Of a stretch of DNA of 64,000 nucleotides, positions 1-64,000 are shown piece after piece. The notes below the pieces were generated by a model. That model did no database searches, was not told the DNA's origin, and worked only from the letters and a program-made list of their open reading frames with translations. The stretch is taken from positions 73,547-137,546 of the forward strand of contig JAXLXI010000003.1 of assembly GCA_046328035.1 (NCBI GenBank), written 5' to 3'. The DNA comes from Candidatus Obscuribacterales bacterium. GTDB taxonomy: Bacteria > Cyanobacteriota > Vampirovibrionia > Obscuribacterales > Obscuribacteraceae. Within the stretch, counting starts at the first letter, position 1; each line of letters begins with the position of its first letter. Both the position numbers and the translations under genes were made by a program.

Positions 1-1
1 C

Positions 2-3000
2 CTCGGAAAGCTCAATAGAAGGAAAGGAAACCTGCAGGCGGCGGAAAAGGCATACCGCACTCAGTTGGATTTGCTGATCAAGTCCAAAGCCACCGCCTCC
101 GAACTGGAAGATCCACTTAAGGAACTGGGCCGGGCACTGGTCGAGTTGGGACGTCTCGGAGAGGCAGAACCTTATTACAACCAGGCTTACGTGAGCATAG
201 CCAACAAAAGACAGGTGCGAAAGAACGTTTTTATTGATGTGGTCATAGAAACCCAGAGCGCAATGGCCACCAGCGTCTATAAAAGCAAGTTTGGCGGCAA
301 TGCCGACGATCTCGCTAAAACCATCGCAGACACCAAAGCCCGACTTGATCCTAATGGCGGTGTTAATTCACGTTCTCTGGCGTACGCTGATTTTTTGGAA
401 TCCGTTGGCTTTGCCTATCCAAACTTTCGCATCAAACGACAGCCCCTGATTCCGTTGCTTGAAGAAGCCATTCAGATCAGACTGCGTGTTGAAGGTCCCG
501 ATACGCCAAGAATTGCCGACGACAAATTCCAAATCGCCGTGCGTCTCGCCAATCTCGGAGGTGATTACACAGCTCCCGCTCTGGACGCATACAAGATTTG
601 GGTGAAATTGCGCGACAGACACGATGTGCGTCTCAAGTCATTTCAGCCTTCCATCCTGCGGCTTGCGTACCTGCTTGCCGGAAATGCCGAGACCAAGTCG
701 CAAGCGCTGGAAATGGCAACTTTAGCCCGCGCGAACCTTGCACCAGATTCGCCGAATGCCGGCCGCGAATGGGGCGGATTCGGACTTCTGTACGAGAATC
801 TAGGAGAATTCGGGCAGGCACGTACCGCTTATGAAAAAGCGAACCTCTGGTTTCAGGCTCACAACGATCCCACAGGCACCGCGCGCACCGCCATTGCTGA
901 TGCACGAATTTGTTATCTCGAACGCGACTACGATGTTGCTTGGCAAAAAGCAAAAGCCGCTGAAGCGATCTGTCAAAAGAACTGGGGAGTTACCCACTAT
1001 CAGGAAAACGTCGCCGGCATGATGTGCCTGGAGACACTGACGGCGATCGCCAGAGCCAGAGGAGATCTGGAAGCGGCCGAACTTTACGCGCGTATGCTGA
1101 CACTGAAAACCAAATGGCTGCAGCAAAACAGCGATATGGCACGCCACTATCTGGCGCTAGCTCAGGTGTTGAGCATGGGCAACGACAAAAGCGAAGCCAC
1201 CAGGTATGCTCAGGACGCAGTCTCAATTCTCTCGAACCTGAGAGAGAAGACCTCATACGATGAGATCGAGTTAGCTAAGGCGCACCTTCTATTGGGTGGT
1301 CTGGCGCTGGCGAAGCAAGATTATAAGCTCGCCGATGCAGAGTACAGACAGGCATTTATTCTCCACGGCACCGATAAGTCCACCGACGGAGTATTGGGAT
1401 TGGTGGCAGACTTGAATGGCATAGCTTTCACCGGCAGCAAGCTCGGCAAGAAACAAGCCGCCATTGAAAATGCGCTGCTCGCCTGCGACAAACTGGACAC
1501 CTACATCAAAACCGGGTTTCCAGAACTTTCCTTTGCTGAACAATGCGCGTTTATCAAATGTGTACGCGATGAGATCAATCCGCTGCTTTCGCTGGGCACT
1601 ACTGGCGATACTACTGCTGAACCATTCAAGTATGTCATGCGCTGGCAAGGTCTACTGATAGATGCGGTCAGGAGACAGACGAGTCTCGAGCGCAGCGGTG
1701 ATCCGCAGACCGTCGCGCAACTGCGGCAAATCAGGCAGGAGCTGTCGCAACTTTCTTCGGGCGCCGCCATGAATAATCAAGCTGCATCTACTGCGGCTGC
1801 GATCCAAACCAAGACCGAAGCGAAGGAGGCATTGGAACGTAAACTAGCTCTCAGCGCCACGGTCACCACTGCCACCACCGATCCGATGCTAACGCTGACT
1901 CCACGTGACTTTGTCAATTCACTGTCAAACGACGAAGCTCTGGTGGACGTACTGCGCTATAAAGACTTGCTCGCTAACAAACCTGCGTATTACGCTTTCG
2001 TAGTTTCGAAGAAAGCCGGTGTCAAAGGATTCCGTCTGGGAGATGCGGATGACATCGAAAAGCTGTCCGCCCAGTGGCTGCAGGCAATGGCATCCAATTC
2101 CGGCAGCACCCGTGACGTGTCGATCTTGGATGAAGATCCCAAATCAACTGAGCCGGCCAAAACTCAGATCGACCTGGATGCCGCTACCGGCACCGTCACA
2201 CAAAAACTGTGGACGCCGATAAAAGCTGCACTGCCTCCCGGCATACGCCGAGTGTGGATTTGCCCGGATTCCCAACTAGCCACTTTGCCGTGGTCCACCA
2301 TGGTGGATTCAGTGGAAAACGGACAGGTACTGACTAGCCAAATCGATAGCCCCAGGGCTTGGTGGCAGCTCAAAGCGCCACACCAGACTCCGGTCGCGCA
2401 AGACTTTCTGCTGATTGGCGGTATTCGGTTCGCCCAACAATCTCTGTTTCTTCCCGGCACCGAATCTGAAGTCGCCGACATTTCGAAACTTGCCGAGCCG
2501 GTGAAACTGCATCTGTCGAAACTGACCGGTGCTGAGCCGACAAAGAACGAAGTTTTGAGACAACTCGGGACGGCAACTTATGCGCACCTTGCTACTCACG
2601 GCTTTTTTGATCAAGGTGACGAAAAAACAATCAGTCAGCAGGCTGCACAAACTGTCGCAGATCAATTGTTGGCGTCGCAGAGAAGCTTCGTGACAGTCTC
2701 TACAGGAGAGGGCGCACTCAACACCACGGCTGTCATGTCCGCACGAAACCCGCTCGTAATGTCAGGCTTGCTCGTAGCACCAGCCCAGGGGTCCAATGTG
2801 AACGCCAACGATCGACTGACGGCCGAAGAACTGGTCGGCCAAGATCTCAGCCACTGTAACCTGGTTGTTCTATCCGCATGCAACACCGGTCGCGGCAAAG
2901 ATTACGAAGGGCAGGGTGTGATGGGGCTGCGCGCCGCACTGATCGGAGCCGGTGCACGCGGAGTGCTGATGTCTCTCTGGCCGGTTGATGATCGCGCAAC

Positions 3001-3169
3001 CAAAGAGTTGATGAAGAACTTCTACCAGAATCTTTGGAACCCAACCAATCCGATGCAACCCGTAGCCGCGTTGAGAGCCGCTCAGAACACCGTCAGGTCG
3101 GCTCCTGGTGGCAAATGGAAGCATCCCTATTATTGGGCAGGCTGGGTCTTCGACGGAGTTGGTTGGTGA
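2..3169 (+). CDS. TPR-repeat / CHAT-domain (caspase-fold) protein, 5'-partial. The reading frame is open to the window edge.
   Basis: ORF 65-3169 has no in-frame stop upstream to position 2. It has N-terminal TPR-like repeats. The C-terminal CHAT signature includes HLATHGFFD and LVVLSACNTGRGKDYEGQGVMGLRAA, which carries the His/Cys dyad context. Confidence 0.8.
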   Translation, partial: LGKLNRRKGNLQAAEKAYRTQLDLLIKSKATASELEDPLKELGRALVELGRLGEAEPYYNQAYVSIANKRQVRKNVFIDVVIETQSAMATSVYKSKFGGNADDLAKTIADTKARLDPNGGVNSRSLAYADFLESVGFAYPNFRIKRQPLIPLLEEAIQIRLRVEGPDTPRIADDKFQIAVRLANLGGDYTAPALDAYKIWVKLRDRHDVRLKSFQPSILRLAYLLAGNAETKSQALEMATLARANLAPDSPNAGREWGGFGLLYENLGEFGQARTAYEKANLWFQAHNDPTGTARTAIADARICYLERDYDVAWQKAKAAEAICQKNWGVTHYQENVAGMMCLETLTAIARARGDLEAAELYARMLTLKTKWLQQNSDMARHYLALAQVLSMGNDKSEATRYAQDAVSILSNLREKTSYDEIELAKAHLLLGGLALAKQDYKLADAEYRQAFILHGTDKSTDGVLGLVADLNGIAFTGSKLGKKQAAIENALLACDKLDTYIKTGFPELSFAEQCAFIKCVRDEINPLLSLGTTGDTTAEPFKYVMRWQGLLIDAVRRQTSLERSGDPQTVAQLRQIRQELSQLSSGAAMNNQAASTAAAIQTKTEAKEALERKLALSATVTTATTDPMLTLTPRDFVNSLSNDEALVDVLRYKDLLANKPAYYAFVVSKKAGVKGFRLGDADDIEKLSAQWLQAMASNSGSTRDVSILDEDPKSTEPAKTQIDLDAATGTVTQKLWTPIKAALPPGIRRVWICPDSQLATLPWSTMVDSVENGQVLTSQIDSPRAWWQLKAPHQTPVAQDFLLIGGIRFAQQSLFLPGTESEVADISKLAEPVKLHLSKLTGAEPTKNEVLRQLGTATYAHLATHGFFDQGDEKTISQQAAQTVADQLLASQRSFVTVSTGEGALNTTAVMSARNPLVMSGLLVAPAQGSNVNANDRLTAEELVGQDLSHCNLVVLSACNTGRGKDYEGQGVMGLRAALIGAGARGVLMSLWPVDDRATKELMKNFYQNLWNPTNPMQPVAALRAAQNTVRSAPGGKWKHPYYWAGWVFDGVGW

Positions 3170-3171
3170 CT

Positions 3172-6100
3172 ATGAAGAAACTGCTACTTCTCTTAGCGGC
3201 GGCACTATCCTGTGCCTGTCAGGTGGATGCCCAGGAATCCAGCAAGAAATTGCAGGACGCCGAAAAGTCCTGCCGAGCGCAAATCGAGCAGCTCACTAAA
3301 AATAAGGCGCCTGAGGCGCAGCTGGCGAAAGCCCTTCATGAGTTAGCGGGAATACTCGTTGAGGAGGGTCGCCCGGCAGAGGCAGAGCCCCTCTACAATC
3401 AGTACAGAGACAACGATGCACTAATTCGCAAAAACATTTTCATAGACATTGCTTTAGAAGCTCAGAACTCCGCCGCACGCGAAACTCACGAAAAAGCTTT
3501 TGGTATCGCACCCGATCTCAGCAAAGTAATGTCCGACAACGGCTCAAAAATGGATCCGAACTCGGTCCAGTACGCCCAGTTTCTGGACGATGTTGCAATT
3601 GCGTATCCATACTTCAAAAACAAGACGCAGCCGGTGATTCCAATCATTGTTCAGGCGATGCAGATCAGACAGAAGCTGGAAGGCAACGATAGCCCGTCCG
3701 TCGCTCAGGAAAAGTTTTTGATCGCACATCGACTGGCGGCGCTGGGTGGTGACTATGTTCCGCCCGCGCTGGAAGGGTATGCAATCTGGAAGAAGTTGAG
3801 CGATGCAAAAGATGCTCGCCTCAAGACACCAGCCGTTCAAGCATCGTTGGTGCGCCTGGCTTACCTCTTGTCCGGCGATGAGAGAACGCGGCAGAAGGGG
3901 GTAGAACTGGCAAATCTGGCTCTTGCCAATTTCAGCGCTCTTGCTCCCAACGGTGACTTATCCGTATCGCCTGTTAACGGTCGCGAAAAGTACGGATTGG
4001 GACTGTTGTTTGAAAATCTCGGAGACTATGCAAAGGCTGAAGCTACCTTCGCGGCGTCTCAAATTTGGTACGCAAACCACAACCAGCCGCAAGACAACAG
4101 AGTGCGAACACTGATTGCCCGAGCCAGAGTGTGTCGCCTGGAAGGTGACTATGATGTAGCTTGGTCGAGAGCCAGAGAAGCAGAAGATCTCTGCAAGAAA
4201 CTTTGGGGGCCGACCTATTATCAGGACAACATGCTCGGCATGAATTGCCTGGAGGTCCTCACGTCGGTCGCCCGATCCAAAGGCGATCTGGCAGCAGCAG
4301 AAAACTATGCGCGGCAGCTGTGTGGGAAATCGAACCTGCGATTGAGCAACAGTCAGGTAGCTAGTCATCAACTGGAACTAGCACAAGTTCTCAGCTTGTC
4401 GAACAACGCCGCTGAGGCGGCATCGGTCGCGCAAAAAGCGGTGACAATTCTCTCCAGCATCATCCAACCAACCTACACCGATCAGTCCGAACTAGCCAAA
4501 GCGCACTTGCTGCTTGCCGGGCTTGCCCTTTCCAAGCAAGACTACAAACTTGCGGACACCGAGTATAACCAGGCATTGAAACTGCATCTCAAAGACACGT
4601 CGAGCGCTGGTGTTCTTGGGCTGGTGGCGGACTACAATGGCATTGCATTCGCTAACAGCAAACTTGGTGCCCAAGCAGTTGCGAATAAAAATGTTTTGGC
4701 CGCCTGCGAGAAGCTGGACGAGTTTGTAAAGTCCGGGTTTCCGAAGCTCTCATTTGCAGGTCAGTGCGCGTTTATCAAGTGCGTAGGCGATCAGATCAAC
4801 GCGCTCCTATCATACGGCTCGGCAACTGAGTCAGCCGACAAGCGATTTGAATATGTTATGCGCTGGCAGGGTCTTTTGATCAACGCTGTCAGACAACATT
4901 CCAACCTGGAACGCAGCGGCGACCCGAACACCGTCGCCGCCCTCAGAAACATCAGGCAAGAGCTTTCAAAACTCTCCGCCGGTGGTGCCGGTCAACAATC
5001 CGATCTGATCGGCATTCAGACCCGGACAGAAATTAAAGAAATGCTCGAACGCAAACTCGCCCTCAAAAATACTGCGACCGGCGAGATCGATCCAACGCTC
5101 ACCAAAACAGCTCGCGAGTTCGCAAGCTCATTGAGCAGCGATGAAGTCGTAGTAGACATGCTCCGCTACAAAGATATGCTCACCAACAAGTCGGCATACT
5201 TCGTCTTTGCAGTTTCTAAGTCAGGTGGTGTCAAGGGATTTCGACTGGGTGATGCCGACGACATAGATAAGGTGTCAACCGATTGGCTTCACGCCATGGC
5301 TTCGAACTCTGGCACCGCCCGCGATGTCTCCATTACCGACGACGACGAGAAACCAAACTCGCCAAACGCTGCCAATGCACCCCGCGTCGATTGCACTGAG
5401 CTGGCAAATGCCGTCGGCAAGAAACTTTGGTTGCCCATCAAAGCAGCAATCCCGGCAAGCGCTCCAAAAGTGTGGATTTGCCCCGACTCAAAACTTGCGA
5501 CCCTGCCCTGGTCTGTTCTCATAGATAACAACGAAGGCGGCCGCATACGCACCTGTCAAATCGACAGTCCGCGCGCCCTGCTGCAATTGCGGGCACCTTA
5601 TAAAGCTCCTCAAGCAAAAGATCTCTTTGTGATCGGCGGCATCGAGTTTGCGCAAAAGGCACTTTTCCTTCCGGGTACAGAATCCGAAGCCAACGAAATC
5701 GCCGCGCTTGCAGAGCCAATGAAGCTTCATGTGTCGAAGTTGACTGGTCTTCAGCCGACCAAGGATGAGGTGCTCAAACACTTGAGCAGTTCCACTTATG
5801 CACACCTTGCCACGCACGGATTCTTCGATCCGGCAGACGACCGAGACAAAACGGTGCCCCTGGTGACATTGCCTGGCGACACAGTGAGGTTCTCCGGCAA
5901 AGATCAGGGCGGCATCGACACGAGAGCTGCAGCCGCCTCGCGCAATCCACTTGTCTTGTCCGGTCTTCTGGTGGCACCAATACCGGACGCACAAAAATTG
6001 GGCGGTGGCCAATTCAAATCCAACTACCTGAACATCATCGCGGGCAGCAACAACGATCGGCTTACCGCTGAGGAGTTGGTTGGCCAGGACTTGAGCCACT

Positions 6101-6414
6101 GCAATCTCGTTGTCTTGTCCGCCTGCAACACCGGTCGCGGCAAAGACTACGAAGGGCAGGGAGTGATGGGACTGCGCGCCGCATTAATCGGTGCCGGAAC
6201 GCGAGGAGTCTTGATGTCACTCTGGTCTGTCGATGACAAGGCCACAAAAGAATTGATGAAGGCGTTCTATCAAAATCTGTGGAATCCCACGAAACCGATG
6301 AAACCAGTCGACGCATTGAAGGCGGCGCAAGAGTCGGTGAAGTCAACCCCCGGTGGCAAGTGGAAGCATCCCTACTACTGGGCGGGTTGGGTCTACGACG
6401 GCGTGGGCTGGTAG
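3172..6414 (+). CDS. TPR-repeat / CHAT-domain protein with a Sec signal peptide. It is a tandem paralog of the upstream gene.
   Basis: The ATG at 3172 (M47 of the ORF) opens MKKLLLLLAAALSCACQVDAQ. The domain order is the same as gene 1 and the C-terminal roughly 120 aa are near-identical to it. Confidence 0.85.
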   Translation: MKKLLLLLAAALSCACQVDAQESSKKLQDAEKSCRAQIEQLTKNKAPEAQLAKALHELAGILVEEGRPAEAEPLYNQYRDNDALIRKNIFIDIALEAQNSAARETHEKAFGIAPDLSKVMSDNGSKMDPNSVQYAQFLDDVAIAYPYFKNKTQPVIPIIVQAMQIRQKLEGNDSPSVAQEKFLIAHRLAALGGDYVPPALEGYAIWKKLSDAKDARLKTPAVQASLVRLAYLLSGDERTRQKGVELANLALANFSALAPNGDLSVSPVNGREKYGLGLLFENLGDYAKAEATFAASQIWYANHNQPQDNRVRTLIARARVCRLEGDYDVAWSRAREAEDLCKKLWGPTYYQDNMLGMNCLEVLTSVARSKGDLAAAENYARQLCGKSNLRLSNSQVASHQLELAQVLSLSNNAAEAASVAQKAVTILSSIIQPTYTDQSELAKAHLLLAGLALSKQDYKLADTEYNQALKLHLKDTSSAGVLGLVADYNGIAFANSKLGAQAVANKNVLAACEKLDEFVKSGFPKLSFAGQCAFIKCVGDQINALLSYGSATESADKRFEYVMRWQGLLINAVRQHSNLERSGDPNTVAALRNIRQELSKLSAGGAGQQSDLIGIQTRTEIKEMLERKLALKNTATGEIDPTLTKTAREFASSLSSDEVVVDMLRYKDMLTNKSAYFVFAVSKSGGVKGFRLGDADDIDKVSTDWLHAMASNSGTARDVSITDDDEKPNSPNAANAPRVDCTELANAVGKKLWLPIKAAIPASAPKVWICPDSKLATLPWSVLIDNNEGGRIRTCQIDSPRALLQLRAPYKAPQAKDLFVIGGIEFAQKALFLPGTESEANEIAALAEPMKLHVSKLTGLQPTKDEVLKHLSSSTYAHLATHGFFDPADDRDKTVPLVTLPGDTVRFSGKDQGGIDTRAAAASRNPLVLSGLLVAPIPDAQKLGGGQFKSNYLNIIAGSNNDRLTAEELVGQDLSHCNLVVLSACNTGRGKDYEGQGVMGLRAALIGAGTRGVLMSLWSVDDKATKELMKAFYQNLWNPTKPMKPVDALKAAQESVKSTPGGKWKHPYYWAGWVYDGVGW

Positions 6415-7257
6415 TTAGCCGGAAATTCTGCGATGTCCAATAAAAACGTGCTTGCCCTGCAGGGACTCTACTAGTCCCATAAAATCGGCCAGTGTGGTTT
6501 GCGGATCTTGATCCGGATTGAGCGCGACCGCAAGTCCTGCGAGATCGCCGTAGGAGCTGTTTCCTTCCTGAGCTTTCTCAATGATCGCCGCCGCCACATG
6601 TCCCACGGACAAGAAACGAATCTCTTTGTCCTCAGGATCTCGATAAACAAGGACAATACTCGGCTCCGCCTTCACGTCTACCGGCAACTCATCCGACTCT
6701 TCTTCCAGCTTCTCGGCGATGGCGATGAGATCGAACTGATACCGCCGAATAAGCAGAGCCGGGTTGACCAGAGGTTTGAATCCCGCGAACTCCTCAGCCG
6801 ATTGCAGCAGGCACGTATCGGATTGATAATCGAATTCCGTATCATCGAAATCAATCATGTCGCTTTCGGAAAACTCGTAATCGACCAGGTCCGTCAAGTA
6901 AGGAAACTTTTCCTTCACCTGTTCGTTCAAATGTTTTTCGATGAATGTCTTGAAGTGTTCGCCGGCGCGACTGGATCTGTAGCTGGTCGGCGGGCAGATG
7001 TTGCGATAGTCTTCCACGATTTCGTCCCAGTCTTCTCCTAACAGTTTTTCCGTCAGAGGAAAAGTCATGCTCATCGTTTCGTAGTGTTTGACTTGCAAAA
7101 CTTGAACGTAGATCATCAGCCGTTCTTTATCGATTTGAGCGGCGATCTCGGGACCAATGTCCGAGAAGTCGCCTGCCAAGAATCGCTCCAATGCGTCGCG
7201 ATTGGTCCATAATTTGGTCATTGCCTTTTCGACTTCGGAGAGCGTGGTACCAGGCAT
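6415..7257 (-). CDS. DUF2063-like partner protein of the DUF692/MNIO enzyme (MbnC/BufC/HvfC-type)
   Basis: It lies 4 nt downstream of the DUF692 gene on the same strand. It is 280 aa with an N-terminal region compatible with DUF2063. The call rests mainly on the conserved gene pairing. Confidence 0.55.
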   Translation of the reverse strand: MPGTTLSEVEKAMTKLWTNRDALERFLAGDFSDIGPEIAAQIDKERLMIYVQVLQVKHYETMSMTFPLTEKLLGEDWDEIVEDYRNICPPTSYRSSRAGEHFKTFIEKHLNEQVKEKFPYLTDLVDYEFSESDMIDFDDTEFDYQSDTCLLQSAEEFAGFKPLVNPALLIRRYQFDLIAIAEKLEEESDELPVDVKAEPSIVLVYRDPEDKEIRFLSVGHVAAAIIEKAQEGNSSYGDLAGLAVALNPDQDPQTTLADFMGLVESLQGKHVFIGHRRISG

Positions 7258-7261
7258 AGTT

Positions 7262-8179
7262 TTATCCGCGTACCCGGTGTGACGTCTTCGCCTGATTCGC
7301 CTGAGACTTGCTGTCGAGCCAGCCTGGTTGTGCTGCTTTGACTACAGCTCGAATATCGTCCAGCTCTGCCAGTAACTCAGAAAACTCATCGGGAAAATGC
7401 TGATCGCGCTCGAGGAGAATCGCGTTGACTGGAACCCGTTCCATCACATACTTAAGCAGATCCAGAACCGGTCTTGGAGGTGTGGCACCATGCGTATCCA
7501 CATAGGCATCGAATTCGGGAGCATGGTGGTGACCGGCTATGTGAATTTGTACGGTGCGCTCAAGCGGAATCTGATCCATAAATTCGATAGGATCGAACTT
7601 GTGATTGAGCGAATTGACATACACATTGTTGATATCGAGCAGAAGCCCGCAATCGGCTTGCTCCAACACTTCAGAAAGAAACTGAGCTTCATCCAGCTCG
7701 CTGCCGGGCATACGCATGTAGTACGTGATGTTTTCGAGAAGAAACGGAATGTCCGTCATCTCCTGGACTTTCTTCGCGCGTGTCACGCAATGCGCAACGG
7801 CTTCGCGTGAGAACGGCAGCGGCAGCAACTCGTGCGTTTGCACGCCGCCAAAGGCGCTGAAACAAAGATGGTCGCTCCACCAAGGAGCATCGATATGCTT
7901 CAGGAGTTTCTTCAGAGACCGGATGTAGTCCTGGTCTATTTCGTCGGTGCTCCCGAGAGACAGTCCGACCCCGTGCGCGATTAGAGGGAACACCTTTAAA
8001 GCCCTGTCCAAGCGGGCTCGCGATTTTCCGCCCAGTCCCATGAATTGCTCGGAGATTATTTCCAGCCAGTCGATCTGCTCGGCGTGCTCGAAGGTTTCGT
8101 CTTCCACTTCGTTGCGCAGCCCCATGCCGACACCCAGTATCGGCAATTGCTTTTTCACATCGAGAAACTTAGACGTCAT
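7262..8179 (-). CDS. DUF692 / UPF0276 family TIM-barrel protein (MNIO, MbnB/BufB/HvfB-like)
   Basis: The N-terminal LGVGMGLR motif is typical of UPF0276. The protein is about 305 aa. The motifs HLCFS, IHIAGHHHAPEFD and DTHG provide His/Asp/Glu metal-ligand candidates. Its start overlaps the upstream stop as TAATG. Confidence 0.8.
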   Translation of the reverse strand: MTSKFLDVKKQLPILGVGMGLRNEVEDETFEHAEQIDWLEIISEQFMGLGGKSRARLDRALKVFPLIAHGVGLSLGSTDEIDQDYIRSLKKLLKHIDAPWWSDHLCFSAFGGVQTHELLPLPFSREAVAHCVTRAKKVQEMTDIPFLLENITYYMRMPGSELDEAQFLSEVLEQADCGLLLDINNVYVNSLNHKFDPIEFMDQIPLERTVQIHIAGHHHAPEFDAYVDTHGATPPRPVLDLLKYVMERVPVNAILLERDQHFPDEFSELLAELDDIRAVVKAAQPGWLDSKSQANQAKTSHRVRG

Positions 8180-9570
8180 TATTTAGCCTTGCGCTTGCTT
8201 ACGGGAAGTCCACAATCAGCGGGATTGGAATCACCGGCGTACGACCAGTCAGGTCGCACAAATTTTGTGTCGGCGCAATAAATTGCCATGCCGGCCATCG
8301 AGTCTTGCGGCTGCGCCGTCGGATTGACGTAAGTCGCTTCCAGCTCGTAATGCTTGCCCCCTATCAAAGGAATACCTTCGCTGGAACTCAGCGTGTCGAT
8401 GTGCAAAATCTGCAGCGGCTTTTCCTGCGTTCGCGCCTTGACCAAGATCACTTCTTTGCGCGCTTTACCGTTGCACTCGACCAGCGCAAATTTTTCACAA
8501 TAAGGATGCACGTGAGCCATGACCAGATGAACGCGTCTGTTCACCGCGGAGAAATCGGCATTGGCAGGCGATGTGATGGTGCTGACGGGACTTGTGTAAG
8601 TGTGAGTACCGGGTGGCACCACCCAGTGCCCGATTTGTTTGCGCCCCAGCTCATCACTGAAGATCATGCTTCGCATGCTGCTCGGTGCCGGCACGCCATC
8701 AGACATCAAAGAGCAGTCCGGGCACATGTTGTGTTCTTCCTGTGCCGCCTCCGGCGAATTGCGATCGATCACCACATTGATCACCGGGTAGTACCAGAAT
8801 AGAGCTTTGATTGGATAAACAAGTTCCGAATCGCGGACGAATGAAAGTATGCAGCGTTGTTTCACACGCCGGGGCTTGTCGCTGTCTCTATTGATTGCTT
8901 GAAAAATGAATCGCCAGGTCTCGTCGCTGGCCACCGGCAATCCATAGCCGCGAGGAAAGGTGAATTCGGTCTGCCCCTGCGAGAGGACGATGTGGCGCAT
9001 GCTTCCTGGTTGTTCGCTCTCAGGAAACACCTGGCTGCGGAAATCTAGATCGACATCAATGGTCGAGTGGCAGAAAAATTCGTCGGTAGGTAAAACCTGA
9101 TCGTTTTCGTCCAGGACTTCCAGCTTGATCGACTTCAGCCAGAGCAACTCTCTGCCTTTTGTGCGCGAGGCTTTCAGCCCGATCACACCTGCATCCGTTA
9201 CATCGGACTTCGCCCCTTTGGCACTGCCGGACATAGCAGGTGCCGGTTTTGAACAACCTTCAACGAATTGTACAAGGGCTTCTGGAATTTGAATCTGCTT
9301 CGACGCAATCAGATCGGCAATGCGCAGCGGCTCGCGCACATAGGGACCTTCCATGGATCGATATTTTTTGTGCAGGTCGAAAGGACCGATAGTAATTTCG
9401 ACGGTGCTCAGCGGTCCTTCCGTTTGCTGACTATCGCGTTGGACAGGCAGCGCTGTACTTACTAGAGAATCAAACCCTGCGCCCATTGCGGGCAACTTGA
9501 GCTGGTTGGCAAATAAACTACCAACCAGACACAACGTTGCTAGCACGGACGCAGGGCTAAATTTTCTCAT
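8179..9570 (-). CDS. Secreted 463-aa protein of unknown family, co-operonic with the MNIO genes
   Basis: The N-terminal signal peptide is MRKFSPASVLATLCLVGSLFA. It contains several Cys/His clusters, including HVHPYCEKFALVECNG and MCPDCS. I could assign no domain. It is translationally coupled to the DUF692 gene. Confidence 0.6.
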   Translation of the reverse strand: MRKFSPASVLATLCLVGSLFANQLKLPAMGAGFDSLVSTALPVQRDSQQTEGPLSTVEITIGPFDLHKKYRSMEGPYVREPLRIADLIASKQIQIPEALVQFVEGCSKPAPAMSGSAKGAKSDVTDAGVIGLKASRTKGRELLWLKSIKLEVLDENDQVLPTDEFFCHSTIDVDLDFRSQVFPESEQPGSMRHIVLSQGQTEFTFPRGYGLPVASDETWRFIFQAINRDSDKPRRVKQRCILSFVRDSELVYPIKALFWYYPVINVVIDRNSPEAAQEEHNMCPDCSLMSDGVPAPSSMRSMIFSDELGRKQIGHWVVPPGTHTYTSPVSTITSPANADFSAVNRRVHLVMAHVHPYCEKFALVECNGKARKEVILVKARTQEKPLQILHIDTLSSSEGIPLIGGKHYELEATYVNPTAQPQDSMAGMAIYCADTKFVRPDWSYAGDSNPADCGLPVSKRKAK

Positions 9571-9585
9571 TGAACCTGAGGCTGA

Positions 9586-9930
9586 CTACTTGGTTTCAGC
9601 TTCCTTTTTGGCATCTTCGGCCGGTTTGGATTCGCCGGCTTTGTCGGTCTTGCCATGCTTCTTGGCGTTGCCGTAGTGGCATCCGCACGGATATGTGCAA
9701 CCGCCGCCTCTGTTTTTGCCAGGACCTTTTTTCTTGCCGGCAGGCTTGGCTTCTTCTTTCTTGGTGTCGTCTTTCTTATCGGTGTCGGCCAGGTTGGTTC
9801 CCTTTTCAGCGATTGCCATTCCGGTCGATTTGGCTGCTACTGCCGGTTGACCTGAGCTGACCAGAACACCAGAGCTGACGCTGATCGCTGCGAGCAATAC
9901 CGTCAAATCGGTCTTGTTCAATTTTTCCAT
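9586..9930 (-). CDS. Putative RiPP precursor peptide. It is Sec-secreted, Lys/Glu-rich and carries a single CTYPCGCHYG core motif.
   Basis: The ATG at 9930 is preceded by GGAGG at a 5-nt spacing. The ORF-track start at 9942 is a TTG. The signal peptide is MEKLNKTDLTVLLAAISVSSGVLVSSGQPAVAA. The remainder has three Cys in a 7-residue window. It sits 15 nt upstream of the next gene. Confidence 0.65.
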   Translation of the reverse strand: MEKLNKTDLTVLLAAISVSSGVLVSSGQPAVAAKSTGMAIAEKGTNLADTDKKDDTKKEEAKPAGKKKGPGKNRGGGCTYPCGCHYGNAKKHGKTDKAGESKPAEDAKKEAETK

Positions 9931-10046
9931 TCTGTCCTCCAATTCCTATAACTCAGGGAAGGTTACTTCCCTTATGGCGGGCCAAAACAGATTATCGTCG
10001 GCAGATAACGATTTGCCCATATGTTTCTACAAAAAATTCCTTGGCT

Positions 10047-12164
10047 TTATCTAATGACAAGCCTGAGAGTCGTCGTGGTCCACTCGTCAAGCGAGTTGCT
10101 GTCTTCCTCGCTGACGCCCAGATCGCGGGTGTTGTGACCACCGACGCTGCGGCGGAAAAGTTCTTCCAGCGCCGTACCGGGACCGGACGGAGCAGCACGG
10201 CTGACGCCAGACTGTCCAAGTATGGTGAAATCAGCCGGCTTGGTTGTGACGATAAATTTGAGGGTCTCCACTCCCAGGGGCGGCTTGATGCTAAGCAAGC
10301 GCTTCTGTGCCGGCCACCGGAAAGTACCTTTAGGAGGCAGCGGATATTTGGCATTGTCCGGCGGATAGAGCACAGCGATGCTGCCGCTGGTCTCAATTGC
10401 CAAAATAGCGATGTAGATATTTTCGTCCGTGGTGTTGGTCAACTTGAGTCGCAACTTGTCCCCCACGTGCACGGTGGGCACAAGTTGATTTCCTGGAACG
10501 GGATCTTCTTTGAAGGTCGGCTCGCCCCATTCGTCTTTACCAAGTGGGGTAACTTTCAGCACTTCGATCTTCAGAGCGCCCTTGAGAGGCGAGACTTGAT
10601 TATCGAGAGCCAACACGCGCTGCTGTCGAGCTCCCTTTTCCAGAGCGCTGGCTATGGTGTCGGCAGCGTGTGGATCGTTTTCATCCACCCAGACATCAAA
10701 GAGCGGCGCACCATCCTTAGTGGCAATGAAGTAACCGTTGCCTTTGGCGTCACGAGTGCCGGCGGAACTTTTCTCCTGCTGGAAGTTATTGTATGTGTCC
10801 TTCACGACAGACATGTCCCAGCCGCCGGCGTCGCGTGTTTTGAACGGATCAGCGGTTTTGCTGGCAATTTTGACCAGTTTGGGGTCGACCGAATCAGTCA
10901 GGCCCTTGGTGAACTGCTGCCAGCTGGCTGAGTTCGTTTCTCCAGGAACGGCATTGAATGCTGTCACATTGAGCGGACCGGCGCCGAAGTGCGGCGTGAC
11001 GATTTTGGCTTTGGCCGACTTCAACGCTTCCTGATCAACGCCTGCCGGTCTTTCGATGGTGGCACTGAGTGCATTGCAATCTTTGGCGCTGGCGACACCC
11101 AACAAATCTTTGTTGCCGCGCAGCTGAGTTGCTTCCTTTTTATAGAACGCCACCAGCGTGCCTGGATCGATCCCCTGCAGAGAACCGGCGGCAATGGTGA
11201 TGCTCTTGTCGGTGACTTCCGAAACTGGAATGTACGGATCGGCTCGATCGGTTGCATCGCCGAATATGAAACGGTCGATGTCGCCTTCGATTTGCGGATG
11301 CTGATTGGAACGGTTGCCCGTCACTCCCGTTGCCACCGCTCCCCACAAGTCGCGATATGTAGTACCGGCGTTCGCCTGCTCAAGCGCATCAATCAAGTTT
11401 ATTGTCAGAAGTCCATTGGCACGGTCACCCTGCGGAGTATCGGTGTCGGACTCGCCGGCAGTCTCGTTGGGCAAGCATCCCGCCATTGACACATAAGTAG
11501 CCGGTGGAGCGCTTTTGGCGTCCTTTGGTTTTTGTGGAGGTTGCGGTCTGTCATCAGTCTCGGCCTTGCGCAGTCTCACACTCACGGTCGCGTCTCGAAC
11601 ATTGGAGCCGGAGTGGCAGCAATCAGTGATTATGGTGATGTTTTTCGTATATTGACCGAGCTGGTTGATCAGGTCTTCCAGATCGTCGTCGGTAAGGTCG
11701 TAGTGATCAGGCTGGCGAGAATCTACCGGCACGAGAGTTTCATCCATACCGTCCTCCTCATCGCCGTTCATGTCGGGCACCTGAGAGCCATGCCCGCTGT
11801 AATGAAACACACAGATGGCATTCGGATTTGCTTTGGCATTCTCAATCAATTGAGCCTTGAACGCATCAACGATGGCTTGTCTGGTTGCCTGGCGCGAGAG
11901 CAAGACTTTTATATGTTTGTCGTCATCAGGAAACCCGAAGCGTGTCGTGAGAAGCTTGCGCATGTCCTTCGCATCGTTTTCACAACCATCCAGCTTTTCC
12001 AGGCGTTTGGAGATGTAGTCATCAATGCCAATCAAAAGGGCAAACTTGTTTTGATTGCCCGGCTGCTGGGGAGCGTCAGCTGCGGCAGCCATACGAATCG
12101 GTCCGAGTACCGCCACCAGCATCACGCAAAGTGCCACCACTGGAGAGATCAGATGTCGTTTCAT
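10047..12164 (-). CDS. Secreted peptidase C14 (caspase/metacaspase-fold) domain protein with a roughly 450-aa C-terminal extension of unknown function
   Basis: It has a signal peptide. Caspase signatures present are FALLIGIDDY, HYSGHGSQ and DCCHSG. Confidence 0.8.
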   Translation of the reverse strand: MKRHLISPVVALCVMLVAVLGPIRMAAAADAPQQPGNQNKFALLIGIDDYISKRLEKLDGCENDAKDMRKLLTTRFGFPDDDKHIKVLLSRQATRQAIVDAFKAQLIENAKANPNAICVFHYSGHGSQVPDMNGDEEDGMDETLVPVDSRQPDHYDLTDDDLEDLINQLGQYTKNITIITDCCHSGSNVRDATVSVRLRKAETDDRPQPPQKPKDAKSAPPATYVSMAGCLPNETAGESDTDTPQGDRANGLLTINLIDALEQANAGTTYRDLWGAVATGVTGNRSNQHPQIEGDIDRFIFGDATDRADPYIPVSEVTDKSITIAAGSLQGIDPGTLVAFYKKEATQLRGNKDLLGVASAKDCNALSATIERPAGVDQEALKSAKAKIVTPHFGAGPLNVTAFNAVPGETNSASWQQFTKGLTDSVDPKLVKIASKTADPFKTRDAGGWDMSVVKDTYNNFQQEKSSAGTRDAKGNGYFIATKDGAPLFDVWVDENDPHAADTIASALEKGARQQRVLALDNQVSPLKGALKIEVLKVTPLGKDEWGEPTFKEDPVPGNQLVPTVHVGDKLRLKLTNTTDENIYIAILAIETSGSIAVLYPPDNAKYPLPPKGTFRWPAQKRLLSIKPPLGVETLKFIVTTKPADFTILGQSGVSRAAPSGPGTALEELFRRSVGGHNTRDLGVSEEDSNSLDEWTTTTLRLVIR

Positions 12165-12203
12165 AGCTCGATTCCTTCATCCTGTTGGATGGCGTTGACT
12201 GAC

Positions 12204-13136
12204 TTAGGGCGATGGGTCTGAGGGTTTTGCAAAAAGCACGGCATCGCTGCCGCTCCACCGGCTGTAGTTCACCGTGGGATGCTGTTCGTGCATGCGCAGC
12301 CTGGCTGCCATAATCACTTGCTGGCGTGTTTCCTCAAAAGCAGTCTTGAGTTTTCCGTCGTATTTGGCCAGGTTTTCCAAAAGATAGTGAGTGAAAAGCC
12401 CGCTCTCGTTAAAATCGTCATCTACAGATGTTTCATTGGCAGAGCAGGCGGTGACAGCAATCTGTCCGGCACCGATGACGTCGGTGGTCGCTGCGGCGTC
12501 TCTGGTTTTGACGTTGCCGGAAAAACAGGTATCAACGATGATGACGACTCGATCTGAGGGGAGCGATTGTTTGATCATGCGACCCAGCTCTTGCATGCTC
12601 AATCCCGTGCTCTTCGGATTTCGATCGTCGAAGTCGTAGGTGAGAATGTAATTTTCGCCGTTCTTGTCCGAGAATGACGTGCTGCCGTGGCTGGAGAAGT
12701 ACACGACCACCAGGTCGTCGGGGCGTACGACGTTTTTCAGCCAACCCGAGCCCAGGTAATAACGAATTTTTTCGCCAGTGGCTTGCGAGTTCAACAAGAC
12801 TTTCACGTGGCTGGGGGCAAATCCGGCTTTGTAAATCAGGAAATTGCGCACGTCGACGGCATCCTTGACGCTGAACGTGAGCGAGTCGGCGCGAGCCGGG
12901 AGAACCAGGCGAGGAGTAGTGGACGTGCCTTTCTCGATGTGAGCGCCGAGCAAATCGACTGTGGGAAACTCGCTAACTCCAATCAGCAATGCCCACTTAT
13001 CGGTGACCGGGCGATCGACAGAAGCGGCTGCCGGAGCGGCTGCCTCAGTTTTTTCCGACGCTGCGCGCACCGGTCCGAGGGTGGGCACGAGCAGTGCTGC
13101 CAGCAAAAGGTAGAAGCGCAATTTCGAAAACGACAT
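12204..13136 (-). CDS. Secreted caspase-like (peptidase C14 fold) protein
   Basis: WALLIGVSEF, YFSSHGS and VDTCFSG provide the His/Cys dyad context. The signal peptide is MSFSKLRFYLLLAALLVPTLG. The ATG at 13136 is preferred over the GTG at 13163. Confidence 0.7.
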   Translation of the reverse strand: MSFSKLRFYLLLAALLVPTLGPVRAASEKTEAAAPAAASVDRPVTDKWALLIGVSEFPTVDLLGAHIEKGTSTTPRLVLPARADSLTFSVKDAVDVRNFLIYKAGFAPSHVKVLLNSQATGEKIRYYLGSGWLKNVVRPDDLVVVYFSSHGSTSFSDKNGENYILTYDFDDRNPKSTGLSMQELGRMIKQSLPSDRVVIIVDTCFSGNVKTRDAAATTDVIGAGQIAVTACSANETSVDDDFNESGLFTHYLLENLAKYDGKLKTAFEETRQQVIMAARLRMHEQHPTVNYSRWSGSDAVLFAKPSDPSP

Positions 13137-13223
13137 AGTTGTATGCCTGGGTTGATCGTGCACATATTAAGACGAAATGCGAAAATGACGCGAGGTTGTG
13201 AACAATTTCTCGTCTGCCGGAGT

Positions 13224-14312
13224 ATGGAAAGACCGATGCTATCTAACAAATTCACTCGGTTCGGGAAAATTGTGCCGGCAGCATTGGCCCTGTTATTCAC
13301 CATAGCGACTTGCCAAGCGCAGGGATCTCAAGATGCCAAAACGGCAAGCACGCTGAAGCGAATGGCATTTTCCAGCGCCGACCAAAATTTGCCTGTGACT
13401 GCACTGCAGGGCAAATGGCGGGCGACCAGATCGATTGAATCGGAAGCGATTCAGAGAGCAAGAGAGAAGATCAATAAAGGAAACTGGGAAGCTGCCATCG
13501 TTGATTTGAACGAAGCGTTGAAAGCCGACCCCAAGAACGTCACCGCTTTGACCTGGCGCGGATTTGCTCGACTGAAACTAAACGAAACCAACTACGCGCT
13601 TGCTGACCTCAGCGAGGCGCTCAAGTACGACGATGAGAATGCCGATGCCTTGACATTTCGAGGCTGGACCAAAACCAGCATGGGTGATGCCGATGGAGGC
13701 ACTGAAGACTGCACCCACGCCATCAAGCTGCACCAGAATGCACAGGCGTTCTACATTCGCGGCAAAGGACACTCGATGTCCAACAATGCCATAGCAGCAG
13801 TGTTGGACGAAGACAAAGCTTTGAAGTTGGACCCGAACCTCGCCGATGCCTGGCAAATCAAAGGGCAGTGCCGGCTGACTCTGGGCGATGCAGCCGTGGC
13901 GATCAGTGACTTCAGCGAAGCAATTAAAAAAGATCCCAGCCCACGCTATTACCTGGACAGAGCACGAGCTTATTTGCTTTGCGATCAATTCGACAAGGCG
14001 TTGCCTGACCTGACCAAGGCAGCGGAAGGCATGCCGAATTCACCGGTGGCTTACATGTTTCGCGCGCTGGCTTATTTGGGACTGAAAAACGTTCCTAAAG
14101 CGCTGGAGGATGCACAGCATTCCGTCGAGCTTGCGCCCGATTCTCCAAGGGCACATCGCATTCTGGCTTATGCACTCGAAGATAGCGGTGATATCACCGG
14201 TGCCACCGCCGAATACGACAAGGCTTCCAAACTCTACTCGTCCGACGACGATCAAGAAGACATGCAGAGCTGCGTAAAACGTCTGAAGAGTGCCACCGCT
14301 GCGACGGAGTAG
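13224..14312 (+). CDS. Secreted TPR-repeat protein
   Basis: The signal peptide is MLSNKFTRFGKIVPAALALLFTIATCQA. It has multiple 34-aa TPR-like repeats, for example AxxDxxEALK. The long upstream ORF extension runs antisense to the caspase gene and was rejected. Confidence 0.7.
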   Translation: MERPMLSNKFTRFGKIVPAALALLFTIATCQAQGSQDAKTASTLKRMAFSSADQNLPVTALQGKWRATRSIESEAIQRAREKINKGNWEAAIVDLNEALKADPKNVTALTWRGFARLKLNETNYALADLSEALKYDDENADALTFRGWTKTSMGDADGGTEDCTHAIKLHQNAQAFYIRGKGHSMSNNAIAAVLDEDKALKLDPNLADAWQIKGQCRLTLGDAAVAISDFSEAIKKDPSPRYYLDRARAYLLCDQFDKALPDLTKAAEGMPNSPVAYMFRALAYLGLKNVPKALEDAQHSVELAPDSPRAHRILAYALEDSGDITGATAEYDKASKLYSSDDDQEDMQSCVKRLKSATAATE

Positions 14313-14322
14313 CGATCGGGGT

Positions 14323-15069
14323 CTACAGACCGAGTAGCGTGCGCAGCGTGGACGGAACAGACACAGGCTTGTTGATTTCGACCTGTCCCTGGCTGAGTCC
14401 GGTTTGCCGTACCAGTTGTTCATATTGATGTCTGGCATGCGGATCGGGGACATCTTCCATGTTCATGCGCACCAGGTGAAATTGCAGGAGTTCATCGCCG
14501 CGCTTGATAGTCAGATCCACGGCTTGCCCTTCGACGCCGCAGCTAAAAACCCAGGTCGGAATTGAGGGATCTTTGATGCCCGCGTCCTCTGCTTCCTCTT
14601 CGTCCACAATGATCAGGTCGCCCAATCTAATTCCCGCCTTTTCAGCCGGACATCCGGGAATCAGCACCGTGATTTTTGCGAACTGCGTGAAGTAGGTGCG
14701 ATCGCTGTCGTATCCGAGGACACCAATGCCGAGGTCGCGGTAGTCTTCGGAGGTAAGTTTGGCGCGCAGCGCCAGTTTCTTCAATGCCGCTTCGCGCCTC
14801 GCGGCTCGATCGGCAGGGCTGGCCGGTTGCGTTTGCAATGTTCCAGCATCCGTAGAAGATGCTGAACCGAGCGCATCCCCTTTTTCAACTGCGCCCTTCA
14901 AGGTCGGCGTTGCGGCGGGCGCATCCTCCGCGGCAGTTTGCGTATCGACGGCAGCTTCTTGCTTTTGCAGGGACGGCAAATCTCCAGCGAACGCAGCAGG
15001 CGCAAATTGCGCGCTCAGCAGCATTGGCATCAGTAGCTGGACCAGAAACCGGTTCTTTTCGCTTGTCAT
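14323..15069 (-). CDS. Secreted PDZ-domain protein
   Basis: It has a signal peptide. The PDZ-like segment is GIGVLGYDSD...GIRLGDLIIV. Confidence 0.6.
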   Translation of the reverse strand: MTSEKNRFLVQLLMPMLLSAQFAPAAFAGDLPSLQKQEAAVDTQTAAEDAPAATPTLKGAVEKGDALGSASSTDAGTLQTQPASPADRAARREAALKKLALRAKLTSEDYRDLGIGVLGYDSDRTYFTQFAKITVLIPGCPAEKAGIRLGDLIIVDEEEAEDAGIKDPSIPTWVFSCGVEGQAVDLTIKRGDELLQFHLVRMNMEDVPDPHARHQYEQLVRQTGLSQGQVEINKPVSVPSTLRTLLGL

Positions 15070-15333
15070 CACGACGTCCTACAACAAGGGTAATGACCTG
15101 AGCGAGGCCGATATTAGGGGAGTTGTACCCGCCGAAAAGTTTAAATTCAGCACACCTGCCACCATGGAGTGACTGACACCCGAAGCAATGCAATGTATTC
15201 AGTCATCTCTTCGGTTGATACCGCCAATGGTGTCAGCCCATGGTGCGACTCCTCTTCTTCAGCACCATATTCCTTCAGTCGGGACGTCGAGCATCATCTA
15301 CACGACAATCTACCGGCTCCGCGTGCCGATATA

Positions 15334-15642
15334 ATGAGTGTCTCGGCGAGGAGGCACCGTTCGACAGTGAACTTCGACACCATTATTCCGGTGGGAGGGC
15401 TCGTCCTCTCGATCGTGCTGACGCTGTACGGCGTTATGGGACTGCAAACCGGTGAGGTCACCGGTCAGAGTATGGCGTTTTACACCAAGCAGACCTACAC
15501 CGGAAAGAATGCGTCCATGCTCTCCATTGCCTGGATAGTCTGCGGATTGCTGGGCACTGTGGCTTTTGGCGGTCACCTGGCGGGTTTCAGACCTGCCTCC
15601 CCGCTCTATAACTTCTTCATGGACATGCTCAAATCAGGCTGA
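15334..15642 (+). CDS. Small two-TM membrane protein, hypothetical
   Basis: The ORF contains hydrophobic helices. The start was chosen at an internal ATG. Confidence 0.3.
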   Translation: MSVSARRHRSTVNFDTIIPVGGLVLSIVLTLYGVMGLQTGEVTGQSMAFYTKQTYTGKNASMLSIAWIVCGLLGTVAFGGHLAGFRPASPLYNFFMDMLKSG

Positions 15643-15782
15643 AGCAGCCAATGCTGAGACAGGACTAATCAGCCGGAGCCTGCTCAGTGCTGCTTTTACG
15701 AAAGACGGCTTGGGTCGTCTTGGGGTACTATTTTGCCTGGCAATCCCCGTCCCTGCCTTGGTTGGAGGCAAGGGAAGTGAAC

Positions 15783-16442
15783 ATGCAGCAAACCACGACG
15801 AGTGGGCAAACGACACAGCGTCCCGATGAGGACATTCGTGTTCCTACAGTTAAGGAACATCTGCTGCGCGTTTTCGGGCATAAACGGGGCGAATCTTTAT
15901 ATGGGTCCGAGGGCGACAAGCTTGCCGCGCAGTACCCGCAAAAAAAGTGGAACTGGGTGCTCGGATATGACGAGCCGATACCCCTGTTTTTGGAACAGAG
16001 TCGGCAAAATCAGGCTAAAGCTTACTGCGTGCTAATCGGAGCAGCTCTGATCACGGTCTTTATGCTCTCCAGTTTTGTGAGGTCCGCCAATAACGAAAGC
16101 GGCTATAACCCATCGGGTGAACTGTCTCCGGCAGAACGCCTGTTGATGAACACCGCCCAACAGTCGTTGGGTGTATCGGACAAAGCGATGCGCGATTACT
16201 ATGCACCACCGGTGGAGCAGGCACCACCTCCGCCTGAACAAACGTCGGCGACTGAGCAGCAGGCGCCACCACAACAGCACCACCCGCCGTCGATGCGCAC
16301 CTTCGGGTTGCGCGCGCAGCAGCAAGCGCAAATGCAACAACAGCAATATGGCGGCGAAATGCCTATGCAGCAGCAACAGCAGTATGGAATGCCGGCGCAA
16401 CAAGGTCAACCCCAGCGGTTCCAAGTCTACGTGTCTCGCTGA
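15783..16442 (+). CDS. Hypothetical membrane protein with a Gln/Pro-rich low-complexity C-terminus
   Basis: GGAGG lies before the ATG at 15783. There is one TM segment. The tail has QQQ..., MQQQQYG and similar repeats. Confidence 0.5.
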   Translation: MQQTTTSGQTTQRPDEDIRVPTVKEHLLRVFGHKRGESLYGSEGDKLAAQYPQKKWNWVLGYDEPIPLFLEQSRQNQAKAYCVLIGAALITVFMLSSFVRSANNESGYNPSGELSPAERLLMNTAQQSLGVSDKAMRDYYAPPVEQAPPPPEQTSATEQQAPPQQHHPPSMRTFGLRAQQQAQMQQQQYGGEMPMQQQQQYGMPAQQGQPQRFQVYVSR

Positions 16443-16446
16443 CCCG

Positions 16447-16842
16447 ATGTTGCTGACGCCGGTAATTGATGTTCGAGTAAAGCACACCATGCTCCTGCTC
16501 TGCTGCGTAATCTTCATGTTCGCGAGCGGAATGTTGGAGGAAGCATTCTTCTCAGACCTGATAGACAGTCCCGCGCCACTTGCTTTTGACGCTGGCAAGT
16601 GGCGCACAGGCGGCAACAAGTTGCGTGAATGCATGGCAGAGGACATCAAACAAAATCATCGACTTCATGGATTACATCGGCAGCAAGTGATTGAGCTGCT
16701 CGGACCAGAAGATGGGTGTCACATTGAGCAACGTCCCGAAAGTCTAACTTATAGCTTGGGTCCTTACCTTTTTGACACACTTTGGCTCACCATTGAGTTC
16801 AAGAACGAACAGGTTGAAAGTTGCCTGATCTGGGTCGATTGA
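16447..16842 (+). CDS. Hypothetical small protein
   Basis: The ORF has a hydrophobic N-terminus. No domain was recognised. Confidence 0.35.
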   Translation: MLLTPVIDVRVKHTMLLLCCVIFMFASGMLEEAFFSDLIDSPAPLAFDAGKWRTGGNKLRECMAEDIKQNHRLHGLHRQQVIELLGPEDGCHIEQRPESLTYSLGPYLFDTLWLTIEFKNEQVESCLIWVD

Positions 16843-16887
16843 ACTTAGCTCCTGTACAATTGGAATTCCGCCGCCGCACCAACGAGG

Positions 16888-17604
16888 TTGAGTATGCTCC
16901 CCGTCAAGAACATGATCGCGGTACGCAGCATTGCCATTGCGGTGCTTGTGGCAACTTTGCTTTCCTCCTGTGGCGCGATCACAAAGGTGACGCCGACAAA
17001 AGTGGAGGACGGTCCGGAGCAGCGTGCCGAACTTGAAAAACTGGAAAAGCAAGGTTTGGAGTTGATGGTATCAGAGCACTACGCCGAGGCAGAGCCAGTG
17101 CTGAAGCGCAGGGAAGAGTTGTGGACCAGCATCTACGGGAAGAATGACGCGTTGATGTCGGACGTACCCTCCGCGATTCAGAAAAACATGGATAACGGGC
17201 TGCCCGACCCTCCGAATTTCGATCAACTCGCAGAGTGCTATGAAGCACAGGGCAAGTTCGCCGTTGCGGAACCATTGAGACGAACCATTCTCCAGGCTCA
17301 CCAACAAAATGGTCAGCAGAAAGACCAACTCCAGACAAACTACTGGTCGCAGTTCGACAAACTTGCTGCCAACCTGGCCGCGCAGAAGAAATACGACGAG
17401 GCCGTTCAGCTCTATAAAAAGTCGATTGACATGAAAACTGCTCAGCTGAGGCCGGAGCAGTTTCCGCGTGCCGGCGCGTACGAATCAATGAAGTTTGACA
17501 TGAGCGCGGATGAATATGCGGCACTCGCCAAAATCTATCGCCAACAAGGGCGCTCGGACGAAGCAACAGCTCTTGAGAAACAGCTGCAAAAAGCCCATCA
17601 CTGA
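16888..17604 (+). CDS. Lipoprotein, hypothetical, with helical/TPR-like content
   Basis: It has a signal peptide with the lipobox LLSSC. Confidence 0.55.
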   Translation: MSMLPVKNMIAVRSIAIAVLVATLLSSCGAITKVTPTKVEDGPEQRAELEKLEKQGLELMVSEHYAEAEPVLKRREELWTSIYGKNDALMSDVPSAIQKNMDNGLPDPPNFDQLAECYEAQGKFAVAEPLRRTILQAHQQNGQQKDQLQTNYWSQFDKLAANLAAQKKYDEAVQLYKKSIDMKTAQLRPEQFPRAGAYESMKFDMSADEYAALAKIYRQQGRSDEATALEKQLQKAHH

Positions 17605-17743
17605 AGCATTGCCAGCCAGAATACGCAGCGCCTTATCCTGACAACGCCGCACGAGGCGAACGTGACAGGAAACTAGGGCTTGGTCGGCGATTTTGCGATA
17701 TCCTTGCACATCGGTGTAAGTCTGAATCGCGGAGGGACATGCG

Positions 17744-19360
17744 ATGCGCGCTGTCGTCGGGTTGCTGGTAGGAATGCTGACTCTCGGCATCGGAATGGCT
17801 GGAACTTCGCATTGGTGTTCGCCGGCGCTGGCGACTGTTGCTTGCGTGGCAGAAGTAAAGGAAGCACCAGAGCACAAAGGTATTGTCTTCGAGCAGTTCT
17901 ATCTTCCTTGCCTGTCGCAAGCATCTTATTTGATTGGCGACACCAAATCAGGCAAGGCGATTGTTGTCGATCCTGAACGCGACATCGACAAGTACATAGA
18001 GTCGGCTCAGAAACACGGACTCAAAATCACGCACGTGTTCTTGACGCACGTGCATGCCGATTTCGTCGCCGGACACCTGGAACTGCAGCGACGCACGGGC
18101 GCGCAGGTTTGCATGGGTTCGGAAGCAAAGGCTGCGTTCAAGTTTCTTCCTTTCAAAGATGGTGACAAACTGACCTTCGACGGACTGGAGGTGCTAGCCA
18201 TTCACACACCGGGGCACACGCCGGAAGCGATATCGCTGGCGATTGTCGATAAGCAGAGTGCAACCGGCGGCGCGTCCGATAACGCAGCACCGTATGCGGT
18301 ACTGACCGGCGATGCGTTGTTCATCGGTGATGTGGGTCGCCCGGACTTGCTGGCATCGTCGGGTTATACCGACAAGCAACTGGCTGGCATGCTCTACGAG
18401 TCATTGAGAAGCAAGCTGATGAAACTGGACGATGCGGTGCTCGTCTACCCAGCGCATGGTGCAGGGTCGCTGTGCGGCAAAAATATGAGCACAGAAACTG
18501 TTTCAACCATCGGCGAGCAGAAGAAGACTAACTATGCGCTGCAAGAGATGGAGAAAGATAAGTTCATAGCGCTGGTAACTGCGGATCAACCGCCGGCACC
18601 GAAGTATTTCAGTTATGACGCCAAGCTCAACATGAGCAAACATCCCTCGCTGGAAACTGTAGTCGCTCAGAAACTTAAGCCGTTAACTCGCGAGCAACTC
18701 TTGAGACTGAAAAATGGTGGCGCACAAATATTGGATGTGCGTGAAGCCGACGACTACGCCAAGGTGCACTTCGTGGATAGCCTCAACATTCCGCTCTCAG
18801 GTCGGTTTGCTGGGTGGGCGGGAGCGTTTCTCGACCGCGAAATCCCGATTGTTTTGATCGCCCCATCTGGCAAGGAGAAACAGGCTGCGCTGCGTCTGGG
18901 CCGTGTCGGTTTCGATAACTATTCGGGATTTTTGAGTGACGCGATCGATCAGCTCTCGCTTGAAGAAGGAACGCTTGTGAAAGCGCCGCGCACAGATGCG
19001 CAACAACTGGAAAGCGAGGTTAAAGGCCAAACACCACCGGTAGTGCTGGATATTAGGACCAAAACGGAACGCGGCGAAGCGCAGATTGCTAACTCGCTGT
19101 TCATTCCGCTTATTCAGATGCAGACAAACATCGCTGACGTGCTGAAGCAACAACTCGCCGATGTTCCGAAGGACAAAGAGATTGTGGTTTACTGCGCCAC
19201 CGGGTTTCGGTCGTCCCTGGGAGCCAGTCTTTTGCGCCAGCAGGGTTTCAAGAACGTCAGCGATTTGCGTGGTGGCATCACGGCCTGGCAAAAAGCAGGA
19301 TTCCCGGTACAGACCGGAGAGTGTGCCGCGGCGGCCAAACCTGCACTGCCACCAGAGTGA
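17744..19360 (+). CDS. MBL-fold persulfide dioxygenase fused to two rhodanese domains (CstB-like)
   Basis: The metallo-beta-lactamase motif is THVHADFVAGH, followed by HTPGHTPE. The first rhodanese-like domain has no active-site Cys. The second has CATGFRSS. Confidence 0.75.
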   Translation: MRAVVGLLVGMLTLGIGMAGTSHWCSPALATVACVAEVKEAPEHKGIVFEQFYLPCLSQASYLIGDTKSGKAIVVDPERDIDKYIESAQKHGLKITHVFLTHVHADFVAGHLELQRRTGAQVCMGSEAKAAFKFLPFKDGDKLTFDGLEVLAIHTPGHTPEAISLAIVDKQSATGGASDNAAPYAVLTGDALFIGDVGRPDLLASSGYTDKQLAGMLYESLRSKLMKLDDAVLVYPAHGAGSLCGKNMSTETVSTIGEQKKTNYALQEMEKDKFIALVTADQPPAPKYFSYDAKLNMSKHPSLETVVAQKLKPLTREQLLRLKNGGAQILDVREADDYAKVHFVDSLNIPLSGRFAGWAGAFLDREIPIVLIAPSGKEKQAALRLGRVGFDNYSGFLSDAIDQLSLEEGTLVKAPRTDAQQLESEVKGQTPPVVLDIRTKTERGEAQIANSLFIPLIQMQTNIADVLKQQLADVPKDKEIVVYCATGFRSSLGASLLRQQGFKNVSDLRGGITAWQKAGFPVQTGECAAAAKPALPPE

Positions 19361-19371
19361 GACGTTGATGC

Positions 19372-20598
19372 ATGGATGAGCTGCTCGGCGCTCGATTAGA
19401 TAGGCGTGCATTTCTGAGAATCGCTGCGCTCGCCGGTACAGCAGCGTCTGGACTGGCCGGCTGTGTAGAACGCGCCGAGAAGTCGCTAATTCACGTGCCG
19501 GCGGGGCAAACTGTCGCGCGGTTTCCTGAGAAAGCGCAGTTGATCATGCTCACCGATCGGCCGCCGCAGTTGGAAACGCCGCTTTACTATTTCAAGGAAA
19601 TGCTGACACCAAACGATGCATTCTTTGTGCGGTGGCACTATGCGGGCATTCAAACCAGCATCGACCCAAAGAGTTTCACCTTGAGCGTCAACGGGCTGGT
19701 AGGAAACCCGATCTCGCTCGGGATGGAAGAGTTGCGCAAGCAGTTCGACCCAACAACGATCACCGCTGTCTGCCAGTGTTCCGGCAACTCTCGCAGCCGC
19801 ATGCTCCCACCAGTGCCCGGCGGGCAGTGGGGTGAGGGCGCCATGGGCAACGCACGCTGGACCGGAGTGCGGTTGAAGGATTTGCTGAAGAAAGCCGGCA
19901 TCAAATCTGGTGCGGTCGAAGTCGCATTTGCCGGCACTGACGAGGCACCACTTTCCAACATGCCGAAGTTTTGCAAGTCGCTTAAAGTCGACCACGCTTT
20001 ATCGGGCGAGGTGTTGGTCGCCTATGAAATGAACGGTGCACCGCTGCCGGTGCTCAATGGATTCCCGTTGCGCCTGGTGGTGCCTGGTTGGTATGCGACG
20101 TACTGGGTAAAGGCGCTGACCGAGATAACGGTCTTGCCGGAAACGCTGGATAGTTTCTGGATGAAAACCGCATATCGCATTCCGAACAATGCCACCGCCA
20201 ATGAATTGCCGAAGACACTGGCGACCGACACCGTCCCCATCAACAAGCTCAACCTGCGGTCGATATTCGTGGTACCTGAAATGAACGCCACAGTTTCCTC
20301 CGGCGAGCAAATCCAGTGTCAGGGAATTGCATTCGATGCCGGATCCGGCATAAAGCAGGTTGATGTATCCACCGACGGCGGCAATACATTTATGCCTGCA
20401 ACTCTGGTTGGACCAGACCTGGGCAACTACAGCTGGAGGCAGTGGCGTTTTGATTGGCGTCCGGACAGGGTCGGCAAGCACACACTCGCCGTCCGCGCCA
20501 CCAGCAACTCGGGCGCCGTGCAGACCAACATACCCCACTGGAATCGCAGTGGATACATGCGAAACGTAATCGAGAAAGTGGAGGTCAAAGTCGTTTGA
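19372..20598 (+). CDS. Sulfite-oxidase-family molybdopterin enzyme, SorA-like catalytic subunit with a Tat signal
   Basis: The twin-arginine motif is RRAFLRIAALAGTAASG. The Mo-Cys loop is CQCSGNSRSR. A C-terminal dimerisation-like domain is present. Confidence 0.7.
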   Translation: MDELLGARLDRRAFLRIAALAGTAASGLAGCVERAEKSLIHVPAGQTVARFPEKAQLIMLTDRPPQLETPLYYFKEMLTPNDAFFVRWHYAGIQTSIDPKSFTLSVNGLVGNPISLGMEELRKQFDPTTITAVCQCSGNSRSRMLPPVPGGQWGEGAMGNARWTGVRLKDLLKKAGIKSGAVEVAFAGTDEAPLSNMPKFCKSLKVDHALSGEVLVAYEMNGAPLPVLNGFPLRLVVPGWYATYWVKALTEITVLPETLDSFWMKTAYRIPNNATANELPKTLATDTVPINKLNLRSIFVVPEMNATVSSGEQIQCQGIAFDAGSGIKQVDVSTDGGNTFMPATLVGPDLGNYSWRQWRFDWRPDRVGKHTLAVRATSNSGAVQTNIPHWNRSGYMRNVIEKVEVKVV

Positions 20599-20987
20599 AC
20601 CTCCGACAGCCGCTTCTTCCCATAGCTGTTTTCACCGTGCTGATGTTATCGGCATGTTCAAGCACTAGAACCGCCGGTACTGCTCCGGTGGCGCCCGATG
20701 CTCACGCAAATGTGCCGGCAGACTACATGGAAGCACGTAATGTCCAGTTCCCCGTAGATCAAGGCGTCTTCCCGCAGGTGAAGGGCTACGATAAGTTTGC
20801 CGCCTCCTGCACTATTTGCCATTCGCTGCGTTATATCGAGATGCAGCCGAATTTCCCAAAGACTACATGGGCAAAGGTTGTGCATAAGATGGTCACCACT
20901 TACGGTGCACCTATATCCGATGCCGACGCCGCCGAAATCATTGATTATCTGGCTACTATTAAAGGAAAGCCGGAGGCGCCGAAATGA
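20595..20987 (+). CDS. Mono-heme cytochrome c, SorB-like electron-acceptor subunit
   Basis: The TTG start at 20595 overlaps the upstream stop and has GGAGG 9 nt upstream. It has a lipoprotein-like signal peptide. The single CxxCH motif is CTICH. Confidence 0.65.
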   Translation: MNLRQPLLPIAVFTVLMLSACSSTRTAGTAPVAPDAHANVPADYMEARNVQFPVDQGVFPQVKGYDKFAASCTICHSLRYIEMQPNFPKTTWAKVVHKMVTTYGAPISDADAAEIIDYLATIKGKPEAPK

Positions 20988-23620
20988 CTCATCAGGCAGA
21001 GGGCAATTTCGACTCGCCACCGATTGCTACCGGGCTGATACGCGCTCACGGCATAGCAGCATTTGTGATGCTGGCGCTGGTCGCCACATTCGGCGTTCTC
21101 GCCGCGATGAAATTGCATTCGCCTGATGTAGCCGCCAACAGCGCGGCAATGACCTGGGGACGCATCCGCTATAGCCACACGCAAGCGGTATTCTTTGGAT
21201 GGCTCGGCAACGCTTTCTTGATGTTTCTCTATCACGCAGTGCCCAGGCTGGCGCGCCGTCCGATCACAAGCCCTAAGCTGGGATGGTTCCTTTTCGCACT
21301 CTGGAATTGCGCCACTGTCGGCGGCTTAGTGCTGATGTTGATGGGACATAGCCAGGCTCTGGAATGGGCGGAGTTTCCTCTGGTCATCGATGGCGTAATC
21401 GTGCTTTCGTTTGCGCTCATGGTGGCACAATTTGTGGTACCGCTTTTGCGCTCGCGGTTGCACGAATTGTTTGTTTCCGGCTGGTACATACTGGGTGGCT
21501 TGATATTCACATTGCTCGCCTACCCGGTCGGCAATCTCGTGCCAGAGCTTCTTCCTGGCGCTCAGGGAGCTGCATTTAGTGGTCTGTGGATCCACGACGC
21601 GATCGGACTCTATGTGACACCGCTGGTGTTGTCGATTGCTTACTTTGTCATTCCTGCCGTCAGCAAACGCCCTATATTCAGCCACTTCTATTCGATGCTC
21701 GGTTTTTGGCTGTTGTTCTTCGTCTATCCGCTGAACGGCACGCACCACTATGTTTTCTCGGCACTGCCCATGGAGGCGCAGACGGGTGCCATCATCGCCT
21801 CGGTCATTCTTGGCATCGACGTAATTATCGTCGTGTCCAACCTGCTCCTCTCGATGCGCAAAGCCGAAATACGCGGCAGCCTCCCGCTCCTGTTTGTAAA
21901 AACCGGAACCATCGCTTATCTGATCGTCAGCCTGCAAGGCTCAATGCAAGCCTTGATGCCCGTCAACAAATTGCTGCACTTCTCAGATTGGGTTATTGGA
22001 CACTCGCACCTGGCCATGCTGGGATTCGCCACCTTCACCACCATCGGTGGCATGGCCTACGTGTGGCAAGCGACCCCGGAGATGAAGTTCAATTCGCGAG
22101 TTTTCAAATACTGCTATTGGCTGTTGCTGGTCGGCTTGCTCTGGATGGTTGTCGACCTCAGCATCGCCGGCGTGGTGCAGGCACAACTCTGGCAGGATGG
22201 ACTGCCGTGGCTTGAGTCTCTGCGCGCATCCAGGCAATACTGGGTGTGGCGCACATGGTCGGCAGTGCCTCTGATCGCCGGATTTGTTCTGCTATTCGTC
22301 TCGTTTTTCACGGGCAACAAAACTGCGGTTGACGAAGGTGCTGAACGAGCGAGCGACGCAATCTTCACCGCATCGGAAACACCTCCTCCGCACTCAACTC
22401 ATCCCTGGTTACGCATGGCGTATCTCAGCGCCTTCGCAGCCGGCTTTGGGTTGTTCGTGTTTTCTTTTGCCTTGCTCGGTATCGCTCCCGGTCTTGCGTT
22501 GGCGCAGCAAATCAAACTCACCAAGCCACCTGACATGGTGCCGCTGACTGCGCAGGAAGAACATGGAAGAAACATTTACGCCCGCGAGGGCTGTGGCTAC
22601 TGTCACACGCAACAGGTGCGTTTCGTCCTGGCGGACGCCAAACGATTTGGTGCCCCGACGCGCGCATGGGAAACCACCTTCGACTACCCGCAACTCTGGG
22701 GCACCAGACGGATAGGACCGGACCTGGCACGTGAAGGTTCGGTGCGCAGCGATGACTGGCAGCGAGTCCATCTATTCAATCCGCGGCTGGTGGTGGCACA
22801 ATCGAACATGCCCCGCTATCCCTGGTTGTTCGATGGCTCGGCCGCCTTGCCGAATAAAGATGGGCAAGCGTTGCTGGCGTATGTAAAAACCCTGGGACGC
22901 GCTCGCATGATGTCTGGTAATGCAAATGCCGGTCCCCTACCTGGATGCAACTGCCCGGATGAGGTGCGAGACCTCGAGAGTCCCGACGTTCCGCTCAATA
23001 CAAATGCCAACATGGCAATCAACAATGTCACATACGCGCCGCCGACCGGTACCGGCGCACCCGACGCTGGTCGAGGCGGCACTCTCTTCAAACAGAACTG
23101 CGCATCCTGCCACGGATACTCCGGCGAGGGAGATGGCGATGCCGCAGCACTGCTTTTGCCCAAGCCCGCCGATCTCGCCGCCAAAAACCTCTCGCACGAC
23201 CGCATCGGCAACGCCATACTCAATGGCGTGCCTGGAACCGCGATGCCAGCATGGCGCGATCTGCCACCAGGTCAAATCGAGGATTTGATCGCGTTTGTGC
23301 AGACTTTGTCGCCGGCGCGAAGCGCGTCACCGGATGGGCCGTTACCTAACGTCGCTATGAACATTTCAGGTGGTAGGCTGTTCGCCCAAAACTGCGTGTC
23401 GTGTCATGGAGTGAGAGGCGACGGCAATGGTCCGGCTGCTGCCACGCTGCCGCGCCGTCCTCCGAGTTTCCTCACTGATCGACCAACGCAAGAATACGCC
23501 GAGCAGGTCATTGCCAACGGTGTCCCGGGAACATCGATGCCACCCTGGACGTTGCGCCTCACACAACAAGAGCGTGCCGACCTGGCAACTTACGTCCGGT
23601 CGCTCTACGTCCCAAAATAG
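20984..23620 (+). CDS. ccoNOP: cbb3-type cytochrome c oxidase with CcoN, CcoO and CcoP fused in one polypeptide
   Basis: The CcoN motif NGTHHYVFSALP matches GPHHLHYTALP, and HSHLAMLGF is present. The CcoO-like CGYCH follows, then two further CxxCH motifs, CASCH and CVSCH, for CcoP. The start overlaps the upstream stop as ATGA. Confidence 0.8.
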   Translation: MTHQAEGNFDSPPIATGLIRAHGIAAFVMLALVATFGVLAAMKLHSPDVAANSAAMTWGRIRYSHTQAVFFGWLGNAFLMFLYHAVPRLARRPITSPKLGWFLFALWNCATVGGLVLMLMGHSQALEWAEFPLVIDGVIVLSFALMVAQFVVPLLRSRLHELFVSGWYILGGLIFTLLAYPVGNLVPELLPGAQGAAFSGLWIHDAIGLYVTPLVLSIAYFVIPAVSKRPIFSHFYSMLGFWLLFFVYPLNGTHHYVFSALPMEAQTGAIIASVILGIDVIIVVSNLLLSMRKAEIRGSLPLLFVKTGTIAYLIVSLQGSMQALMPVNKLLHFSDWVIGHSHLAMLGFATFTTIGGMAYVWQATPEMKFNSRVFKYCYWLLLVGLLWMVVDLSIAGVVQAQLWQDGLPWLESLRASRQYWVWRTWSAVPLIAGFVLLFVSFFTGNKTAVDEGAERASDAIFTASETPPPHSTHPWLRMAYLSAFAAGFGLFVFSFALLGIAPGLALAQQIKLTKPPDMVPLTAQEEHGRNIYAREGCGYCHTQQVRFVLADAKRFGAPTRAWETTFDYPQLWGTRRIGPDLAREGSVRSDDWQRVHLFNPRLVVAQSNMPRYPWLFDGSAALPNKDGQALLAYVKTLGRARMMSGNANAGPLPGCNCPDEVRDLESPDVPLNTNANMAINNVTYAPPTGTGAPDAGRGGTLFKQNCASCHGYSGEGDGDAAALLLPKPADLAAKNLSHDRIGNAILNGVPGTAMPAWRDLPPGQIEDLIAFVQTLSPARSASPDGPLPNVAMNISGGRLFAQNCVSCHGVRGDGNGPAAATLPRRPPSFLTDRPTQEYAEQVIANGVPGTSMPPWTLRLTQQERADLATYVRSLYVPK

Positions 23621-23630
23621 GTAGAGTCCT

Positions 23631-24539
23631 TTACGAGCTTTCGCGGCGCTTGAGCGCTTCGAGTTCTTCGAGGGTGCGTGGCCAGTCTGACTTGAGGATG
23701 CGCGACAGACTTCGATCGGCGAGAAGCACGCCTTCGGTCTGACACCGCGGGCAGTAGTTTGTTTCGTTGTCAGCGTAGCGAATGCGTTGAATGAGTTCCC
23801 CACATACTGGACATGGCTTTTGATATTTGCCATGGGCCGCCATGTCGGGACGAAAGGCGGTCACCTTTTCGGGAAACTTCTTTTCCGCCTCGGCGCACAA
23901 TCTATCCATCCACATCTGCAGCGATGATTTGCATGTGTCGTAGAGTCGCTGCCACTGTTCGTCCGTCAATTTGTGCGTACGCGCAATCGGGGACAACTTC
24001 GCCGCATGGAGAATTTCGTCCGAATAAGCATTACCAATGCCGCTGATGATACGCGGATCGGTGAGCGCGCGCTTCAAGGTACGATTCTCTACGAACAGCG
24101 CCGCACGAAACGCCGGCAGATCGCAAGCAAACACATCGATGCCGCCAGGATCGATTGCCGTCAAGGCATCCTGTCCATGGAAGAAATGCAGAGACGCCCG
24201 GTGTTTCGACCCAGCTTCCGTAAATACGAGCGACCCATCGGGGAAGTCGAACGCCGCCAGGTTCTGCCTTCCGCCAAGCGCGGCGCCCTTGCTTCTCCAA
24301 TGCAAGCGCCCCGCGATCATCAGATGCAGCACCAACCAATAATCGCCCTCCAGCCCGATCGCAATGCGCTTGCCGATGCGGCGCAGTTCCCGCACTATAC
24401 GCCCCTCCGCCTGCTCAATCGGCGGCTCGGCCGTCCTCAGTAAAAACACGCTGGCCAACCGCACCTGTTCGAGCGGCTTGCCGAGAACGCGCGGCTCGAG
24501 CGCGTGCATATAGGCTGCGATGTCGGGCAACTCAGGCAT
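23631..24539 (-). CDS. Fpg/Nei family DNA glycosylase
   Basis: The N-terminus is MPELPDI. There is a Lys/Glu catalytic region. The C-terminal zinc finger is CPVCG...CPRC. Confidence 0.8.
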
Positions 24540-24546
24540 GCGTCAA

Positions 24547-25575
24547 TTAACTCTCTTCCTCATAGATTTCGCAAGCGTTGGAAGAATGACAGTGATCCTC
24601 AATGGCATCTTCCTCCGCCTCTTCTTCTTTGAATTCGATTTGATACTGCAAGAATGATAGAAGGTCGGCGCCCACGAATTCGCGGTTGTCAGTTTCGTGA
24701 TCCCAGCGATAGACACGTCCGCCGATTTGCCCATCGATGATTGGAAATCCATAGAGATCGCCATTGCCCTCTTCACCGAAAAAGTACATCGATTCAAACG
24801 ACAGATAAAAGCCTTCGTTTTTGTGGTGCGCAGCCCGCAAACGTTGCGCCGCGTTTAATTCGAACAGTTTCTCCAGAGGAAACACCGTCCACCATCCGTC
24901 CTGAATGCCGTCGCTAAATAAATAGATGGCTTTCGCTTCTGGTGGCAGCTGCAAACCAGTTGCATTCTCGAAGTCGGCAAGTTGCTTCTCGGTCACTGCC
25001 TCACGAATGTCAAAGAATTGCTTGAGCTTGCCAGCAATTTCGTCCACAGATCCGACCGGGCAGCGATTGAACACGGCATCGGCATCGAAAACCCAATTCG
25101 TTTGGCGGGCCGCCTTCGAGGTGGCCAGGACTCGCTCGAAATAGCTGCCCAGACATACTGCCAGCACTTCGCGGTTATCGGACTTCGGGCACCACTGCAC
25201 AACTTGCTGGTCGATCTCGAACGGTAAAACTCTAAACCCGAGTAAATTGCCATTCGGGGCCGATGCGAAAAACAGCAAATGCTCGAACGGCATGCATACC
25301 GCGTGCAGCTTTCCGTCGTTGCGCATTTCGTGATTGGTGGCACGGATGCGTTCCAGCGACCAGAGCAATTCTTCGCCACCAGCCCCGGTCACCCCGTCGG
25401 CACAAACAAGCAGATCGACCAGCTCCGCCGGCAGTGTCAGCCCCAGCTCTTTCTCGTATGCGGCAAGATCATCGACAGATACGGGCGGCGACAGATGCGC
25501 CTTCTGAGTTTCGAACGCCTCGACTACATTTGACAAGCACGACTTATGCGCGGCACCGTGTTCGCGTTTCTTCAT
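24547..25575 (-). CDS. Tandem SMI1/KNR4 (SUKH-1) domain protein, immunity-protein-like
   Basis: Two repeats of the SUKH motif are present: LAAYEKELGLTLPAELVDLL..DG and LADFENATGLQLPPEAKAIYLFSDG. Confidence 0.6.
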   Translation of the reverse strand: MKKREHGAAHKSCLSNVVEAFETQKAHLSPPVSVDDLAAYEKELGLTLPAELVDLLVCADGVTGAGGEELLWSLERIRATNHEMRNDGKLHAVCMPFEHLLFFASAPNGNLLGFRVLPFEIDQQVVQWCPKSDNREVLAVCLGSYFERVLATSKAARQTNWVFDADAVFNRCPVGSVDEIAGKLKQFFDIREAVTEKQLADFENATGLQLPPEAKAIYLFSDGIQDGWWTVFPLEKLFELNAAQRLRAAHHKNEGFYLSFESMYFFGEEGNGDLYGFPIIDGQIGGRVYRWDHETDNREFVGADLLSFLQYQIEFKEEEAEEDAIEDHCHSSNACEIYEEES

Positions 25576-25587
25576 CGGCTCTAGTTC

Positions 25588-27444
25588 TCAGTTGTTACTG
25601 GATTGCTGGCGCTTCGACGCGATCCACAGCGCAATCTGCGCCCGCAGCACATCGAGCGGCACAGTTCCATTCGCCAGTACCGCATCGTGAAATTCCCGCA
25701 CATCAAACTGGTCGCCCAGTTCTTTCTTAGCCTGCTGGCGCAGCTCCTTAATCGTCATCTGCCCGATCTTGTACGCAGTCGCCTGCCCCGGCCAGACAAT
25801 ATACCTGTCGACCTCGACGTTGATGTCGTGTTCTGTCTTGCTGGAGTTTTCTCTGAAATAATCCACCGCCTGCTGACGCGTCCAGCCCATCGAATGAATG
25901 CCTGTGTCCAGCACCAACCTGATTGCACGCCACATTTCGTAAGTCAACTGACCATACCTGGAGTACGGATCTTTGTACATATCCAGGTCGCCGCCCAGAC
26001 TCTCGGCATATAGTCCCCACCCTTCGCCGAACGCGTTGTAGCCTTCATGTCGGCGAAATTCGGGTACGCCCTCCATCTCTTCCGCCAGAGCAATCTGCAA
26101 GTGATGCCCGGGCACCGCTTCGTGCAGCGTGAGCGCTTCCATCTCCCACTTCGGTCGCGTCTTCAAGTTGTATGTGTTAGCGAAGAACACACCAGCGCGC
26201 CCAGCCTCCACCGAACCCGGACGATAGTATGCTGTCGGTTGCGCGCGCTCAGAAAACGCAGGCACCGCTTGCACTCCATATTGCAAACGCGGCAACTTAC
26301 CAAACTGCTTCATCAATTGCGGATCGATGCGCTTGGCGATGTCGCGATAGGCTGCCACCAGTTCATCCGAGTTGGAATAGAAGAACTTCGGGTCGGTGCG
26401 CAGGTACTTGGAGAAGTCTTGCAGATTGCCTTTGAAACCAGTCTCGGCAATCAGCTTATCCATTTCGCCGCGAATGCGCTTCACTTCATCGAGACCGCGC
26501 TGATGGATCTCCGCCGCCGAAAGGTTGGTCGTAGTGTTGGAACGCAGGTTGAAGGCATACCAGGCTTTGCCGTTGGGCAGGTCGCTCAATGCCAGCGTTT
26601 CACGCGTCTTCGGATAGTACTCCTCGGTGAAGAAGGTGTACAGCTTCTGATAAGAGGGTTTGATACTGGTGGTGTATATGGTGGCTGCCGACTCTTTTAA
26701 GCGCTTGCGGTCGGCTTCGCCTATTTCGGCAGGAAACTTTTTGAACGGTTCGAGGAGCGGGCTCGCCATCGGGTCGTCAACAATTTGATCCTTGATCTGC
26801 TGCGGAACATCCTTGAGCGTCACCTTCGGCGGCGTGAGTCCGGCTTTCAATCCAGCCTTCATCAGATCGATCTGCTGATCGATGACGGTCGGAACTCCCT
26901 TCAACCGCGAGATAATGTCTTCGTAGTCCTTGACCGATGTGGTCGGATTTTGCGCAATAGTGTTGGCAGGACTTTCCTGCGGTCCATTCAATTGATTCAA
27001 CGGCATCAACTCGTCGGGAAACTGTCGCCCCTCCAATTCGAGGGATAATCCATATTCGAACATGTCGTAATTGAGCTGGTCCGCCTTGGATAGTTTCGTC
27101 CTGTCAATGCTCTTGAGCGCCTTCATAGGGGCTTCCAATTCGCGCTTGCGTCTCTCGATCGCGGACAGCGAATCATCGGTCCACTTACCGTTTTGTCCAG
27201 GATAACCAACAGCGGTTGCCCAGTCGGGATTCTCCTTCATTTTGTAGGACCAGCAAGCATCGAATATCTTCCAGAGGCGGTCGTGCTCGGACTTGCTGTC
27301 GGTCGCGGTGCCCGCAGCGATACCAGCCATGGTGCGCTCAAAATCGGTCTGCTCAGCCGCCACCACCGATGCACCACCCAGCAGACTGAGGACAGCTACC
27401 GCCACCACCATCTGTGCCAGTCGACTCTTCTTCTTGGATCGCAT
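25588..27444 (-). CDS. DUF885 family secreted putative metallopeptidase
   Basis: It has a signal peptide. It carries the hallmark HEAVPGHHLQ. Confidence 0.7.
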   Translation of the reverse strand: MRSKKKSRLAQMVVAVAVLSLLGGASVVAAEQTDFERTMAGIAAGTATDSKSEHDRLWKIFDACWSYKMKENPDWATAVGYPGQNGKWTDDSLSAIERRKRELEAPMKALKSIDRTKLSKADQLNYDMFEYGLSLELEGRQFPDELMPLNQLNGPQESPANTIAQNPTTSVKDYEDIISRLKGVPTVIDQQIDLMKAGLKAGLTPPKVTLKDVPQQIKDQIVDDPMASPLLEPFKKFPAEIGEADRKRLKESAATIYTTSIKPSYQKLYTFFTEEYYPKTRETLALSDLPNGKAWYAFNLRSNTTTNLSAAEIHQRGLDEVKRIRGEMDKLIAETGFKGNLQDFSKYLRTDPKFFYSNSDELVAAYRDIAKRIDPQLMKQFGKLPRLQYGVQAVPAFSERAQPTAYYRPGSVEAGRAGVFFANTYNLKTRPKWEMEALTLHEAVPGHHLQIALAEEMEGVPEFRRHEGYNAFGEGWGLYAESLGGDLDMYKDPYSRYGQLTYEMWRAIRLVLDTGIHSMGWTRQQAVDYFRENSSKTEHDINVEVDRYIVWPGQATAYKIGQMTIKELRQQAKKELGDQFDVREFHDAVLANGTVPLDVLRAQIALWIASKRQQSSNN

Positions 27445-27590
27445 TTCCAATTCGCTCCACACGCACCTAGACAATTGCGACATTATAGAAGATGGGACTC
27501 CTGACTTCCTCATCAGTCGACAGTCGACAGGTCGGTTAACATAGGAGCGATAAGCGCGGCGCCGGCAAGACAGCCAAGTTACCAGTAGCA

Positions 27591-28331
27591 ATGGATAACA
27601 ACCTCTCGGCAATAGTGACGATCATCGGCATGACGTGCGACGTCATGGGCGGCCTCTACCTGGCATACGATTTATTGGGCGGCGAAAACGGTCCGCTCGC
27701 TCGCCTGACCAAGATTGTCAACTACAGCGTCCTGATCGTATTGCTGTTCCTGGTCCCGATGGGCTTCAGATTTGGGTTGATTGTCGGTTTCGGATTTGGA
27801 ATTCCACTGGGTCTGCACCTGGATCGAGCAGGACGCAACATTCCTGACAGCAATGCGTTTCTCATGTCTACCGGCATGCTGCGCGGCGTTGCCATGGCAG
27901 CAGCCCTCTGGCCGCTCGCCTCGCCACTGCTCGCCATCTTGATGGGCTGCCTGGTTTGCACTATGTCGTACGTTTTGCCCAAAGTCAAAATTTCGCCGGC
28001 GCTCGTTTACCAGTCCGGCAAGAAACCTCAATTTCACTGGAAACAACTTCTGCTCGTCCTCTTTCTTGGCGGTCTCGCTCTCACCTCAGGTATATTCGGC
28101 GCCGGCATCACGCATGCCGATCAGAAGACCTTGCTGCTCGTGGTTAAGTTCTGTTTGACGTTTGCAACCATGATTCTCGTGGTCACATCAATCAGCCCGG
28201 TCATAGAGTGGTACTCCGACAACTTGCCACCAAAAACATTCGGCATCGCCGGTATCATTTTGTTTATCACAGGATTCGTCATTCAAGCGCTGCCTTCGCT
28301 AGTCACTATCTTCGAGATGACACCACAGTAG
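27591..28331 (+). CDS. Polytopic membrane protein, hypothetical
   Basis: It has several TM helices. No domain was recognised. Confidence 0.45.
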   Translation: MDNNLSAIVTIIGMTCDVMGGLYLAYDLLGGENGPLARLTKIVNYSVLIVLLFLVPMGFRFGLIVGFGFGIPLGLHLDRAGRNIPDSNAFLMSTGMLRGVAMAAALWPLASPLLAILMGCLVCTMSYVLPKVKISPALVYQSGKKPQFHWKQLLLVLFLGGLALTSGIFGAGITHADQKTLLLVVKFCLTFATMILVVTSISPVIEWYSDNLPPKTFGIAGIILFITGFVIQALPSLVTIFEMTPQ

Positions 28332-28391
28332 CTGCTGCTGTTGGCAGCCGTTTCCTCTACAATATGCGACGCACGTCATATCGCTCAGGGG

Positions 28392-30947
28392 ATGAAACTT
28401 ATGCGGCACTCGCTTCGCAAACTGCCGGCGTTGACTTCGGCATTCAGTGTGTTGATTGCCGCGACCATCACTGCAAAAGCGACAGCCGCGGCGGTCACCT
28501 ACAACGACGAAAAGGTCGACACGCAGATAAAAAACCTGGTCAAGCAAATGACAGTCGACGAAAAGATTCTCCTGCTCTCTGGCACCGCCGACGAAATGGG
28601 AGTGCCCGGTATCGAGAGATTGGGGATACCTCAACTGAAGTTCAGTGACGGTCCTGTCGGTGTGCGAGTGTGGGGCAAGTCCACCGCCTACCCGGCGGGC
28701 GCCATGCTCGCCGCAACGTGGAACACTGACACCGCACGCGCCGTTGGCAAAGCGCTGGGACGAGATTGTCGGGCGCGCGGCGTGCACATTTTGCTGGGAC
28801 CCGGTTGCGATCTTTATCGGGTCGCGCAGTGTGGAAGAAACTTCGAGTACTTCGGCGAAGATCCGTTCTTGTCCGCCGCGATCACGTCAGCCTGGATCAA
28901 GGGATGCCAGGGCGAGCGCGTCGCCGCCTGCGTCAAACACTATGCTGCCAACGATCAAGAAATCCAGCGCGGCAGCATCAATACAATCATCGACGAACGC
29001 CGCTTGCACGAAATCTGCCTGCCACCGTTCAAAGCCGCGGTGCAGGACGCAAATTCGTGGACGCTGATGGCTGCATACAATAAAGTGAACGGCGATTGGT
29101 GCACCGCCAACAAATATTTGCTCGACGATGTGCTGCGCAAGCATTGGGGTTTCAAGGGCACCGTGATCTCAGACTGGGGCGCCGTGCACGATGCACTGGG
29201 ACCGCTCACCGCAGGCACCGATCTCGAAATGGGCACGCGTGAGTTTTACAAGTACGACACGATCAAAGGTTTCTTGCGGGACGGGAAATTATCGGAAGCT
29301 GTTCTCGACGAGAGGGTCAGCAATGTGCTGCGCCCATCAGTTGCGATGGGCTGGTTCGACAACAAACAAGAAGATAAATCGATCCCGCTCGATGATCCAA
29401 CAAGTGATGCGGTGGCGCTGCAAGTCGCACGCGAAGGCTTGGTGCTACTGAAAAATCAAAACAACTTCCTGCCTCTCGACAAAACTAAGATCCGAAAACT
29501 GGTGGTGCTCGGTCCCAACGTCTGGCCGCCGGTGATCAGTGGTGGTGGCAGCAGTTATACGCAACCTTTCAAAAGCGTGGGATTGCAATTTGCGTTGAAG
29601 GATATCGCCGGACCCAACACCGAAGTCGTGTACATCCCAACATGGGTCGGTCCCGACCCGACCAAAGCACTAAATCTCGCCATCAATAAGATACCGTTTG
29701 AGTCGCTGCCGGAAAACGGATTGTCGGCAGCCAAAGTCGAGTACTTCGCCAATAACTCTCTGGCAGGACCGCCGGTCTTGACCGACTACGAAACCATCAT
29801 CGACCACCAATGGGCTGAGTGGCAGCCAAAGCCACTGCCTCTGAAGAAACCGTTCTCGGCTCGCTGGACATTTAAAATCAAAGCGCCGCAAACCGACGAG
29901 TACGATCTGGCATTCGCCAGCGATAACGCCCGCATCGCAGTGGAAGGTCAGCCATACTTCAACCTCGGCTACAGCCCGAACGCCAAGCGTTTGATTCAGA
30001 GTCTCTCGATGAAAGCGGGCGAGAGTCGGACTGTCGTCATCGAGTACAAGCATGACTCGACGGAACAAGCGGTGATGCAGTTTGCCTTCAATAAGTCCTC
30101 AAAAGATTTTTCGCCGGAACAGAAAAACGCTATCGAAGAAGCCGACGTCGTGGTGGCAGCTGTTGGTTTCAATGCAGCACTGGAATCAGAAGGCTTCGAT
30201 CGCTCGCTCGATTTGCCGGCTGAACAACAGGAATTGCTTAAGACAGTTTCCCAACTCAATCCCCGCACCATAGCCGTGATCAATGCCGGCGGCAATGTAC
30301 TCATGCAAGGCAGCGCGGACAAAGTTCCGGCTCTGCTCCACGCCTGGTACCCGGGTCAACACGGCTATACCGCCGTCGCCGAAGCCATATTCGGCGAGCT
30401 CAATCCGAGCGGCCGCCTGCCGGACACCTTCGAACGCAAGTGGGAAGACTCGCCAGCCTTCAGCAATTATCCCGGCGACTCCGCAGACGGTGGCACAGTC
30501 AAATACGCCGAAGGCATCTACGTCGGCTACAGACACTACGACAAGAAGAACATCGAGCCCCTGTATCCGTTCGGCTACGGATTGTCGTACACGACCTTCG
30601 CTATGAAGAACGCGAAGCTCACTCACGAGAAGGGACAGCCCATGACCGCATCGGTCGATGTCACCAATACCGGTGCGCGCCCCGGTGCCGAGGTTGTGCA
30701 GATGTACGTGCGTCCAATCGGCAGCACCGTGGATAGGCCGAAGCAAGAACTGAAGGGGTTCGCTCGCGTGGTGCTGGCTGCTGGAGAAACAAAAACCGTG
30801 ACTCTACCTTTAAACGCCGAGTCGTTCGCCATATACGATGCGCAGGCGCACCAATGGGTTTCGCCCGCCGGCAAGTACGAAATCGCGTTCGGTGCTTCGA
30901 GCCGCGATATCCACTGCTCGCAGACGCTCGACTGGCATGGCGACTGA
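28392..30947 (+). CDS. bglX: Glycoside hydrolase family 3 beta-glucosidase with a signal peptide
   Basis: GH3 N-terminal motifs include KHYAANDQE and GFKGTVISDW. A C-terminal fibronectin-like domain is present. Confidence 0.8.
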   Translation: MKLMRHSLRKLPALTSAFSVLIAATITAKATAAAVTYNDEKVDTQIKNLVKQMTVDEKILLLSGTADEMGVPGIERLGIPQLKFSDGPVGVRVWGKSTAYPAGAMLAATWNTDTARAVGKALGRDCRARGVHILLGPGCDLYRVAQCGRNFEYFGEDPFLSAAITSAWIKGCQGERVAACVKHYAANDQEIQRGSINTIIDERRLHEICLPPFKAAVQDANSWTLMAAYNKVNGDWCTANKYLLDDVLRKHWGFKGTVISDWGAVHDALGPLTAGTDLEMGTREFYKYDTIKGFLRDGKLSEAVLDERVSNVLRPSVAMGWFDNKQEDKSIPLDDPTSDAVALQVAREGLVLLKNQNNFLPLDKTKIRKLVVLGPNVWPPVISGGGSSYTQPFKSVGLQFALKDIAGPNTEVVYIPTWVGPDPTKALNLAINKIPFESLPENGLSAAKVEYFANNSLAGPPVLTDYETIIDHQWAEWQPKPLPLKKPFSARWTFKIKAPQTDEYDLAFASDNARIAVEGQPYFNLGYSPNAKRLIQSLSMKAGESRTVVIEYKHDSTEQAVMQFAFNKSSKDFSPEQKNAIEEADVVVAAVGFNAALESEGFDRSLDLPAEQQELLKTVSQLNPRTIAVINAGGNVLMQGSADKVPALLHAWYPGQHGYTAVAEAIFGELNPSGRLPDTFERKWEDSPAFSNYPGDSADGGTVKYAEGIYVGYRHYDKKNIEPLYPFGYGLSYTTFAMKNAKLTHEKGQPMTASVDVTNTGARPGAEVVQMYVRPIGSTVDRPKQELKGFARVVLAAGETKTVTLPLNAESFAIYDAQAHQWVSPAGKYEIAFGASSRDIHCSQTLDWHGD

Positions 30948-31493
30948 CATGCCGCCAGGTAAAGCGGATTTCATTATTAGTTTGTCGAAAGAATCGGCGA
31001 CTCGTATATGTTCAGTTACTATCGGCTGTTAACTGGGTCCGGCTTTCATAATGATCACAACTGGCGTTGTCGGTTTAGGGGGTGCTATGTCCCAGCAAAT
31101 TCGTTCACTTTGTCCGAGCGAAGACGAGTAAATCTCGCCACCTGATGTCGTCGGTGGCTCATTGCCACCACATTCGTCCTGAACAACTCTCCATCAACCC
31201 AATCAATTAAGACACCCTGAAGGGTGCCTGTCACTGCGTCCTGATGCGGAATAAATCAAAAGCACGGTAGCCTGCAGAGCTTCCGGGGCAACGCGATGCG
31301 TGCAGCTTACCGCTGCCTGCCGCCGTTGCGCGAAGTCGGCTGCGTCGCCAAGCTTGCGATGTTGCACGCATTGACACCTCATGCCTCATGCCATGCCGGA
31401 GCTCGCATGGCACGCGGTCGCACGGCAGTCACCACCACCTATTTACCGCTTTTACCTAGCGGCACCTTGTGCTGCAACCGGGAGGAATCAATC

Positions 31494-32594
31494 ATGACAG
31501 AAGTTATTACACAAGCACCGGCACCGCAACTGAACATCATGGATATGATCGCTAAAGATCTCGAAGAGCGCGCGGAACAGCCCCAACCATTGCACAATCA
31601 ATTCTCCGGCACTTCGGCGACCGAACAGAGAGATGCCTGGACAGCGATGACCGCCACCGCCGCCAGTACCACGGACAAAGTACCTGGGCTGACCCTGGTA
31701 AATGATCCGCAGCAAGGACAAGACAACTTGCACCCGGCAGAGATCGAAGTCGGTGGATACAACGCCGTGGTGGCAGCCAAAATCCCGGCACAGGGCGAAG
31801 GCGTGCTGACCTCGTTCGGACACGTATATAAGGATGCGTTGGAGCCCGGACTTCACGCAAAATGGCCGTGGCAACACGTCTATATGATGCCGACCAACTT
31901 GATTGCCAATACGGTGCGTGCGCAGGCTGGTTCGCACGACTTGCAACAAGTGACGACCCAGGTGACGGTGCCTTTCCACATGAATGCGGGACATGGACCG
32001 CAAGTCTTCCAGAGAATCGGCACTCTGGAAAAAGTGGAGGCCGTCGTCATCAATCCTGGAGTCCTGGAGTGCCTCAAGGCAGTATGCGCCCGCTACACGG
32101 CGGAAGAGCTGATCACTAAGCGGCAACATGTGAAAGAAGAAGTCGAGCAGGCTTTGAAAGACTACATCGCCACCGCACTCAAAGAACGCGGATTGGAAAA
32201 TGCACTTTCAATTGGCGTGATCGCCATCACCGACTTCAAATTCTCCGATGAATACAATAAGAGCATCGAACTGAAAGTGAAGGCAGCACAAGATGCATTG
32301 CGCGCCGAATCTGAGAAGAAACAGCGCATTACCGAAGCTGAGGGTTTGCGCGAAGCCATGAAGGCGAAAGCCGACGGCGAAGCCTATGCCACTGATGTGC
32401 GCAGCAAAGCAGAAGCCGATGCAATCCGTCGCCGTGCCGAAGCCCTGAAGGTCAACCCGGCGCTAATTGATCTGAACGCCATCGAAAAATGGGATGGCAA
32501 AGTGCCCGTCTACCAGGGTGGTGGCACTCCCATTCCGTTCATCAATGTGCCGAGACCTGGCGAAGTGCCACCACCTGCCGCTCCCACCAAATAA
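31494..32594 (+). CDS. SPFH/band-7 (stomatin/prohibitin/HflKC-like) domain protein
   Basis: GGGAGG lies upstream of the ATG. There is an SPFH core and a coiled-coil tail. Confidence 0.7.
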   Translation: MTEVITQAPAPQLNIMDMIAKDLEERAEQPQPLHNQFSGTSATEQRDAWTAMTATAASTTDKVPGLTLVNDPQQGQDNLHPAEIEVGGYNAVVAAKIPAQGEGVLTSFGHVYKDALEPGLHAKWPWQHVYMMPTNLIANTVRAQAGSHDLQQVTTQVTVPFHMNAGHGPQVFQRIGTLEKVEAVVINPGVLECLKAVCARYTAEELITKRQHVKEEVEQALKDYIATALKERGLENALSIGVIAITDFKFSDEYNKSIELKVKAAQDALRAESEKKQRITEAEGLREAMKAKADGEAYATDVRSKAEADAIRRRAEALKVNPALIDLNAIEKWDGKVPVYQGGGTPIPFINVPRPGEVPPPAAPTK

Positions 32595-32608
32595 GGGTTC
32601 GGTTGAAC

Positions 32609-33631
32609 ATGGAGAGTGGGCGTGCCTCCGGGCACGCCTTGCCTCCATGGCAGACGCAATACACACAAGATACCGCCATGTCCGACCAGACACGAATTCC
32701 ATTACTGAGCAAGGATGCACCGCTTTCGCCACCAGATGCGGCGGCACAAGTTCAAGATGCCGCCTTGCGCAAAATGTATGAAGATGTGAATCCGGCAGTC
32801 GTTCAGCTGAAGACAGATAAAGGCACGGGCTCCGGTTTCTTTATAAACGACCACGGTGAAATTCTCACCGCCGCGCATGTGGTGCTCAACGCCAGAGAAA
32901 CCTTCGCCGTCACCATGAACGGCAAGGCTTACCGCGCACGCATCGTCGATATCTCTGATACGACCGACCTGGCTCGTTTGCAACTTGAAGAATTCGACGG
33001 CAGCAAGCAACCTTATCTGAAGCTCGCCGACGATTCTAAAATGGCTCCCGATCAGCCTGTGTACTCAATCGGCTATCCGAAAGGATTGAGCACCGCGTAC
33101 CTTTCTCCAGGCGACTACAACGCGCACGTGACGATCTACGATCTCGTTGACAAAAACGCCATCGCCGCCAAATTCAAATCCGCCAACAGTCTGGAGAAAG
33201 ACAACTGGCTGAAAGCGCTGTCCGGCAAAGTCATCGAAGGCGATGTGCACGTCGAGCGCGGCAACTCCGGCGGACCGCTGCTCAACAGCGAGGGCAAAGT
33301 GATCGGCGTTGCCGATATCGCATCGCGCGATGGTGTCAGCATCTCGTATTACCGCCCGGTCGAAGACGTGCGTTCGTTTCTTAAACAGGAGCGCGAAAAA
33401 CCTTTTACCATTACATACACACACGTTCGCTCCGCACCGGGTACCTTCTGCATCGCTGGATTGCCACCGCTTCAAGGCGAGCCGGCGGCACCGCCAAAGG
33501 CGCCGCAAGACGTTTCTTGCCCGGCCCGAGATCGACTGGTGCTCGAAGAGATTCGTCGCAACGATGGACTTCTGGTTCCACCCTTTGACTGGAGTTCGGT
33601 AACCTTCAGACCATCAAAGTCGCCCAAATAG
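32609..33631 (+). CDS. Trypsin-like serine peptidase, S1 family
   Basis: GSGFFI is present. The catalytic motifs are TAAHVV (His) and GNSGGPL (Ser). The start is ambiguous between 32609 and 32678. Confidence 0.7.
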   Translation: MESGRASGHALPPWQTQYTQDTAMSDQTRIPLLSKDAPLSPPDAAAQVQDAALRKMYEDVNPAVVQLKTDKGTGSGFFINDHGEILTAAHVVLNARETFAVTMNGKAYRARIVDISDTTDLARLQLEEFDGSKQPYLKLADDSKMAPDQPVYSIGYPKGLSTAYLSPGDYNAHVTIYDLVDKNAIAAKFKSANSLEKDNWLKALSGKVIEGDVHVERGNSGGPLLNSEGKVIGVADIASRDGVSISYYRPVEDVRSFLKQEREKPFTITYTHVRSAPGTFCIAGLPPLQGEPAAPPKAPQDVSCPARDRLVLEEIRRNDGLLVPPFDWSSVTFRPSKSPK

Positions 33632-33655
33632 TGCAAAATCTGATAGGCTCAAGGC

Positions 33656-34498
33656 ATGAGTCGCCAGCAGGACAAAGCCACGGTCTGCATCGGAAACAAG
33701 ATCGATGCGTGGGTCGCGCATTCGACTATTTGTTTGCGGTTGGCCGACGAAACCTTTTCAGCTTCTGATGACAACAGCGATGACGCTCACAATCTGGCGG
33801 CGGAAGAGGCGATTCAGCTGGCCGATGCCTTGACCGACCTCAGCAAAGTGCTGGTCCCCGCCGGGCTGGAGAAGCGCCCGACACGCGACGAGTGGGAAAA
33901 GGACAAAAACGGATATTACTTCGCGCACGACAAGATGGAAGTCTGGATCGAGTCGCGACTGGTGATCAAAATGCGCCTGGCGAGCGAATTGCAACTTGGT
34001 GCCGCCGACGCGTGCAGATTTGCCGATGTCCTGCGACACGTGGCTTCCATCTCGCTCTCCGAGCGGCAGCAATTGATCGATGAGGGCAACATCGTCAGCC
34101 TCAATCGGCTGGAGCGTCAGGATGCCGTGCGAGATCTAGCCTGCGACATTCTCGAACGCAATGCTGCCGACTACTCGAACACTAATGCAATGATCGCGGT
34201 CAGGTATCTCTGCGAACACTATCCGGAGCGGCTTGATATGTGGTGCGACCGCTACGCGCACCATGCCGACGCCGACGTTTTATTCGAACTGGCGCTGCAG
34301 GCACGCAAGGTCAGCGTGGACCGCGCGCTCTTACTCCTGGAGACGGCATTTCAACGGGCTCCTATTGCCGATATCAGAACTAATGTTTTGCAAGTGCTCG
34401 AAACGCTGATGCGTCCAGAAGAAAAGGAGGATGCGGAGAAGGCTCGCCGTGTCTTCCGCCGGTTGTCACGCCCCACTGCAGAACAGGGCGACAATTGA
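33656..34498 (+). CDS. Hypothetical protein
   Basis: It is a 280-aa ORF with no recognised motifs. Confidence 0.4.
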   Translation: MSRQQDKATVCIGNKIDAWVAHSTICLRLADETFSASDDNSDDAHNLAAEEAIQLADALTDLSKVLVPAGLEKRPTRDEWEKDKNGYYFAHDKMEVWIESRLVIKMRLASELQLGAADACRFADVLRHVASISLSERQQLIDEGNIVSLNRLERQDAVRDLACDILERNAADYSNTNAMIAVRYLCEHYPERLDMWCDRYAHHADADVLFELALQARKVSVDRALLLLETAFQRAPIADIRTNVLQVLETLMRPEEKEDAEKARRVFRRLSRPTAEQGDN

Positions 34499-34555
34499 CG
34501 ATGGGTATAACAAGGGTTATGCTCGACAAGTACCCCTTCTCCGCTAAACGACAAA

Positions 34556-35734
34556 ATGCGTAAGCTCTTCAATAGCGCCGTCACGGCATTGGCAATATTT
34601 TCAGCGCTCAGCGCCACGGTCACGATTTCGACGACCAGCGCCTTGGCAGAACCAGTCTGCTACGTCGACAGCAAAGTAGGCGAAGAACTGAATCTGCCCG
34701 TCTATGAATGGGTCGACACCAGCGTTCCGCAAAAAGGAATTATCGTCGCCATTCACGGACTAACGTTTTATGCCGACGCTTACGACAAACTGGCGAGACA
34801 CCTCGCTTCGGAAGGGTTCAAATTTTACGCGTGCGACTTGCGCGGATTCGGGCGCTGGAAGACCGACTACGCGAAATTCGGCGGCGACGATCAAGTGCAC
34901 TTCACGCAGAGCAAAGACGACCTGACTCGCCTGGCGAAGAAACTGCGAGCAGAGAATCCCGACTCGCGAATGATTGTCTTGGGCGAGAGTCTCGGCGCCA
35001 ACTATGCGCTCTGGTCGATGTCGGAAGAAGGCGGACAACTCTTTGACGGTGCCGTCGTCTTCGCGCCCGGCGTCAAAACTCGCATCCACCCGAAGCCGCG
35101 CATGGCGGTAGATTTCTTCCACGGGCTCAGGCATCCTAAAAAACCGATGAACCTGGAGCCGTACATCACCCCTTACTTGTCGAACGATCGACAGGTGACA
35201 CAAACTTGTTTGAAGGATCCGCTGATCTGCAAGGAACTCTCGCCCATCGAATTGATCAAAGTCGCACTGACTAATAAAGAATCGATTCAGAAGGTGAAAA
35301 ACATTCCTGCCGACAAACCAATTATGATCGTCGCCGGCGATGAAGATGCCGTGTTCAAGACGTCCGCCATCAACAAATGGGCGCGACGGCTGGGCAGCGA
35401 TAACGTGAGCATTCACGAATTGCCCAACAAGGGACACTTGATGCTCGAGTCGCAAGACGTCGACATGGGAGTCGTCGGCATCGTCGACGACTGGCTGTCA
35501 ACCGCTCCGAAGGTGACGGCTGAAGACAACGCACTCGTAGCCGGCGCCACTGAAGCAGAATCCGCGAAGCCGGCTTCCTCATCATGGCTGAAAACGAGCA
35601 TCGAGCATTACTCGCCGATTCGCATGTCGAAAAACACAATCGACTACGCGAAAAACTGGAGCAAGCGCATCACCGCATCCAGTTCATCCGGTGGCAGCAG
35701 CGCGCCCCACACGCCGAGCGCCTCCACCGACTAA
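34556..35734 (+). CDS. Secreted alpha/beta hydrolase (lysophospholipase / monoacylglycerol-lipase-like)
   Basis: It has a signal peptide. The nucleophile elbow is GESLGA. Confidence 0.7.
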   Translation: MRKLFNSAVTALAIFSALSATVTISTTSALAEPVCYVDSKVGEELNLPVYEWVDTSVPQKGIIVAIHGLTFYADAYDKLARHLASEGFKFYACDLRGFGRWKTDYAKFGGDDQVHFTQSKDDLTRLAKKLRAENPDSRMIVLGESLGANYALWSMSEEGGQLFDGAVVFAPGVKTRIHPKPRMAVDFFHGLRHPKKPMNLEPYITPYLSNDRQVTQTCLKDPLICKELSPIELIKVALTNKESIQKVKNIPADKPIMIVAGDEDAVFKTSAINKWARRLGSDNVSIHELPNKGHLMLESQDVDMGVVGIVDDWLSTAPKVTAEDNALVAGATEAESAKPASSSWLKTSIEHYSPIRMSKNTIDYAKNWSKRITASSSSGGSSAPHTPSASTD

Positions 35735-35936
35735 GGAGTTGGAGGGGTCTCAAGCCGCGCCTTGGAAAATGTTGATCTATACGATAACATGCTTGCCCGC
35801 CTCAAAAATGTATGAGCGCGACCGAGAAGGCTCATCCCTGGAGGCTTTCGCGCTCCAGCCTCTGCCGGAAGCGTCGACTTTCGCTGTTATCGTATAGATC
35901 AACTTTTTTCTAAGCGTTGAGGTGAGCCCCCCAACA

Positions 35937-36581
35937 TTAGCCGGTGATTTCGGCTTTCTCTTTGATGCGCACCTTGATGTATTGCCCTTGTTCAGGCTTG
36001 CTCTCGGGTATCGCCTCGAGCTGGGACTTGGGCTGGGGCTTGGTCTCGCGCTCGGGCTCGTGCTCACCCTCGGAGCCTCGCCGCTGAACCGTCCACTCGA
36101 AGGGCGCAAAGGCAGCAAGCACCACGCACAGAGGCATGATCGAAACGAACGAAAAGAAGGTCAACGGCATTAGTCCGGCCGTTATGTTCTGAACACTGCG
36201 CCCTATCAACACGATCAACATAAACATGCCAAAGAAAACGATTGCATAGTGGCGCAGAAAGTTCATCACGATCCGCCAGAGCGAGCGCGTCGGATTAATC
36301 ACTGCAGCATGAGCAACCATGAGACAGAGCACGAAGGGCACAAGCAAAAAGGTGGAATTGGGATCGAAGACGACATGTGCCATACGTAGCAACAATGCAG
36401 AATCGTAAAGTTGATTCGCTTCAGCGTTTGAATAATCCACAGGAGTGGGAAGCTGCCATGCCGTCCCATCCCAGTTCATGTGAATTCTAATCGCGAGCAG
36501 GCAGATACTGATGCACAACGCTGCCAAGATCGCCCACACGTAGGTTTTCTTGCTGCACTCAGCCCGGACCGGATCATCCAT
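35937..36581 (-). CDS. Hypothetical multi-TM membrane protein
   Basis: It has four or more hydrophobic helices. The start is uncertain. Confidence 0.4.
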   Translation of the reverse strand: MDDPVRAECSKKTYVWAILAALCISICLLAIRIHMNWDGTAWQLPTPVDYSNAEANQLYDSALLLRMAHVVFDPNSTFLLVPFVLCLMVAHAAVINPTRSLWRIVMNFLRHYAIVFFGMFMLIVLIGRSVQNITAGLMPLTFFSFVSIMPLCVVLAAFAPFEWTVQRRGSEGEHEPERETKPQPKSQLEAIPESKPEQGQYIKVRIKEKAEITG

Positions 36582-36698
36582 GGCGTCCGCCTCGATGCTA
36601 GTAATTGTTTCTTCCCCAGTCCCATGCTAGCATCGGGCTCGAATTCTCGGTGGCTGGGACCATACGATCGATTAAGGATTGCAACAGGAGTCGCCGGA

Positions 36699-37433
36699 AT
36701 GCCCGACGTCCATTATGAAGATCCGAGACTCGCGCAGATCTATGATCTAGACAGCGGATGGTCCGAAGACCGCGACTTCTATTTAGCGCTGCCGGTGAAG
36801 GCAGAACAGCACATTCTCGACATGGGCTGCGGCACCGGTTTGTTATGCAACGCGTACGCAGAGAAAGGGCACCATGTCACCGGAGCGGATCCTTCCGCGG
36901 CAATGCTGAATGTTGCGCGACGCAAGCCGCATGGCTCCGCGATCGAGTGGGTGCAATCCGCCGCGCAGACCTACAAGTCTGACAAGCGATTTGATCTGAT
37001 CATTATGACTGGTCATGCGTTTCAAGTATTGCTCACCGAGCAAGATATTCTCGCCGCCTTTGCTGCTATGAAACACCACTTGCGTGCCGGTGGCATGATT
37101 GTTTTCGAGTCACGAAACCCCGGCATCGACTGGGCACCACGTTGGAACTACGAGATAGAACTCGACACGCCCGCCGGTATCGTGCGCGAGTCGCGGCACT
37201 TTATCAGCATCGCGGACGGTATCATGCAGTTTGAACTGCGGTATCAGTTTCCCGACAGACAAGTACTCGCTTCTGCGAGCACGCTGCGTTTCTCACCGAG
37301 AGAAACTATCGAGCGTCTGCTCACCGCATCCGGTCTCAAGGCAGACAACATTTTCGGCGACTGGAGCCGCAACCCCTTCGATAGCAACGCATCGGAAGAG
37401 ATGATATTTGTCGTGGGTGCAGACGATAACTAA
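36699..37433 (+). CDS. Class I SAM-dependent methyltransferase
   Basis: The motif I sequence is LDMGCGTG. CAGGAG is the RBS before the ATG at 36699. Confidence 0.75.
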   Translation: MPDVHYEDPRLAQIYDLDSGWSEDRDFYLALPVKAEQHILDMGCGTGLLCNAYAEKGHHVTGADPSAAMLNVARRKPHGSAIEWVQSAAQTYKSDKRFDLIIMTGHAFQVLLTEQDILAAFAAMKHHLRAGGMIVFESRNPGIDWAPRWNYEIELDTPAGIVRESRHFISIADGIMQFELRYQFPDRQVLASASTLRFSPRETIERLLTASGLKADNIFGDWSRNPFDSNASEEMIFVVGADDN

Positions 37434-38308
37434 GTCAGCGCGATGCCGTCGGCATCGCTGAGCGGCACGTCTTCTTGTTTGCGCAAACCAACTGTGCATC
37501 CCACCGACGCAGTGATGATGGCCCCAATAGCCAGCCATTGCAACGGCGTCAACACCTCATTTAGCATGAACAAGCCAGTGAGTGCACCAGCGACAGGTTC
37601 CATGCTGAGTAGAATGCCAAACGTTTGTTTCGGCATTCTTTTGAGCGCATACAACTCCAGCGTAAATGGGATCGCGCTGGACATCACAGCCACGACGACA
37701 CCGGCAAGGAGCAGCGATGGTTCGGCAATCGCGCGGGAGAGATGAGTGATACCAAATGGCAGCACGACCAAGCCGGCGGCTGTCATTCCCAGCGAAGTGA
37801 CCTGTCCGGAGTGACCGCGACCGACCTCTTTGCCGATCACAATGTAGAGCGCCCAGAGCACTGCAGCTACCAATATGTATGTGACGCCGACCGGATCCAG
37901 ACTGCTGACACCGCCGGTGGCAAATGGAGAAAGCAAAAACATGCCGACAGCCGCGAAGGCAATCCACACAAAGTCCAGCGCGCGCCTCGACGTGCACACA
38001 GCTAGCGCTAGTGGACCGATAAACTCGACGGCGATGGCCACTCCGATAGGTATCGTCTCGATGCCTTTGTAGAACAACAGGTTCATGGCACCGAGAATCA
38101 GCCCGTAGAGCACAATCAATCCCGCCTGCCGGCGCGACAGCGACAACCGCCACGGACGCCAGACAGCCAGCAACATGAGCGCGGCAAACCCGACCCGCAT
38201 GACTGTGGCTCCTTCCGGACCCAGTTGCGCGAAAAGCATCTTCGCGTACGTGGAGCCCACGCAGAGCGAGATGATCGATAGCAGGAGTGCGAGTACGGCC
38301 AGGAACAC
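37430..38308 (-). CDS. EamA/DMT family transporter
   Basis: It has ten TM helices and two EamA-like halves. Confidence 0.7.
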   Translation of the reverse strand: MFLAVLALLLSIISLCVGSTYAKMLFAQLGPEGATVMRVGFAALMLLAVWRPWRLSLSRRQAGLIVLYGLILGAMNLLFYKGIETIPIGVAIAVEFIGPLALAVCTSRRALDFVWIAFAAVGMFLLSPFATGGVSSLDPVGVTYILVAAVLWALYIVIGKEVGRGHSGQVTSLGMTAAGLVVLPFGITHLSRAIAEPSLLLAGVVVAVMSSAIPFTLELYALKRMPKQTFGILLSMEPVAGALTGLFMLNEVLTPLQWLAIGAIITASVGCTVGLRKQEDVPLSDADGIALT

Positions 38309-38414
38309 GGGGATGTTGCCTCACTCAGTCCAGATAATTGTACCTTGGAAGTGCCCGTTTGAGCGTGTACACTTGTGCATACGGACATTCCTAAACCCGG
38401 ACAGGCTGCACTGA

Positions 38415-39665
38415 ATGCACCAGGATAAAAGAAGCTATCTGCTCGCGATCGTTACATTGGTGGCGATGGCGAATGTGGTGCCGAGTCCGCATGTGGTGCC
38501 GGGATGGAATGTGGTGCCGGCAGCACGCGCACAAAGCGCAGCATGGACGCAATATACAAACGCCGGCATGAACGCGTTGAGCAATGCCAATTATGCCGAT
38601 GCCACCAAACTGTTGACGGCGGCTATGAGCGAAGCGGAAAAATCCGGGCCGACCAGCGAGCCTTATCAGAAAAGCCTCAACAATCTGGCAGCGCTGGCGA
38701 CCGCGCAAGGACACTATGCCGACGCCGAAACGTTATACAAGCAAGTGTACAAAATCCAGCAGAAGGCGTATGGACAGCTTGATCCACGAGTAGCGCCGGT
38801 GCTCAATAATCTGGCGGGGCTCTACTTCAGGCAAGGCAAATACGAACAAGCGGAGCCTCTCTATGAGGGGGCTCTAACGGTCGATGAGCGAGCTTATGGA
38901 CCGAATCATCCAAATGTAGGAGCGGTGCTCAACAATCTGGCCGCGCTATATAAAGAAGAAGGTCGTTATGCCGATGCTGAGAAGTATTATTGGCGTGCCT
39001 TGAAAATTCATGAGCAGTGTTTTGGTATCAATCACATAACGGTTTCCACTGGGCTGAATAACCTCGGCGAACTGTTTCATCAACAGAGAAAATACGCGCA
39101 AGCGAAGACCTTCTATGAGAAGGCGCTTTCCATCAACGAGAAAGTTCTCGGTCCGGATCATCTAGAGGTTGCCACCGTACTCAACAACCTGGCTGAACTG
39201 AATCGTGACCAGAGGATGTTTGCGCAAGCAGAACCTCTTTATCAGCGCGCTCTCGCAATAAACGAGCGCAAGCTCGGTCCCGATCATCCGCGCGTTGCCA
39301 TCAATTTGCAGAACCTGGCTCTCATGTATCAAGCACAAGGCAAGCAATTGGGCGATGCCGAGCGTTTGTACAAACAGGCGTTAGCCATCGAAGAAAAGAC
39401 ACTCGGTGCCAACCATCCACACGTTGCCACCACTCTCGAAAATCTCGCCGACCTCTATTACGGTCAGGGAAATTATGCGGCCGCGGAACCGCTGTACAAG
39501 CAGGGACTGGAGATCGACGAAAGTCATGGTCCTAACCAACCGGGACTGATCGCCGATCTGGAAAGCTACGCAAAACTGTTGCGCAAAACTAATCGCCCGC
39601 AAGAGGCAGCAAAATTGGAAGCGCGTGCGCAGATGATCAGAGCTGCACAATCTCAAGCTAGATGA
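38415..39665 (+). CDS. Secreted TPR-repeat protein (TPR_10/12-type repeats)
   Basis: It has a signal peptide. The repeat A.L.NLA.LY..QG.Y..AEPLY..AL occurs about 8 times. Confidence 0.75.
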   Translation: MHQDKRSYLLAIVTLVAMANVVPSPHVVPGWNVVPAARAQSAAWTQYTNAGMNALSNANYADATKLLTAAMSEAEKSGPTSEPYQKSLNNLAALATAQGHYADAETLYKQVYKIQQKAYGQLDPRVAPVLNNLAGLYFRQGKYEQAEPLYEGALTVDERAYGPNHPNVGAVLNNLAALYKEEGRYADAEKYYWRALKIHEQCFGINHITVSTGLNNLGELFHQQRKYAQAKTFYEKALSINEKVLGPDHLEVATVLNNLAELNRDQRMFAQAEPLYQRALAINERKLGPDHPRVAINLQNLALMYQAQGKQLGDAERLYKQALAIEEKTLGANHPHVATTLENLADLYYGQGNYAAAEPLYKQGLEIDESHGPNQPGLIADLESYAKLLRKTNRPQEAAKLEARAQMIRAAQSQAR

Positions 39666-40671
39666 GTTCCGCGGCAGCCTGGAGCCAGCTTTCAGGTTGC
39701 GCTTCACAGTCAAGACAGCGAGACGGCGTCAATCCGCTGCCGTGCATGCATTCATTGCTGGGCAGAAACACACGGGCGGTCACCACTTTCGCCACCGCTC
39801 CGGGCAGTTCGACAACATCCTGTGCCACGCCCTTGCCGAATGTGCGTTCACCTATGAGCACCGCACCACGCGTGTCGCGCAAAGCACCAGCCAACATCTC
39901 ACCTGACGATCTGGTTTTACGATCAACGAGAATTACCACCGGCTTACGCGCAGTCAGATTTTTGTGACGGGGCTGCAAATCCCAGTGACTCTCGAAGCCA
40001 GACTTAATAGAATCCGCGTCGACGACAAGTTCTTCGACTTTCTCGGCAGTGCCGTTTCTCTCCACCATGCGCAGAAACAGCGCCCGATCCACAAACATGG
40101 AATACACCCGCGATGTCAGTGATATATAACCGCCCTTGTTGCCGCGCAGATCGAGAATGTATCCCTTACTGTTTCTGAGCTCCGTAAGCGCCTGCAACGT
40201 GCGCGCTTCCACCGCATCATTGTTGAAAGCCTTGATGCGAATGTAGCCGACGTTGCCACTCAGTTTCTTCCACTGCACTATAGCGCCTGCAGCCTCCGGT
40301 GGTGGTACCGGCAGTTTCTTTAAGTAAGTGAAGTCGTCGTGCAGTGACGCAAGCATAAGTTCTACAGCAGCTCGCGTTTGCTCCTCATTCTGCAGGCGTC
40401 CGCGATAGCGATCTCGCCACTCGCGCCAGGAAGCCATCTTGTCGGAAAAAATGTAGTTGCGCTGCACGAATTCCCAGACCTTCAGGTACTCCCGCTCATA
40501 CTCATTTTCAGGCATCGGCTCAATCGCCTGCACAGATACCGGCGGTACCGCCTCCATCGCTAAGGCTGAGCTTGAAGGAACCGCCACCGAATTGAGAGTC
40601 GGGCACGGGTTGCCGGCTGGGGATTTAACTGCAATGACAGCGCCGATAAACAGGGTGAGGAACGAACACAT
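39658..40671 (-). CDS. S41 family C-terminal processing peptidase
   Basis: VDRKTRSSGEMLAGAL contains the Ser nucleophile, and GNKGG is present. The signal peptide begins at the ATG at 40671. Confidence 0.7.
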   Translation of the reverse strand: MCSFLTLFIGAVIAVKSPAGNPCPTLNSVAVPSSSALAMEAVPPVSVQAIEPMPENEYEREYLKVWEFVQRNYIFSDKMASWREWRDRYRGRLQNEEQTRAAVELMLASLHDDFTYLKKLPVPPPEAAGAIVQWKKLSGNVGYIRIKAFNNDAVEARTLQALTELRNSKGYILDLRGNKGGYISLTSRVYSMFVDRALFLRMVERNGTAEKVEELVVDADSIKSGFESHWDLQPRHKNLTARKPVVILVDRKTRSSGEMLAGALRDTRGAVLIGERTFGKGVAQDVVELPGAVAKVVTARVFLPSNECMHGSGLTPSRCLDCEAQPESWLQAAAELI

Positions 40672-40752
40672 TTTCACGACGCAGCTCACCCCGGCTTGAC
40701 AACAATGAATGCGGAGACGGCAAGGAGGGAGAGTGAGTTCCAATAAAAGCGT

Positions 40753-41823
40753 ATGGGACAATGTAGCCGCCACCGACGGAGACTGCTCCCCATGACGACC
40801 CTGGACGCGACGTGTAACATCAGTCGTCGAGTCGCATCCGCCGTCATTGCGTTGGCGATGTCCATGACGCAAACAACTTCGGTCGCTTCCGCACAATCAA
40901 GCACGATGGCACCATCAAACCCTGTCCCTGTACGCCGTGCATTGGCCGCGGTGCAGCCGGGACAACCCGCGCAGTCGGGGGCTGCCGCGTCCGGTGCGCC
41001 AGAGGCTTCTCCGGCACCGAGCACACAAAATCGGGGGCTCAATCTGACACCCACTGCTCGTGATATCGCTCAGCAACTAGATTTGATGCCTTTGCTCGAG
41101 CAAATTGCTGCATATCAGGCTCGATCTTCACTCGATCTTCGCGACGAGATCGAATTGCTCAAACTCAAACAACGACTGCATTCCAAATTGTTCGTCGCAG
41201 CATTGCAAGTTCGCGATGCCACCGCTCGTATCGAACGCGAACTGGCAATGATCAATCGTATGCGTGGTGTGCTCGAAGATAAACGGGATCGAGCGATCAA
41301 ACTCAACTCGATGGAGAACGTGGCAGCAAGTGGTGCCATGGGAGAGGTTGCGCAGGCTGGCAGCCTATTCAGAAATGAAGTGCCCGGCGAGGTGATCGGA
41401 CTGGTGGCGGGAGCTGCCACTATCGGGTTGGGTACCTGGGCGCTGCGTCAGCAAACAGGCGCCAAGCAGCGCGTCAGCATCAAACCCAACATGCTGACCG
41501 AGATTTTCAACTTCCAGGCAGACAGAGAATCCACCTATCCAGCGGTGATCTGGAATTATCTCAACCGCGCTCCGGTTGGAGAAACCAAAACCAGATTGCA
41601 ACTTTTGATTGAACGGTGGCAGCGGTTCAAAGTCATCCCAGTCAACTTGAAAGGACCGGAAGCGCAGAAACGCATAGGCATTCTGTCTAACACCAGGCAT
41701 AACGGCACGGTCAATATCGACACTTTCAACGACCAGGCAGACATGCTGCTCGACATCAAATCTGAGATCTTCCAGATGGATAAGGACCTGCTCGAACTGA
41801 TGCAGTGTCTCCAGCTCGATTAG
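40753..41823 (+). CDS. Secreted coiled-coil hypothetical protein
   Basis: It has a signal peptide and an Ala/Gln-rich helical region. Confidence 0.45.
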   Translation: MGQCSRHRRRLLPMTTLDATCNISRRVASAVIALAMSMTQTTSVASAQSSTMAPSNPVPVRRALAAVQPGQPAQSGAAASGAPEASPAPSTQNRGLNLTPTARDIAQQLDLMPLLEQIAAYQARSSLDLRDEIELLKLKQRLHSKLFVAALQVRDATARIERELAMINRMRGVLEDKRDRAIKLNSMENVAASGAMGEVAQAGSLFRNEVPGEVIGLVAGAATIGLGTWALRQQTGAKQRVSIKPNMLTEIFNFQADRESTYPAVIWNYLNRAPVGETKTRLQLLIERWQRFKVIPVNLKGPEAQKRIGILSNTRHNGTVNIDTFNDQADMLLDIKSEIFQMDKDLLELMQCLQLD

Positions 41824-41932
41824 ATTTCGATGTACCGGATGAGCATCCTGCACGCTAGGAATTTCGACCGTGGAACGAAGCGAGCGGCTGGTCGTCGCCG
41901 TTGAAGTCATAGCAGAAAGAAGGAGCTCAACA

Positions 41933-42238
41933 ATGCCTAGAGGAAGCAAAGAAAAATACACCGCCAAACAAAAGCGTCAAGCTGAGCATATTGCCGAGAG
42001 CTATGAAGAGAAAGGCGTAAGCGAAAAGGAAGCTAAGTCGCGCGGATGGGCAACCGTCAATAAAGAATCAGGTGGTGGCGAGAAGAAAGGCGGCTCTGGC
42101 ACCAAAAAATCCGAATCCGCCAAGAAAACATCACGCAGCGAAGCCGCGAAGAAAGCAGCAGCAACAAGAAAGCGCCGCGGAACACAAGCCGGCGGCAAAA
42201 CCAAGAAAAAGACTTCGTCCAAGAAGAAAGCCGCTTAG
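41933..42238 (+). CDS. Small Lys-rich basic protein, hypothetical (histone-H1-like tail)
   Basis: AAGGAG is the RBS. The C-terminus has KKxxSxKK repeats. Confidence 0.5.
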   Translation: MPRGSKEKYTAKQKRQAEHIAESYEEKGVSEKEAKSRGWATVNKESGGGEKKGGSGTKKSESAKKTSRSEAAKKAAATRKRRGTQAGGKTKKKTSSKKKAA

Positions 42239-42303
42239 TCCACGGCTAGCCCATTACATCTGTTTTGCGGTAACGTTGTCGGGTCATTCCCGGCGGAAAC
42301 CGC

Positions 42304-42948
42304 ATGTTGCAAACGGATGTCATCAATGTCTACTCAAATCTGCGCTCAGTCGGTGACGCTGACGGGCGCACCGCCATCGGTGAGTTCGCGGTGCACAACG
42401 ATGCACTGACAGCGGCTGCGGAAACAGTGATGAACAATCTGTTCGACTTGCATCGAGCATCCGGCTACACATACTCCGCCACCGAACTCTACGAGCATTG
42501 GTTGACCGAAGGCATCGAAGCGCATATTGAACCGGACGATGCGCAAATGCCGTTTTCGGCTATGAACTTCGCGCGATTGATCGTGCTGCAGGTGACTGGC
42601 GACTACAAATACACGTTGATTCTGGAAGTGACTTGCCAAGACGCTTTGATCTTCCCGTCGGGCTTTGCGGCGCCTTCTCGCGAGTGGAAATTTTGGGTGA
42701 AGGCTCCCGGTACTTATCACGGTCCCGGTGTCGACGGTCTGGTGCGACGCGCAACTGAAGTTTTGTATGAAGATATGAGCTATAAGGCGCTCGAGGCAGA
42801 CGGTTCCAGATACAAGCTGTTGGAGCTCTGGGTACACGAAGTCACCGAATCGCAGATGCGGTCTGAGATGAATCGCACTAATTACGATACTGTGTACTTC
42901 GTCCAGAAAGATGGCGCGTTCGGCACCACAATGCCACGGGACGACTAA
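42304..42948 (+). CDS. Hypothetical protein
   Basis: It is a 214-aa ORF with no recognised motifs. Confidence 0.4.
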   Translation: MLQTDVINVYSNLRSVGDADGRTAIGEFAVHNDALTAAAETVMNNLFDLHRASGYTYSATELYEHWLTEGIEAHIEPDDAQMPFSAMNFARLIVLQVTGDYKYTLILEVTCQDALIFPSGFAAPSREWKFWVKAPGTYHGPGVDGLVRRATEVLYEDMSYKALEADGSRYKLLELWVHEVTESQMRSEMNRTNYDTVYFVQKDGAFGTTMPRDD

Positions 42949-42950
42949 GT

Positions 42951-43022
42951 AGTATACGTATACTGAATCTGTACCGATGCTGCAGTGAATCTGCACTGAT
43001 TTTGCACAGAATCTGTACTGAT
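42951..43022. promoter_or_regulatory. A 14-bp perfect palindrome plus three phased 14-nt direct repeats upstream of the 833-aa/calpain operon
   Basis: AGTATACGTATACT sits at 42951-42964. The repeat GAATCTGYACYGAT occurs at 42965, 42986 and 43009. Confidence 0.35.
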
Positions 43023-43152
43023 TCCGGCCAGATACATAAATATGCAGTCCGACGTTTCCTAATTCCACATTGTCCAGAACTGGGCGCGGCCGTATATATA
43101 GAGCCAGGGCAGGCTATCCGGAAACATCCCCACCGTTTCCAGAGATAACCCA

Positions 43153-45654
43153 ATGGGCGATAAAATCACGCTGCTTCCCCCAGCCGATACATCTCCGCAC
43201 CCGGAGGTCTTGTCGGGATTCGACTTGATTCTAGACGCGCGGCGCGGAGTCGGTAAGGCAAAGACTGCCGAAACGGATCCGATGTTGGCTTTCGCAGAAG
43301 CAAGTTTTCTGATTGAAGAACTCAACGGCTATGCCGGAGTGCGTCGCGATCAGACCACCGAATTTAAAGATGGCGATAAGACTGTCAAATCCACAGTTGG
43401 CGAGCGCGTGGCTCGTTTGCCTGAGCAGATCAATCGCCAATTCAAGCGCGCAGAAGACATGGCCGACGGCGCCGACTTCATGAAGGCTGCGCAAGTCCTC
43501 AATCTTGTTCAGCAGGAATTGCTGCTGCGCCAGCAGCGTCTGGGACAAAACAGCCTGGCGTTGCGGCTTCCTACTCCCGGTGCAGCCGCCAAACTAGATC
43601 TGGAAGGCAGAATGCGTCCAGACGGCAAACTCGATCTGGAAAAATTCACGCCGCAAGAACTGCTTATTCTCAAAAGTCGTCTGGAACAAGTGATCACTGC
43701 GCCGCGAGCAATTCGCGAAATGCACGCGGCGTTTCTTGCTGAAACCGGCGACCTCACCGGTGCCCAGAAGGTCTTAACAGAATCGATGTTGTATGGCGGC
43801 GGCGGACCGGAAAGCGCGGATATTCGCGATGACGTCGCGCTCCGTTTGAAGCGTCAGGCGATCGCTGGCGGCGTCGACCCGCTCGAACTGGCGAGAATGG
43901 GCAGCCGTGCTTTGAGTTTTCACAACAGCGGCGAAGCGACAAGCTACTTCGATCGGGCCGCGGCTGTTGCCGATGGCTTGAACTACGAAGCGCTGCGCAC
44001 TCGCCTCAAGTCGGTAGACGACGAGTTGTCCGCCGGTAAAGCAACTCAAGAACGGCAAGCCGATTTGCAGTTGGAGAAACGGGCTACCGAAGAACTGCTG
44101 CATGCATCAGCGGCGGTGCGGTTCGGTCGCGTGAAACTGGCAGTCAGCCAGGGAAGCTTTGCAGAAGCCACTAACCTCGTCGAAAGCGCAGCGAAAATCG
44201 ATCCAGAATTTGTCAGCGAAAATCACGGCATGTATCTCAACACCTTGCTCTACACCAGAACTGAAGGCAAGGAGCAATCGGTATTCGAGTTCCACAATCA
44301 CCTTGTGCAGTTTCAGCGTCATTTGAGCCCCAAATCGTTCGATGCGGAAGCAGCCCAGCGCGAGCTGGCTCTGGCTCAGGAAGAAGTGAAGAAACTTCCT
44401 TCTGACGCCATCGAAAAGCTGCGCAAGTCCCAAGACGAGAAGGCTAAGAAACTAGAGGCTGACCTGGCGATCGCGACATCGGACGCCGACAAACAAAAAT
44501 TGGCGCGCGAGTTGGAAGAGGCGAAGGAAGGACTGAAAGGTCTGGAGCTGCTTGCGCATGCTCCTGCGTACACAAGACTGATGGAAGGCGTGTTCGCGCT
44601 CTGCAACAAGAAGCAAGGCGACGCGCTGGCAATCTTCGATGAAATCGAGAAGATTGACCCGGAGTACGCGAAAAGTGCAGCAACACAACTGGAAGAGCTG
44701 CGAAAGTTTGCCACCATGCCGCAGGCTATTGAGAAGGAAGAGTCGTTCATCAAGCATCTGCTGAAAGAGCTGGGATACACAGCAGCCGCCATCGCCGCCG
44801 GTGCTCTGGTAGTGGTGGCTACGGGTTGGAGCGGACCCGCTGCGTTAGCAGCCGGATTCGCCGCCGGATCAGCCACGCGCACCGGTCTCAAATATATGTG
44901 CGAAGGCGAAGTAAAATGGTACGACCCGCTAATTGGCGGCGTCGATGGTCTCAGCGGTGGTGCCGGCGTTCTAGTGCGCCGTGCCGCATTGAGTGGATTG
45001 AACGGCAGCGCCCGGGCACTGACTTCCGCAGAGCGCGCCATGCGCGCCGTCTCCGCCGACACTGCGCTACTGGAAGGCTTGCAAGGCGCCCAACGTTTCG
45101 AGACAGCACGCGAACTGGCATACACTGGATTGAAGGGAATGCGTTCAGGTCTCCCCTGGTATTCGAGATTGCCAATCGTCGGCAATCCCGCTTATCGCGA
45201 AGCAGTGGGCGCCGTCGCCAGCATGGGTCGAGTCGGCGCACGCAACGTCGTACTCGCCGACCTGGCAGCCGGTGCCACCACATCGGCCATCGCCCGCGGA
45301 CGCCAGTACGCACCCAAGGCATTCGACGGATCGTATTCATCAGGATTCGACCTGGCATCCGACTACGGAAAAGATGTCTTTGACGATTCGCTATTCTCAG
45401 CCGCCGGCGGAGCCGTCTTGCGTATCATGCCCGGTCAGTCTTACGTACCATGGGCAAAGGCAACCCCGTTCCTCAACGGGCAACGCCGCGTCTTAGATGA
45501 AGTACCGGTGACCATGCAAGCGTTGGAAAAGATAGATGAGCTTCTCAACGAGATAAATGCACCGAGCACACCCAAGCAAGTTCGCCAGTGGTATCTCCAG
45601 AGTCCCGGTCCAAAAGTCGAACTATACATTCCACCTCTGAGCGGCAAGAAGTAA
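43153..45654 (+). CDS. Large (833 aa) coiled-coil protein of unknown function with one predicted TM segment
   Basis: It has extended helical repeats. The hydrophobic stretch AAAIAAGALVVVATGW is present. Its stop codon abuts the calpain start. Confidence 0.6.
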   Translation: MGDKITLLPPADTSPHPEVLSGFDLILDARRGVGKAKTAETDPMLAFAEASFLIEELNGYAGVRRDQTTEFKDGDKTVKSTVGERVARLPEQINRQFKRAEDMADGADFMKAAQVLNLVQQELLLRQQRLGQNSLALRLPTPGAAAKLDLEGRMRPDGKLDLEKFTPQELLILKSRLEQVITAPRAIREMHAAFLAETGDLTGAQKVLTESMLYGGGGPESADIRDDVALRLKRQAIAGGVDPLELARMGSRALSFHNSGEATSYFDRAAAVADGLNYEALRTRLKSVDDELSAGKATQERQADLQLEKRATEELLHASAAVRFGRVKLAVSQGSFAEATNLVESAAKIDPEFVSENHGMYLNTLLYTRTEGKEQSVFEFHNHLVQFQRHLSPKSFDAEAAQRELALAQEEVKKLPSDAIEKLRKSQDEKAKKLEADLAIATSDADKQKLARELEEAKEGLKGLELLAHAPAYTRLMEGVFALCNKKQGDALAIFDEIEKIDPEYAKSAATQLEELRKFATMPQAIEKEESFIKHLLKELGYTAAAIAAGALVVVATGWSGPAALAAGFAAGSATRTGLKYMCEGEVKWYDPLIGGVDGLSGGAGVLVRRAALSGLNGSARALTSAERAMRAVSADTALLEGLQGAQRFETARELAYTGLKGMRSGLPWYSRLPIVGNPAYREAVGAVASMGRVGARNVVLADLAAGATTSAIARGRQYAPKAFDGSYSSGFDLASDYGKDVFDDSLFSAAGGAVLRIMPGQSYVPWAKATPFLNGQRRVLDEVPVTMQALEKIDELLNEINAPSTPKQVRQWYLQSPGPKVELYIPPLSGKK

Positions 45655-46764
45655 ATGGCAGATGTGATTATCGAAAACGAAGCACCGGCGCCGGTCATAC
45701 AAGCGCAACCACCTGCGGTGGCTGATATTGAGCCGTGGTTCAAGGCTCACCGCGAAGAGCTTGACACCAATCACAATGGCAGGGTTGAAGTTGCGGAGTT
45801 GTTCGAAACCGTCTCCAACAAAAAATTCACCAGCCACGATGCGGGTATGGTAATCGGCATGCTCTACGGATTCGAACTGATTGACGGACAAGACAAGAAA
45901 GACAGCGGCATCTCAGAAAAAGATGTGCAAGCGATGAGCAAAAAACTGAAAGACGATCCGAATGGCGACCTCGCGGAAAAGCTAAAACTGGCCATGCTGA
46001 TCGCCGGCTCGCGCACCGACAACATCAATCAAAAACTGTGGGGCGAGTTCAAGAAGCCTGTCGACGCAATCAAGTCGGATGCCGTAGGACAGGGCTCGGT
46101 CGGCGACTGCTGGTTTCTTGGCTCGGTAGCAGCGGTAGCAGACACCATGCCTGAAACCATTGCGCGCATGATCAGGGAAGAACCCGATGGCAAGTTCACC
46201 GTGACATTCCCTGGCGCACCGAAATATCCAGTCACAGTCGATGCACCAACCGCGATGGAGATGGCGCTCTTCGCGCGCTCCGATAAACACGGATCATGGG
46301 TGGCAGTTCTGGAGAAGGCGGCAGCTCAGTTGTTCAACCGTAATTCGCCGTATCCCGCCAAGCACGACATCGCGGCATTGCACGGCGGCGACTGCGGCGT
46401 GGCACTGAGCTTGTTGACCGGCGAGCAGTATGCGCGGCTCGATCCAACAGACCGCAACTTCAGGCAAAAACTGGAAGTGACGGCGCAGTGGGGATTGCCT
46501 ATGTGCGCCGGTTCCAAGCCTATCAACACCGACAAGGACATGGATGAGCGCGGTGTGTTTTTCACGCACCTGTACACAGCCAAGTACGACCCGCGTGACC
46601 GGCAAGTGAGCGTGCGCAACCCGTGGGGCTGGTCTCCCGGCGGCAACAGTGAACCGGTCACTCCCGACGGACAACCGAGAGACGGAGTCCCGGATGGCGC
46701 TTTCAAGCTGTCTGTCGCCGATTTTCAAAAAAGCTTTCCGTCCGTCTGGGTCGTCGTGCCCTGA
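45655..46764 (+). CDS. Calpain-like cysteine peptidase (C2 family) with an N-terminal EF-hand
   Basis: QGSVGDCWFLGSVAAV aligns with the calpain QGALGDCWLLAA and carries the Cys. LEKAAAQ, THLYTA (His) and VRNPWG (Asn) are also present. The EF-hand loop is DTNHNGRVEVAE. Confidence 0.8.
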   Translation: MADVIIENEAPAPVIQAQPPAVADIEPWFKAHREELDTNHNGRVEVAELFETVSNKKFTSHDAGMVIGMLYGFELIDGQDKKDSGISEKDVQAMSKKLKDDPNGDLAEKLKLAMLIAGSRTDNINQKLWGEFKKPVDAIKSDAVGQGSVGDCWFLGSVAAVADTMPETIARMIREEPDGKFTVTFPGAPKYPVTVDAPTAMEMALFARSDKHGSWVAVLEKAAAQLFNRNSPYPAKHDIAALHGGDCGVALSLLTGEQYARLDPTDRNFRQKLEVTAQWGLPMCAGSKPINTDKDMDERGVFFTHLYTAKYDPRDRQVSVRNPWGWSPGGNSEPVTPDGQPRDGVPDGAFKLSVADFQKSFPSVWVVVP

Positions 46765-46824
46765 TCCGACCCGACCTGACCTGACGGGGAAGAAGAATCC
46801 GTTGGGGGTGCTAGTAACCCCTTA

Positions 46825-46854
46825 GGGGAAATCAACACTTCTGTTGATTTCCCC
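46825..46854. terminator. Perfect 13-bp stem / 4-nt loop hairpin between convergent genes
   Basis: The sequence is GGGGAAATCAACA cttc TGTTGATTTCCCC. Neither strand has a strong U-tract. Confidence 0.4.
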
Positions 46855-46892
46855 AAGGCCGAATCAGGACCCACCTGCCCCAGAAAGAATGC

Positions 46893-48470
46893 TTAGTTTT
46901 CTGCAAACCCGAACCAGAGTTTCCTCCTTTCTTCATTACTCATTGGCGGCAACACAGGTACGTTGCCCTCGTTTCTCACAAACGCCCTCACGAATTGCAC
47001 AAAGCGATAAGCGACCGGAAGTTTTTCCTCGCAGCCTGGAGCCGTTTTCCAGATGGCGGGGTCGTCATTGCCGATGCACAAATACGCCTGCCCGCCGTCG
47101 GCAAGGTCGGCAATAGTCACCCAGATGGTGCGGTCCCAGATGGTGCTCTCGTCGACAACCGGTTCGTGCTCGAAGACGAGTTCCGCCAGTGGTCTGATTC
47201 GGGCACCAACACCACTGACCGTATCAGAGAACACAATACCATTGCAGTCCCGGTAGAACGCGGTCAAGCTGTTGGCGTCAACGCCATAAAGAGCACGCAG
47301 ATGCAACAAATCGAGCAACGGCAACTTCTCCTCTGCGCCCAAAGGCGGCTCAATCGTCCAAGTCTGCGGAATGTCGTAGTTGAAATAGGCCGCAATCGCC
47401 GCCTGCCGCACTGCCCATCCAAGCTTCGGGCGCAGCGCCAGTGTTTCTTCATCTTGATCGACGCCCACAAAGCCGCCGACGATTTCCATACTGAATGAGC
47501 GAGTCGGCTCAGTCGTTTTGTCGATTAACAGAAATGGGACCAGCGCCGTACCCATTGGAAGCAATGAGGAAAACACTTCGGCATCCTCAGAGCGAGGATC
47601 AGACGACGGCAGCAGCAGTGGATTTACATCATCGAATTTCTCAGAGCGCCCTTTCAGGTATGGAATCAACTTGGCTATCCAGCCATTGATTCGCGCTACT
47701 CCGTAATCGGTCTGTTGCTTGTAGATGCTCTGCCAATGATTGAGATCGATGTCGCCGCGCGAAGCTCTGTAAAACTGCTCCAGAATCGGCCGCACGTGTA
47801 CAAGCCAGAAGTCCAGACCGAAGTCGGTGAGTACATCCAGCTTGCGACACAACTTCAGCCAGTCTTCACTGGTCCCCTCCAGGGTAATGGAGGGAATTCC
47901 GCATCCGGCTAAAATTACGTAATCGAAAAATGGCTCATAGATATCGAGAAGCGTGATTTGACTTACTGTGCGTTCGACTGGCCCTGTGGTGCTGAAATCG
48001 CACATCAAGTTATCGAAGATATCGCCAATCTCATTGCGCAAAGCAAATGCCAGCATCTCAATCGCTTCGTGCCAGGCACTTTCTGGAGATTCGAGAAAGA
48101 GGTCATCCATCGCGATGCCGATCTCCACTTTTCCTTCGGCGTGTTTGACCAGCTTGTGACGCAGTGCTTCCGAATTGTTGCGCACGTGCTGCGAAAAACC
48201 TTGCAGTATCGTCACCCAGATCATGTCAGGCGAAATGACCAGGGGACGGTGATCGGCGAATGCCAGGTGCACTGCGGCGATCAGCGGATGAAACTCGACG
48301 TCGCTCACGACTTTGGAATTGTAGTCGGACCACGAGTTGAGTCGCACACCGCCGGGCAACAATGTGCTCAGCCCGTATCCCAGGTCGCGACAATTGAGCG
48401 CAGCTGTCGCTGGCTCCACATCATCGACACTGAATGTGATACCACCCGCGGACTTCGTAATATTGACCAT
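46893..48470 (-). CDS. Hypothetical protein (possibly DUF4419-like)
   Basis: The ATG at 48470 has a GAGGA RBS. No domain was firmly recognised. Confidence 0.45.
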   Translation of the reverse strand: MVNITKSAGGITFSVDDVEPATAALNCRDLGYGLSTLLPGGVRLNSWSDYNSKVVSDVEFHPLIAAVHLAFADHRPLVISPDMIWVTILQGFSQHVRNNSEALRHKLVKHAEGKVEIGIAMDDLFLESPESAWHEAIEMLAFALRNEIGDIFDNLMCDFSTTGPVERTVSQITLLDIYEPFFDYVILAGCGIPSITLEGTSEDWLKLCRKLDVLTDFGLDFWLVHVRPILEQFYRASRGDIDLNHWQSIYKQQTDYGVARINGWIAKLIPYLKGRSEKFDDVNPLLLPSSDPRSEDAEVFSSLLPMGTALVPFLLIDKTTEPTRSFSMEIVGGFVGVDQDEETLALRPKLGWAVRQAAIAAYFNYDIPQTWTIEPPLGAEEKLPLLDLLHLRALYGVDANSLTAFYRDCNGIVFSDTVSGVGARIRPLAELVFEHEPVVDESTIWDRTIWVTIADLADGGQAYLCIGNDDPAIWKTAPGCEEKLPVAYRFVQFVRAFVRNEGNVPVLPPMSNEERRKLWFGFAEN

Positions 48471-48869
48471 GTAATGATCCTCATAGAGACAACACGAATC
48501 GCCGCGCGTCGATGCGAGAGCATCGCTACGCGACAGGACTTGTTTTCCTATCCTCATGATAACTGTTTTTCGATAAATTTTGCCTGGGAAAAACCTGGTA
48601 TTTAGACTGATTTACGCGCCCTGAAAGCCTCTGCCTGTGGCGCTTCTCTGTCAGCGCTGGTGAGGGATTCGCGCACCACCTGCACCACCGTCTGTGATAC
48701 CGCTACCAGACCCGCCGTCCGGCATTCTGTGGTTCGCCAGATCGCCCCGGAAGTCAAGTGGACACTCGAAATCGACAGCCTGTCGCTTTTAATGTAGTTC
48801 TTCGACTGAGTGGGTAGTAAGAGTGTGCGGAGAACCAGCAACAAGGTCCTGAAACACCGAGGTAATTAC

Positions 48870-49358
48870 ATGCGACATGCATTGCTTGCACTATCAATCG
48901 CTTTCTCGGCGATGCTACCGGCAGCCGCCGATACGGCGCCAATTACGGGACCCCAGGAAGTCGGAACGACAACTATGCCCGCCGGACAGTACTACGTCAC
49001 CGAACAGATCTCTCACAGGTCGTACTCGCTGACAGTGACGCAAAAGGGCAACATGATTCTTGGTCCGGCGCCCGAAGGTCTGGAAGTAAAAATTGCCGGC
49101 AGCGCGACGCCAGGCACACCGGCAACTCCGGCCGCCGCCAGTACTCCGGCCGTTGCTCCGGGCGCTCCCGCCACAGCAGCAGCCGGCGCACCGCCAGCTC
49201 AAGCCACCACTAACTCATTGATTCCCAACGGCGTTGCCGGCGACATGATGAAGGGGCTGGTGAAACAGGGCATGCAAAAAGGCGTCAACGAACTGATGAA
49301 ACAGGGCGTGAAACAGGGCGTCGGCGGCACCAAGGGACTGGAAAACCTTCTGAAGTAA
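48870..49358 (+). CDS. Secreted Ala/Pro-rich hypothetical protein
   Basis: It has a signal peptide, a PA-rich linker and a KQG-repeat tail. Confidence 0.5.
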   Translation: MRHALLALSIAFSAMLPAAADTAPITGPQEVGTTTMPAGQYYVTEQISHRSYSLTVTQKGNMILGPAPEGLEVKIAGSATPGTPATPAAASTPAVAPGAPATAAAGAPPAQATTNSLIPNGVAGDMMKGLVKQGMQKGVNELMKQGVKQGVGGTKGLENLLK

Positions 49359-49597
49359 CGCTACGCATCGATTGATCAACCAAACGAAACGACGCGAGGT
49401 CTGCTCTTGCCGGCCTCGCTACTTCTCTTGCTTATGCCTGCGTGTAGTACCGCAATTGGTGGCAACACCCGACACAGTTCGCCACGCAATTGCAGTCGCC
49501 ATGAGCACCCTCGTATAAGCAACGTATATGTTAAAATCAGCCAACTTATCCGCGCGTCCCCGCTGCCGGAACTATTGAAAACTTATCGCAGGTACCA

Positions 49598-50446
49598 GTG
49601 ATGCTTTATCGATTGAATCGTCTGTTTCATCCAACATCCAAGCGCACTCTCGTAGTTGCGGTTGACCATGCTCTCTTCAACAACACCGCCTTCCTGGAAG
49701 GCATCGAGAATATGGAAAAAACAGTGACCACCCTCGCCGATGCTAATCCCGACGGCGTGCTTCTGTCCCCCGGCGAAGCCCCACATTTGCAGCGCGTACC
49801 TGGACGCAACAAACCGGCTTTGATGCTGCGCGCCGACACAGCCAATTTCTACAACGACGTCGTGCCGACCACAAAACTTTTCTGCGAAGCCTACGAAGGC
49901 GCCGTTGAAGTCGCGGTTCGCCTCGATGCCGCATGCATTCTGTTGAATCTGTTGCAAGTTGACGACTTCCCGGAAATGCTCAATCAATGCGTGCGCAACA
50001 TCTTGAAAATCAAGAACGAATGCGATCGCTACGGCATGCCGATGGGTATCGAGCCTCTGTCGTTCAAGAAAACGAAAGACGGACTGGTAGGCGACGGTAA
50101 TCCTGCTCGCGTTGCCACTTTGGCCAGAATGGCCGCCGAACTGGGCGCCGACTTGATCAAGACTGACTCGACAGAACCGGAAAGCGAATTCGATCGCGTC
50201 ATCGAAGCTGCGTCCGGTGTACCTGTTTGTGTACGCGGCGGCAGCCGCGCTTCCGATAAAGAAGTGCTCGAACACACAGAAAAATTGGTGGCTGAAGGTG
50301 TTGCCGGATTTATCTACGGCCGCAACGTCATCCAGCACAAAAATCCCAAAGGCATGACTAAGGCCCTGCAAGCCGTTCTGCATTATGGCGAATCAGCCAA
50401 AGATGCACTCAGGCACATTGAAGAAAAAGAACTTTCGAAAGTGTAG
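49598..50446 (+). CDS. Class I aldolase of the DhnA/FbaB/LsrF (DeoC-like) family
   Basis: It has the TIM-barrel aldolase pattern, including GADLIKTD. Confidence 0.6.
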   Translation: MMLYRLNRLFHPTSKRTLVVAVDHALFNNTAFLEGIENMEKTVTTLADANPDGVLLSPGEAPHLQRVPGRNKPALMLRADTANFYNDVVPTTKLFCEAYEGAVEVAVRLDAACILLNLLQVDDFPEMLNQCVRNILKIKNECDRYGMPMGIEPLSFKKTKDGLVGDGNPARVATLARMAAELGADLIKTDSTEPESEFDRVIEAASGVPVCVRGGSRASDKEVLEHTEKLVAEGVAGFIYGRNVIQHKNPKGMTKALQAVLHYGESAKDALRHIEEKELSKV

Positions 50447-50460
50447 GCAAAGGAAAACTC

Positions 50461-51021
50461 ATGAAGCAAAGCGAGATCAATAAACTGTGTCGCGAAGCGG
50501 CAGAGTGCTTGAAGAAACATCACTGGGTGCTGCCGCCAAAAGCCGAATGGTCAGCCTGCGATTTCGGCCTGGGCGACTACAAAACGGTCGGTCTGGTCGA
50601 GGTGTTGCTCGCCAATGAGCCTGAATACTGCGAAAAGATCATGTACGCACAAGAAGGCATGGTGACACCAGCGCACACGCACTACGAAAAGAAGGAAGAC
50701 ATCATTTGCCGACAGGGCACCTTGCAGATCACATTGTGGTCTTCGAACCCCAGCGAAGGCAAACCCAATGGTGCGGTCGAAGTAAAAATCGATCGCGCCA
50801 TGCAAAAGCGTGAGTCGGGTGTGCCGTTCCAGTTGAAGGCTGGCAGCCGCATAACGCTGACACCGGGCATCTGGCACGAGTTTGTGCCGGTGGGCGGCGA
50901 AGCTTTGATCGGCGAAGTCAGCACTTTCTGCAATGAAGAAACCGACAACGTGTTCGCCAACAAGAAAATTGATATCTTCCAGGCGCCGGAAGCCGACGAA
51001 CCGGCGGCACTGCCCAACTAA
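50461..51021 (+). CDS. Cupin-fold sugar isomerase, D-lyxose/D-mannose isomerase-like
   Basis: The metal-binding motif TPAHTHYEKKEDIICR is present. The protein is about 186 aa. Confidence 0.45.
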   Translation: MKQSEINKLCREAAECLKKHHWVLPPKAEWSACDFGLGDYKTVGLVEVLLANEPEYCEKIMYAQEGMVTPAHTHYEKKEDIICRQGTLQITLWSSNPSEGKPNGAVEVKIDRAMQKRESGVPFQLKAGSRITLTPGIWHEFVPVGGEALIGEVSTFCNEETDNVFANKKIDIFQAPEADEPAALPN

Positions 51022-51030
51022 AACGAGGGA

Positions 51031-51723
51031 TTGATTATGCGTACTCCGCAAGCCCTGATCTTCGATATGGACGGGCTGCTTCTCGATACGGAAGGACTGT
51101 ACAAACGTGCCTGGACGCAGGCAGCAAAAGAATCGGGTTTTGACCTGACTGATGCTCTGTATCTGAAACTGATCGGTATCACCATTGCCGATTGCGAACG
51201 CGTTTTGTGCGACTCGTTCGGTGCGTCGTTTCCTCTGGAGACATTCCGCACTCGCGCCGCATCCTTATATAAGGAACTGCACGAACGCGAAGGGCTGCCC
51301 CTGAAGCCAGGGGTAAACGAACTGCTCGTCTGGGCTAAGGAGAATAATATTCTTTGCGCAGTCGGCACATCCACCGTGCAAGCTGAAGCCAGCGAACGTC
51401 TCGAGCACCACAAAATACGCGAATACTTCAAAGTGATTATCGGCGGGGACATGGTTGAACGAGGCAAGCCGAATCCCGATATCTTCTTGAAAGCACAGGA
51501 AGCGCTGGGAGTCGAACCGGCTCATTGCTTGATCCTGGAAGATGCGCATAGCGGCCTGCTGGCAGCTCGTGCAGGCGGAATGCGTTCGTGCCTGGTGCCC
51601 GATTTGCTTCCCGCATCTGATGAATCACGCCAGATTGCCGAAGGCGTATTTTCGTCGCTTCATGACGTCCGTAACTGGCTGGCACAGGGTTGCCCACTGG
51701 CGGCACAGCAGGTCGCCACGTGA
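51031..51723 (+). CDS. HAD-IA hydrolase (beta-phosphoglucomutase / sugar-phosphatase-like)
   Basis: The HAD motif I is FDMDG, and GGD is present. Confidence 0.75.
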   Translation: MIMRTPQALIFDMDGLLLDTEGLYKRAWTQAAKESGFDLTDALYLKLIGITIADCERVLCDSFGASFPLETFRTRAASLYKELHEREGLPLKPGVNELLVWAKENNILCAVGTSTVQAEASERLEHHKIREYFKVIIGGDMVERGKPNPDIFLKAQEALGVEPAHCLILEDAHSGLLAARAGGMRSCLVPDLLPASDESRQIAEGVFSSLHDVRNWLAQGCPLAAQQVAT

Positions 51724-51757
51724 TCGCTGCGCCCCGCTCTGGTAACCTCGCCGGCTG

Positions 51758-52933
51758 ATGCTGCGCCCAAAACTACTGACGCTGCTTTGCTATGCCGCCA
51801 TGATGAGTCTGGCGATCGGCGTCAATCTTTTGCCGATATTTCTGGTATCGATACAGCATTCCTTTCCGGGGGCTGATGGTGGTGCTCTGACACAAGAGCA
51901 ATTGGGCCGCCTTGGCGCCGTCACATTCATTGGTCTGGTACTGGCGATTTTGACCACCGGTCCGTTGGCTGATCGATTTGGTGCCAAGGTCTTTGCGCTC
52001 CTGGGCAACGCTCTTCTGGTCGCAGGCTTGATCGTCACGTACTGGTCGCCCGACTACGCCGTCTTGCTTTGCGCCAACTTTTTGCTGGGCTTCGGTGCCG
52101 GCGCTTTAGATATGGTGCTCAGCCCGGTCGTGTCGGCACTCAATCCGGAAACACGCACCGGCTCAATGAACTGGTTGCATTCTTTTTATTGCGTGGGAGC
52201 AACCTTGACTGTAATAGCAGGCACACTAGCTCTGCAAGCGGGCATCTCCTGGCGCGTCGCCAGCCTGCTTCTGATTCCCTTGCCTCTGATCCTGATTTTT
52301 GCGCTCGGCGCAGTTAAGTTTCCCGAGCTGGTCACCGAAGGTGGTGAACGCACTCCACTGCGCCAACTGATCAAAGACTACTGGTTTGTCGGCGCGCTGA
52401 CAGCGATCTTTTTAGGAGGCGCCACTGAGCTGGGCATGGCTCAATGGCTGCCCGCGTATGCCGAGATCTCGCTCAAATATCCGCAATGGGTGGGCGGCGT
52501 CGGATTGTTTCTCTTTTCCATCTGTATGGCCATCGGGCGCATGGGTATCGGTGCTCTCAGCTCTCGCGTCGACAGCTACACGATCATGGCATGGGGATGC
52601 GGCATCTCAGTCTTGCTTTTCCTGATCGGCTCGTTTTGTCCCATCGGCATAATCGCTTTACTCGCGTGCATACTGGCCGGGTTGACCGGCAGCTGTTTGT
52701 GGCCGACTATGCTGGCGATTACGGCTGACAGATATCCAAATGGCGGCGCCACTATGTTCGGTGCGCTGGCGGCATTTGGCAATGCGGGGGGTATTTTCAT
52801 GCCGTGGGTAGTCGGCACCATTGCCGATGTCTCAAACCTGCATTATGGACTTGCCGTTTCGACCCTGGCACCATTTTTCATGCTGCCCATAGTACTGGCA
52901 CTGGGAGCGCGCCGACAAGCGGCTACGACTTGA
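51758..52933 (+). CDS. MFS transporter
   Basis: It has twelve TM helices. Confidence 0.7.
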   Translation: MLRPKLLTLLCYAAMMSLAIGVNLLPIFLVSIQHSFPGADGGALTQEQLGRLGAVTFIGLVLAILTTGPLADRFGAKVFALLGNALLVAGLIVTYWSPDYAVLLCANFLLGFGAGALDMVLSPVVSALNPETRTGSMNWLHSFYCVGATLTVIAGTLALQAGISWRVASLLLIPLPLILIFALGAVKFPELVTEGGERTPLRQLIKDYWFVGALTAIFLGGATELGMAQWLPAYAEISLKYPQWVGGVGLFLFSICMAIGRMGIGALSSRVDSYTIMAWGCGISVLLFLIGSFCPIGIIALLACILAGLTGSCLWPTMLAITADRYPNGGATMFGALAAFGNAGGIFMPWVVGTIADVSNLHYGLAVSTLAPFFMLPIVLALGARRQAATT

Positions 52934-54404
52934 TCAACTTGTCGCGAATGGCGATTCGCTTCGCGAGCAGCGCACCAGAACGCAGTCCACCTTCCATGTA
53001 TCCTTGAAACGCAAAACTTGTGTGTTCACCGGCAAAGTGCAGCCGTCCGATGCCGTCATACAGAATCGGACCGAGTGTCATGATCTGACCTGGTGCCGGG
53101 GCGGAGTAGCCGGCTTGCGACCAGGGATCGGACGGCCAGTCGATGAACTTGCCTTTGACGAAGTTGTCGGAGTACCGCGGATAGATCTTTTCGATCGCCA
53201 GCGCATAATGAGCCATTCGTTGATCAGAAGGCCAGGCGCGACCGACGTCTGCCATGTTTCCTCCCGCGAAAACTGTCAGACATGCATGACCGGGACCTGT
53301 CTGATGTTCGGTGGCATCCCAGGTTTCAGCGGCGATGCCGTCACTGAGCGAATTGGGTGACATGTGGTCTTTTTCCCAGAAGCGCTCACGCACCTCGGAG
53401 AGAAACTTCACCTGATTGGCCATCTGCGGCGAAAGGGATGGAGGAAATGGCGGCGTAAACATGATGCGCTTCCACGTGCCTGGTGGCACAGCCACGATCA
53501 CGTCGTCGCATTGCAGCACCTGCTCATTGGCAAGCGTCACTTCCACATATTTGTCTTTGACTTCCACCTCGGTAACGGGCGTTTCCAGGTGGATGTGCTC
53601 ACGACCGATGGCGTCGGCCAGATGATCGGCGAGTTGCTGGTTGCCGCCCTTGCACCGATAGACCTCGGACTCGGTCCAGTATTTCTCCAGCCCACCGCCT
53701 TTGACCACAGCCAATCGTCCCAGCAGACTTTGCCAACCTGGATCGTTTGCATCCGATGCTTCCGATAGACGAATCGCCAACTTGCAAAGATCCGAACACT
53801 CCAATCCATCAATCCAGCTGTTGACGGTGGTGCCATCCATTACTTTGGCGTTGGGGCTCTTCCAGGGCTGATCGGCATCGACCGGCACCGCTAACTTGTT
53901 GTAGAGCGAAAGGTAGTGATCTACGTCTTCCCAGAGAGCCTGTGCTTCTTTGGGTTCGAGAATACGTCCATGGAAATGACAGGGGCGCTCGCTGTCCGGA
54001 TACTCCGAGCGGTCGAGCATCTGCAGTTTGAAGCGCTTGGCATAAGCCTGCCACGTTGGGTGATTGGCACCGATCAACTCGGCACCAGCTTCCACTGTAC
54101 GTCCGGGAATGAAATCGGTGAGCGTGTGCACACGCCCGCCAAGACGATCGCGCGCTTCCAGAACCGTGACGGTGTAGCCCGCCTGCGACAATTCGAAAGC
54201 GGCCGCCAATCCGGCAAACCCACCGCCGATCACCACGATACGATGATCGTTTTTGGTGGCGGCCCGCGCGCTGTCGGCAAACTGAGAGCTGACCATCAGG
54301 CTGGCGGCGGTTGCCATCATGCCCTGCAGCATCTCGCGACGCGAGAGTCGCTCGTCCTTGGAAACGAATTTCTGAGCTAACCTGCTAATGAATGACCGTG
54401 ACAT
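52923..54404 (-). CDS. Tat-secreted flavin-containing amine oxidase family protein
   Basis: The RR motif is RREMLQG. The FAD fold is GGGFAGLAAAFEL...LEARDRLGGR. Confidence 0.75.
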   Translation of the reverse strand: MSRSFISRLAQKFVSKDERLSRREMLQGMMATAASLMVSSQFADSARAATKNDHRIVVIGGGFAGLAAAFELSQAGYTVTVLEARDRLGGRVHTLTDFIPGRTVEAGAELIGANHPTWQAYAKRFKLQMLDRSEYPDSERPCHFHGRILEPKEAQALWEDVDHYLSLYNKLAVPVDADQPWKSPNAKVMDGTTVNSWIDGLECSDLCKLAIRLSEASDANDPGWQSLLGRLAVVKGGGLEKYWTESEVYRCKGGNQQLADHLADAIGREHIHLETPVTEVEVKDKYVEVTLANEQVLQCDDVIVAVPPGTWKRIMFTPPFPPSLSPQMANQVKFLSEVRERFWEKDHMSPNSLSDGIAAETWDATEHQTGPGHACLTVFAGGNMADVGRAWPSDQRMAHYALAIEKIYPRYSDNFVKGKFIDWPSDPWSQAGYSAPAPGQIMTLGPILYDGIGRLHFAGEHTSFAFQGYMEGGLRSGALLAKRIAIRDKLIKS

Positions 54405-55649
54405 TTATTGTTTCCCAAAGTTTTCAGGCACAGGCGATGAAACTGTAGCATCGGCTACGACACGTGGTTTGAAGAGGAACAGCGGAACACAGATAACGAA
54501 CAGAACACTCATAATCATCAGTATGTGCAAAATCGGCATGTGGTGGGCCGAGTCTGTTGCCACTTCGACGAAAAAATCGGCGGAGATCATGCCCACCGAG
54601 TAGGACAGATTATAGACCGCATAAGCGACTGCGTACGACTTGGAGCCGCGCCGATCCACCGCGTCACCAAGTTCTGCCGAAGTGGGGTTGATCGTGAAGG
54701 CATACCCGATGGTGATCAGGCACAGCACGATACCGGCGAAAATCGTATTGGGCGAGAGAGCCAGGAGCGGCATTGTGATTGCAGTCATGACAAGTCCGGC
54801 GGCTGTCGTCTGCCTGATGCCAATGCGATCAGAAACCTTGGCGACGATTGGCGCAAGAAACGCGTACAAGACATTGGAAATGGTGAACAAGACACCGATA
54901 GCGGTGGGCGAAGCATCCTTCGCAACACGCCCGATTTGCATGGGAAAGAGCGGCTCCATCAAAGCCCAACTGGCGGCAGCTAGAGAAACTGCAAATCCGG
55001 CAGCAAGCACACTCTTGTCAGTGACGATGCCGCGCAGCTCTTTAAACCATTCGTCCCACGGTGGATTGTTCCTCGGTCCTTTGGTGGAAGGCGTCAATAC
55101 AAATATCAAAATCGCATTGATAATCAGGGCACCGACGGCAAAACCAAAGGCCGGATCGTACCCCACCCAGTCATAGAGTTCGCCCCCCATCACCGGTCCG
55201 ACAATCGACCCGGTGGTGGCGCCGAGCATGGCGAAACCCATTCCTTTGACGCGATTCTGAATGTAGTAACCGGCTACCAGTGCCAGTCCAGCAGTCCATG
55301 TGCAGGCGGCGCCGGCACCCTGCAACACGCGTGCGACGATCCAATATTCAGTGGACGTGCCGTACCACATCAAGAACGCGGAAATCAGAAGCAGCACCAC
55401 GCCCAGTACCATGGGCCTGCGTCTGCCGATTCTCTCGGTGAGTACCCCCAACACTGGTGTCGCCAAAATCAAGCCAATCGCGTAGGCACCGTATAAGGTG
55501 CTCAGCATGTGCTCGTCCTGGATGTGTGCCGGCGATACCGGCGTCAGCGGCACAACCAGTCCGTAGAGCAACTCCTCTACGAAAAGCGCAAACGACACCA
55601 CACACAGAACAGTCGTCGGCGCAGATTTCAGTTTCTCAAACCAGCTCAT
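54405..55649 (-). CDS. MFS transporter
   Basis: It has twelve TM helices. Confidence 0.7.
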   Translation of the reverse strand: MSWFEKLKSAPTTVLCVVSFALFVEELLYGLVVPLTPVSPAHIQDEHMLSTLYGAYAIGLILATPVLGVLTERIGRRRPMVLGVVLLLISAFLMWYGTSTEYWIVARVLQGAGAACTWTAGLALVAGYYIQNRVKGMGFAMLGATTGSIVGPVMGGELYDWVGYDPAFGFAVGALIINAILIFVLTPSTKGPRNNPPWDEWFKELRGIVTDKSVLAAGFAVSLAAASWALMEPLFPMQIGRVAKDASPTAIGVLFTISNVLYAFLAPIVAKVSDRIGIRQTTAAGLVMTAITMPLLALSPNTIFAGIVLCLITIGYAFTINPTSAELGDAVDRRGSKSYAVAYAVYNLSYSVGMISADFFVEVATDSAHHMPILHILMIMSVLFVICVPLFLFKPRVVADATVSSPVPENFGKQ

Positions 55650-55682
55650 TCACGCTCGCCGATTGTTCCCACTCGCCAGCTC

Positions 55683-57206
55683 TCAGTGGCTGCTTCTCAA
55701 ATTCTGCAAATCCTGCCCGAACTGCTTCGGCTTGGCAGCCGGTTTGGCTGCTGGTTTCGCTGGTTTTGGGACAGGCGCGGGTGCAACTGTAGCATGCCTG
55801 ACAGGCTTGGCAACTTTCTTCGCAGGCGGAATCCGAGGTTTGACGGCACTAGTTGACTTAGACTGAACCGGCGTCGGTTTTGCATCGTCCGGTTCGGGAG
55901 AACTGCTTGCCGGTTCAGCAGCCGGCGTTTTAGTTGGCGTCGAACTTGGCGTCGTACCCGGTGTGGTAGCTGGAGTCGGTGCCGGCGTGACAGCCGGCTG
56001 TGTCGGTGCACTGGTGTTGGTCAGCTTCGGCAGCAGGAAGAAACCCAGACCGCCCAAAAGCACGACCGCGACCACAACGCCAATCAAAACACCCATACCC
56101 AGCGATGACTTTTGTGGAGCCTGTCCGTCGCTGATGGTGGCATATCTGGCGCGATTGAATTCGCCGCCGCGTGCAGCGGGAGGCGATGGGGCTGCGGCCG
56201 AATTTGATGATGTCGCCCGACTGGCGGCAGCAGCGGCGGCCCGCAAAGCGACATCGCCGGATGTCTTCGACACCGGTCCGGCGCAGGCGCCAACCAGCGC
56301 ATCTTGCAATTCGCGAATCGTTTGATAGCGCTTGCTGGGATCCTTTTCCATCGCCTTAAAGATCACTGCCTCCACTACTGGTGGCACCGATACATCGGGA
56401 TTCTTGTCTTTCATCGAAGGTGGAATGCTGGACGTGTGACACTGCAGCATCTCGAAGACACTGCTCACATAATTGAACGGATCCATGCCGGTGAGCATCT
56501 CATACATGACGACGCCCAGTGAGTAGACGTCGGAGCGAATATCGCCCGGTTTGCCGAGACACTGCTCGGGACTCATGTATGGCGGACTACCGAGGATTTC
56601 GCCGGACTGCGTCAACTTACGATTTTCTTCCTCGACTTTTGCCAGCCCGAAGTCGACGACTTTGACGAAATCGGTTTGGTCATCGAGCAACACGATGTTT
56701 CCCGGTTTCATGTCGCGGTGTACAACGCCGTTAGCGTGCGCATGGTCGAGCGCACTGAGAACTTGCAGAGTGATGTTGAGAAAACGATCCATACTGAATG
56801 GGCCGTCCTGCGCGATCAAAAAGTCCAGGCTGCGCCCGCGCAAATAATCCATCACCACGAATGGTGCACCGTCGTCGCCGAACAGGCAGTCGTAGACTGT
56901 GACGACATGTGGATGGTTCATGGCGCAAAGTGTATTCACCTCGCGTTGAAAACGGTCGCGCGCGGTGGAGTTTCTTCCCAGCTGCATGCGAATGGTTTTG
57001 ATGGCGACATAGCGATTGACGTTGATCTGTTTGGCTTTATAAACCACACTCATGCCACCAGATCCGAGCACCGATTCGATTTCAAATCGGCCGTCCAGTG
57101 TCATGCCGACGAGAGGATCGGGGAGTTCATCACTCCTCGTTCCACCGCCTTGACTCAAGTAAAGATCGCCGTTCAACGCCGGTACCTGCGCACGCCCACC
57201 AGTCAT
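55683..57206 (-). CDS. Ser/Thr protein kinase with a Pro/Ala/Thr-rich linker and a TM anchor
   Basis: The glycine loop is GSGGMSVVYKA. HRDMKPGN and DFG are present. Confidence 0.85.
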   Translation of the reverse strand: MTGGRAQVPALNGDLYLSQGGGTRSDELPDPLVGMTLDGRFEIESVLGSGGMSVVYKAKQINVNRYVAIKTIRMQLGRNSTARDRFQREVNTLCAMNHPHVVTVYDCLFGDDGAPFVVMDYLRGRSLDFLIAQDGPFSMDRFLNITLQVLSALDHAHANGVVHRDMKPGNIVLLDDQTDFVKVVDFGLAKVEEENRKLTQSGEILGSPPYMSPEQCLGKPGDIRSDVYSLGVVMYEMLTGMDPFNYVSSVFEMLQCHTSSIPPSMKDKNPDVSVPPVVEAVIFKAMEKDPSKRYQTIRELQDALVGACAGPVSKTSGDVALRAAAAAASRATSSNSAAAPSPPAARGGEFNRARYATISDGQAPQKSSLGMGVLIGVVVAVVLLGGLGFFLLPKLTNTSAPTQPAVTPAPTPATTPGTTPSSTPTKTPAAEPASSSPEPDDAKPTPVQSKSTSAVKPRIPPAKKVAKPVRHATVAPAPVPKPAKPAAKPAAKPKQFGQDLQNLRSSH

Positions 57207-57249
57207 GGACTATATGCCCACTGCGGACTACAGGCAACGGATTTATGAA

Positions 57250-58398
57250 TTAAGGAGGACCACCGCCTGGAGGTGGACCTCCCGGCGGTCCGCCGCCCGG
57301 AAAACCGCCGCCCATCGGACCTCCGCCCATGGGACCTCCGCCCTGACCGCCGCCCATCGGACCTCCGCCCTGACCGCCGCCTTGCTGGCTGCCTCCGCCT
57401 GGCGCGAACATGTCGACATTTATAGTCTGCTGAACCAAAATCTGAAACTCGTGAAGGGTTTGAAACGCCTCCGGCTCCCGCCCCGTGGCGAAGGCAGCAT
57501 CAATAGTCTTCTTGATGTCCCGCAACTGAGCGCCGACTTTAGGATTTTTCAGCTGCACCGAACGAATCAGATTATCTGAATCTCGCTGAAATACCGCTTT
57601 CAGGTGCGCAGCTTCCGGAGGTACGTAGCCTGCCGCTGCAGATTTGACTTGTCCAGTTCCCGTAGACGCGGTTCCACCTGTTCCCCCGGCTCCAGAACCT
57701 TTGGCGACCAGGGTGCTCGCCTTGAGCCGTTTCCTCAAAATAGCTTCCTGGTCAGCGAGCTGCCCTTCCAAGATGCTGACCCGCTGGTCGATATCGGGAC
57801 TCTTCTGCTTTACCAGTGCTTCGATCTCGCTGAGCGCGTTCTCAAACGGGCGCACCCCGACTTGCTGGACGCGCAGCTTGTCGATTCTCTTGGAGATTTG
57901 AGTGCGGCGTTCCAGCTCCGGACCCGGTTCTAATGCTCTTTCCTGGCGGGCTGCCTCAAATTTGAGTTCAAGCGAGTCCACCAGGTCCTTACCTGAAAGC
58001 GCGCCCTTCTCATATTCAGTGATCTGAGTCTTGTCCACGGTCACAGAGCGGCTGTTCTTGCCGGTTTGCAGAAACACTACTTTTACATTGTTCACTTGAT
58101 CCGGCGAATCGGACACCAGCGCATGCGCTAGGAAGACAGCGTCAATCTTCAAATCGTTGTCGGTGGCAGCGGGACCTTCTTCGGCGACCACCGTGATGTT
58201 CGCTCCGTCCAATCCCGTCACTTCCACAGTGCGAGCTTTGGAGCCGACGTTAGGCTTTCTGATCACCAGCGTCAACTCTTGCACCGTCTTCGAGATCGCA
58301 GCGGCGACTTCTGTCTGAAGACCAATCAAAGCCGCCGTTATGCAAGCACAGGCGACCAGCAAACCCTTCAACAGGTGAGATTTGAAAATTCCTAGCAC
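57250..58398 (-). CDS. Secreted protein with a coiled-coil region and a Gly/Pro/Met-rich C-terminal repeat tail
   Basis: The start is tentatively the GTG at 58398, giving a signal peptide. The tail is GGGPMGGGQGGGPMGGG...GGPPGGPPPGGGPP. Confidence 0.5.
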   Translation of the reverse strand: MLGIFKSHLLKGLLVACACITAALIGLQTEVAAAISKTVQELTLVIRKPNVGSKARTVEVTGLDGANITVVAEEGPAATDNDLKIDAVFLAHALVSDSPDQVNNVKVVFLQTGKNSRSVTVDKTQITEYEKGALSGKDLVDSLELKFEAARQERALEPGPELERRTQISKRIDKLRVQQVGVRPFENALSEIEALVKQKSPDIDQRVSILEGQLADQEAILRKRLKASTLVAKGSGAGGTGGTASTGTGQVKSAAAGYVPPEAAHLKAVFQRDSDNLIRSVQLKNPKVGAQLRDIKKTIDAAFATGREPEAFQTLHEFQILVQQTINVDMFAPGGGSQQGGGQGGGPMGGGQGGGPMGGGPMGGGFPGGGPPGGPPPGGGPP

Positions 58399-58453
58399 GT
58401 CAAAAGCCCAAGTACTCTGGTTGTGTAATTCCAAGAATACCTTGGAACCAAAC

Positions 58454-59221
58454 TCATTTGGCGTCGTGAAAAATAACTCCGGCTGTATGGCGCAATCCGC
58501 CGCGCACACGGCTGACACCGTGGCGCATGTTGACGCGATAGCTGCCCCGAGTGCCGTTCACCGGGCGCTGGTGCACGGCAAAGATGACCGCGTCGCCCTG
58601 TTCGAGCGGCACCACCATCGGTCGAGATTGCATGCGCGGTCGCTGCTCGGTCAACACAAATTCGCCACCGGTGAATTCACACTCAGGCTGCGCCAGCAAA
58701 ATGGCCAGTTGCAACGGAAAAACATGCTCGCCGTAAAGATCTTGATGGAGGCAATTGAAATCATCTTTTTCGTACTGCAACAACAATGGCGTTGGTCGCT
58801 GCTGTCCAGCCTGGTGACAGCGTTCTATAAACTCTGCATGGGTCTCGGGAAAGCGCACCGGCGATTTCATTTCTTCCATCCAGCGATTGGCGATTGGCAC
58901 AAGATACGGATATGCCGCAGTTCGCAGACCTTCAATTATTTGCGGCAATGGATAGGCGAAGTATTTGTATTCACCACGTCCGTACCCGTGGCGCGCCATC
59001 ACAACCCGGCTGCGAAACAGATCGTCATTCGCATAGAGCCCGGACAACGCCCGGCATTCATCGATTTGCAAAAGCGTGCATGTCGTGGCAAAGCCGTCGG
59101 CATCGAGATTTTGATACATCTGCTGCCAGTTGATATTGGCTAGCCGTTGCGCGATTGATAATTGACCAGGTTTCGCCGTGGCACTCACTACGTTTTCTCC
59201 GTCACTGCTCGATAGGGTCAT
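58454..59221 (-). CDS. 2OG-Fe(II) oxygenase superfamily protein
   Basis: The HxD motif is LHQDLYGE. The distal His is MRHGVSRV. The start is the ATG at 59221. Confidence 0.6.
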   Translation of the reverse strand: MTLSSSDGENVVSATAKPGQLSIAQRLANINWQQMYQNLDADGFATTCTLLQIDECRALSGLYANDDLFRSRVVMARHGYGRGEYKYFAYPLPQIIEGLRTAAYPYLVPIANRWMEEMKSPVRFPETHAEFIERCHQAGQQRPTPLLLQYEKDDFNCLHQDLYGEHVFPLQLAILLAQPECEFTGGEFVLTEQRPRMQSRPMVVPLEQGDAVIFAVHQRPVNGTRGSYRVNMRHGVSRVRGGLRHTAGVIFHDAK

Positions 59222-59374
59222 TTTACTTCCCGGCACACTGGAAGAAACTCCGATTGTTGCGCTCAAATTCGGGTCTTCTTTATAGATTAAATCCTTCCGC
59301 CGAATTGAACTTTTTGCAGGTCTCAAACGTATAGAGTAGAAGGAACAATGCGATGCAACACGGGGGGCGACTAG

Positions 59375-59860
59375 ATGTTTGGATTTGGCGGCGGCGGCTG
59401 CGGCAAGCGGGGCGGTGGTGGACCGGGCGGCTTTGGCGGCGGTGGGTTTGGACCACCCCCGTTCGCCAGGATGATGCATCGATTTGGAGGACCCGGCGGT
59501 ATGCTGCGCGACCTCAACTTGAACGATGAACAACTGGAAAAAATAGCTGAATTAAAAATGTCAGGCATGTCCCAACACATGCAAATGAAACTATCCATGG
59601 GCGCCTTGATGAAGGATATGGTCAAGGAACTGAGTAAGGAACACCTCGACAAAGGAAAAATCAAAGAAATCGGCAAACAGATTCAAACATTGAAGGTGCA
59701 GGCAGGAGATGAGTTTCTCGAACGCGTCATTTCGTTCGCGGAGGTATTGTCTCCTGCGCAACGCAAAGCCATGCGAATGAAGGCAATCAAGCACTTCCTG
59801 GGTCTGGAAGGCGGCAGGCGCGGCGGTCCCGATGACAGGCACGAGCCGCCCGACGACTGA
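59375..59860 (+). CDS. Spy/CpxP-like periplasmic protein with a Gly-rich N-terminus
   Basis: The LTxxQ-like helical motifs are LNLNDEQLEKIAEL and LSPAQRKAMRMK. The N-terminus is GFGGGG-rich. Confidence 0.5.
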   Translation: MFGFGGGGCGKRGGGGPGGFGGGGFGPPPFARMMHRFGGPGGMLRDLNLNDEQLEKIAELKMSGMSQHMQMKLSMGALMKDMVKELSKEHLDKGKIKEIGKQIQTLKVQAGDEFLERVISFAEVLSPAQRKAMRMKAIKHFLGLEGGRRGGPDDRHEPPDD

Positions 59861-59931
59861 TTAGCCAGCCGCACTTCAATTGTCGTGGCGCACGGTGTAC
59901 GATCCTGAGTACTTATTGAGAAGACTCGTGC

Positions 59932-60822
59932 ATGGACGTATATCTGGTCGACGGAACTTATGAATTATTCCGGCACTTCTTTGCAGTGCCTGGTGCCACC
60001 AACGCCGCCGGCGAAGAAATTGGCGCCGTGCGCGGCGTGCTCACGTCCGTGCTGACGATGCTGGAGCAGGGTGCCACTCACATCGCAGTGGCGACGGATC
60101 ACGTCATCGAGTCGTTCCGCAACGACCTGTATCCCTACTATAAAACCGGTGCAGGCATTGAACATGAATTGATATCGCAATTCCCGATTCTGGAAGAAGC
60201 GCTGCAGGCTATGGGCGTTCTTGTCTGGCCGATGGTCGAATTCGAAGCTGACGATGCGCTGGCAGCGGCAGCCGCAAAAGCGGCTCTCAACAAGAACGTC
60301 GACCGGGTCGTGATTTGCACCCCCGACAAAGATCTCAGTCAGTGTGTCGTCGGCACACGTGTGGTGCAACTGGATAGACGGCGTGAGACCACCCGCGATG
60401 AAGCGGGGGTGATTGAGAAATTCGGAATCAAACCAGCATCGATACCCGACTATCTGGCATTGGTCGGTGATACCGCCGATGGTTTTCCGGGACTGCCGGG
60501 TTGGGGAGCCAAAGCGACGGCTGCTGTGCTCTCACACTACGAGCATCTGGAAAACATCCCGCAAGATGCCAAACAATGGCCCGCTTCGATTCGCGGTGCG
60601 GCTAAACTGGCGACTACACTGTTCAGTTCTTATGACGACGCGCTGCTGTTTCGTAGACTAGCTACTCTGCGCGTTGACGTACCGGTTTTCGAAGACATTG
60701 ACGAACTGCGGTGGAAAGGAACTCATTCTTCATTTGATGCAACCGCCACGAGGGTGAAGGTCAGCGACAACTTCCTGCGCAAGATCAAAAAGCTCCAGGT
60801 CGGCGATCCAATCAAGACTTGA
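59932..60822 (+). CDS. 5'-3' exonuclease (FEN / Pol I N-terminal-like)
   Basis: It has PIN-like and H3TH regions. The motifs DGTYELFR and IPDYLALVGDTADGFPG are present. Confidence 0.75.
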   Translation: MDVYLVDGTYELFRHFFAVPGATNAAGEEIGAVRGVLTSVLTMLEQGATHIAVATDHVIESFRNDLYPYYKTGAGIEHELISQFPILEEALQAMGVLVWPMVEFEADDALAAAAAKAALNKNVDRVVICTPDKDLSQCVVGTRVVQLDRRRETTRDEAGVIEKFGIKPASIPDYLALVGDTADGFPGLPGWGAKATAAVLSHYEHLENIPQDAKQWPASIRGAAKLATTLFSSYDDALLFRRLATLRVDVPVFEDIDELRWKGTHSSFDATATRVKVSDNFLRKIKKLQVGDPIKT

Positions 60823-60823
60823 G

Positions 60824-62887
60824 TTAATTCCCGCGCGCCGTCGCTGCACGCTTCAGCGCTTCCTGACGCGCAAAACCCATCGCGGCAACGCTTACTTTCT
60901 GATTGTCGGGCTTGTTCGCTTTCGCCCAGCATGCTTTCGCTTCGCCGGCTGCACGCTCACCTTCCGCGATCTGATCGCAATTAAACAGATTGACCGCCTG
61001 GTTGCCCAGCGATTCTGCAAGTTGTGCGTACCAGCCCTGAGTAAAATTGCTCATCGAGCGGGTGCGCGATAGTTTGACCGCCTCTGCGAAATATGGTCCG
61101 GCAGCCTGAGGACTGGCAGCCTTCTCAAGCACCCGCCCGTAGGTCTGATAGCCCTGGGTCAGTTCATCGTCCGACTTCAGATTGGCTTTCGTTGCGCCCT
61201 GAGCAATCTTCATGTATTCATCCATAATTTTCTTCGCGTCGGCAAAGCGATGTTGCGAAACCAACGAGTCTGCCCACAGCCTTCTCATTTCCAACTTGGG
61301 TCCGAACCATTTCGTCATCTGGTCCGCTACCTGCACGGCCTGACGCCAGGAATCATTGCTCTCTTCAAACTGTCCGCTGTTTCGGTAAGCCTCTCCAAGC
61401 CTTTTGTACGCACTAGCCAGATCTGTCTGCTGGCGTTCGTAAGGACCGACTGTTTTATAAGCCCGCTCGTAGGCCGCTAGACCTTTTTTGGCGTACACAA
61501 TCGCCTGTCCGTAGTTTTTTTTCTCTGCTTCGAAATCACTGCGCTCAGTCCAGTGCCAGCCTACTCCGGCAGTATCCGTATTTCTGAGAAGCTTCTCCGC
61601 TTCAGCGTAATACCTGTCACCCATCGCATTATCGCGACGTGTCCTGTAAGCGAGGGCTAGAAACATTTTGACTTCGAACTGGTGCTGCGGAGTAAGCTTC
61701 GAATTCCTCTCGACTTTGACCAGTTCATCGGCTCTCTGCAGACACCTGATCACCTGATCGTTATCACGCTGTACCTGAGCGCGCATGCCTTCCAAATAGC
61801 ATTCTTCGGCCGTAGAAGGCAGACTGGGCGTCACATGAGCCGTGGACTCTCCGGAGGACATCGCATCATTGGACATCATCATAGTAAAGGGCACACCCAA
61901 CACAATCGCCATCATCAGTACAACCATGCCAACAACGATCACCGCCCACTTGGACAGTCGTCGCATGCGTCCGTGATAGATTGCCCGTTCAACCGGCAAG
62001 TGCCCGCTGAGCATGGTGCGAAATTCGTGTATCGACTGCGGTCTGTCGTTGCGATTTTTCCTGAGTGCCGTAAAAATCGCTTGCTCGATATGTGGCGACA
62101 ACTTCACGTCAGGTCGCACCTGGCTGAAAGGTCGCGGCATGTCGTGCACCTGATGGTACATGATATCGAGGGCAGTCTCACCGGTGACCGCCGGCACACC
62201 TGTGAGCGTTTCGTACATGACGCAAGCCAGTGAATAAATGTCGCTGCGAAAATCAGCGCTGCGCCCGGCACACTGCTCCGGACTCATGTAGGCGGGGGTG
62301 CCAAAAAAGCTTGATGTTGCACGGCTTACATCCTGGGCACCACCGGCGGAGTCGATGAGCAGTTTGGAAATTCCAAAATCAACCACCTTCACGCGCATCT
62401 CGCCATCTTCTTCGCGAGTGATCATGAGATTGCTGGGCTTTATGTCGCGATGCACGATGCTGCGCGAATGAGCATGCTCGAGCGCGTCCATTACCTGCGC
62501 GAAGACATGCATGAATGTCCGTTCGTCGAAAGTTCCATCCTCCTGCACCACTTTCTGGATCGTGCGTCCTCCAATCAGATCGGCGACCAGATAGGGATAA
62601 CCATCGTCGGAGACTTGCAAGCGCAGGACTCGCAATATGTTTGGATGGTCGAGAGTCGAAATCAGTTGGGCTTCTCGCTTCAGCCGTTGCAGGGCAGCGC
62701 CGTCATCGACATGCGTGTGCATGACTTTAACCGCCACCGATTGATTGAGTGGCACATAAAGAGCTTTGTAAACAACGCTCATTCCGCCGCGGCCGAGCAC
62801 CGAGACAATCTCATAGCAGCCGGCGAACAAAGTTCCCACCAGCGCATCTTCTGGTCGTCCGTCGAGTCTGTCTTCGTCAACGCTCAC
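60824..62887 (-). CDS. Ser/Thr protein kinase with a TM segment and a C-terminal TPR region
   Basis: The glycine loop is GRGGMSVVYKA. HRDIKPSN and DFG are present. Confidence 0.85.
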   Translation of the reverse strand: MSVDEDRLDGRPEDALVGTLFAGCYEIVSVLGRGGMSVVYKALYVPLNQSVAVKVMHTHVDDGAALQRLKREAQLISTLDHPNILRVLRLQVSDDGYPYLVADLIGGRTIQKVVQEDGTFDERTFMHVFAQVMDALEHAHSRSIVHRDIKPSNLMITREEDGEMRVKVVDFGISKLLIDSAGGAQDVSRATSSFFGTPAYMSPEQCAGRSADFRSDIYSLACVMYETLTGVPAVTGETALDIMYHQVHDMPRPFSQVRPDVKLSPHIEQAIFTALRKNRNDRPQSIHEFRTMLSGHLPVERAIYHGRMRRLSKWAVIVVGMVVLMMAIVLGVPFTMMMSNDAMSSGESTAHVTPSLPSTAEECYLEGMRAQVQRDNDQVIRCLQRADELVKVERNSKLTPQHQFEVKMFLALAYRTRRDNAMGDRYYAEAEKLLRNTDTAGVGWHWTERSDFEAEKKNYGQAIVYAKKGLAAYERAYKTVGPYERQQTDLASAYKRLGEAYRNSGQFEESNDSWRQAVQVADQMTKWFGPKLEMRRLWADSLVSQHRFADAKKIMDEYMKIAQGATKANLKSDDELTQGYQTYGRVLEKAASPQAAGPYFAEAVKLSRTRSMSNFTQGWYAQLAESLGNQAVNLFNCDQIAEGERAAGEAKACWAKANKPDNQKVSVAAMGFARQEALKRAATARGN

Positions 62888-62930
62888 AGGCTAATCCGGC
62901 TCGGCTGATAATCTTATGCCCACTGGGACG

Positions 62931-64000
62931 CTACTTCGAAACGCCGGGAGGCGGCATCTCTACGGGGATACTTTGCGCAAAATGGAAGAAATTGTCCGGA
63001 TCGTATTTCTTCTTCACCGCCACCAGCCGAGTCAGGTTTGCTCCGTAGTAGGCATGCGCCCAGTCTTCGACTTCGCGGTCGCAATAACTCACATACGCAA
63101 ATCCTGATACGTGGGTTTGCATCGCTTTGCGGAAGCCGTTTACCCAGTGAATGCTGCGCTCGTCATCCGACCTATGGTTCCAGCTGACTTGATAGTGCAT
63201 GCAAAACATCGTGTCACCGCGATGGCAAAATGCGGTGGCGTCAGCCGGCACCCGATTTATAGCTCCGCCGTAGCCATCCAATTGCAGGCAACTGCTGCCG
63301 ATTGGACTTTGAGAGAGGAAGTTGACTATCGTCTCGATGGCAGACTTATCCAGTGGTTTGGCAACGTAGTCGGACGTGTTTTTGAAACGGGTGTGCGACT
63401 CAGGATGGATGTGCACCGTCTGCGGTGCAGGCGGCGGCACCGTCGGCGTTGCGGACTGCGTTGCGGACTCCGATGAGGGCTGCCTTGTGGGCAGCGTTGA
63501 CTGTGGTTCTGCTTTGATCGGCCGCTTGTTAGGCTGACGCTTAAAGCCGGAAAAGCGACGCGCGGCGTCTATAAAAGGCACCACTGAATAGGAAATGTGT
63601 GTCGGCTTGACCGCGGTGTAGAGCGGTCTCAATAGTTTCTCCGCCTCCGTCCGTCCTCCCACGAAAACTCCAATACAGGACAGGCTGTAAGCCATCTTCG
63701 AAGTAAGCGTGAGCACTGAAGTAATGCGATCGTCGGTGAAGGGCGCCCACTTCTGCCAGGCTTCGATCACGGCAGGCATTTCCTGCCAATCCCAGCTCAA
63801 CCTGAACACGGTGACATTGCCAATCGGTTGCAACCGAAACGTAAATTCGGTGACGATGCCGAAGTTTCCTCCACCACCGCCGCGGCACGCCCAAAATAAA
63901 TCTGAGTTTTTGCCGGCGTTCGCCTCTACTATGTTTCCTTTCGCATCGACCATGCGCAGCCCCGCCAGGTTGTCGCAGGTCAAGCCGAACCGCCGCGCCA
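62931..64000 (-). CDS. FAD-linked oxidase with a C-terminal BBE domain, 5'-partial (runs off the window)
   Basis: The berberine-bridge-like C-terminus is [37 protein letters not shown]. The ORF is open to the window end. Confidence 0.65.

Follow-up and report, generated by a model that had tools for sequence, protein, structure and literature searches.

Four adjacent genes on the plus strand of a metagenome-assembled genome of Obscuribacteraceae (Vampirovibrionia), from a cyanobacterial relative that does not photosynthesize, resemble a persulfide dioxygenase, the two subunits of a sulfite dehydrogenase, and a cbb3-type oxidase (Table 1). Do they act together, so that electrons from sulfur reach oxygen within a single pathway? 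We analysed these genes and the 64-kb stretch of DNA that contains them (the window). We propose that the four genes are probably one operon, which would encode a self-contained, periplasm-facing, sulfur-oxidizing branch of aerobic respiration. We found no earlier description of such an operon in the literature. A first-pass annotation had placed the four open reading frames exactly, and had suggested domain HMMs as a check; the Pfam and NCBIfam matches agree with its calls of CstB-like, SorA, SorB, and cbb3 proteins.

Table 1. Features of the cluster (positions are nucleotides of the window).
Feature	Position	Strand	Extent or landmarks	Basis
Conserved 5' region, putative promoter/operator or 5'-UTR	17640..17743	+		Conservation (putative function)
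CstB-like gene	17744-19360	+	538 aa	ORF call
Predicted Sec signal peptide of CstB-like protein	17744..17833	+	aa 1-30, cleavage after A28-L29-A30
SorA-like gene	19372-20598	+	408 aa	ORF call
SorB-like gene	20595(TTG)-20987	+	130 aa	ORF call
Fused cbb3-type oxidase gene	20984-23620	+	878 aa	ORF call
CcoN-like catalytic domain	20984..22318	+	aa 1 to ~445; 12 TM helices expected	Pfam COX1 2e-58
Linker, 13th TM helix, and CcoO-like monoheme domain	22319..22900	+	TM ~aa 476-507; CGYCH 537-541
C-terminal diheme cytochrome c (CcoP-like) domain	22901..23620	+	CASCH 706-710, CVSCH 804-808

A sulfite dehydrogenase with a membrane-anchored cytochrome

By homology, the second gene encodes the catalytic subunit of a Tat-exported, SorA-like molybdenum sulfite dehydrogenase. 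The protein contains the Pfam domains Oxidored_molyb and Mo-co_dimer, and its best match in NCBIfam is SorA (500.7 bits, which is below the 600-bit equivalog cut-off), with SorT at 195 bits, SoxC at 159 bits, and MsrP at 46 bits. The Tat signal is RRAFLR (residues 11-16; nt 19402-19419). We also considered that the protein might lack the Mo-Cys loop and group with MsrP/YedY, which the first-pass annotation had named as grounds for rejecting its SorA call. This identity is ruled out: the molybdenum ligand Cys136 is present (CQCSGNSR; codon 19777-19779), the active-site residues Arg87 and His89 (FFVRWH) and Tyr268 (KTAYRIP) are kept, and the match to Starkeya novella SorA (PDB 2blf_A, E = 1.6e-114) is far stronger than the match to YedY/MsrP (E = 8e-4).

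The third gene, again by homology, encodes a lipid-anchored, SorB-like monoheme cytochrome c. Its best NCBIfam match is SorB (78 bits; the cut-off is 93), and it aligns to PDB 2blf_B (E = 2.6e-9), including the CxxCH motif and the KM methionine. Counting from the TTG start codon, the lipobox LSAC ends with Cys21; the heme c site is CTICH at 72-76, with Met99. All nine of the aligned SorB orthologues have either a lipobox cysteine or an uncleaved transmembrane anchor.

The cluster and its oxidase are conserved together

The full set of four genes, in the same order, is found on six other Obscuribacterales-type contigs (L070, L071, L072/73, L074, L075, and L160). The flanking genes are unrelated, and the oxidases are 54-59% identical to ours (82% for L070). 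The genes for SorA, SorB, and the oxidase also sit side by side in Acidobacteriota (L002, L076, L077, L158, and L159) and in Pseudomonas (L003-5, L022, and L032). For the closest homologues of the oxidase, a SorA-type molybdenum enzyme gene and a small, SorB-sized gene lie directly upstream in 10 of 10 contexts, and tblastn confirmed both SorA and SorB in each of the seven loci checked. The path from SorA via SorB to a cbb3-type oxidase, as first annotated, is thus strongly backed by conserved synteny.

A genome scan gave 36 loci whose oxidase is at least 45% identical to ours. (Loci were sampled by means of patterns derived from the query, so these counts are not unbiased.) SorAB is present in 7 of these loci, a TsdA homologue in 28, and a divergent CstB-like gene in the remaining one. 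The TsdA homologues lie just downstream of the oxidase; they are similar to 4wq7_A (E = 4e-34) and contain the Cys-ligand motif RIQGCxxSMN. Neither a SorA gene nor a full-length homologue of TsdA is present at any of the 33 genome-scan loci with at most 35% oxidase identity. In a neighbour-joining tree, a long stem sets the oxidase and its relatives apart from other cbb3-like loci; sequences linked to TsdA cluster as one group, next to a paraphyletic set of SorAB-linked sequences. As judged from these comparisons, the oxidase is a member of a distinct cbb3-type clade. Across three phyla, its members adjoin SorAB or TsdA (35/36 genome-scan loci and 10/10 protein contexts), which suggests that these oxidases are specialized for electrons from sulfur-oxyanion dehydrogenases. 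Viewed from the SorA side, a full oxidase is present at only 7 of 48 related loci.

The proposed pathway

In our proposal, the Sec-exported CstB-like enzyme would take up sulfane sulfur on the cysteines of its rhodanese and active site, and oxygenate it to sulfite with O2, a step that would conserve no energy. The sulfane sulfur could come from persulfide or polysulfide, or possibly from thiosulfate via the rhodanese. The annotation had named sulfide as well as persulfide; because neither SQR nor FCC (nor any other sulfide-oxidizing enzyme) is encoded in the cluster or elsewhere in the window, we keep persulfide or sulfane sulfur as the substrate and drop sulfide. SorA, given its strong homology, would then oxidize sulfite to sulfate at the Mo-Cys center, and two electrons would pass to the heme c of SorB, which its signal sequence would place at the membrane surface. 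Three kinds of export signal (the CstB-like signal peptide, the Tat motif of SorA, and the SorB lipobox) are found on the three upstream products and would bring them into one compartment. From SorB, electrons would enter the oxidase at its C-terminal diheme domain and continue through the CcoO-type heme and heme b to heme b3-CuB, where O2 would be reduced. The branch would bypass the quinone pool and the bc1 complex, and the fused oxidase presumably pumps protons, as other cbb3 oxidases do. In about 13 soil-metagenome loci without the oxidase, a stand-alone diheme cytochrome follows sorAB and is 41-46% identical to residues 697-875 of the oxidase. These free cytochromes support the idea that the C-terminus of the oxidase is the entry module for electrons from SorB.

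The first step

The first gene encodes, by homology, a CstB-like persulfide dioxygenase of the metallo-beta-lactamase (MBL) family, with a pseudo-rhodanese and an active rhodanese domain (Pfam Lactamase_B and two Rhodanese). The protein matches PDB 3tp9_A (E = 3e-83) and the MBL-family protein 3r2u_A (E = 1e-56), which we take to be Staphylococcus aureus CstB, over its full length. The iron ligands are conserved (THVHADF at 101-107, His158, and Asp190). Cys244 aligns with the cysteine of the HGAGSPCGK motif of 3r2u (the equivalent of CstB C201), and Cys484 aligns with the active cysteine of the C-terminal rhodanese of 3r2u (the equivalent of C408). The middle rhodanese lacks the cysteine and appears to be dead, while the C-terminal one is of the active type. 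The N-terminal extension of about 45 amino acids is missing from 3tp9 and 3r2u. Five orthologues have kept its positive n-region, hydrophobic core, and AxA site despite low sequence identity, so we predict that the protein is periplasmic. Among the 120 closest family clusters, 44 have an N-terminal extension of this kind, and in 70 the MBL domain comes first.

S. aureus CstB reportedly produces thiosulfate, not free sulfite, which makes this step the least certain part of our proposal: the CstB-like enzyme might compete with SorA for sulfite instead of feeding it. More broadly, this enzyme might not supply sulfite from persulfide at all. It might combine sulfite and persulfide to form thiosulfate, as CstB does, or it might act on thiosulfate. 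In the latter case, the rhodanese would split thiosulfate to sulfite and an enzyme persulfide, the dioxygenase would form a second sulfite, and the operon as a whole would convert thiosulfate to sulfate. Both CstB cysteines and the three-domain architecture are conserved. In addition, the sister group of oxidases is linked to a thiosulfate-oxidizing enzyme, which makes thiosulfate plausible as a shared substrate. However, forming thiosulfate would drain the substrate of SorA, which fits poorly with the strict co-occurrence and the order cstB-sorA-sorB-oxidase in seven loci. We consider these alternatives for the first enzyme to be unlikely, but they are the most serious rivals to our proposal that it supplies sulfite.

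Respiration or detoxification?

Another possibility is that SorAB and the CstB-like enzyme only clear toxic sulfite and persulfide, as from the breakdown of organosulfur compounds. The oxidase would then be an ordinary high-affinity cytochrome c oxidase that also serves bc1 and shares the operon by chance. SorAB of heterotrophs is reportedly often viewed as a sulfite detoxifier, and we found no genes for carbon fixation or other lithotrophy in the window. (The window also lacks a sulfur-responsive regulator, cofactor-maturation genes, and other respiratory genes.) Against this reading stands the linkage of the clade to SorAB or TsdA across three phyla. Also, Pseudomonas has several other terminal oxidases, so the sorAB-linked oxidase is an additional, accessory one there. 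Finally, energy conservation and detoxification can coexist. Overall, we find pure detoxification unlikely, and somewhat less plausible than a different first reaction. The synteny leads us to infer that the oxidase is dedicated to the sulfur-oxidizing branch, yet the cell may also use it as its general cytochrome c oxidase. In O. phosphatis, a cbb3 oxidase was described as the terminal oxidase (PMC4040986), and a bc1-type complex was described as well.

A cbb3-type oxidase in one chain

The fourth gene fuses CcoN, CcoO, and a diheme CcoP-like domain in a single chain, with Pfam matches to COX1, FixO, and two cytochrome c domains. FixO matches residues 491-621 (5e-38), and the CcoO-like domain is similar to the CcoO chains 8smr_F and 3mk7_B (E ~ 1e-32). 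The diheme domain has two Cytochrome_CBB3/Cytochrom_C domains, and its matches to CcoP chains are weak. In known cbb3 structures, the C-terminus of CcoN is inside and the anchor of CcoO runs from inside to outside, a topology that is consistent with a fusion. In the clade members checked, CcoO and the diheme domain are one polypeptide, and CcoN is often fused too. In other lineages, the oxidase is accompanied by a membrane-anchored monoheme cytochrome and a small transmembrane ORF; both are absent from this locus.

It is very unlikely that this protein is a nitric oxide reductase or another heme-copper variant instead of an O2 reductase. The CcoN-like domain is only about 30% identical to characterized CcoN, it scores far below the TIGR00780 cut-off (161 vs. 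583 bits), and a Gln takes the place of P. stutzeri Glu323. But this Gln is common to other fused cbb3-like genes; the chain retains every heme ligand, all three CuB histidines, and the helix-VII tyrosine of the His-Tyr cross-link of cbb3 oxidases (His65, Glu127, His204, Tyr248, His254/255, and His340/342 are invariant in 37 of 37 aligned clade members); and the best PDB matches are all cbb3 CcoN (9g6b_A, 6xkw_n, and 3mk7_A; E = 1e-35 to 2.5e-34), with no NorB chain among those listed.

A probable single transcription unit

The gap between the CstB-like gene and sorA is 11 nt (19361-19371), not 12 nt as first annotated; the two overlaps in that annotation are correct. The stop codon of sorA (TGA, 20596-20598) overlaps the in-frame TTG of sorB as TTGA, with GGAGG shortly upstream (20580-20584), and the sorB stop overlaps the oxidase's start codon as ATGA (20984-20987). 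We saw no promoter or terminator signals of note between the four genes. Upstream, an unrelated TPR lipoprotein gene is separated from the cluster by 139 nt; downstream, the oxidase's stop codon is followed after 10 nt by the end of a convergent Fpg-like gene. The conserved 5' region includes a ribosome-binding site (GGAGGG, 17733-17738) and is about 90% identical over about 100 nt to the sequence that precedes the L070 orthologue, even though the neighbour there is a DsbA-like gene. We found no sigma-70 consensus in this region.

Junctions this tight (11, -4, and -4 nt), maintained across phyla, speak for co-transcription of the four genes. That the genes are adjacent by accident and are expressed independently is hard to believe: we found no promoter or terminator evidence for a joint unit at the locus, but the stop and start codons overlap, and Vampirovibrionia, Acidobacteriota, and Pseudomonas keep the gene order although the flanks are unrelated.

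Comparison to known systems

As in S. novella SorAB (PDB 2BLF), a Tat-exported Mo-Cys subunit with conserved active-site Cys, Arg, His, and Tyr is paired with a monoheme c subunit, although both of our proteins score below the equivalog cut-offs. S. novella SorB is a soluble chain of 81 residues, while ours is lipid-anchored with a linker of about 40 amino acids (and its relatives can be transmembrane-anchored). S. novella SorAB relies on free cytochrome c550 and an aa3 oxidase; here the operon runs on into a terminal oxidase.

The CstB-like protein shares with S. aureus CstB (PDB 3R2U; homologue 3TP9) the MBL, pseudo-rhodanese, and rhodanese domains, the iron ligands, and both functional cysteines. 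It differs in its conserved signal peptide (about 30-45 amino acids) and predicted periplasmic location; to our knowledge, the persulfide dioxygenases described so far, CstB included, reside in the cytoplasm or in mitochondria. Its gene partners are sorAB and the oxidase instead of cstR, cstA, and sqr.

Like P. stutzeri CcoNOP(Q) (PDB 3MK7), the oxidase belongs to the C family and has the six His ligands, the Ca-site Glu, the cross-link Tyr, the CcoO heme, and two CcoP-type hemes. Unlike that enzyme, it has three subunits in one chain, with low CcoN identity and the Gln substitution; it has neither ccoQ nor ccoGHIS nearby; and it is tied genomically to a sulfur-oxyanion dehydrogenase.

In Campylobacter jejuni, as in our proposal, electrons from sulfite reach O2 through c-type hemes, and they reportedly end at a cbb3 oxidase. 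That oxidase is a general enzyme encoded elsewhere, whereas ours is co-encoded and co-inherited with SorAB. The transfer from C. jejuni SorAB to cytochrome c is documented (PMC4178425).

TsdB-type diheme cytochromes have been proposed to feed cbb3 oxidases (PMC9237845). Compared to TsdA/TsdB systems (PDB 4WQ7, 5LO9), the sister group of oxidases adjoins a TsdA homologue with the motif for a Cys-ligated active-site heme, while our window has SorAB and no TsdA. (The TsdA of the sister loci has a membrane anchor, and an uncharacterized Tat-signal protein is encoded before or after it.)

The rus operon of Acidithiobacillus ferrooxidans (cyc2-cyc1-coxBACD-rus) likewise encodes substrate oxidation together with c-type carriers and a terminal oxidase of its own, as a "vertical" respiratory branch. 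That branch differs in its substrate (Fe(II)), its oxidase (aa3 type), and its carriers.

The gene cluster and its surroundings

The first-pass annotation placed four same-strand genes between 17744 and 23620, and we found four forward-strand open reading frames at these positions (see the table). It also described how they adjoin. The overlap of TTG and TGA between sorA and sorB is there (the SorA stop and the SorB start read TTGA, with GGAGG just upstream), and so is the ATGA overlap between the sorB stop and the ATG of the oxidase. But the gap between genes 1 and 2, given as 12 nt, is 11 nt in the sequence. On the 5' side, an unrelated gene for a TPR lipoprotein lies 139 nt from gene 1; on the 3' side, a convergent gene for an Fpg-like glycosylase ends 10 nt past the oxidase's stop codon. 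The GC content of the cluster is like that of the remainder of the window. Scans for sigma-70 promoters and intrinsic terminators gave nothing exceeding the shuffled expectation, and Rfam and tRNA scans of the whole window had no matches.

About 100 nt on the 5' side of gene 1 are ~90% identical to the corresponding stretch of an orthologous locus (L070), whose proteins are 82–87% identical to those of the window's cluster and whose upstream genes differ. This stretch has no Rfam match; a conserved leader, or a promoter/operator, is a possible explanation.

In Pfam scans of ~44 ORFs (most of those with at least 150 amino acids), we saw no genes for SQR, Sox, Dsr, a regulator, cytochrome maturation, or ccoGHIS, and no other respiratory genes. 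The cluster had been titled as oxidizing sulfide as well as persulfide, but no sulfide-oxidizing enzyme is encoded among these ORFs, so that part of the title is unsupported.

Features of the window and of related loci (L-numbers are loci from other genomes or metagenomes)
Locus	Feature	Position	Strand	Note
Window	Gene 1, CstB-like	17744-19360	+	538 aa ORF
Window	Gene 2, SorA	19372-20598	+	408 aa ORF
Window	Gene 3, SorB	20595-20987	+	130 aa, counted from in-frame TTG
Window	Gene 4, oxidase	20984-23620	+	878 aa ORF
Window	Conserved region 5' of gene 1	17640-17743
L070	Counterpart of that region	2097-2195
Window	Codon for Gln318 of the oxidase	21935-21937
Window	DUF2063/NGO1945-type gene	6415-7257	-	Paired with DUF692 gene
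Window	DUF692 (MbnB/TglH/ChrH-family) gene	7262-8179	-	RiPP-modification enzyme
Window	ORF without Pfam match	8179-9570	-	463 aa; precedes DUF692 gene
Window	TPR-CHAT, caspase and calpain-like genes	65-6414
Window	TPR-CHAT, caspase and calpain-like genes	10047-12164	-
Window	TPR-CHAT, caspase and calpain-like genes	45655-46764
L003	Gene between sorB and oxidase	9439-9945
L032	Gene between sorB and oxidase	9433-9936
L076	Gene between sorB and oxidase	6501-7004
L158	Gene between sorB and oxidase	4501-5004
L159	Gene between sorB and oxidase	4492-5004
L160	Gene between sorB and oxidase	4475-5008
L003	Stop codon (TAA) in split oxidase	11396		In frame with downstream gene
L072	Single-TM ORF	10793-10945
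L074	Single-TM ORF	~9700-9850
L075	Single-TM ORF	9674-9817
L076, L077	Single-TM ORF	~9724-9897
L006	Oxidase-then-TsdA sister locus	12785-13777
L008	Oxidase-then-TsdA sister locus	9302-9985
L110	Distant haem-copper oxidase-like ORF	259-921
L139	Distant haem-copper oxidase-like ORF	1726-2283
L148	Distant haem-copper oxidase-like ORF	2213-3004

A CstB-like enzyme with a predicted export signal

Pfam assigns one metallo-beta-lactamase (MBL) domain and two rhodanese domains to the gene 1 protein, in agreement with its first description as CstB-like. It aligns over the full catalytic length to 3tp9_A (E = 3e-83) and to 3r2u_A (E = 1e-56). We take 3r2u to be CstB from Staphylococcus aureus; the title of the structure file says only that it is an MBL-family protein. 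The 2-His-1-Asp residues of the Fe(II) site are kept (THVHADF, His158, and Asp190, aligned with 3tp9, 3r2u, ETHE1 (4chl), and bacterial persulfide dioxygenases). Two cysteines are conserved as well: Cys244 (HGAGSLCGK), beside the iron site, is at the position of C201 of CstB, and Cys484 (VYCATGFRS), the active cysteine of the C-terminal rhodanese, is at the position of C408. The middle rhodanese lacks a cysteine and is a pseudo-rhodanese.

Compared to the 3tp9 and 3r2u structures, the gene 1 protein has ~45 extra residues at its N-terminus: they start with positive charge and include a hydrophobic core of 18 residues and the motif A-L-A. Five aligned orthologues have a similar extension; its sequence varies, but the n-region, the h-region, and AxA are always kept. 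Among the 120 closest family clusters, 44 have a signal-like extension, 70 begin at the MBL domain (464–475 amino acids), and 6 are intermediate. The CstB type is expected to act in the cytoplasm, on persulfides of low-molecular-weight thiols, and such a location does not fit gene 1. Because of this conserved signal peptide-like extension, we infer that gene 1 represents an exported subgroup of CstB-like enzymes, with a predicted location in the periplasm.

A putative sulfite dehydrogenase with a tethered cytochrome

The gene 2 protein matches Oxidored_molyb (3e-54) and the C-terminal dimerization/Ig-like domain Mo-co_dimer (1.4e-10) in Pfam, and has a twin-arginine (Tat) motif, RRAFLR, at residues 11–16. 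Its best match in NCBIfam is SorA at 500.7 bits, ahead of SorT (195), SoxC (159), and MsrP (46). It aligns to SorA from Starkeya novella (2blf_A) with E = 1.6e-114. Cys136 (CQCSGNSR) aligns with the cysteine of VNQCSGNSR, which we take to be the molybdenum ligand Cys104. Furthermore, FFVRWH and KTAYRIP are identical at the positions of R55 and H57 (the substrate pocket) and of the catalytic Y236 of S. novella; in the mutant entry 2c9x (Y236F), Y236 is the only one of these active-site positions that differs from gene 2. The first-pass annotation of a Tat-exported, SorA-like molybdenum enzyme holds up: the molybdenum-binding cysteine is present, and an MsrP/YedY identity can be dismissed (46 bits for MsrP and E = 8e-4 for the YedY structure, versus 501 bits and 1.6e-114 for SorA). 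The 500.7 bits fall below the 600-bit cut-off of the SorA equivalog, and the protein is best classed, from its sequence, as a member of a divergent SorA subgroup and not as an NCBI equivalog.

Gene 3 lies directly after sorA and encodes, as was first described, a SorB-like mono-heme cytochrome c. Its single heme-binding motif (CTICH, residues 72–76) and its sixth ligand, Met99, align with 2blf_B (E = 2.6e-9); its score for SorB in NCBIfam is 78 bits, under the cut-off of 93. Translated from the TTG, the protein has a lipoprotein signal (LMLSAC) at its N-terminus. Each of the nine aligned orthologues has either a lipobox cysteine or an uncleaved transmembrane helix, followed by a low-complexity linker, so this SorB is predicted to be membrane-tethered.

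A divergent cbb3-type oxidase

The gene 4 protein is a single chain with a COX1 domain (residues 20–428), a FixO/CcoO domain (491–621), and two cbb3-type cytochrome c domains (~694–874), so the CcoO and CcoP components are domains of this chain and not separate subunits. The monoheme CcoO part matches FixO at 5e-38 and has CGYCH; in the diheme, CcoP-like part, the heme motifs of the two Cytochrome_CBB3 domains are CASCH and CVSCH. The histidine ligands of heme b (His65 and His342), heme b3 (His340), and CuB (His204, His254, and His255) match those of cbb3 CcoN structures. Tyr248 (VYPLNGTHH), in helix VII and six residues before the HH pair, aligns with the tyrosine of YIWAGPHH in the best-matching CcoN chain, 9g6b_A; we take this to be Tyr251 of P. 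stutzeri. A cross-linked tyrosine in helix VII distinguishes oxygen reductases from cNOR. The heme and CuB histidines, the glutamate of the calcium site, and the helix VII tyrosine are invariant in 37 members of the clade of divergent oxidases around gene 4.

The first-pass call of a cbb3-type oxidase as the last gene is therefore borne out by its C-family ligands, its tyrosine, and its CcoN/O/P-like domains. We reject an NO reductase on the pattern of ligands and tyrosine and on the PDB matches: the closest structures come from cbb3 oxidases (chains of CcoN and CcoO), and no NorB chain is among the matches listed. The protein is ~30% identical to characterized CcoN and does not reach NCBIfam cut-offs (161 versus 583 bits for ccoN, TIGR00780; 301 versus 1080 for the fused I/II model, PRK14485). 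By its sequence, it belongs to a divergent clade of the C family that has every feature expected of an oxygen reductase.

All 37 clade members have a glutamine (Gln318 in the window) at the position of CcoN Glu323 of P. stutzeri, which is described as hydrogen-bonded to the histidine ligand of heme b3. We considered this glutamine as a marker of the clade, but most of the distant fused cbb3-like genes that we sampled also have it. Present annotation gives the genes of the cluster no more specific names than "cbb3-type cytochrome c oxidase subunit I/II" and "MBL fold metallo-hydrolase."

Conservation of the operon

In a genome scan, a locus with 98% identity (L001) turned up in "Candidatus Obscuribacteraceae bacterium MAG_AAO_H10.39," which puts the window among the non-photosynthetic Vampirovibrionia/Melainabacteria. 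We then compared the gene neighborhoods of ten of the closest homologues of the oxidase (52–82% identity). Our samples of loci, these included, were collected with patterns derived from the query and are not free of bias. In all ten, a SorA-type molybdenum enzyme and a SorB-sized gene lie directly upstream, mostly with overlapping junctions, and tblastn confirmed SorA and SorB in all seven loci that were checked. In six of the ten (L070, L071, L072/73, L074, L075, and L160), the MBL-rhodanese gene comes first, giving the full four-gene order amid unrelated flanking genes; L160 has an additional 177-aa gene preceding the oxidase. In the other four (L076, L077, L158, and L159), SorA and SorB are followed by a further gene, of ~167 aa, and this in turn by the oxidase. 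L076 is labelled "Candidatus Sulfotelmatobacter sp." (Acidobacteriota). The order SorA, SorB, cytochrome, oxidase is also found in Bryobacterales (L002), Pseudomonas poae, P. graminis, P. khorasanensis, and P. spelaei.

The genes of ~167–177 aa between sorB and the oxidase are found in Pseudomonas, in Acidobacteriota, and in one Obscuribacterales-type locus; the window has none. The Pseudomonas product is a membrane-anchored monoheme cytochrome c, to which the extra gene of L076 and L077 has a weak match (31%). Several loci share a conserved ORF of ~50 aa with a single transmembrane helix and the motif E[EA]PKYxxL. Its start coincides with the oxidase stop or overlaps it, a position like that of CcoQ. 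L158–L160 have candidate counterparts of 54–64 aa; the window, with the convergent fpg-like gene at this end, has no such ORF. The loci labelled P. poae (L003), "Xanthomonas sp. WHRI 1810A" (L004), and P. graminis (L005) do not differ, for any of the four query proteins, in match coordinates or in percent identity across the cluster, which suggests very recent transfer, mislabelling, or contamination.

Oxidases linked to SorAB or to TsdA

In the genome scan, 36 loci have an oxidase with at least 45% identity. SorAB is upstream in 7 of these, and a gene of ~330 aa is immediately downstream in 28. The latter encodes a membrane-anchored homologue of TsdA (Pfam SoxA-TsdA_cyt-c; E = 4e-34 to 4wq7_A and 1e-38 to the TsdBA fusion 5lo9) that keeps the cysteine-ligand motif RIQGCxxSMN. 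One of the 36 (L020) has a divergent CstB-like gene. Neither a SorA gene nor a full-length TsdA homologue was found at any of the 33 genome-scan loci with oxidase identity of 35% or less. In a neighbor-joining tree, the clade is on a long stem; the TsdA-linked members are one group and the SorAB-linked members are a neighboring paraphyletic set.

The sister loci with the oxidase followed by TsdA (L006–L019, L021, L023–L031, and L033–L036) usually also encode a ~230-aa protein with a Tat signal. Like the anchored monoheme cytochrome and the small transmembrane ORFs, it has no match to a family in Pfam or NCBIfam. CcoN is not fused to CcoO-P throughout the clade: in Pseudomonas and several Acidobacteriota, the two are separated by a stop codon and a restart (CcoN and CcoO-diheme are split in L003, L022, L032, L023–L031, and L033). 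In the window and most other loci, the oxidase is one ORF.

We also looked from the side of SorA, at 48 metagenome loci with SorA homologues (48–60% identity) and enough downstream sequence. Seven run on into a full oxidase. In ~13, the next gene encodes a stand-alone diheme cytochrome that is 41–46% identical to residues 697–875 of the oxidase, and the remaining loci have neither. The comparison suggests that SorB of this type pairs naturally with the diheme module, whether this is free or part of a fusion.

Operons with the free diheme cytochrome just 3' of sorB and no oxidase after it (L078, L079, L085, L086, L088, L090, L092, L093, and L095–L097) are many in soil metagenomes. Three metagenome sorAB loci have an ORF distantly similar to subunit I of heme-copper oxidases (21–23% identity) 3–4 kb upstream of sorA, a hint of possible links between sorAB and further families of oxidases.

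Proposed roles of the four proteins

Given the Sec signal of the CstB-like protein, the Tat signal of SorA, the lipid anchor of SorB, and the 13th transmembrane helix of the oxidase, after which its heme c domains should lie outside, we predict that all four proteins act on the periplasmic side. In the scheme that we consider most likely, the dioxygenase would oxygenate sulfane sulfur to sulfite, and SorA, given its strong homology, would oxidize sulfite to sulfate. SorB would then pass electrons along the membrane surface to the diheme domain of the oxidase, as synteny and the free diheme homologues suggest, and the oxidase, by homology, would reduce oxygen. Of the six electrons from sulfane sulfur, the last two would be the energy-conserving part.

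The first step is the weakest, because CstB from S. aureus reportedly releases thiosulfate. The gene 1 enzyme might make or split thiosulfate instead of supplying sulfite. Another alternative is that the oxidase could double as a general cytochrome c oxidase. Pseudomonas species have several terminal oxidases, and yet they have an oxidase of this clade beside sorAB, which argues against a purely general role. A general role would fit with Obscuribacter phosphatis, which is described as using a cbb3 oxidase (PMC4040986) and as possessing a bc1-type complex.

A more far-reaching reading is tentative, and we rate it at rather less than an even chance. We propose that the clade, in both its SorAB-linked and its TsdA-linked members, might consist of substrate-dedicated oxidases, each in a fixed electron-transfer unit with a membrane-tethered dehydrogenase for a sulfur oxyanion (in effect an oxidoreductase of the sulfite:O2 or thiosulfate:O2 kind, with quinone and bc1 left out of the path), and that this cassette moves between phyla. 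The Obscuribacterales version would have recruited what is possibly the first periplasmic persulfide dioxygenase, so that sulfane sulfur could be taken all the way to sulfate outside the cytoplasm.

In the usual picture of a respiratory chain, general oxidases are fed from common pools of quinone and cytochrome c. A widespread clade of cbb3-type oxidases inherited together with a dehydrogenase for sulfite or thiosulfate would clearly exemplify a branch that is hard-wired to one substrate. It would also account for the presence of yet another oxidase in some bacteria, Pseudomonas among them; P. poae and P. graminis are culturable carriers of the branch. An exported CstB-like enzyme would bring persulfide dioxygenase chemistry to the periplasm, and raises the question of the sulfane carrier there. 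Much of the debate about the evolution of aerobic respiration rests on the oxidases of the non-photosynthetic relatives of cyanobacteria. It matters whether the cbb3 oxidase of these relatives is a general respiratory enzyme or a member of a mobile sulfur-oxidation cassette. If our proposal is correct, then the "cbb3 oxidase" from which their aerobic respiration has been inferred would belong to a laterally acquired sulfur module.

Other features of the window

On the reverse strand, 6415–9570 is a possible peptide-modification cluster. Two giant TPR-CHAT proteins, with listed lengths of 1034 and 1126 aa, are encoded in tandem by overlapping ORFs. The window also has genes for a calpain-like protease and for a caspase (Peptidase_C14)-DUF4384 protein. 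Elsewhere are several TPR proteins and two Ser/Thr kinases.

Comparison with known systems

In searches of full-text literature, whose coverage leaves out most subscription journals, we came across no account of an operon that joins sorAB to a cbb3 oxidase, of fused oxidases linked to TsdA, or of a CstB that is exported. Each part of the operon is of a known kind: a CstB-like enzyme, a SorAB-like dehydrogenase, and a C-family oxidase. Four points appear to be new: that a distinct cbb3 clade is inherited together with SorAB or TsdA in several phyla, that SorB is tethered to the membrane, that CstB-like enzymes include an exported subgroup, and that these parts are combined in one four-gene operon in Obscuribacterales. 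Electron flow from sulfite to cbb3 oxidases is known physiologically. SorAB from Campylobacter jejuni is the functional precedent (PMC4178425). The SorB subunit from S. novella is soluble, while the window's SorB is predicted to be tethered to the membrane.

Follow-up and report, generated by a model that had tools for sequence, protein, structure and literature searches.

In eukaryotes, calpains are the standard example of a Ca2+-activated protease, and a calpain-like gene in a bacterial genome raises the question of whether proteolysis by this family could also be placed under Ca2+ control in bacteria. The gene considered here lies in the window, the whole 64,000-nucleotide stretch of DNA that was analysed, which comes from a Candidatus Obscuribacteraceae MAG. 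A preliminary description made from the sequence had proposed a bacterial EF-hand calpain at this position, and its placement of the open reading frame is exact:

45655 to 46764, plus strand: EF-hand calpain gene, 369 aa, with an ATG start and a TGA stop

An identical protein is found on a Logan contig (L001), a protein 99% identical to it is found in a Candidatus Obscuribacteraceae MAG (L002, JBGASG010000001.1), and a paralogue search inside the window found no second calpain. Published surveys describe bacterial calpains as having no EF-hand, as mostly Ca2+-independent, as often secreted or membrane-associated, and as present in one homologue per bacterium (Rawlings 2015, PMC4631099), and as having just the CysPc domain in common with other calpains (Veselenyiova 2022, PMC9380684). 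The latter survey, which concerns cyanobacteria, leaves out the non-photosynthetic lineages (PMC9380684). A full-text search of the literature on calpain in Melainabacteria, Obscuribacter, Vampirovibrio or Sericytochromatia, or on bacterial proteins combining EF-hand and Peptidase_C2 domains, found no description of the family to which the window protein belongs.

The first part of the answer comes from the C-terminal two-thirds of the protein, where the following features were located:

46057 to 46761, plus strand: compact calpain-type CysPc protease core, residues 135-369 (PF00648, hhalign, Foldseek)
46090 to 46110, plus strand: Gln146 (oxyanion hole) to catalytic Cys152, QGSVGDC, invariant in 18 sequences and aligned with calpain Gln99 and Cys105
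46567 to 46569, plus strand: catalytic His305, invariant, aligned with calpain-2 His262 and with the calpain-9 GHAYS motif
46618 to 46626, plus strand: catalytic Asn322, Pro323 and Trp324 (NPW motif), invariant, aligned with calpain-2 Asn286-Pro-Trp

The Pfam model Peptidase_C2 (PF00648) matches residues 136-327 with an E-value of 1.7e-15 and 57.3 bits, far over its gathering cutoff of 23.8. All the calpain motifs quoted in the preliminary description are present in the order claimed: Gln146 and Cys152 lie inside QGSVGDCWFLGSVAAV (QGSVGDCWFLG), LEKA occupies residues 219-222 (VLEKA, 218-222), THLYTA holds His305, and VRNPWG holds Asn322. In an alignment of 18 relatives, whose identity to the window protein ranges from 26 to 94%, residues Q146, C152, H305, N322, P323, W324 and G325 are invariant, and Q146, C152, H305, N322 and W324 align with Q99, C105, H262, N286 and W288 of calpain-9 and calpain-2. 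The best PDB sequence matches are the protease cores of calpain-9, -8, -5, -3 and -1, whose Cys, His and Asn motifs are in register with those of the window protein, and hhalign against residues 90-344 of rat calpain-2 (in a sequence identical to residues 1-346 of PDB 1df0_A, except for the crystal's C105S mutation) gives a probability of 98.9% and an E-value of 3.4e-17, with an alignment reaching the C-terminus of the window protein. Pairwise, profile and multiple alignments all agree on the correspondence with the calpain triad; the absence of a Peptidase_C2 match and a misaligned triad, which the preliminary description had named as counting against a calpain, were both checked for, and neither was found. 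The full-length AlphaFold2 model (pLDDT 86.6, pTM 0.85) is likewise consistent with this assignment, as all 40 top Foldseek matches in the PDB are calpains, mostly isolated protease cores (best E about 1e-11, target-normalised TM 0.53-0.60 for protease-core entries), and a two-subdomain CysPc (PC1/PC2) fold is present in the predicted structure. The family membership and catalytic residues are thereby established: the window protein belongs to the calpain family (MEROPS C2/PF00648) and is a predicted cysteine endopeptidase.

The N-terminal region is where Ca2+ control would be expected to reside. Its features, and the helix that connects it to the protease core, are as follows:

45712 to 45954, plus strand: N-terminal lobe of two EF-hands, residues ~20-100
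45763 to 45798, plus strand: EF1, canonical 12-residue Ca2+-binding loop DTNHNGRVEVAE (D37, N39, N41, G42, V44, E48; PS00018)
45883 to 45924, plus strand: EF2, non-canonical and probably degenerate loop DGQDKKDSGISEKD (D77...D90), with Lys81 at canonical ligand position 3
45967 to 46017, plus strand: linker helix from EF lobe to protease core, residues 105-121 (H105-121 in the full-length model)

The EF-hand proposed in the preliminary description is real at the family level, and the loop it pointed to corresponds to residues 37-48. The PROSITE pattern PS00018 matches the window protein at residue 37 (DTNHNGRVEVAEL), a match that arises in only 58 of 20,000 shuffles of the protein (0.3%) and that recurs nowhere else in the window's long stop-free segments, which total 32,101 residues. 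Ligand positions 1, 3, 5, 6, 8 and 12 of EF1 are kept in all 11 sequences of the orthologue group, which are 44-94% identical overall, and in the majority of distant relatives. A Pfam scan, which the preliminary description had suggested for both domains, places Peptidase_C2 above its cutoff but leaves EF-hand_7 below it for the window protein alone (15.4 bits against a cutoff of 30), so that the case for an EF-hand is made by the PROSITE loop, family-level profiles and the predicted fold. A profile built from 31 N-terminal domains matches 649 PDB sequences at E<=1, and the best 60 of these 649 are all EF-hand proteins (best E 3e-15, calmodulins at about 1e-12). Taken individually, 26 of the 31 N-terminal domains are matched by Pfam EF-hand models (E<0.01), and in four relatives (P0011, P0014, P0044 and P0045) EF-hand and Peptidase_C2 both exceed their Pfam cutoffs within one chain. 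In both predicted models there are two helix-loop-helix units, with single residues, 44 and 86, forming the bridge, that is, a paired EF-hand fold with a short beta-bridge between the loops is predicted; Foldseek with the isolated N-terminal domain returned EF-hand proteins as all 50 top matches, none of them individually significant (best E 0.07).

While an EF-hand pair exists, the canonical loop is confined to EF1, and in this respect the preliminary description needs to be qualified. In EF2, D77 and D90 are nearly invariant in the alignment of 18 relatives, and distant relatives have the conserved motif SNDExGDENDGITxxD in the corresponding segment, but in the window's orthologue group Lys81 occupies a ligand position. 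EF2 is therefore probably inactive in the window's orthologue group, and the EF lobe would hold at most one canonical Ca2+ site.

A second possible source of Ca2+ sensitivity is the protease core itself. The core sites were mapped from the calpain-2 residues listed by Rawlings (site 1, I89, G91, D96 and E175; site 2, E292, D299, Q319 and E323; PMC4631099) combined with hhalign to rat calpain-2, and one candidate element was found:

46651 to 46701, plus strand: acidic loop EPVTPDGQPRDGVPDGA, residues 333-349, counterpart of calpain core Ca2+ site 2 (hhalign)

In this alignment, the side-chain ligands of site 1 are lost, with A143 in place of D96 and G213/S214 in place of E175. Site 2 is kept in part, with E333, D338 and D347 at the positions of E292, D299 and D321, the last of which is a ligand in calpain-1, and the final ligand of the site is lost, with A349 replacing E323. 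The surrounding loop, SEPxxPDGxPxDGxxDGxF, is kept in 16 of 18 family members. Core Ca2+ sites are typical of Ca-dependent calpains and are no requirement for membership of the C2 family.

The preliminary description also held that calpains are rare in bacteria, which is correct for cultured genomes but does not extend to the EF-hand calpain family, for which there are some 1,300 clusters at 50% identity and E<=1e-30. An exhaustive profile search of 1.84 billion representatives of 50%-identity clusters returned 1,319 proteins at that threshold; the best 150 of these 1,319 all have E<1e-84, and 148 of the 150 match from the EF module through to the end of the core. Among 161 family members, the catalytic motif QGxxGxC is present in 141 and RNPW in 147, and a transmembrane or signal-like segment occurs in just one; none was found in the window calpain when such segments were looked for. 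From the motif counts, the scarcity of membrane and signal segments and the 1,319 clusters, the family is predicted to be large, soluble, cytoplasmic and mostly catalytically competent. Its taxonomic distribution was established in a collection holding one genome per species, in which 424 stretches contain relatives. The best 80 of these 424 loci, a sample biased to close relatives of the query and tallied by record titles, include about 39 from Obscuribacterales, 6 from other Melainabacteria and 16 from Sericytochromatia or Blackallbacteria, the remainder including a few from Archangium, Xenobia, Vulcanimicrobiota and others. Several genomes supply 2-5 loci each to the best 80, and tandem paralogues occur, with three copies in L043 and pairs in L057, L010 and L068.

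One feature of the locus that is absent from the preliminary description is the gene immediately upstream, which is conserved and translationally abutting:

43153 to 45654, plus strand: partner gene encoding an 833-aa orphan protein, its stop abutting the calpain ATG (AAG TAA ATG)
44758 to 44856, plus strand: hydrophobic Gly/Ala-rich segment LLKELGYTAAAIAAGALVVVATGWSGPAALAAG of the partner, residues 536-568, almost completely invariant

Homologues of the partner, with 41-47% identity, lie directly upstream of the calpain orthologue with a gap of 0-11 nt in L003, L004, L005, L082 and L083/L084, and the pair is also kept in L002. Altogether the pair is found in six orthologous contexts with differing outer flanks, the neighbours being AsmA and BipA in L082, a 2OG-Fe(II) oxygenase in L083 and DUF4419 in the window. 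Because the pair is kept while its outer neighbours vary, the two genes form a conserved module within the window's orthologue group, and this conservation can be regarded as established. More distant calpain paralogues do not have the 833-aa partner, and clustering of the neighbourhoods of 80 loci revealed no neighbour family common to the calpain family as a whole, the recurring neighbours being generic signalling genes only; the DUF4419 gene next to the calpain gene is not conserved across the loci compared. Within the partner, a Kyte-Doolittle transmembrane-like segment at residues 540-558 has equivalents in the orthologues, and columns 545-568 do not vary among the four orthologues aligned, the overall identity of which is just 42-46%. 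Residues 536-568 are thus a probable membrane hairpin or anchor, judging from hydropathy and conservation. Searches of the partner against Pfam (E<=1), NCBIfam, PADLOC and, with a profile of four orthologues, the PDB gave zero matches, and homologue searches with the full-length protein and with its C-terminal 304 aa gave, among the matches listed, near-identical proteins or fragments only. Nothing useful came from scanning the calpain, the partner and the DUF4419 protein with NCBIfam, and a promoter and terminator scan around the pair gave nothing above shuffle expectation. A known anti-phage system was considered for the pair and rejected, as PADLOC detected no defence system in the pair or the genes around it.

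These observations are, on balance, best accommodated if the gene encodes a soluble cytoplasmic calpain switched by Ca2+, in which the EF lobe acts on the CysPc core and the enzyme works with a membrane partner. The protein would consist of a calmodulin-like lobe of two EF-hands at the N-terminus, a single linker helix and a compact CysPc core. At resting cytoplasmic Ca2+ levels the EF lobe would hold the core inactive or off its substrate, and upon a rise in Ca2+, EF1, and possibly also the acidic loop 333-349 that corresponds to core site 2, would become loaded. The loaded lobe would then shift its conformation and allow limited proteolysis by the core. The calpain gene would be co-transcribed, and probably translationally coupled, with the 833-aa partner gene, the product of which would most likely be a membrane anchor, scaffold or substrate of the calpain, so that the pair may act as a membrane-proximal, Ca2+-triggered proteolytic switch. 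It is reasonable to infer that the window protein performs Ca2+-regulated proteolysis; what the partner does for the calpain is a matter of conjecture, because the partner has no recognisable domain.

One alternative, unlikely but the most serious of those considered, is that the protein is an active calpain-type protease in which the EF lobe, rather than being a Ca2+ switch, has a constitutive structural role or serves to dock the partner or a substrate. The lobe would in that case carry a permanently bound metal or none, and the enzyme would be controlled by its expression, by partner binding or by autoprocessing. EF-hand-fold domains are often protein-binding modules, and such a role is consistent with the degenerate EF2 of the window's orthologue group, the Pfam EF-hand score of the window protein below cutoff, and the loss of core site 1 together with the incomplete site 2. 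The strict PS00018 loop, moreover, is wholly absent from 27 of the 161 family members, in which the core is nonetheless kept. However, a strict loop precedes the catalytic Cys in 117 of the 161, the number of canonical loops in one protein reaching 8, and this multiplication of the EF module in relatives suggests selection for Ca2+ responsiveness. Moreover, an EF1 that does not bind metal is hard to reconcile with the retention of every one of its ligand positions in the 11 divergent orthologues and in the majority of distant relatives. A Ca2+-switched enzyme remains the preferred reading.

That enzyme might instead act outside the cell. The Melainabacteria include predators such as Vampirovibrio (PMC4451040), and the protein could be an exported effector or toxin directed against prey or competitors, inactive in the low-Ca2+ cytoplasm of the producer and active in the high-Ca2+ exterior or target, with the partner serving as a translocator or as an immunity or chaperone protein. 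In addition to the existence of predatory relatives, the invariant membrane hairpin of the partner, the two-gene cassette amid varying flanks, the LysM domain borne by one relative (P0044) and weak Foldseek matches of the full model to papain-fold CdiA-CT toxins (E 1.5e-3, TM 0.25) would all fit such a role. Export is improbable, however, since signal peptides and transmembrane segments are missing from 160 of the 161 family members and no secretion-system or defence genes were found near the pair, neither secretion genes beside it in the window nor any PADLOC match, and the paralogues adjoin kinases and response regulators, which is more like intracellular signalling. Finally, a non-catalytic pseudoenzyme, for which there is precedent in the 29 of 267 calpain homologues counted as non-peptidase homologues (Rawlings 2015, PMC4631099), or a eukaryotic contaminant or very recent transfer, as the typically eukaryotic occurrence of calpains might suggest, is effectively excluded, given that the catalytic residues are all invariant and that the gene is part of a 1.07-Mb contig from Obscuribacteraceae, in a window of uniform GC content (53-58%), packed in operon style against a bacterial orphan gene, with hundreds of relatives in the same bacterial lineages and with its EF lobe at the N-terminus, unlike any classical eukaryotic calpain.

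If a cytoplasmic Ca2+ switch is accepted for the window protein, a broader proposal can be put forward, tentatively: the Obscuribacterales, other Melainabacteria and the Sericytochromatia may have independently evolved Ca2+-switched calpain signalling, which in the window's group would be hard-wired to a membrane-hairpin partner. Bacteria would thereby have reached, through convergent domain fusion, an equivalent of the calpain signalling of eukaryotes. The EF-hand calpain family contradicts the survey statements that bacterial calpains have no EF-hand, are mostly Ca2+-independent (here on the strength of a predicted Ca2+ dependence) and occur as one homologue (PMC4631099, PMC9380684), and it is striking that the family is concentrated in the sister lineages of the photosynthetic cyanobacteria. 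Should Ca2+ dependence prove true, the window protein would offer a compact, single-chain and probably soluble model of 369 aa for EF-hand gating of a calpain core. It would also show directly that limited proteolysis triggered by Ca2+ serves bacteria as a signalling mechanism, and would be a clear example of architectural convergence. Because the conserved partner gene supplies a ready candidate substrate or anchor, the hypothesis is immediately testable.

The closest known systems are the classical calpains, represented by the large subunits of CAPN1 and CAPN2 (MEROPS C02.001/002), which share with the window protein the papain-like CysPc core, its fold and its Gln/Cys/His/Asn/Trp arrangement, the QGxxGDCW, LEKA and RNPWG motifs, and the presence of EF-hand modules and protease in one polypeptide. 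Both are predicted to be cytoplasmic, and the acidic loop of core site 2 is partly kept in the window protein. The differences are equally extensive. Classical calpains carry a C-terminal penta-EF-hand domain, whereas the window protein has an N-terminal EF pair joined to the core by a helix; it also lacks a calpain-III/CBSW domain (by Pfam, the chain stopping where the core stops, at residue 369), a small subunit and an anchor helix. Its core, at about 235 aa, is shorter than the ~320 aa of classical calpains, to which it is 17-24% identical in PDB fold alignments, and classical core Ca site 1 is absent. With an N-terminal EF pair, no calpain-III domain and no C-terminal penta-EF-hand, the window protein is therefore not a classical calpain. 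The acquisition of EF-hands by calpains has been placed late within eukaryotes (Rawlings 2015, PMC4631099), and because EF position, core and accessory domains all differ, the fusion of EF-hands to CysPc is best read as independent of, and convergent with, that of the classical calpains.

Among bacterial proteins, Tpr of P. gingivalis and the cyanobacterial PPC-domain calpains are likewise monomeric, "non-classical" Peptidase_C2 members without calpain-III (PMC4631099, PMC9380684). In contrast to published bacterial calpains, the window family has N-terminal EF-hands and several paralogues per genome, including tandem arrays, has no signal peptides (160 of 161 members), and, of the two core Ca2+ sites, partly keeps site 2 instead of site 1. 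A mechanistic analogue is provided by the CDPKs of plants and apicomplexans, in which a calmodulin-like regulatory lobe with four EF-hands is fused to a kinase domain. The analogy is one of mechanism only, as the catalytic domains are unrelated (kinase versus protease), the domain order is opposite, and the homology between CDPKs and the window protein is confined to the EF-hand lobe.

The conserved N-termini of the two module proteins support the annotated start codons. The 833-amino acid partner protein opens with MGD (window 43153-43161), a tripeptide that is invariant in four of four aligned partner proteins, and the calpain orthologues share an N-terminal M-[A/P/S/G]-D (window 45655-45663 for the calpain start), which is followed by approximately 15 residues that are disordered and without conservation.

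The genes surrounding the module include the following neighbor and signaling genes:

46893-48557, minus strand: DUF4419 protein of 554 amino acids (E=6.5e-65), convergent with the calpain gene
55683-57206, minus strand: Ser/Thr protein kinase, near the calpain
60824-62887, minus strand: second Ser/Thr protein kinase, near the calpain
38415-39665, plus strand: NPHP3-type TPR protein, near the calpain

The DUF4419 gene was rejected as a member of the module, because elsewhere it adjoins a calpain gene only at L002, the near-identical locus of a Candidatus Obscuribacteraceae MAG. Kinases, response regulators, and histidine kinases are found repeatedly in the vicinity of calpain paralogues at other loci, with no fixed adjacency.

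'Eukaryote-like' cysteine proteases are abundant in the window, where the calpain is accompanied by two CHAT proteins and a Peptidase_C14 protein. In both of the large tandem proteins, the caspase-like CHAT protease domain is C-terminal with TPR repeats alongside, and the Peptidase_C14 protein carries a DUF4384 domain at its C-terminus. These and other genes of the window are:

65-3169, plus strand: TPR and CHAT protein of 1034 amino acids (CHAT E ~1e-50)
3034-6414, plus strand: TPR and CHAT protein of 1126 amino acids, in tandem with the first (CHAT E ~1e-50)
10047-12164, minus strand: caspase-domain protein of 705 amino acids (Peptidase_C14 E=2.9e-30)
20984-23620, plus strand: a single 878-amino acid ORF with COX1-like, FixO, and two cytochrome-c domains (cbb3 subunit III-like), an apparent fusion of cbb3-type oxidase subunits
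31296-33631, plus strand: SPFH/Band-7 protein (432 amino acids), then an overlapping ORF for a trypsin-like serine protease (380 amino acids)

Among relatives of the calpain, EF loops can be multiplied. Positions 1526-8812 of the Melainabacteria MAG locus L043 (JADYYD010000135.1) encode three EF-hand-calpain paralogues in tandem, one of which is 1086 amino acids long with eight canonical EF loops, and the 1184-amino acid family representative P0044 combines a calpain core with a LysM domain and eight EF loops. P0138 is a further representative in this set of relatives. The second loop, EF2, is non-canonical and strongly conserved across distant members of the EF-hand-calpain family, with the consensus SNDE[WL]GDENDGIT[LR]xDL present in 63 of 161 family representatives (examples are L009, L012, L017, L039, and P0016). 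Compared to the 12-residue EF loop, this consensus of the distant relatives shows an apparent insertion of two residues.
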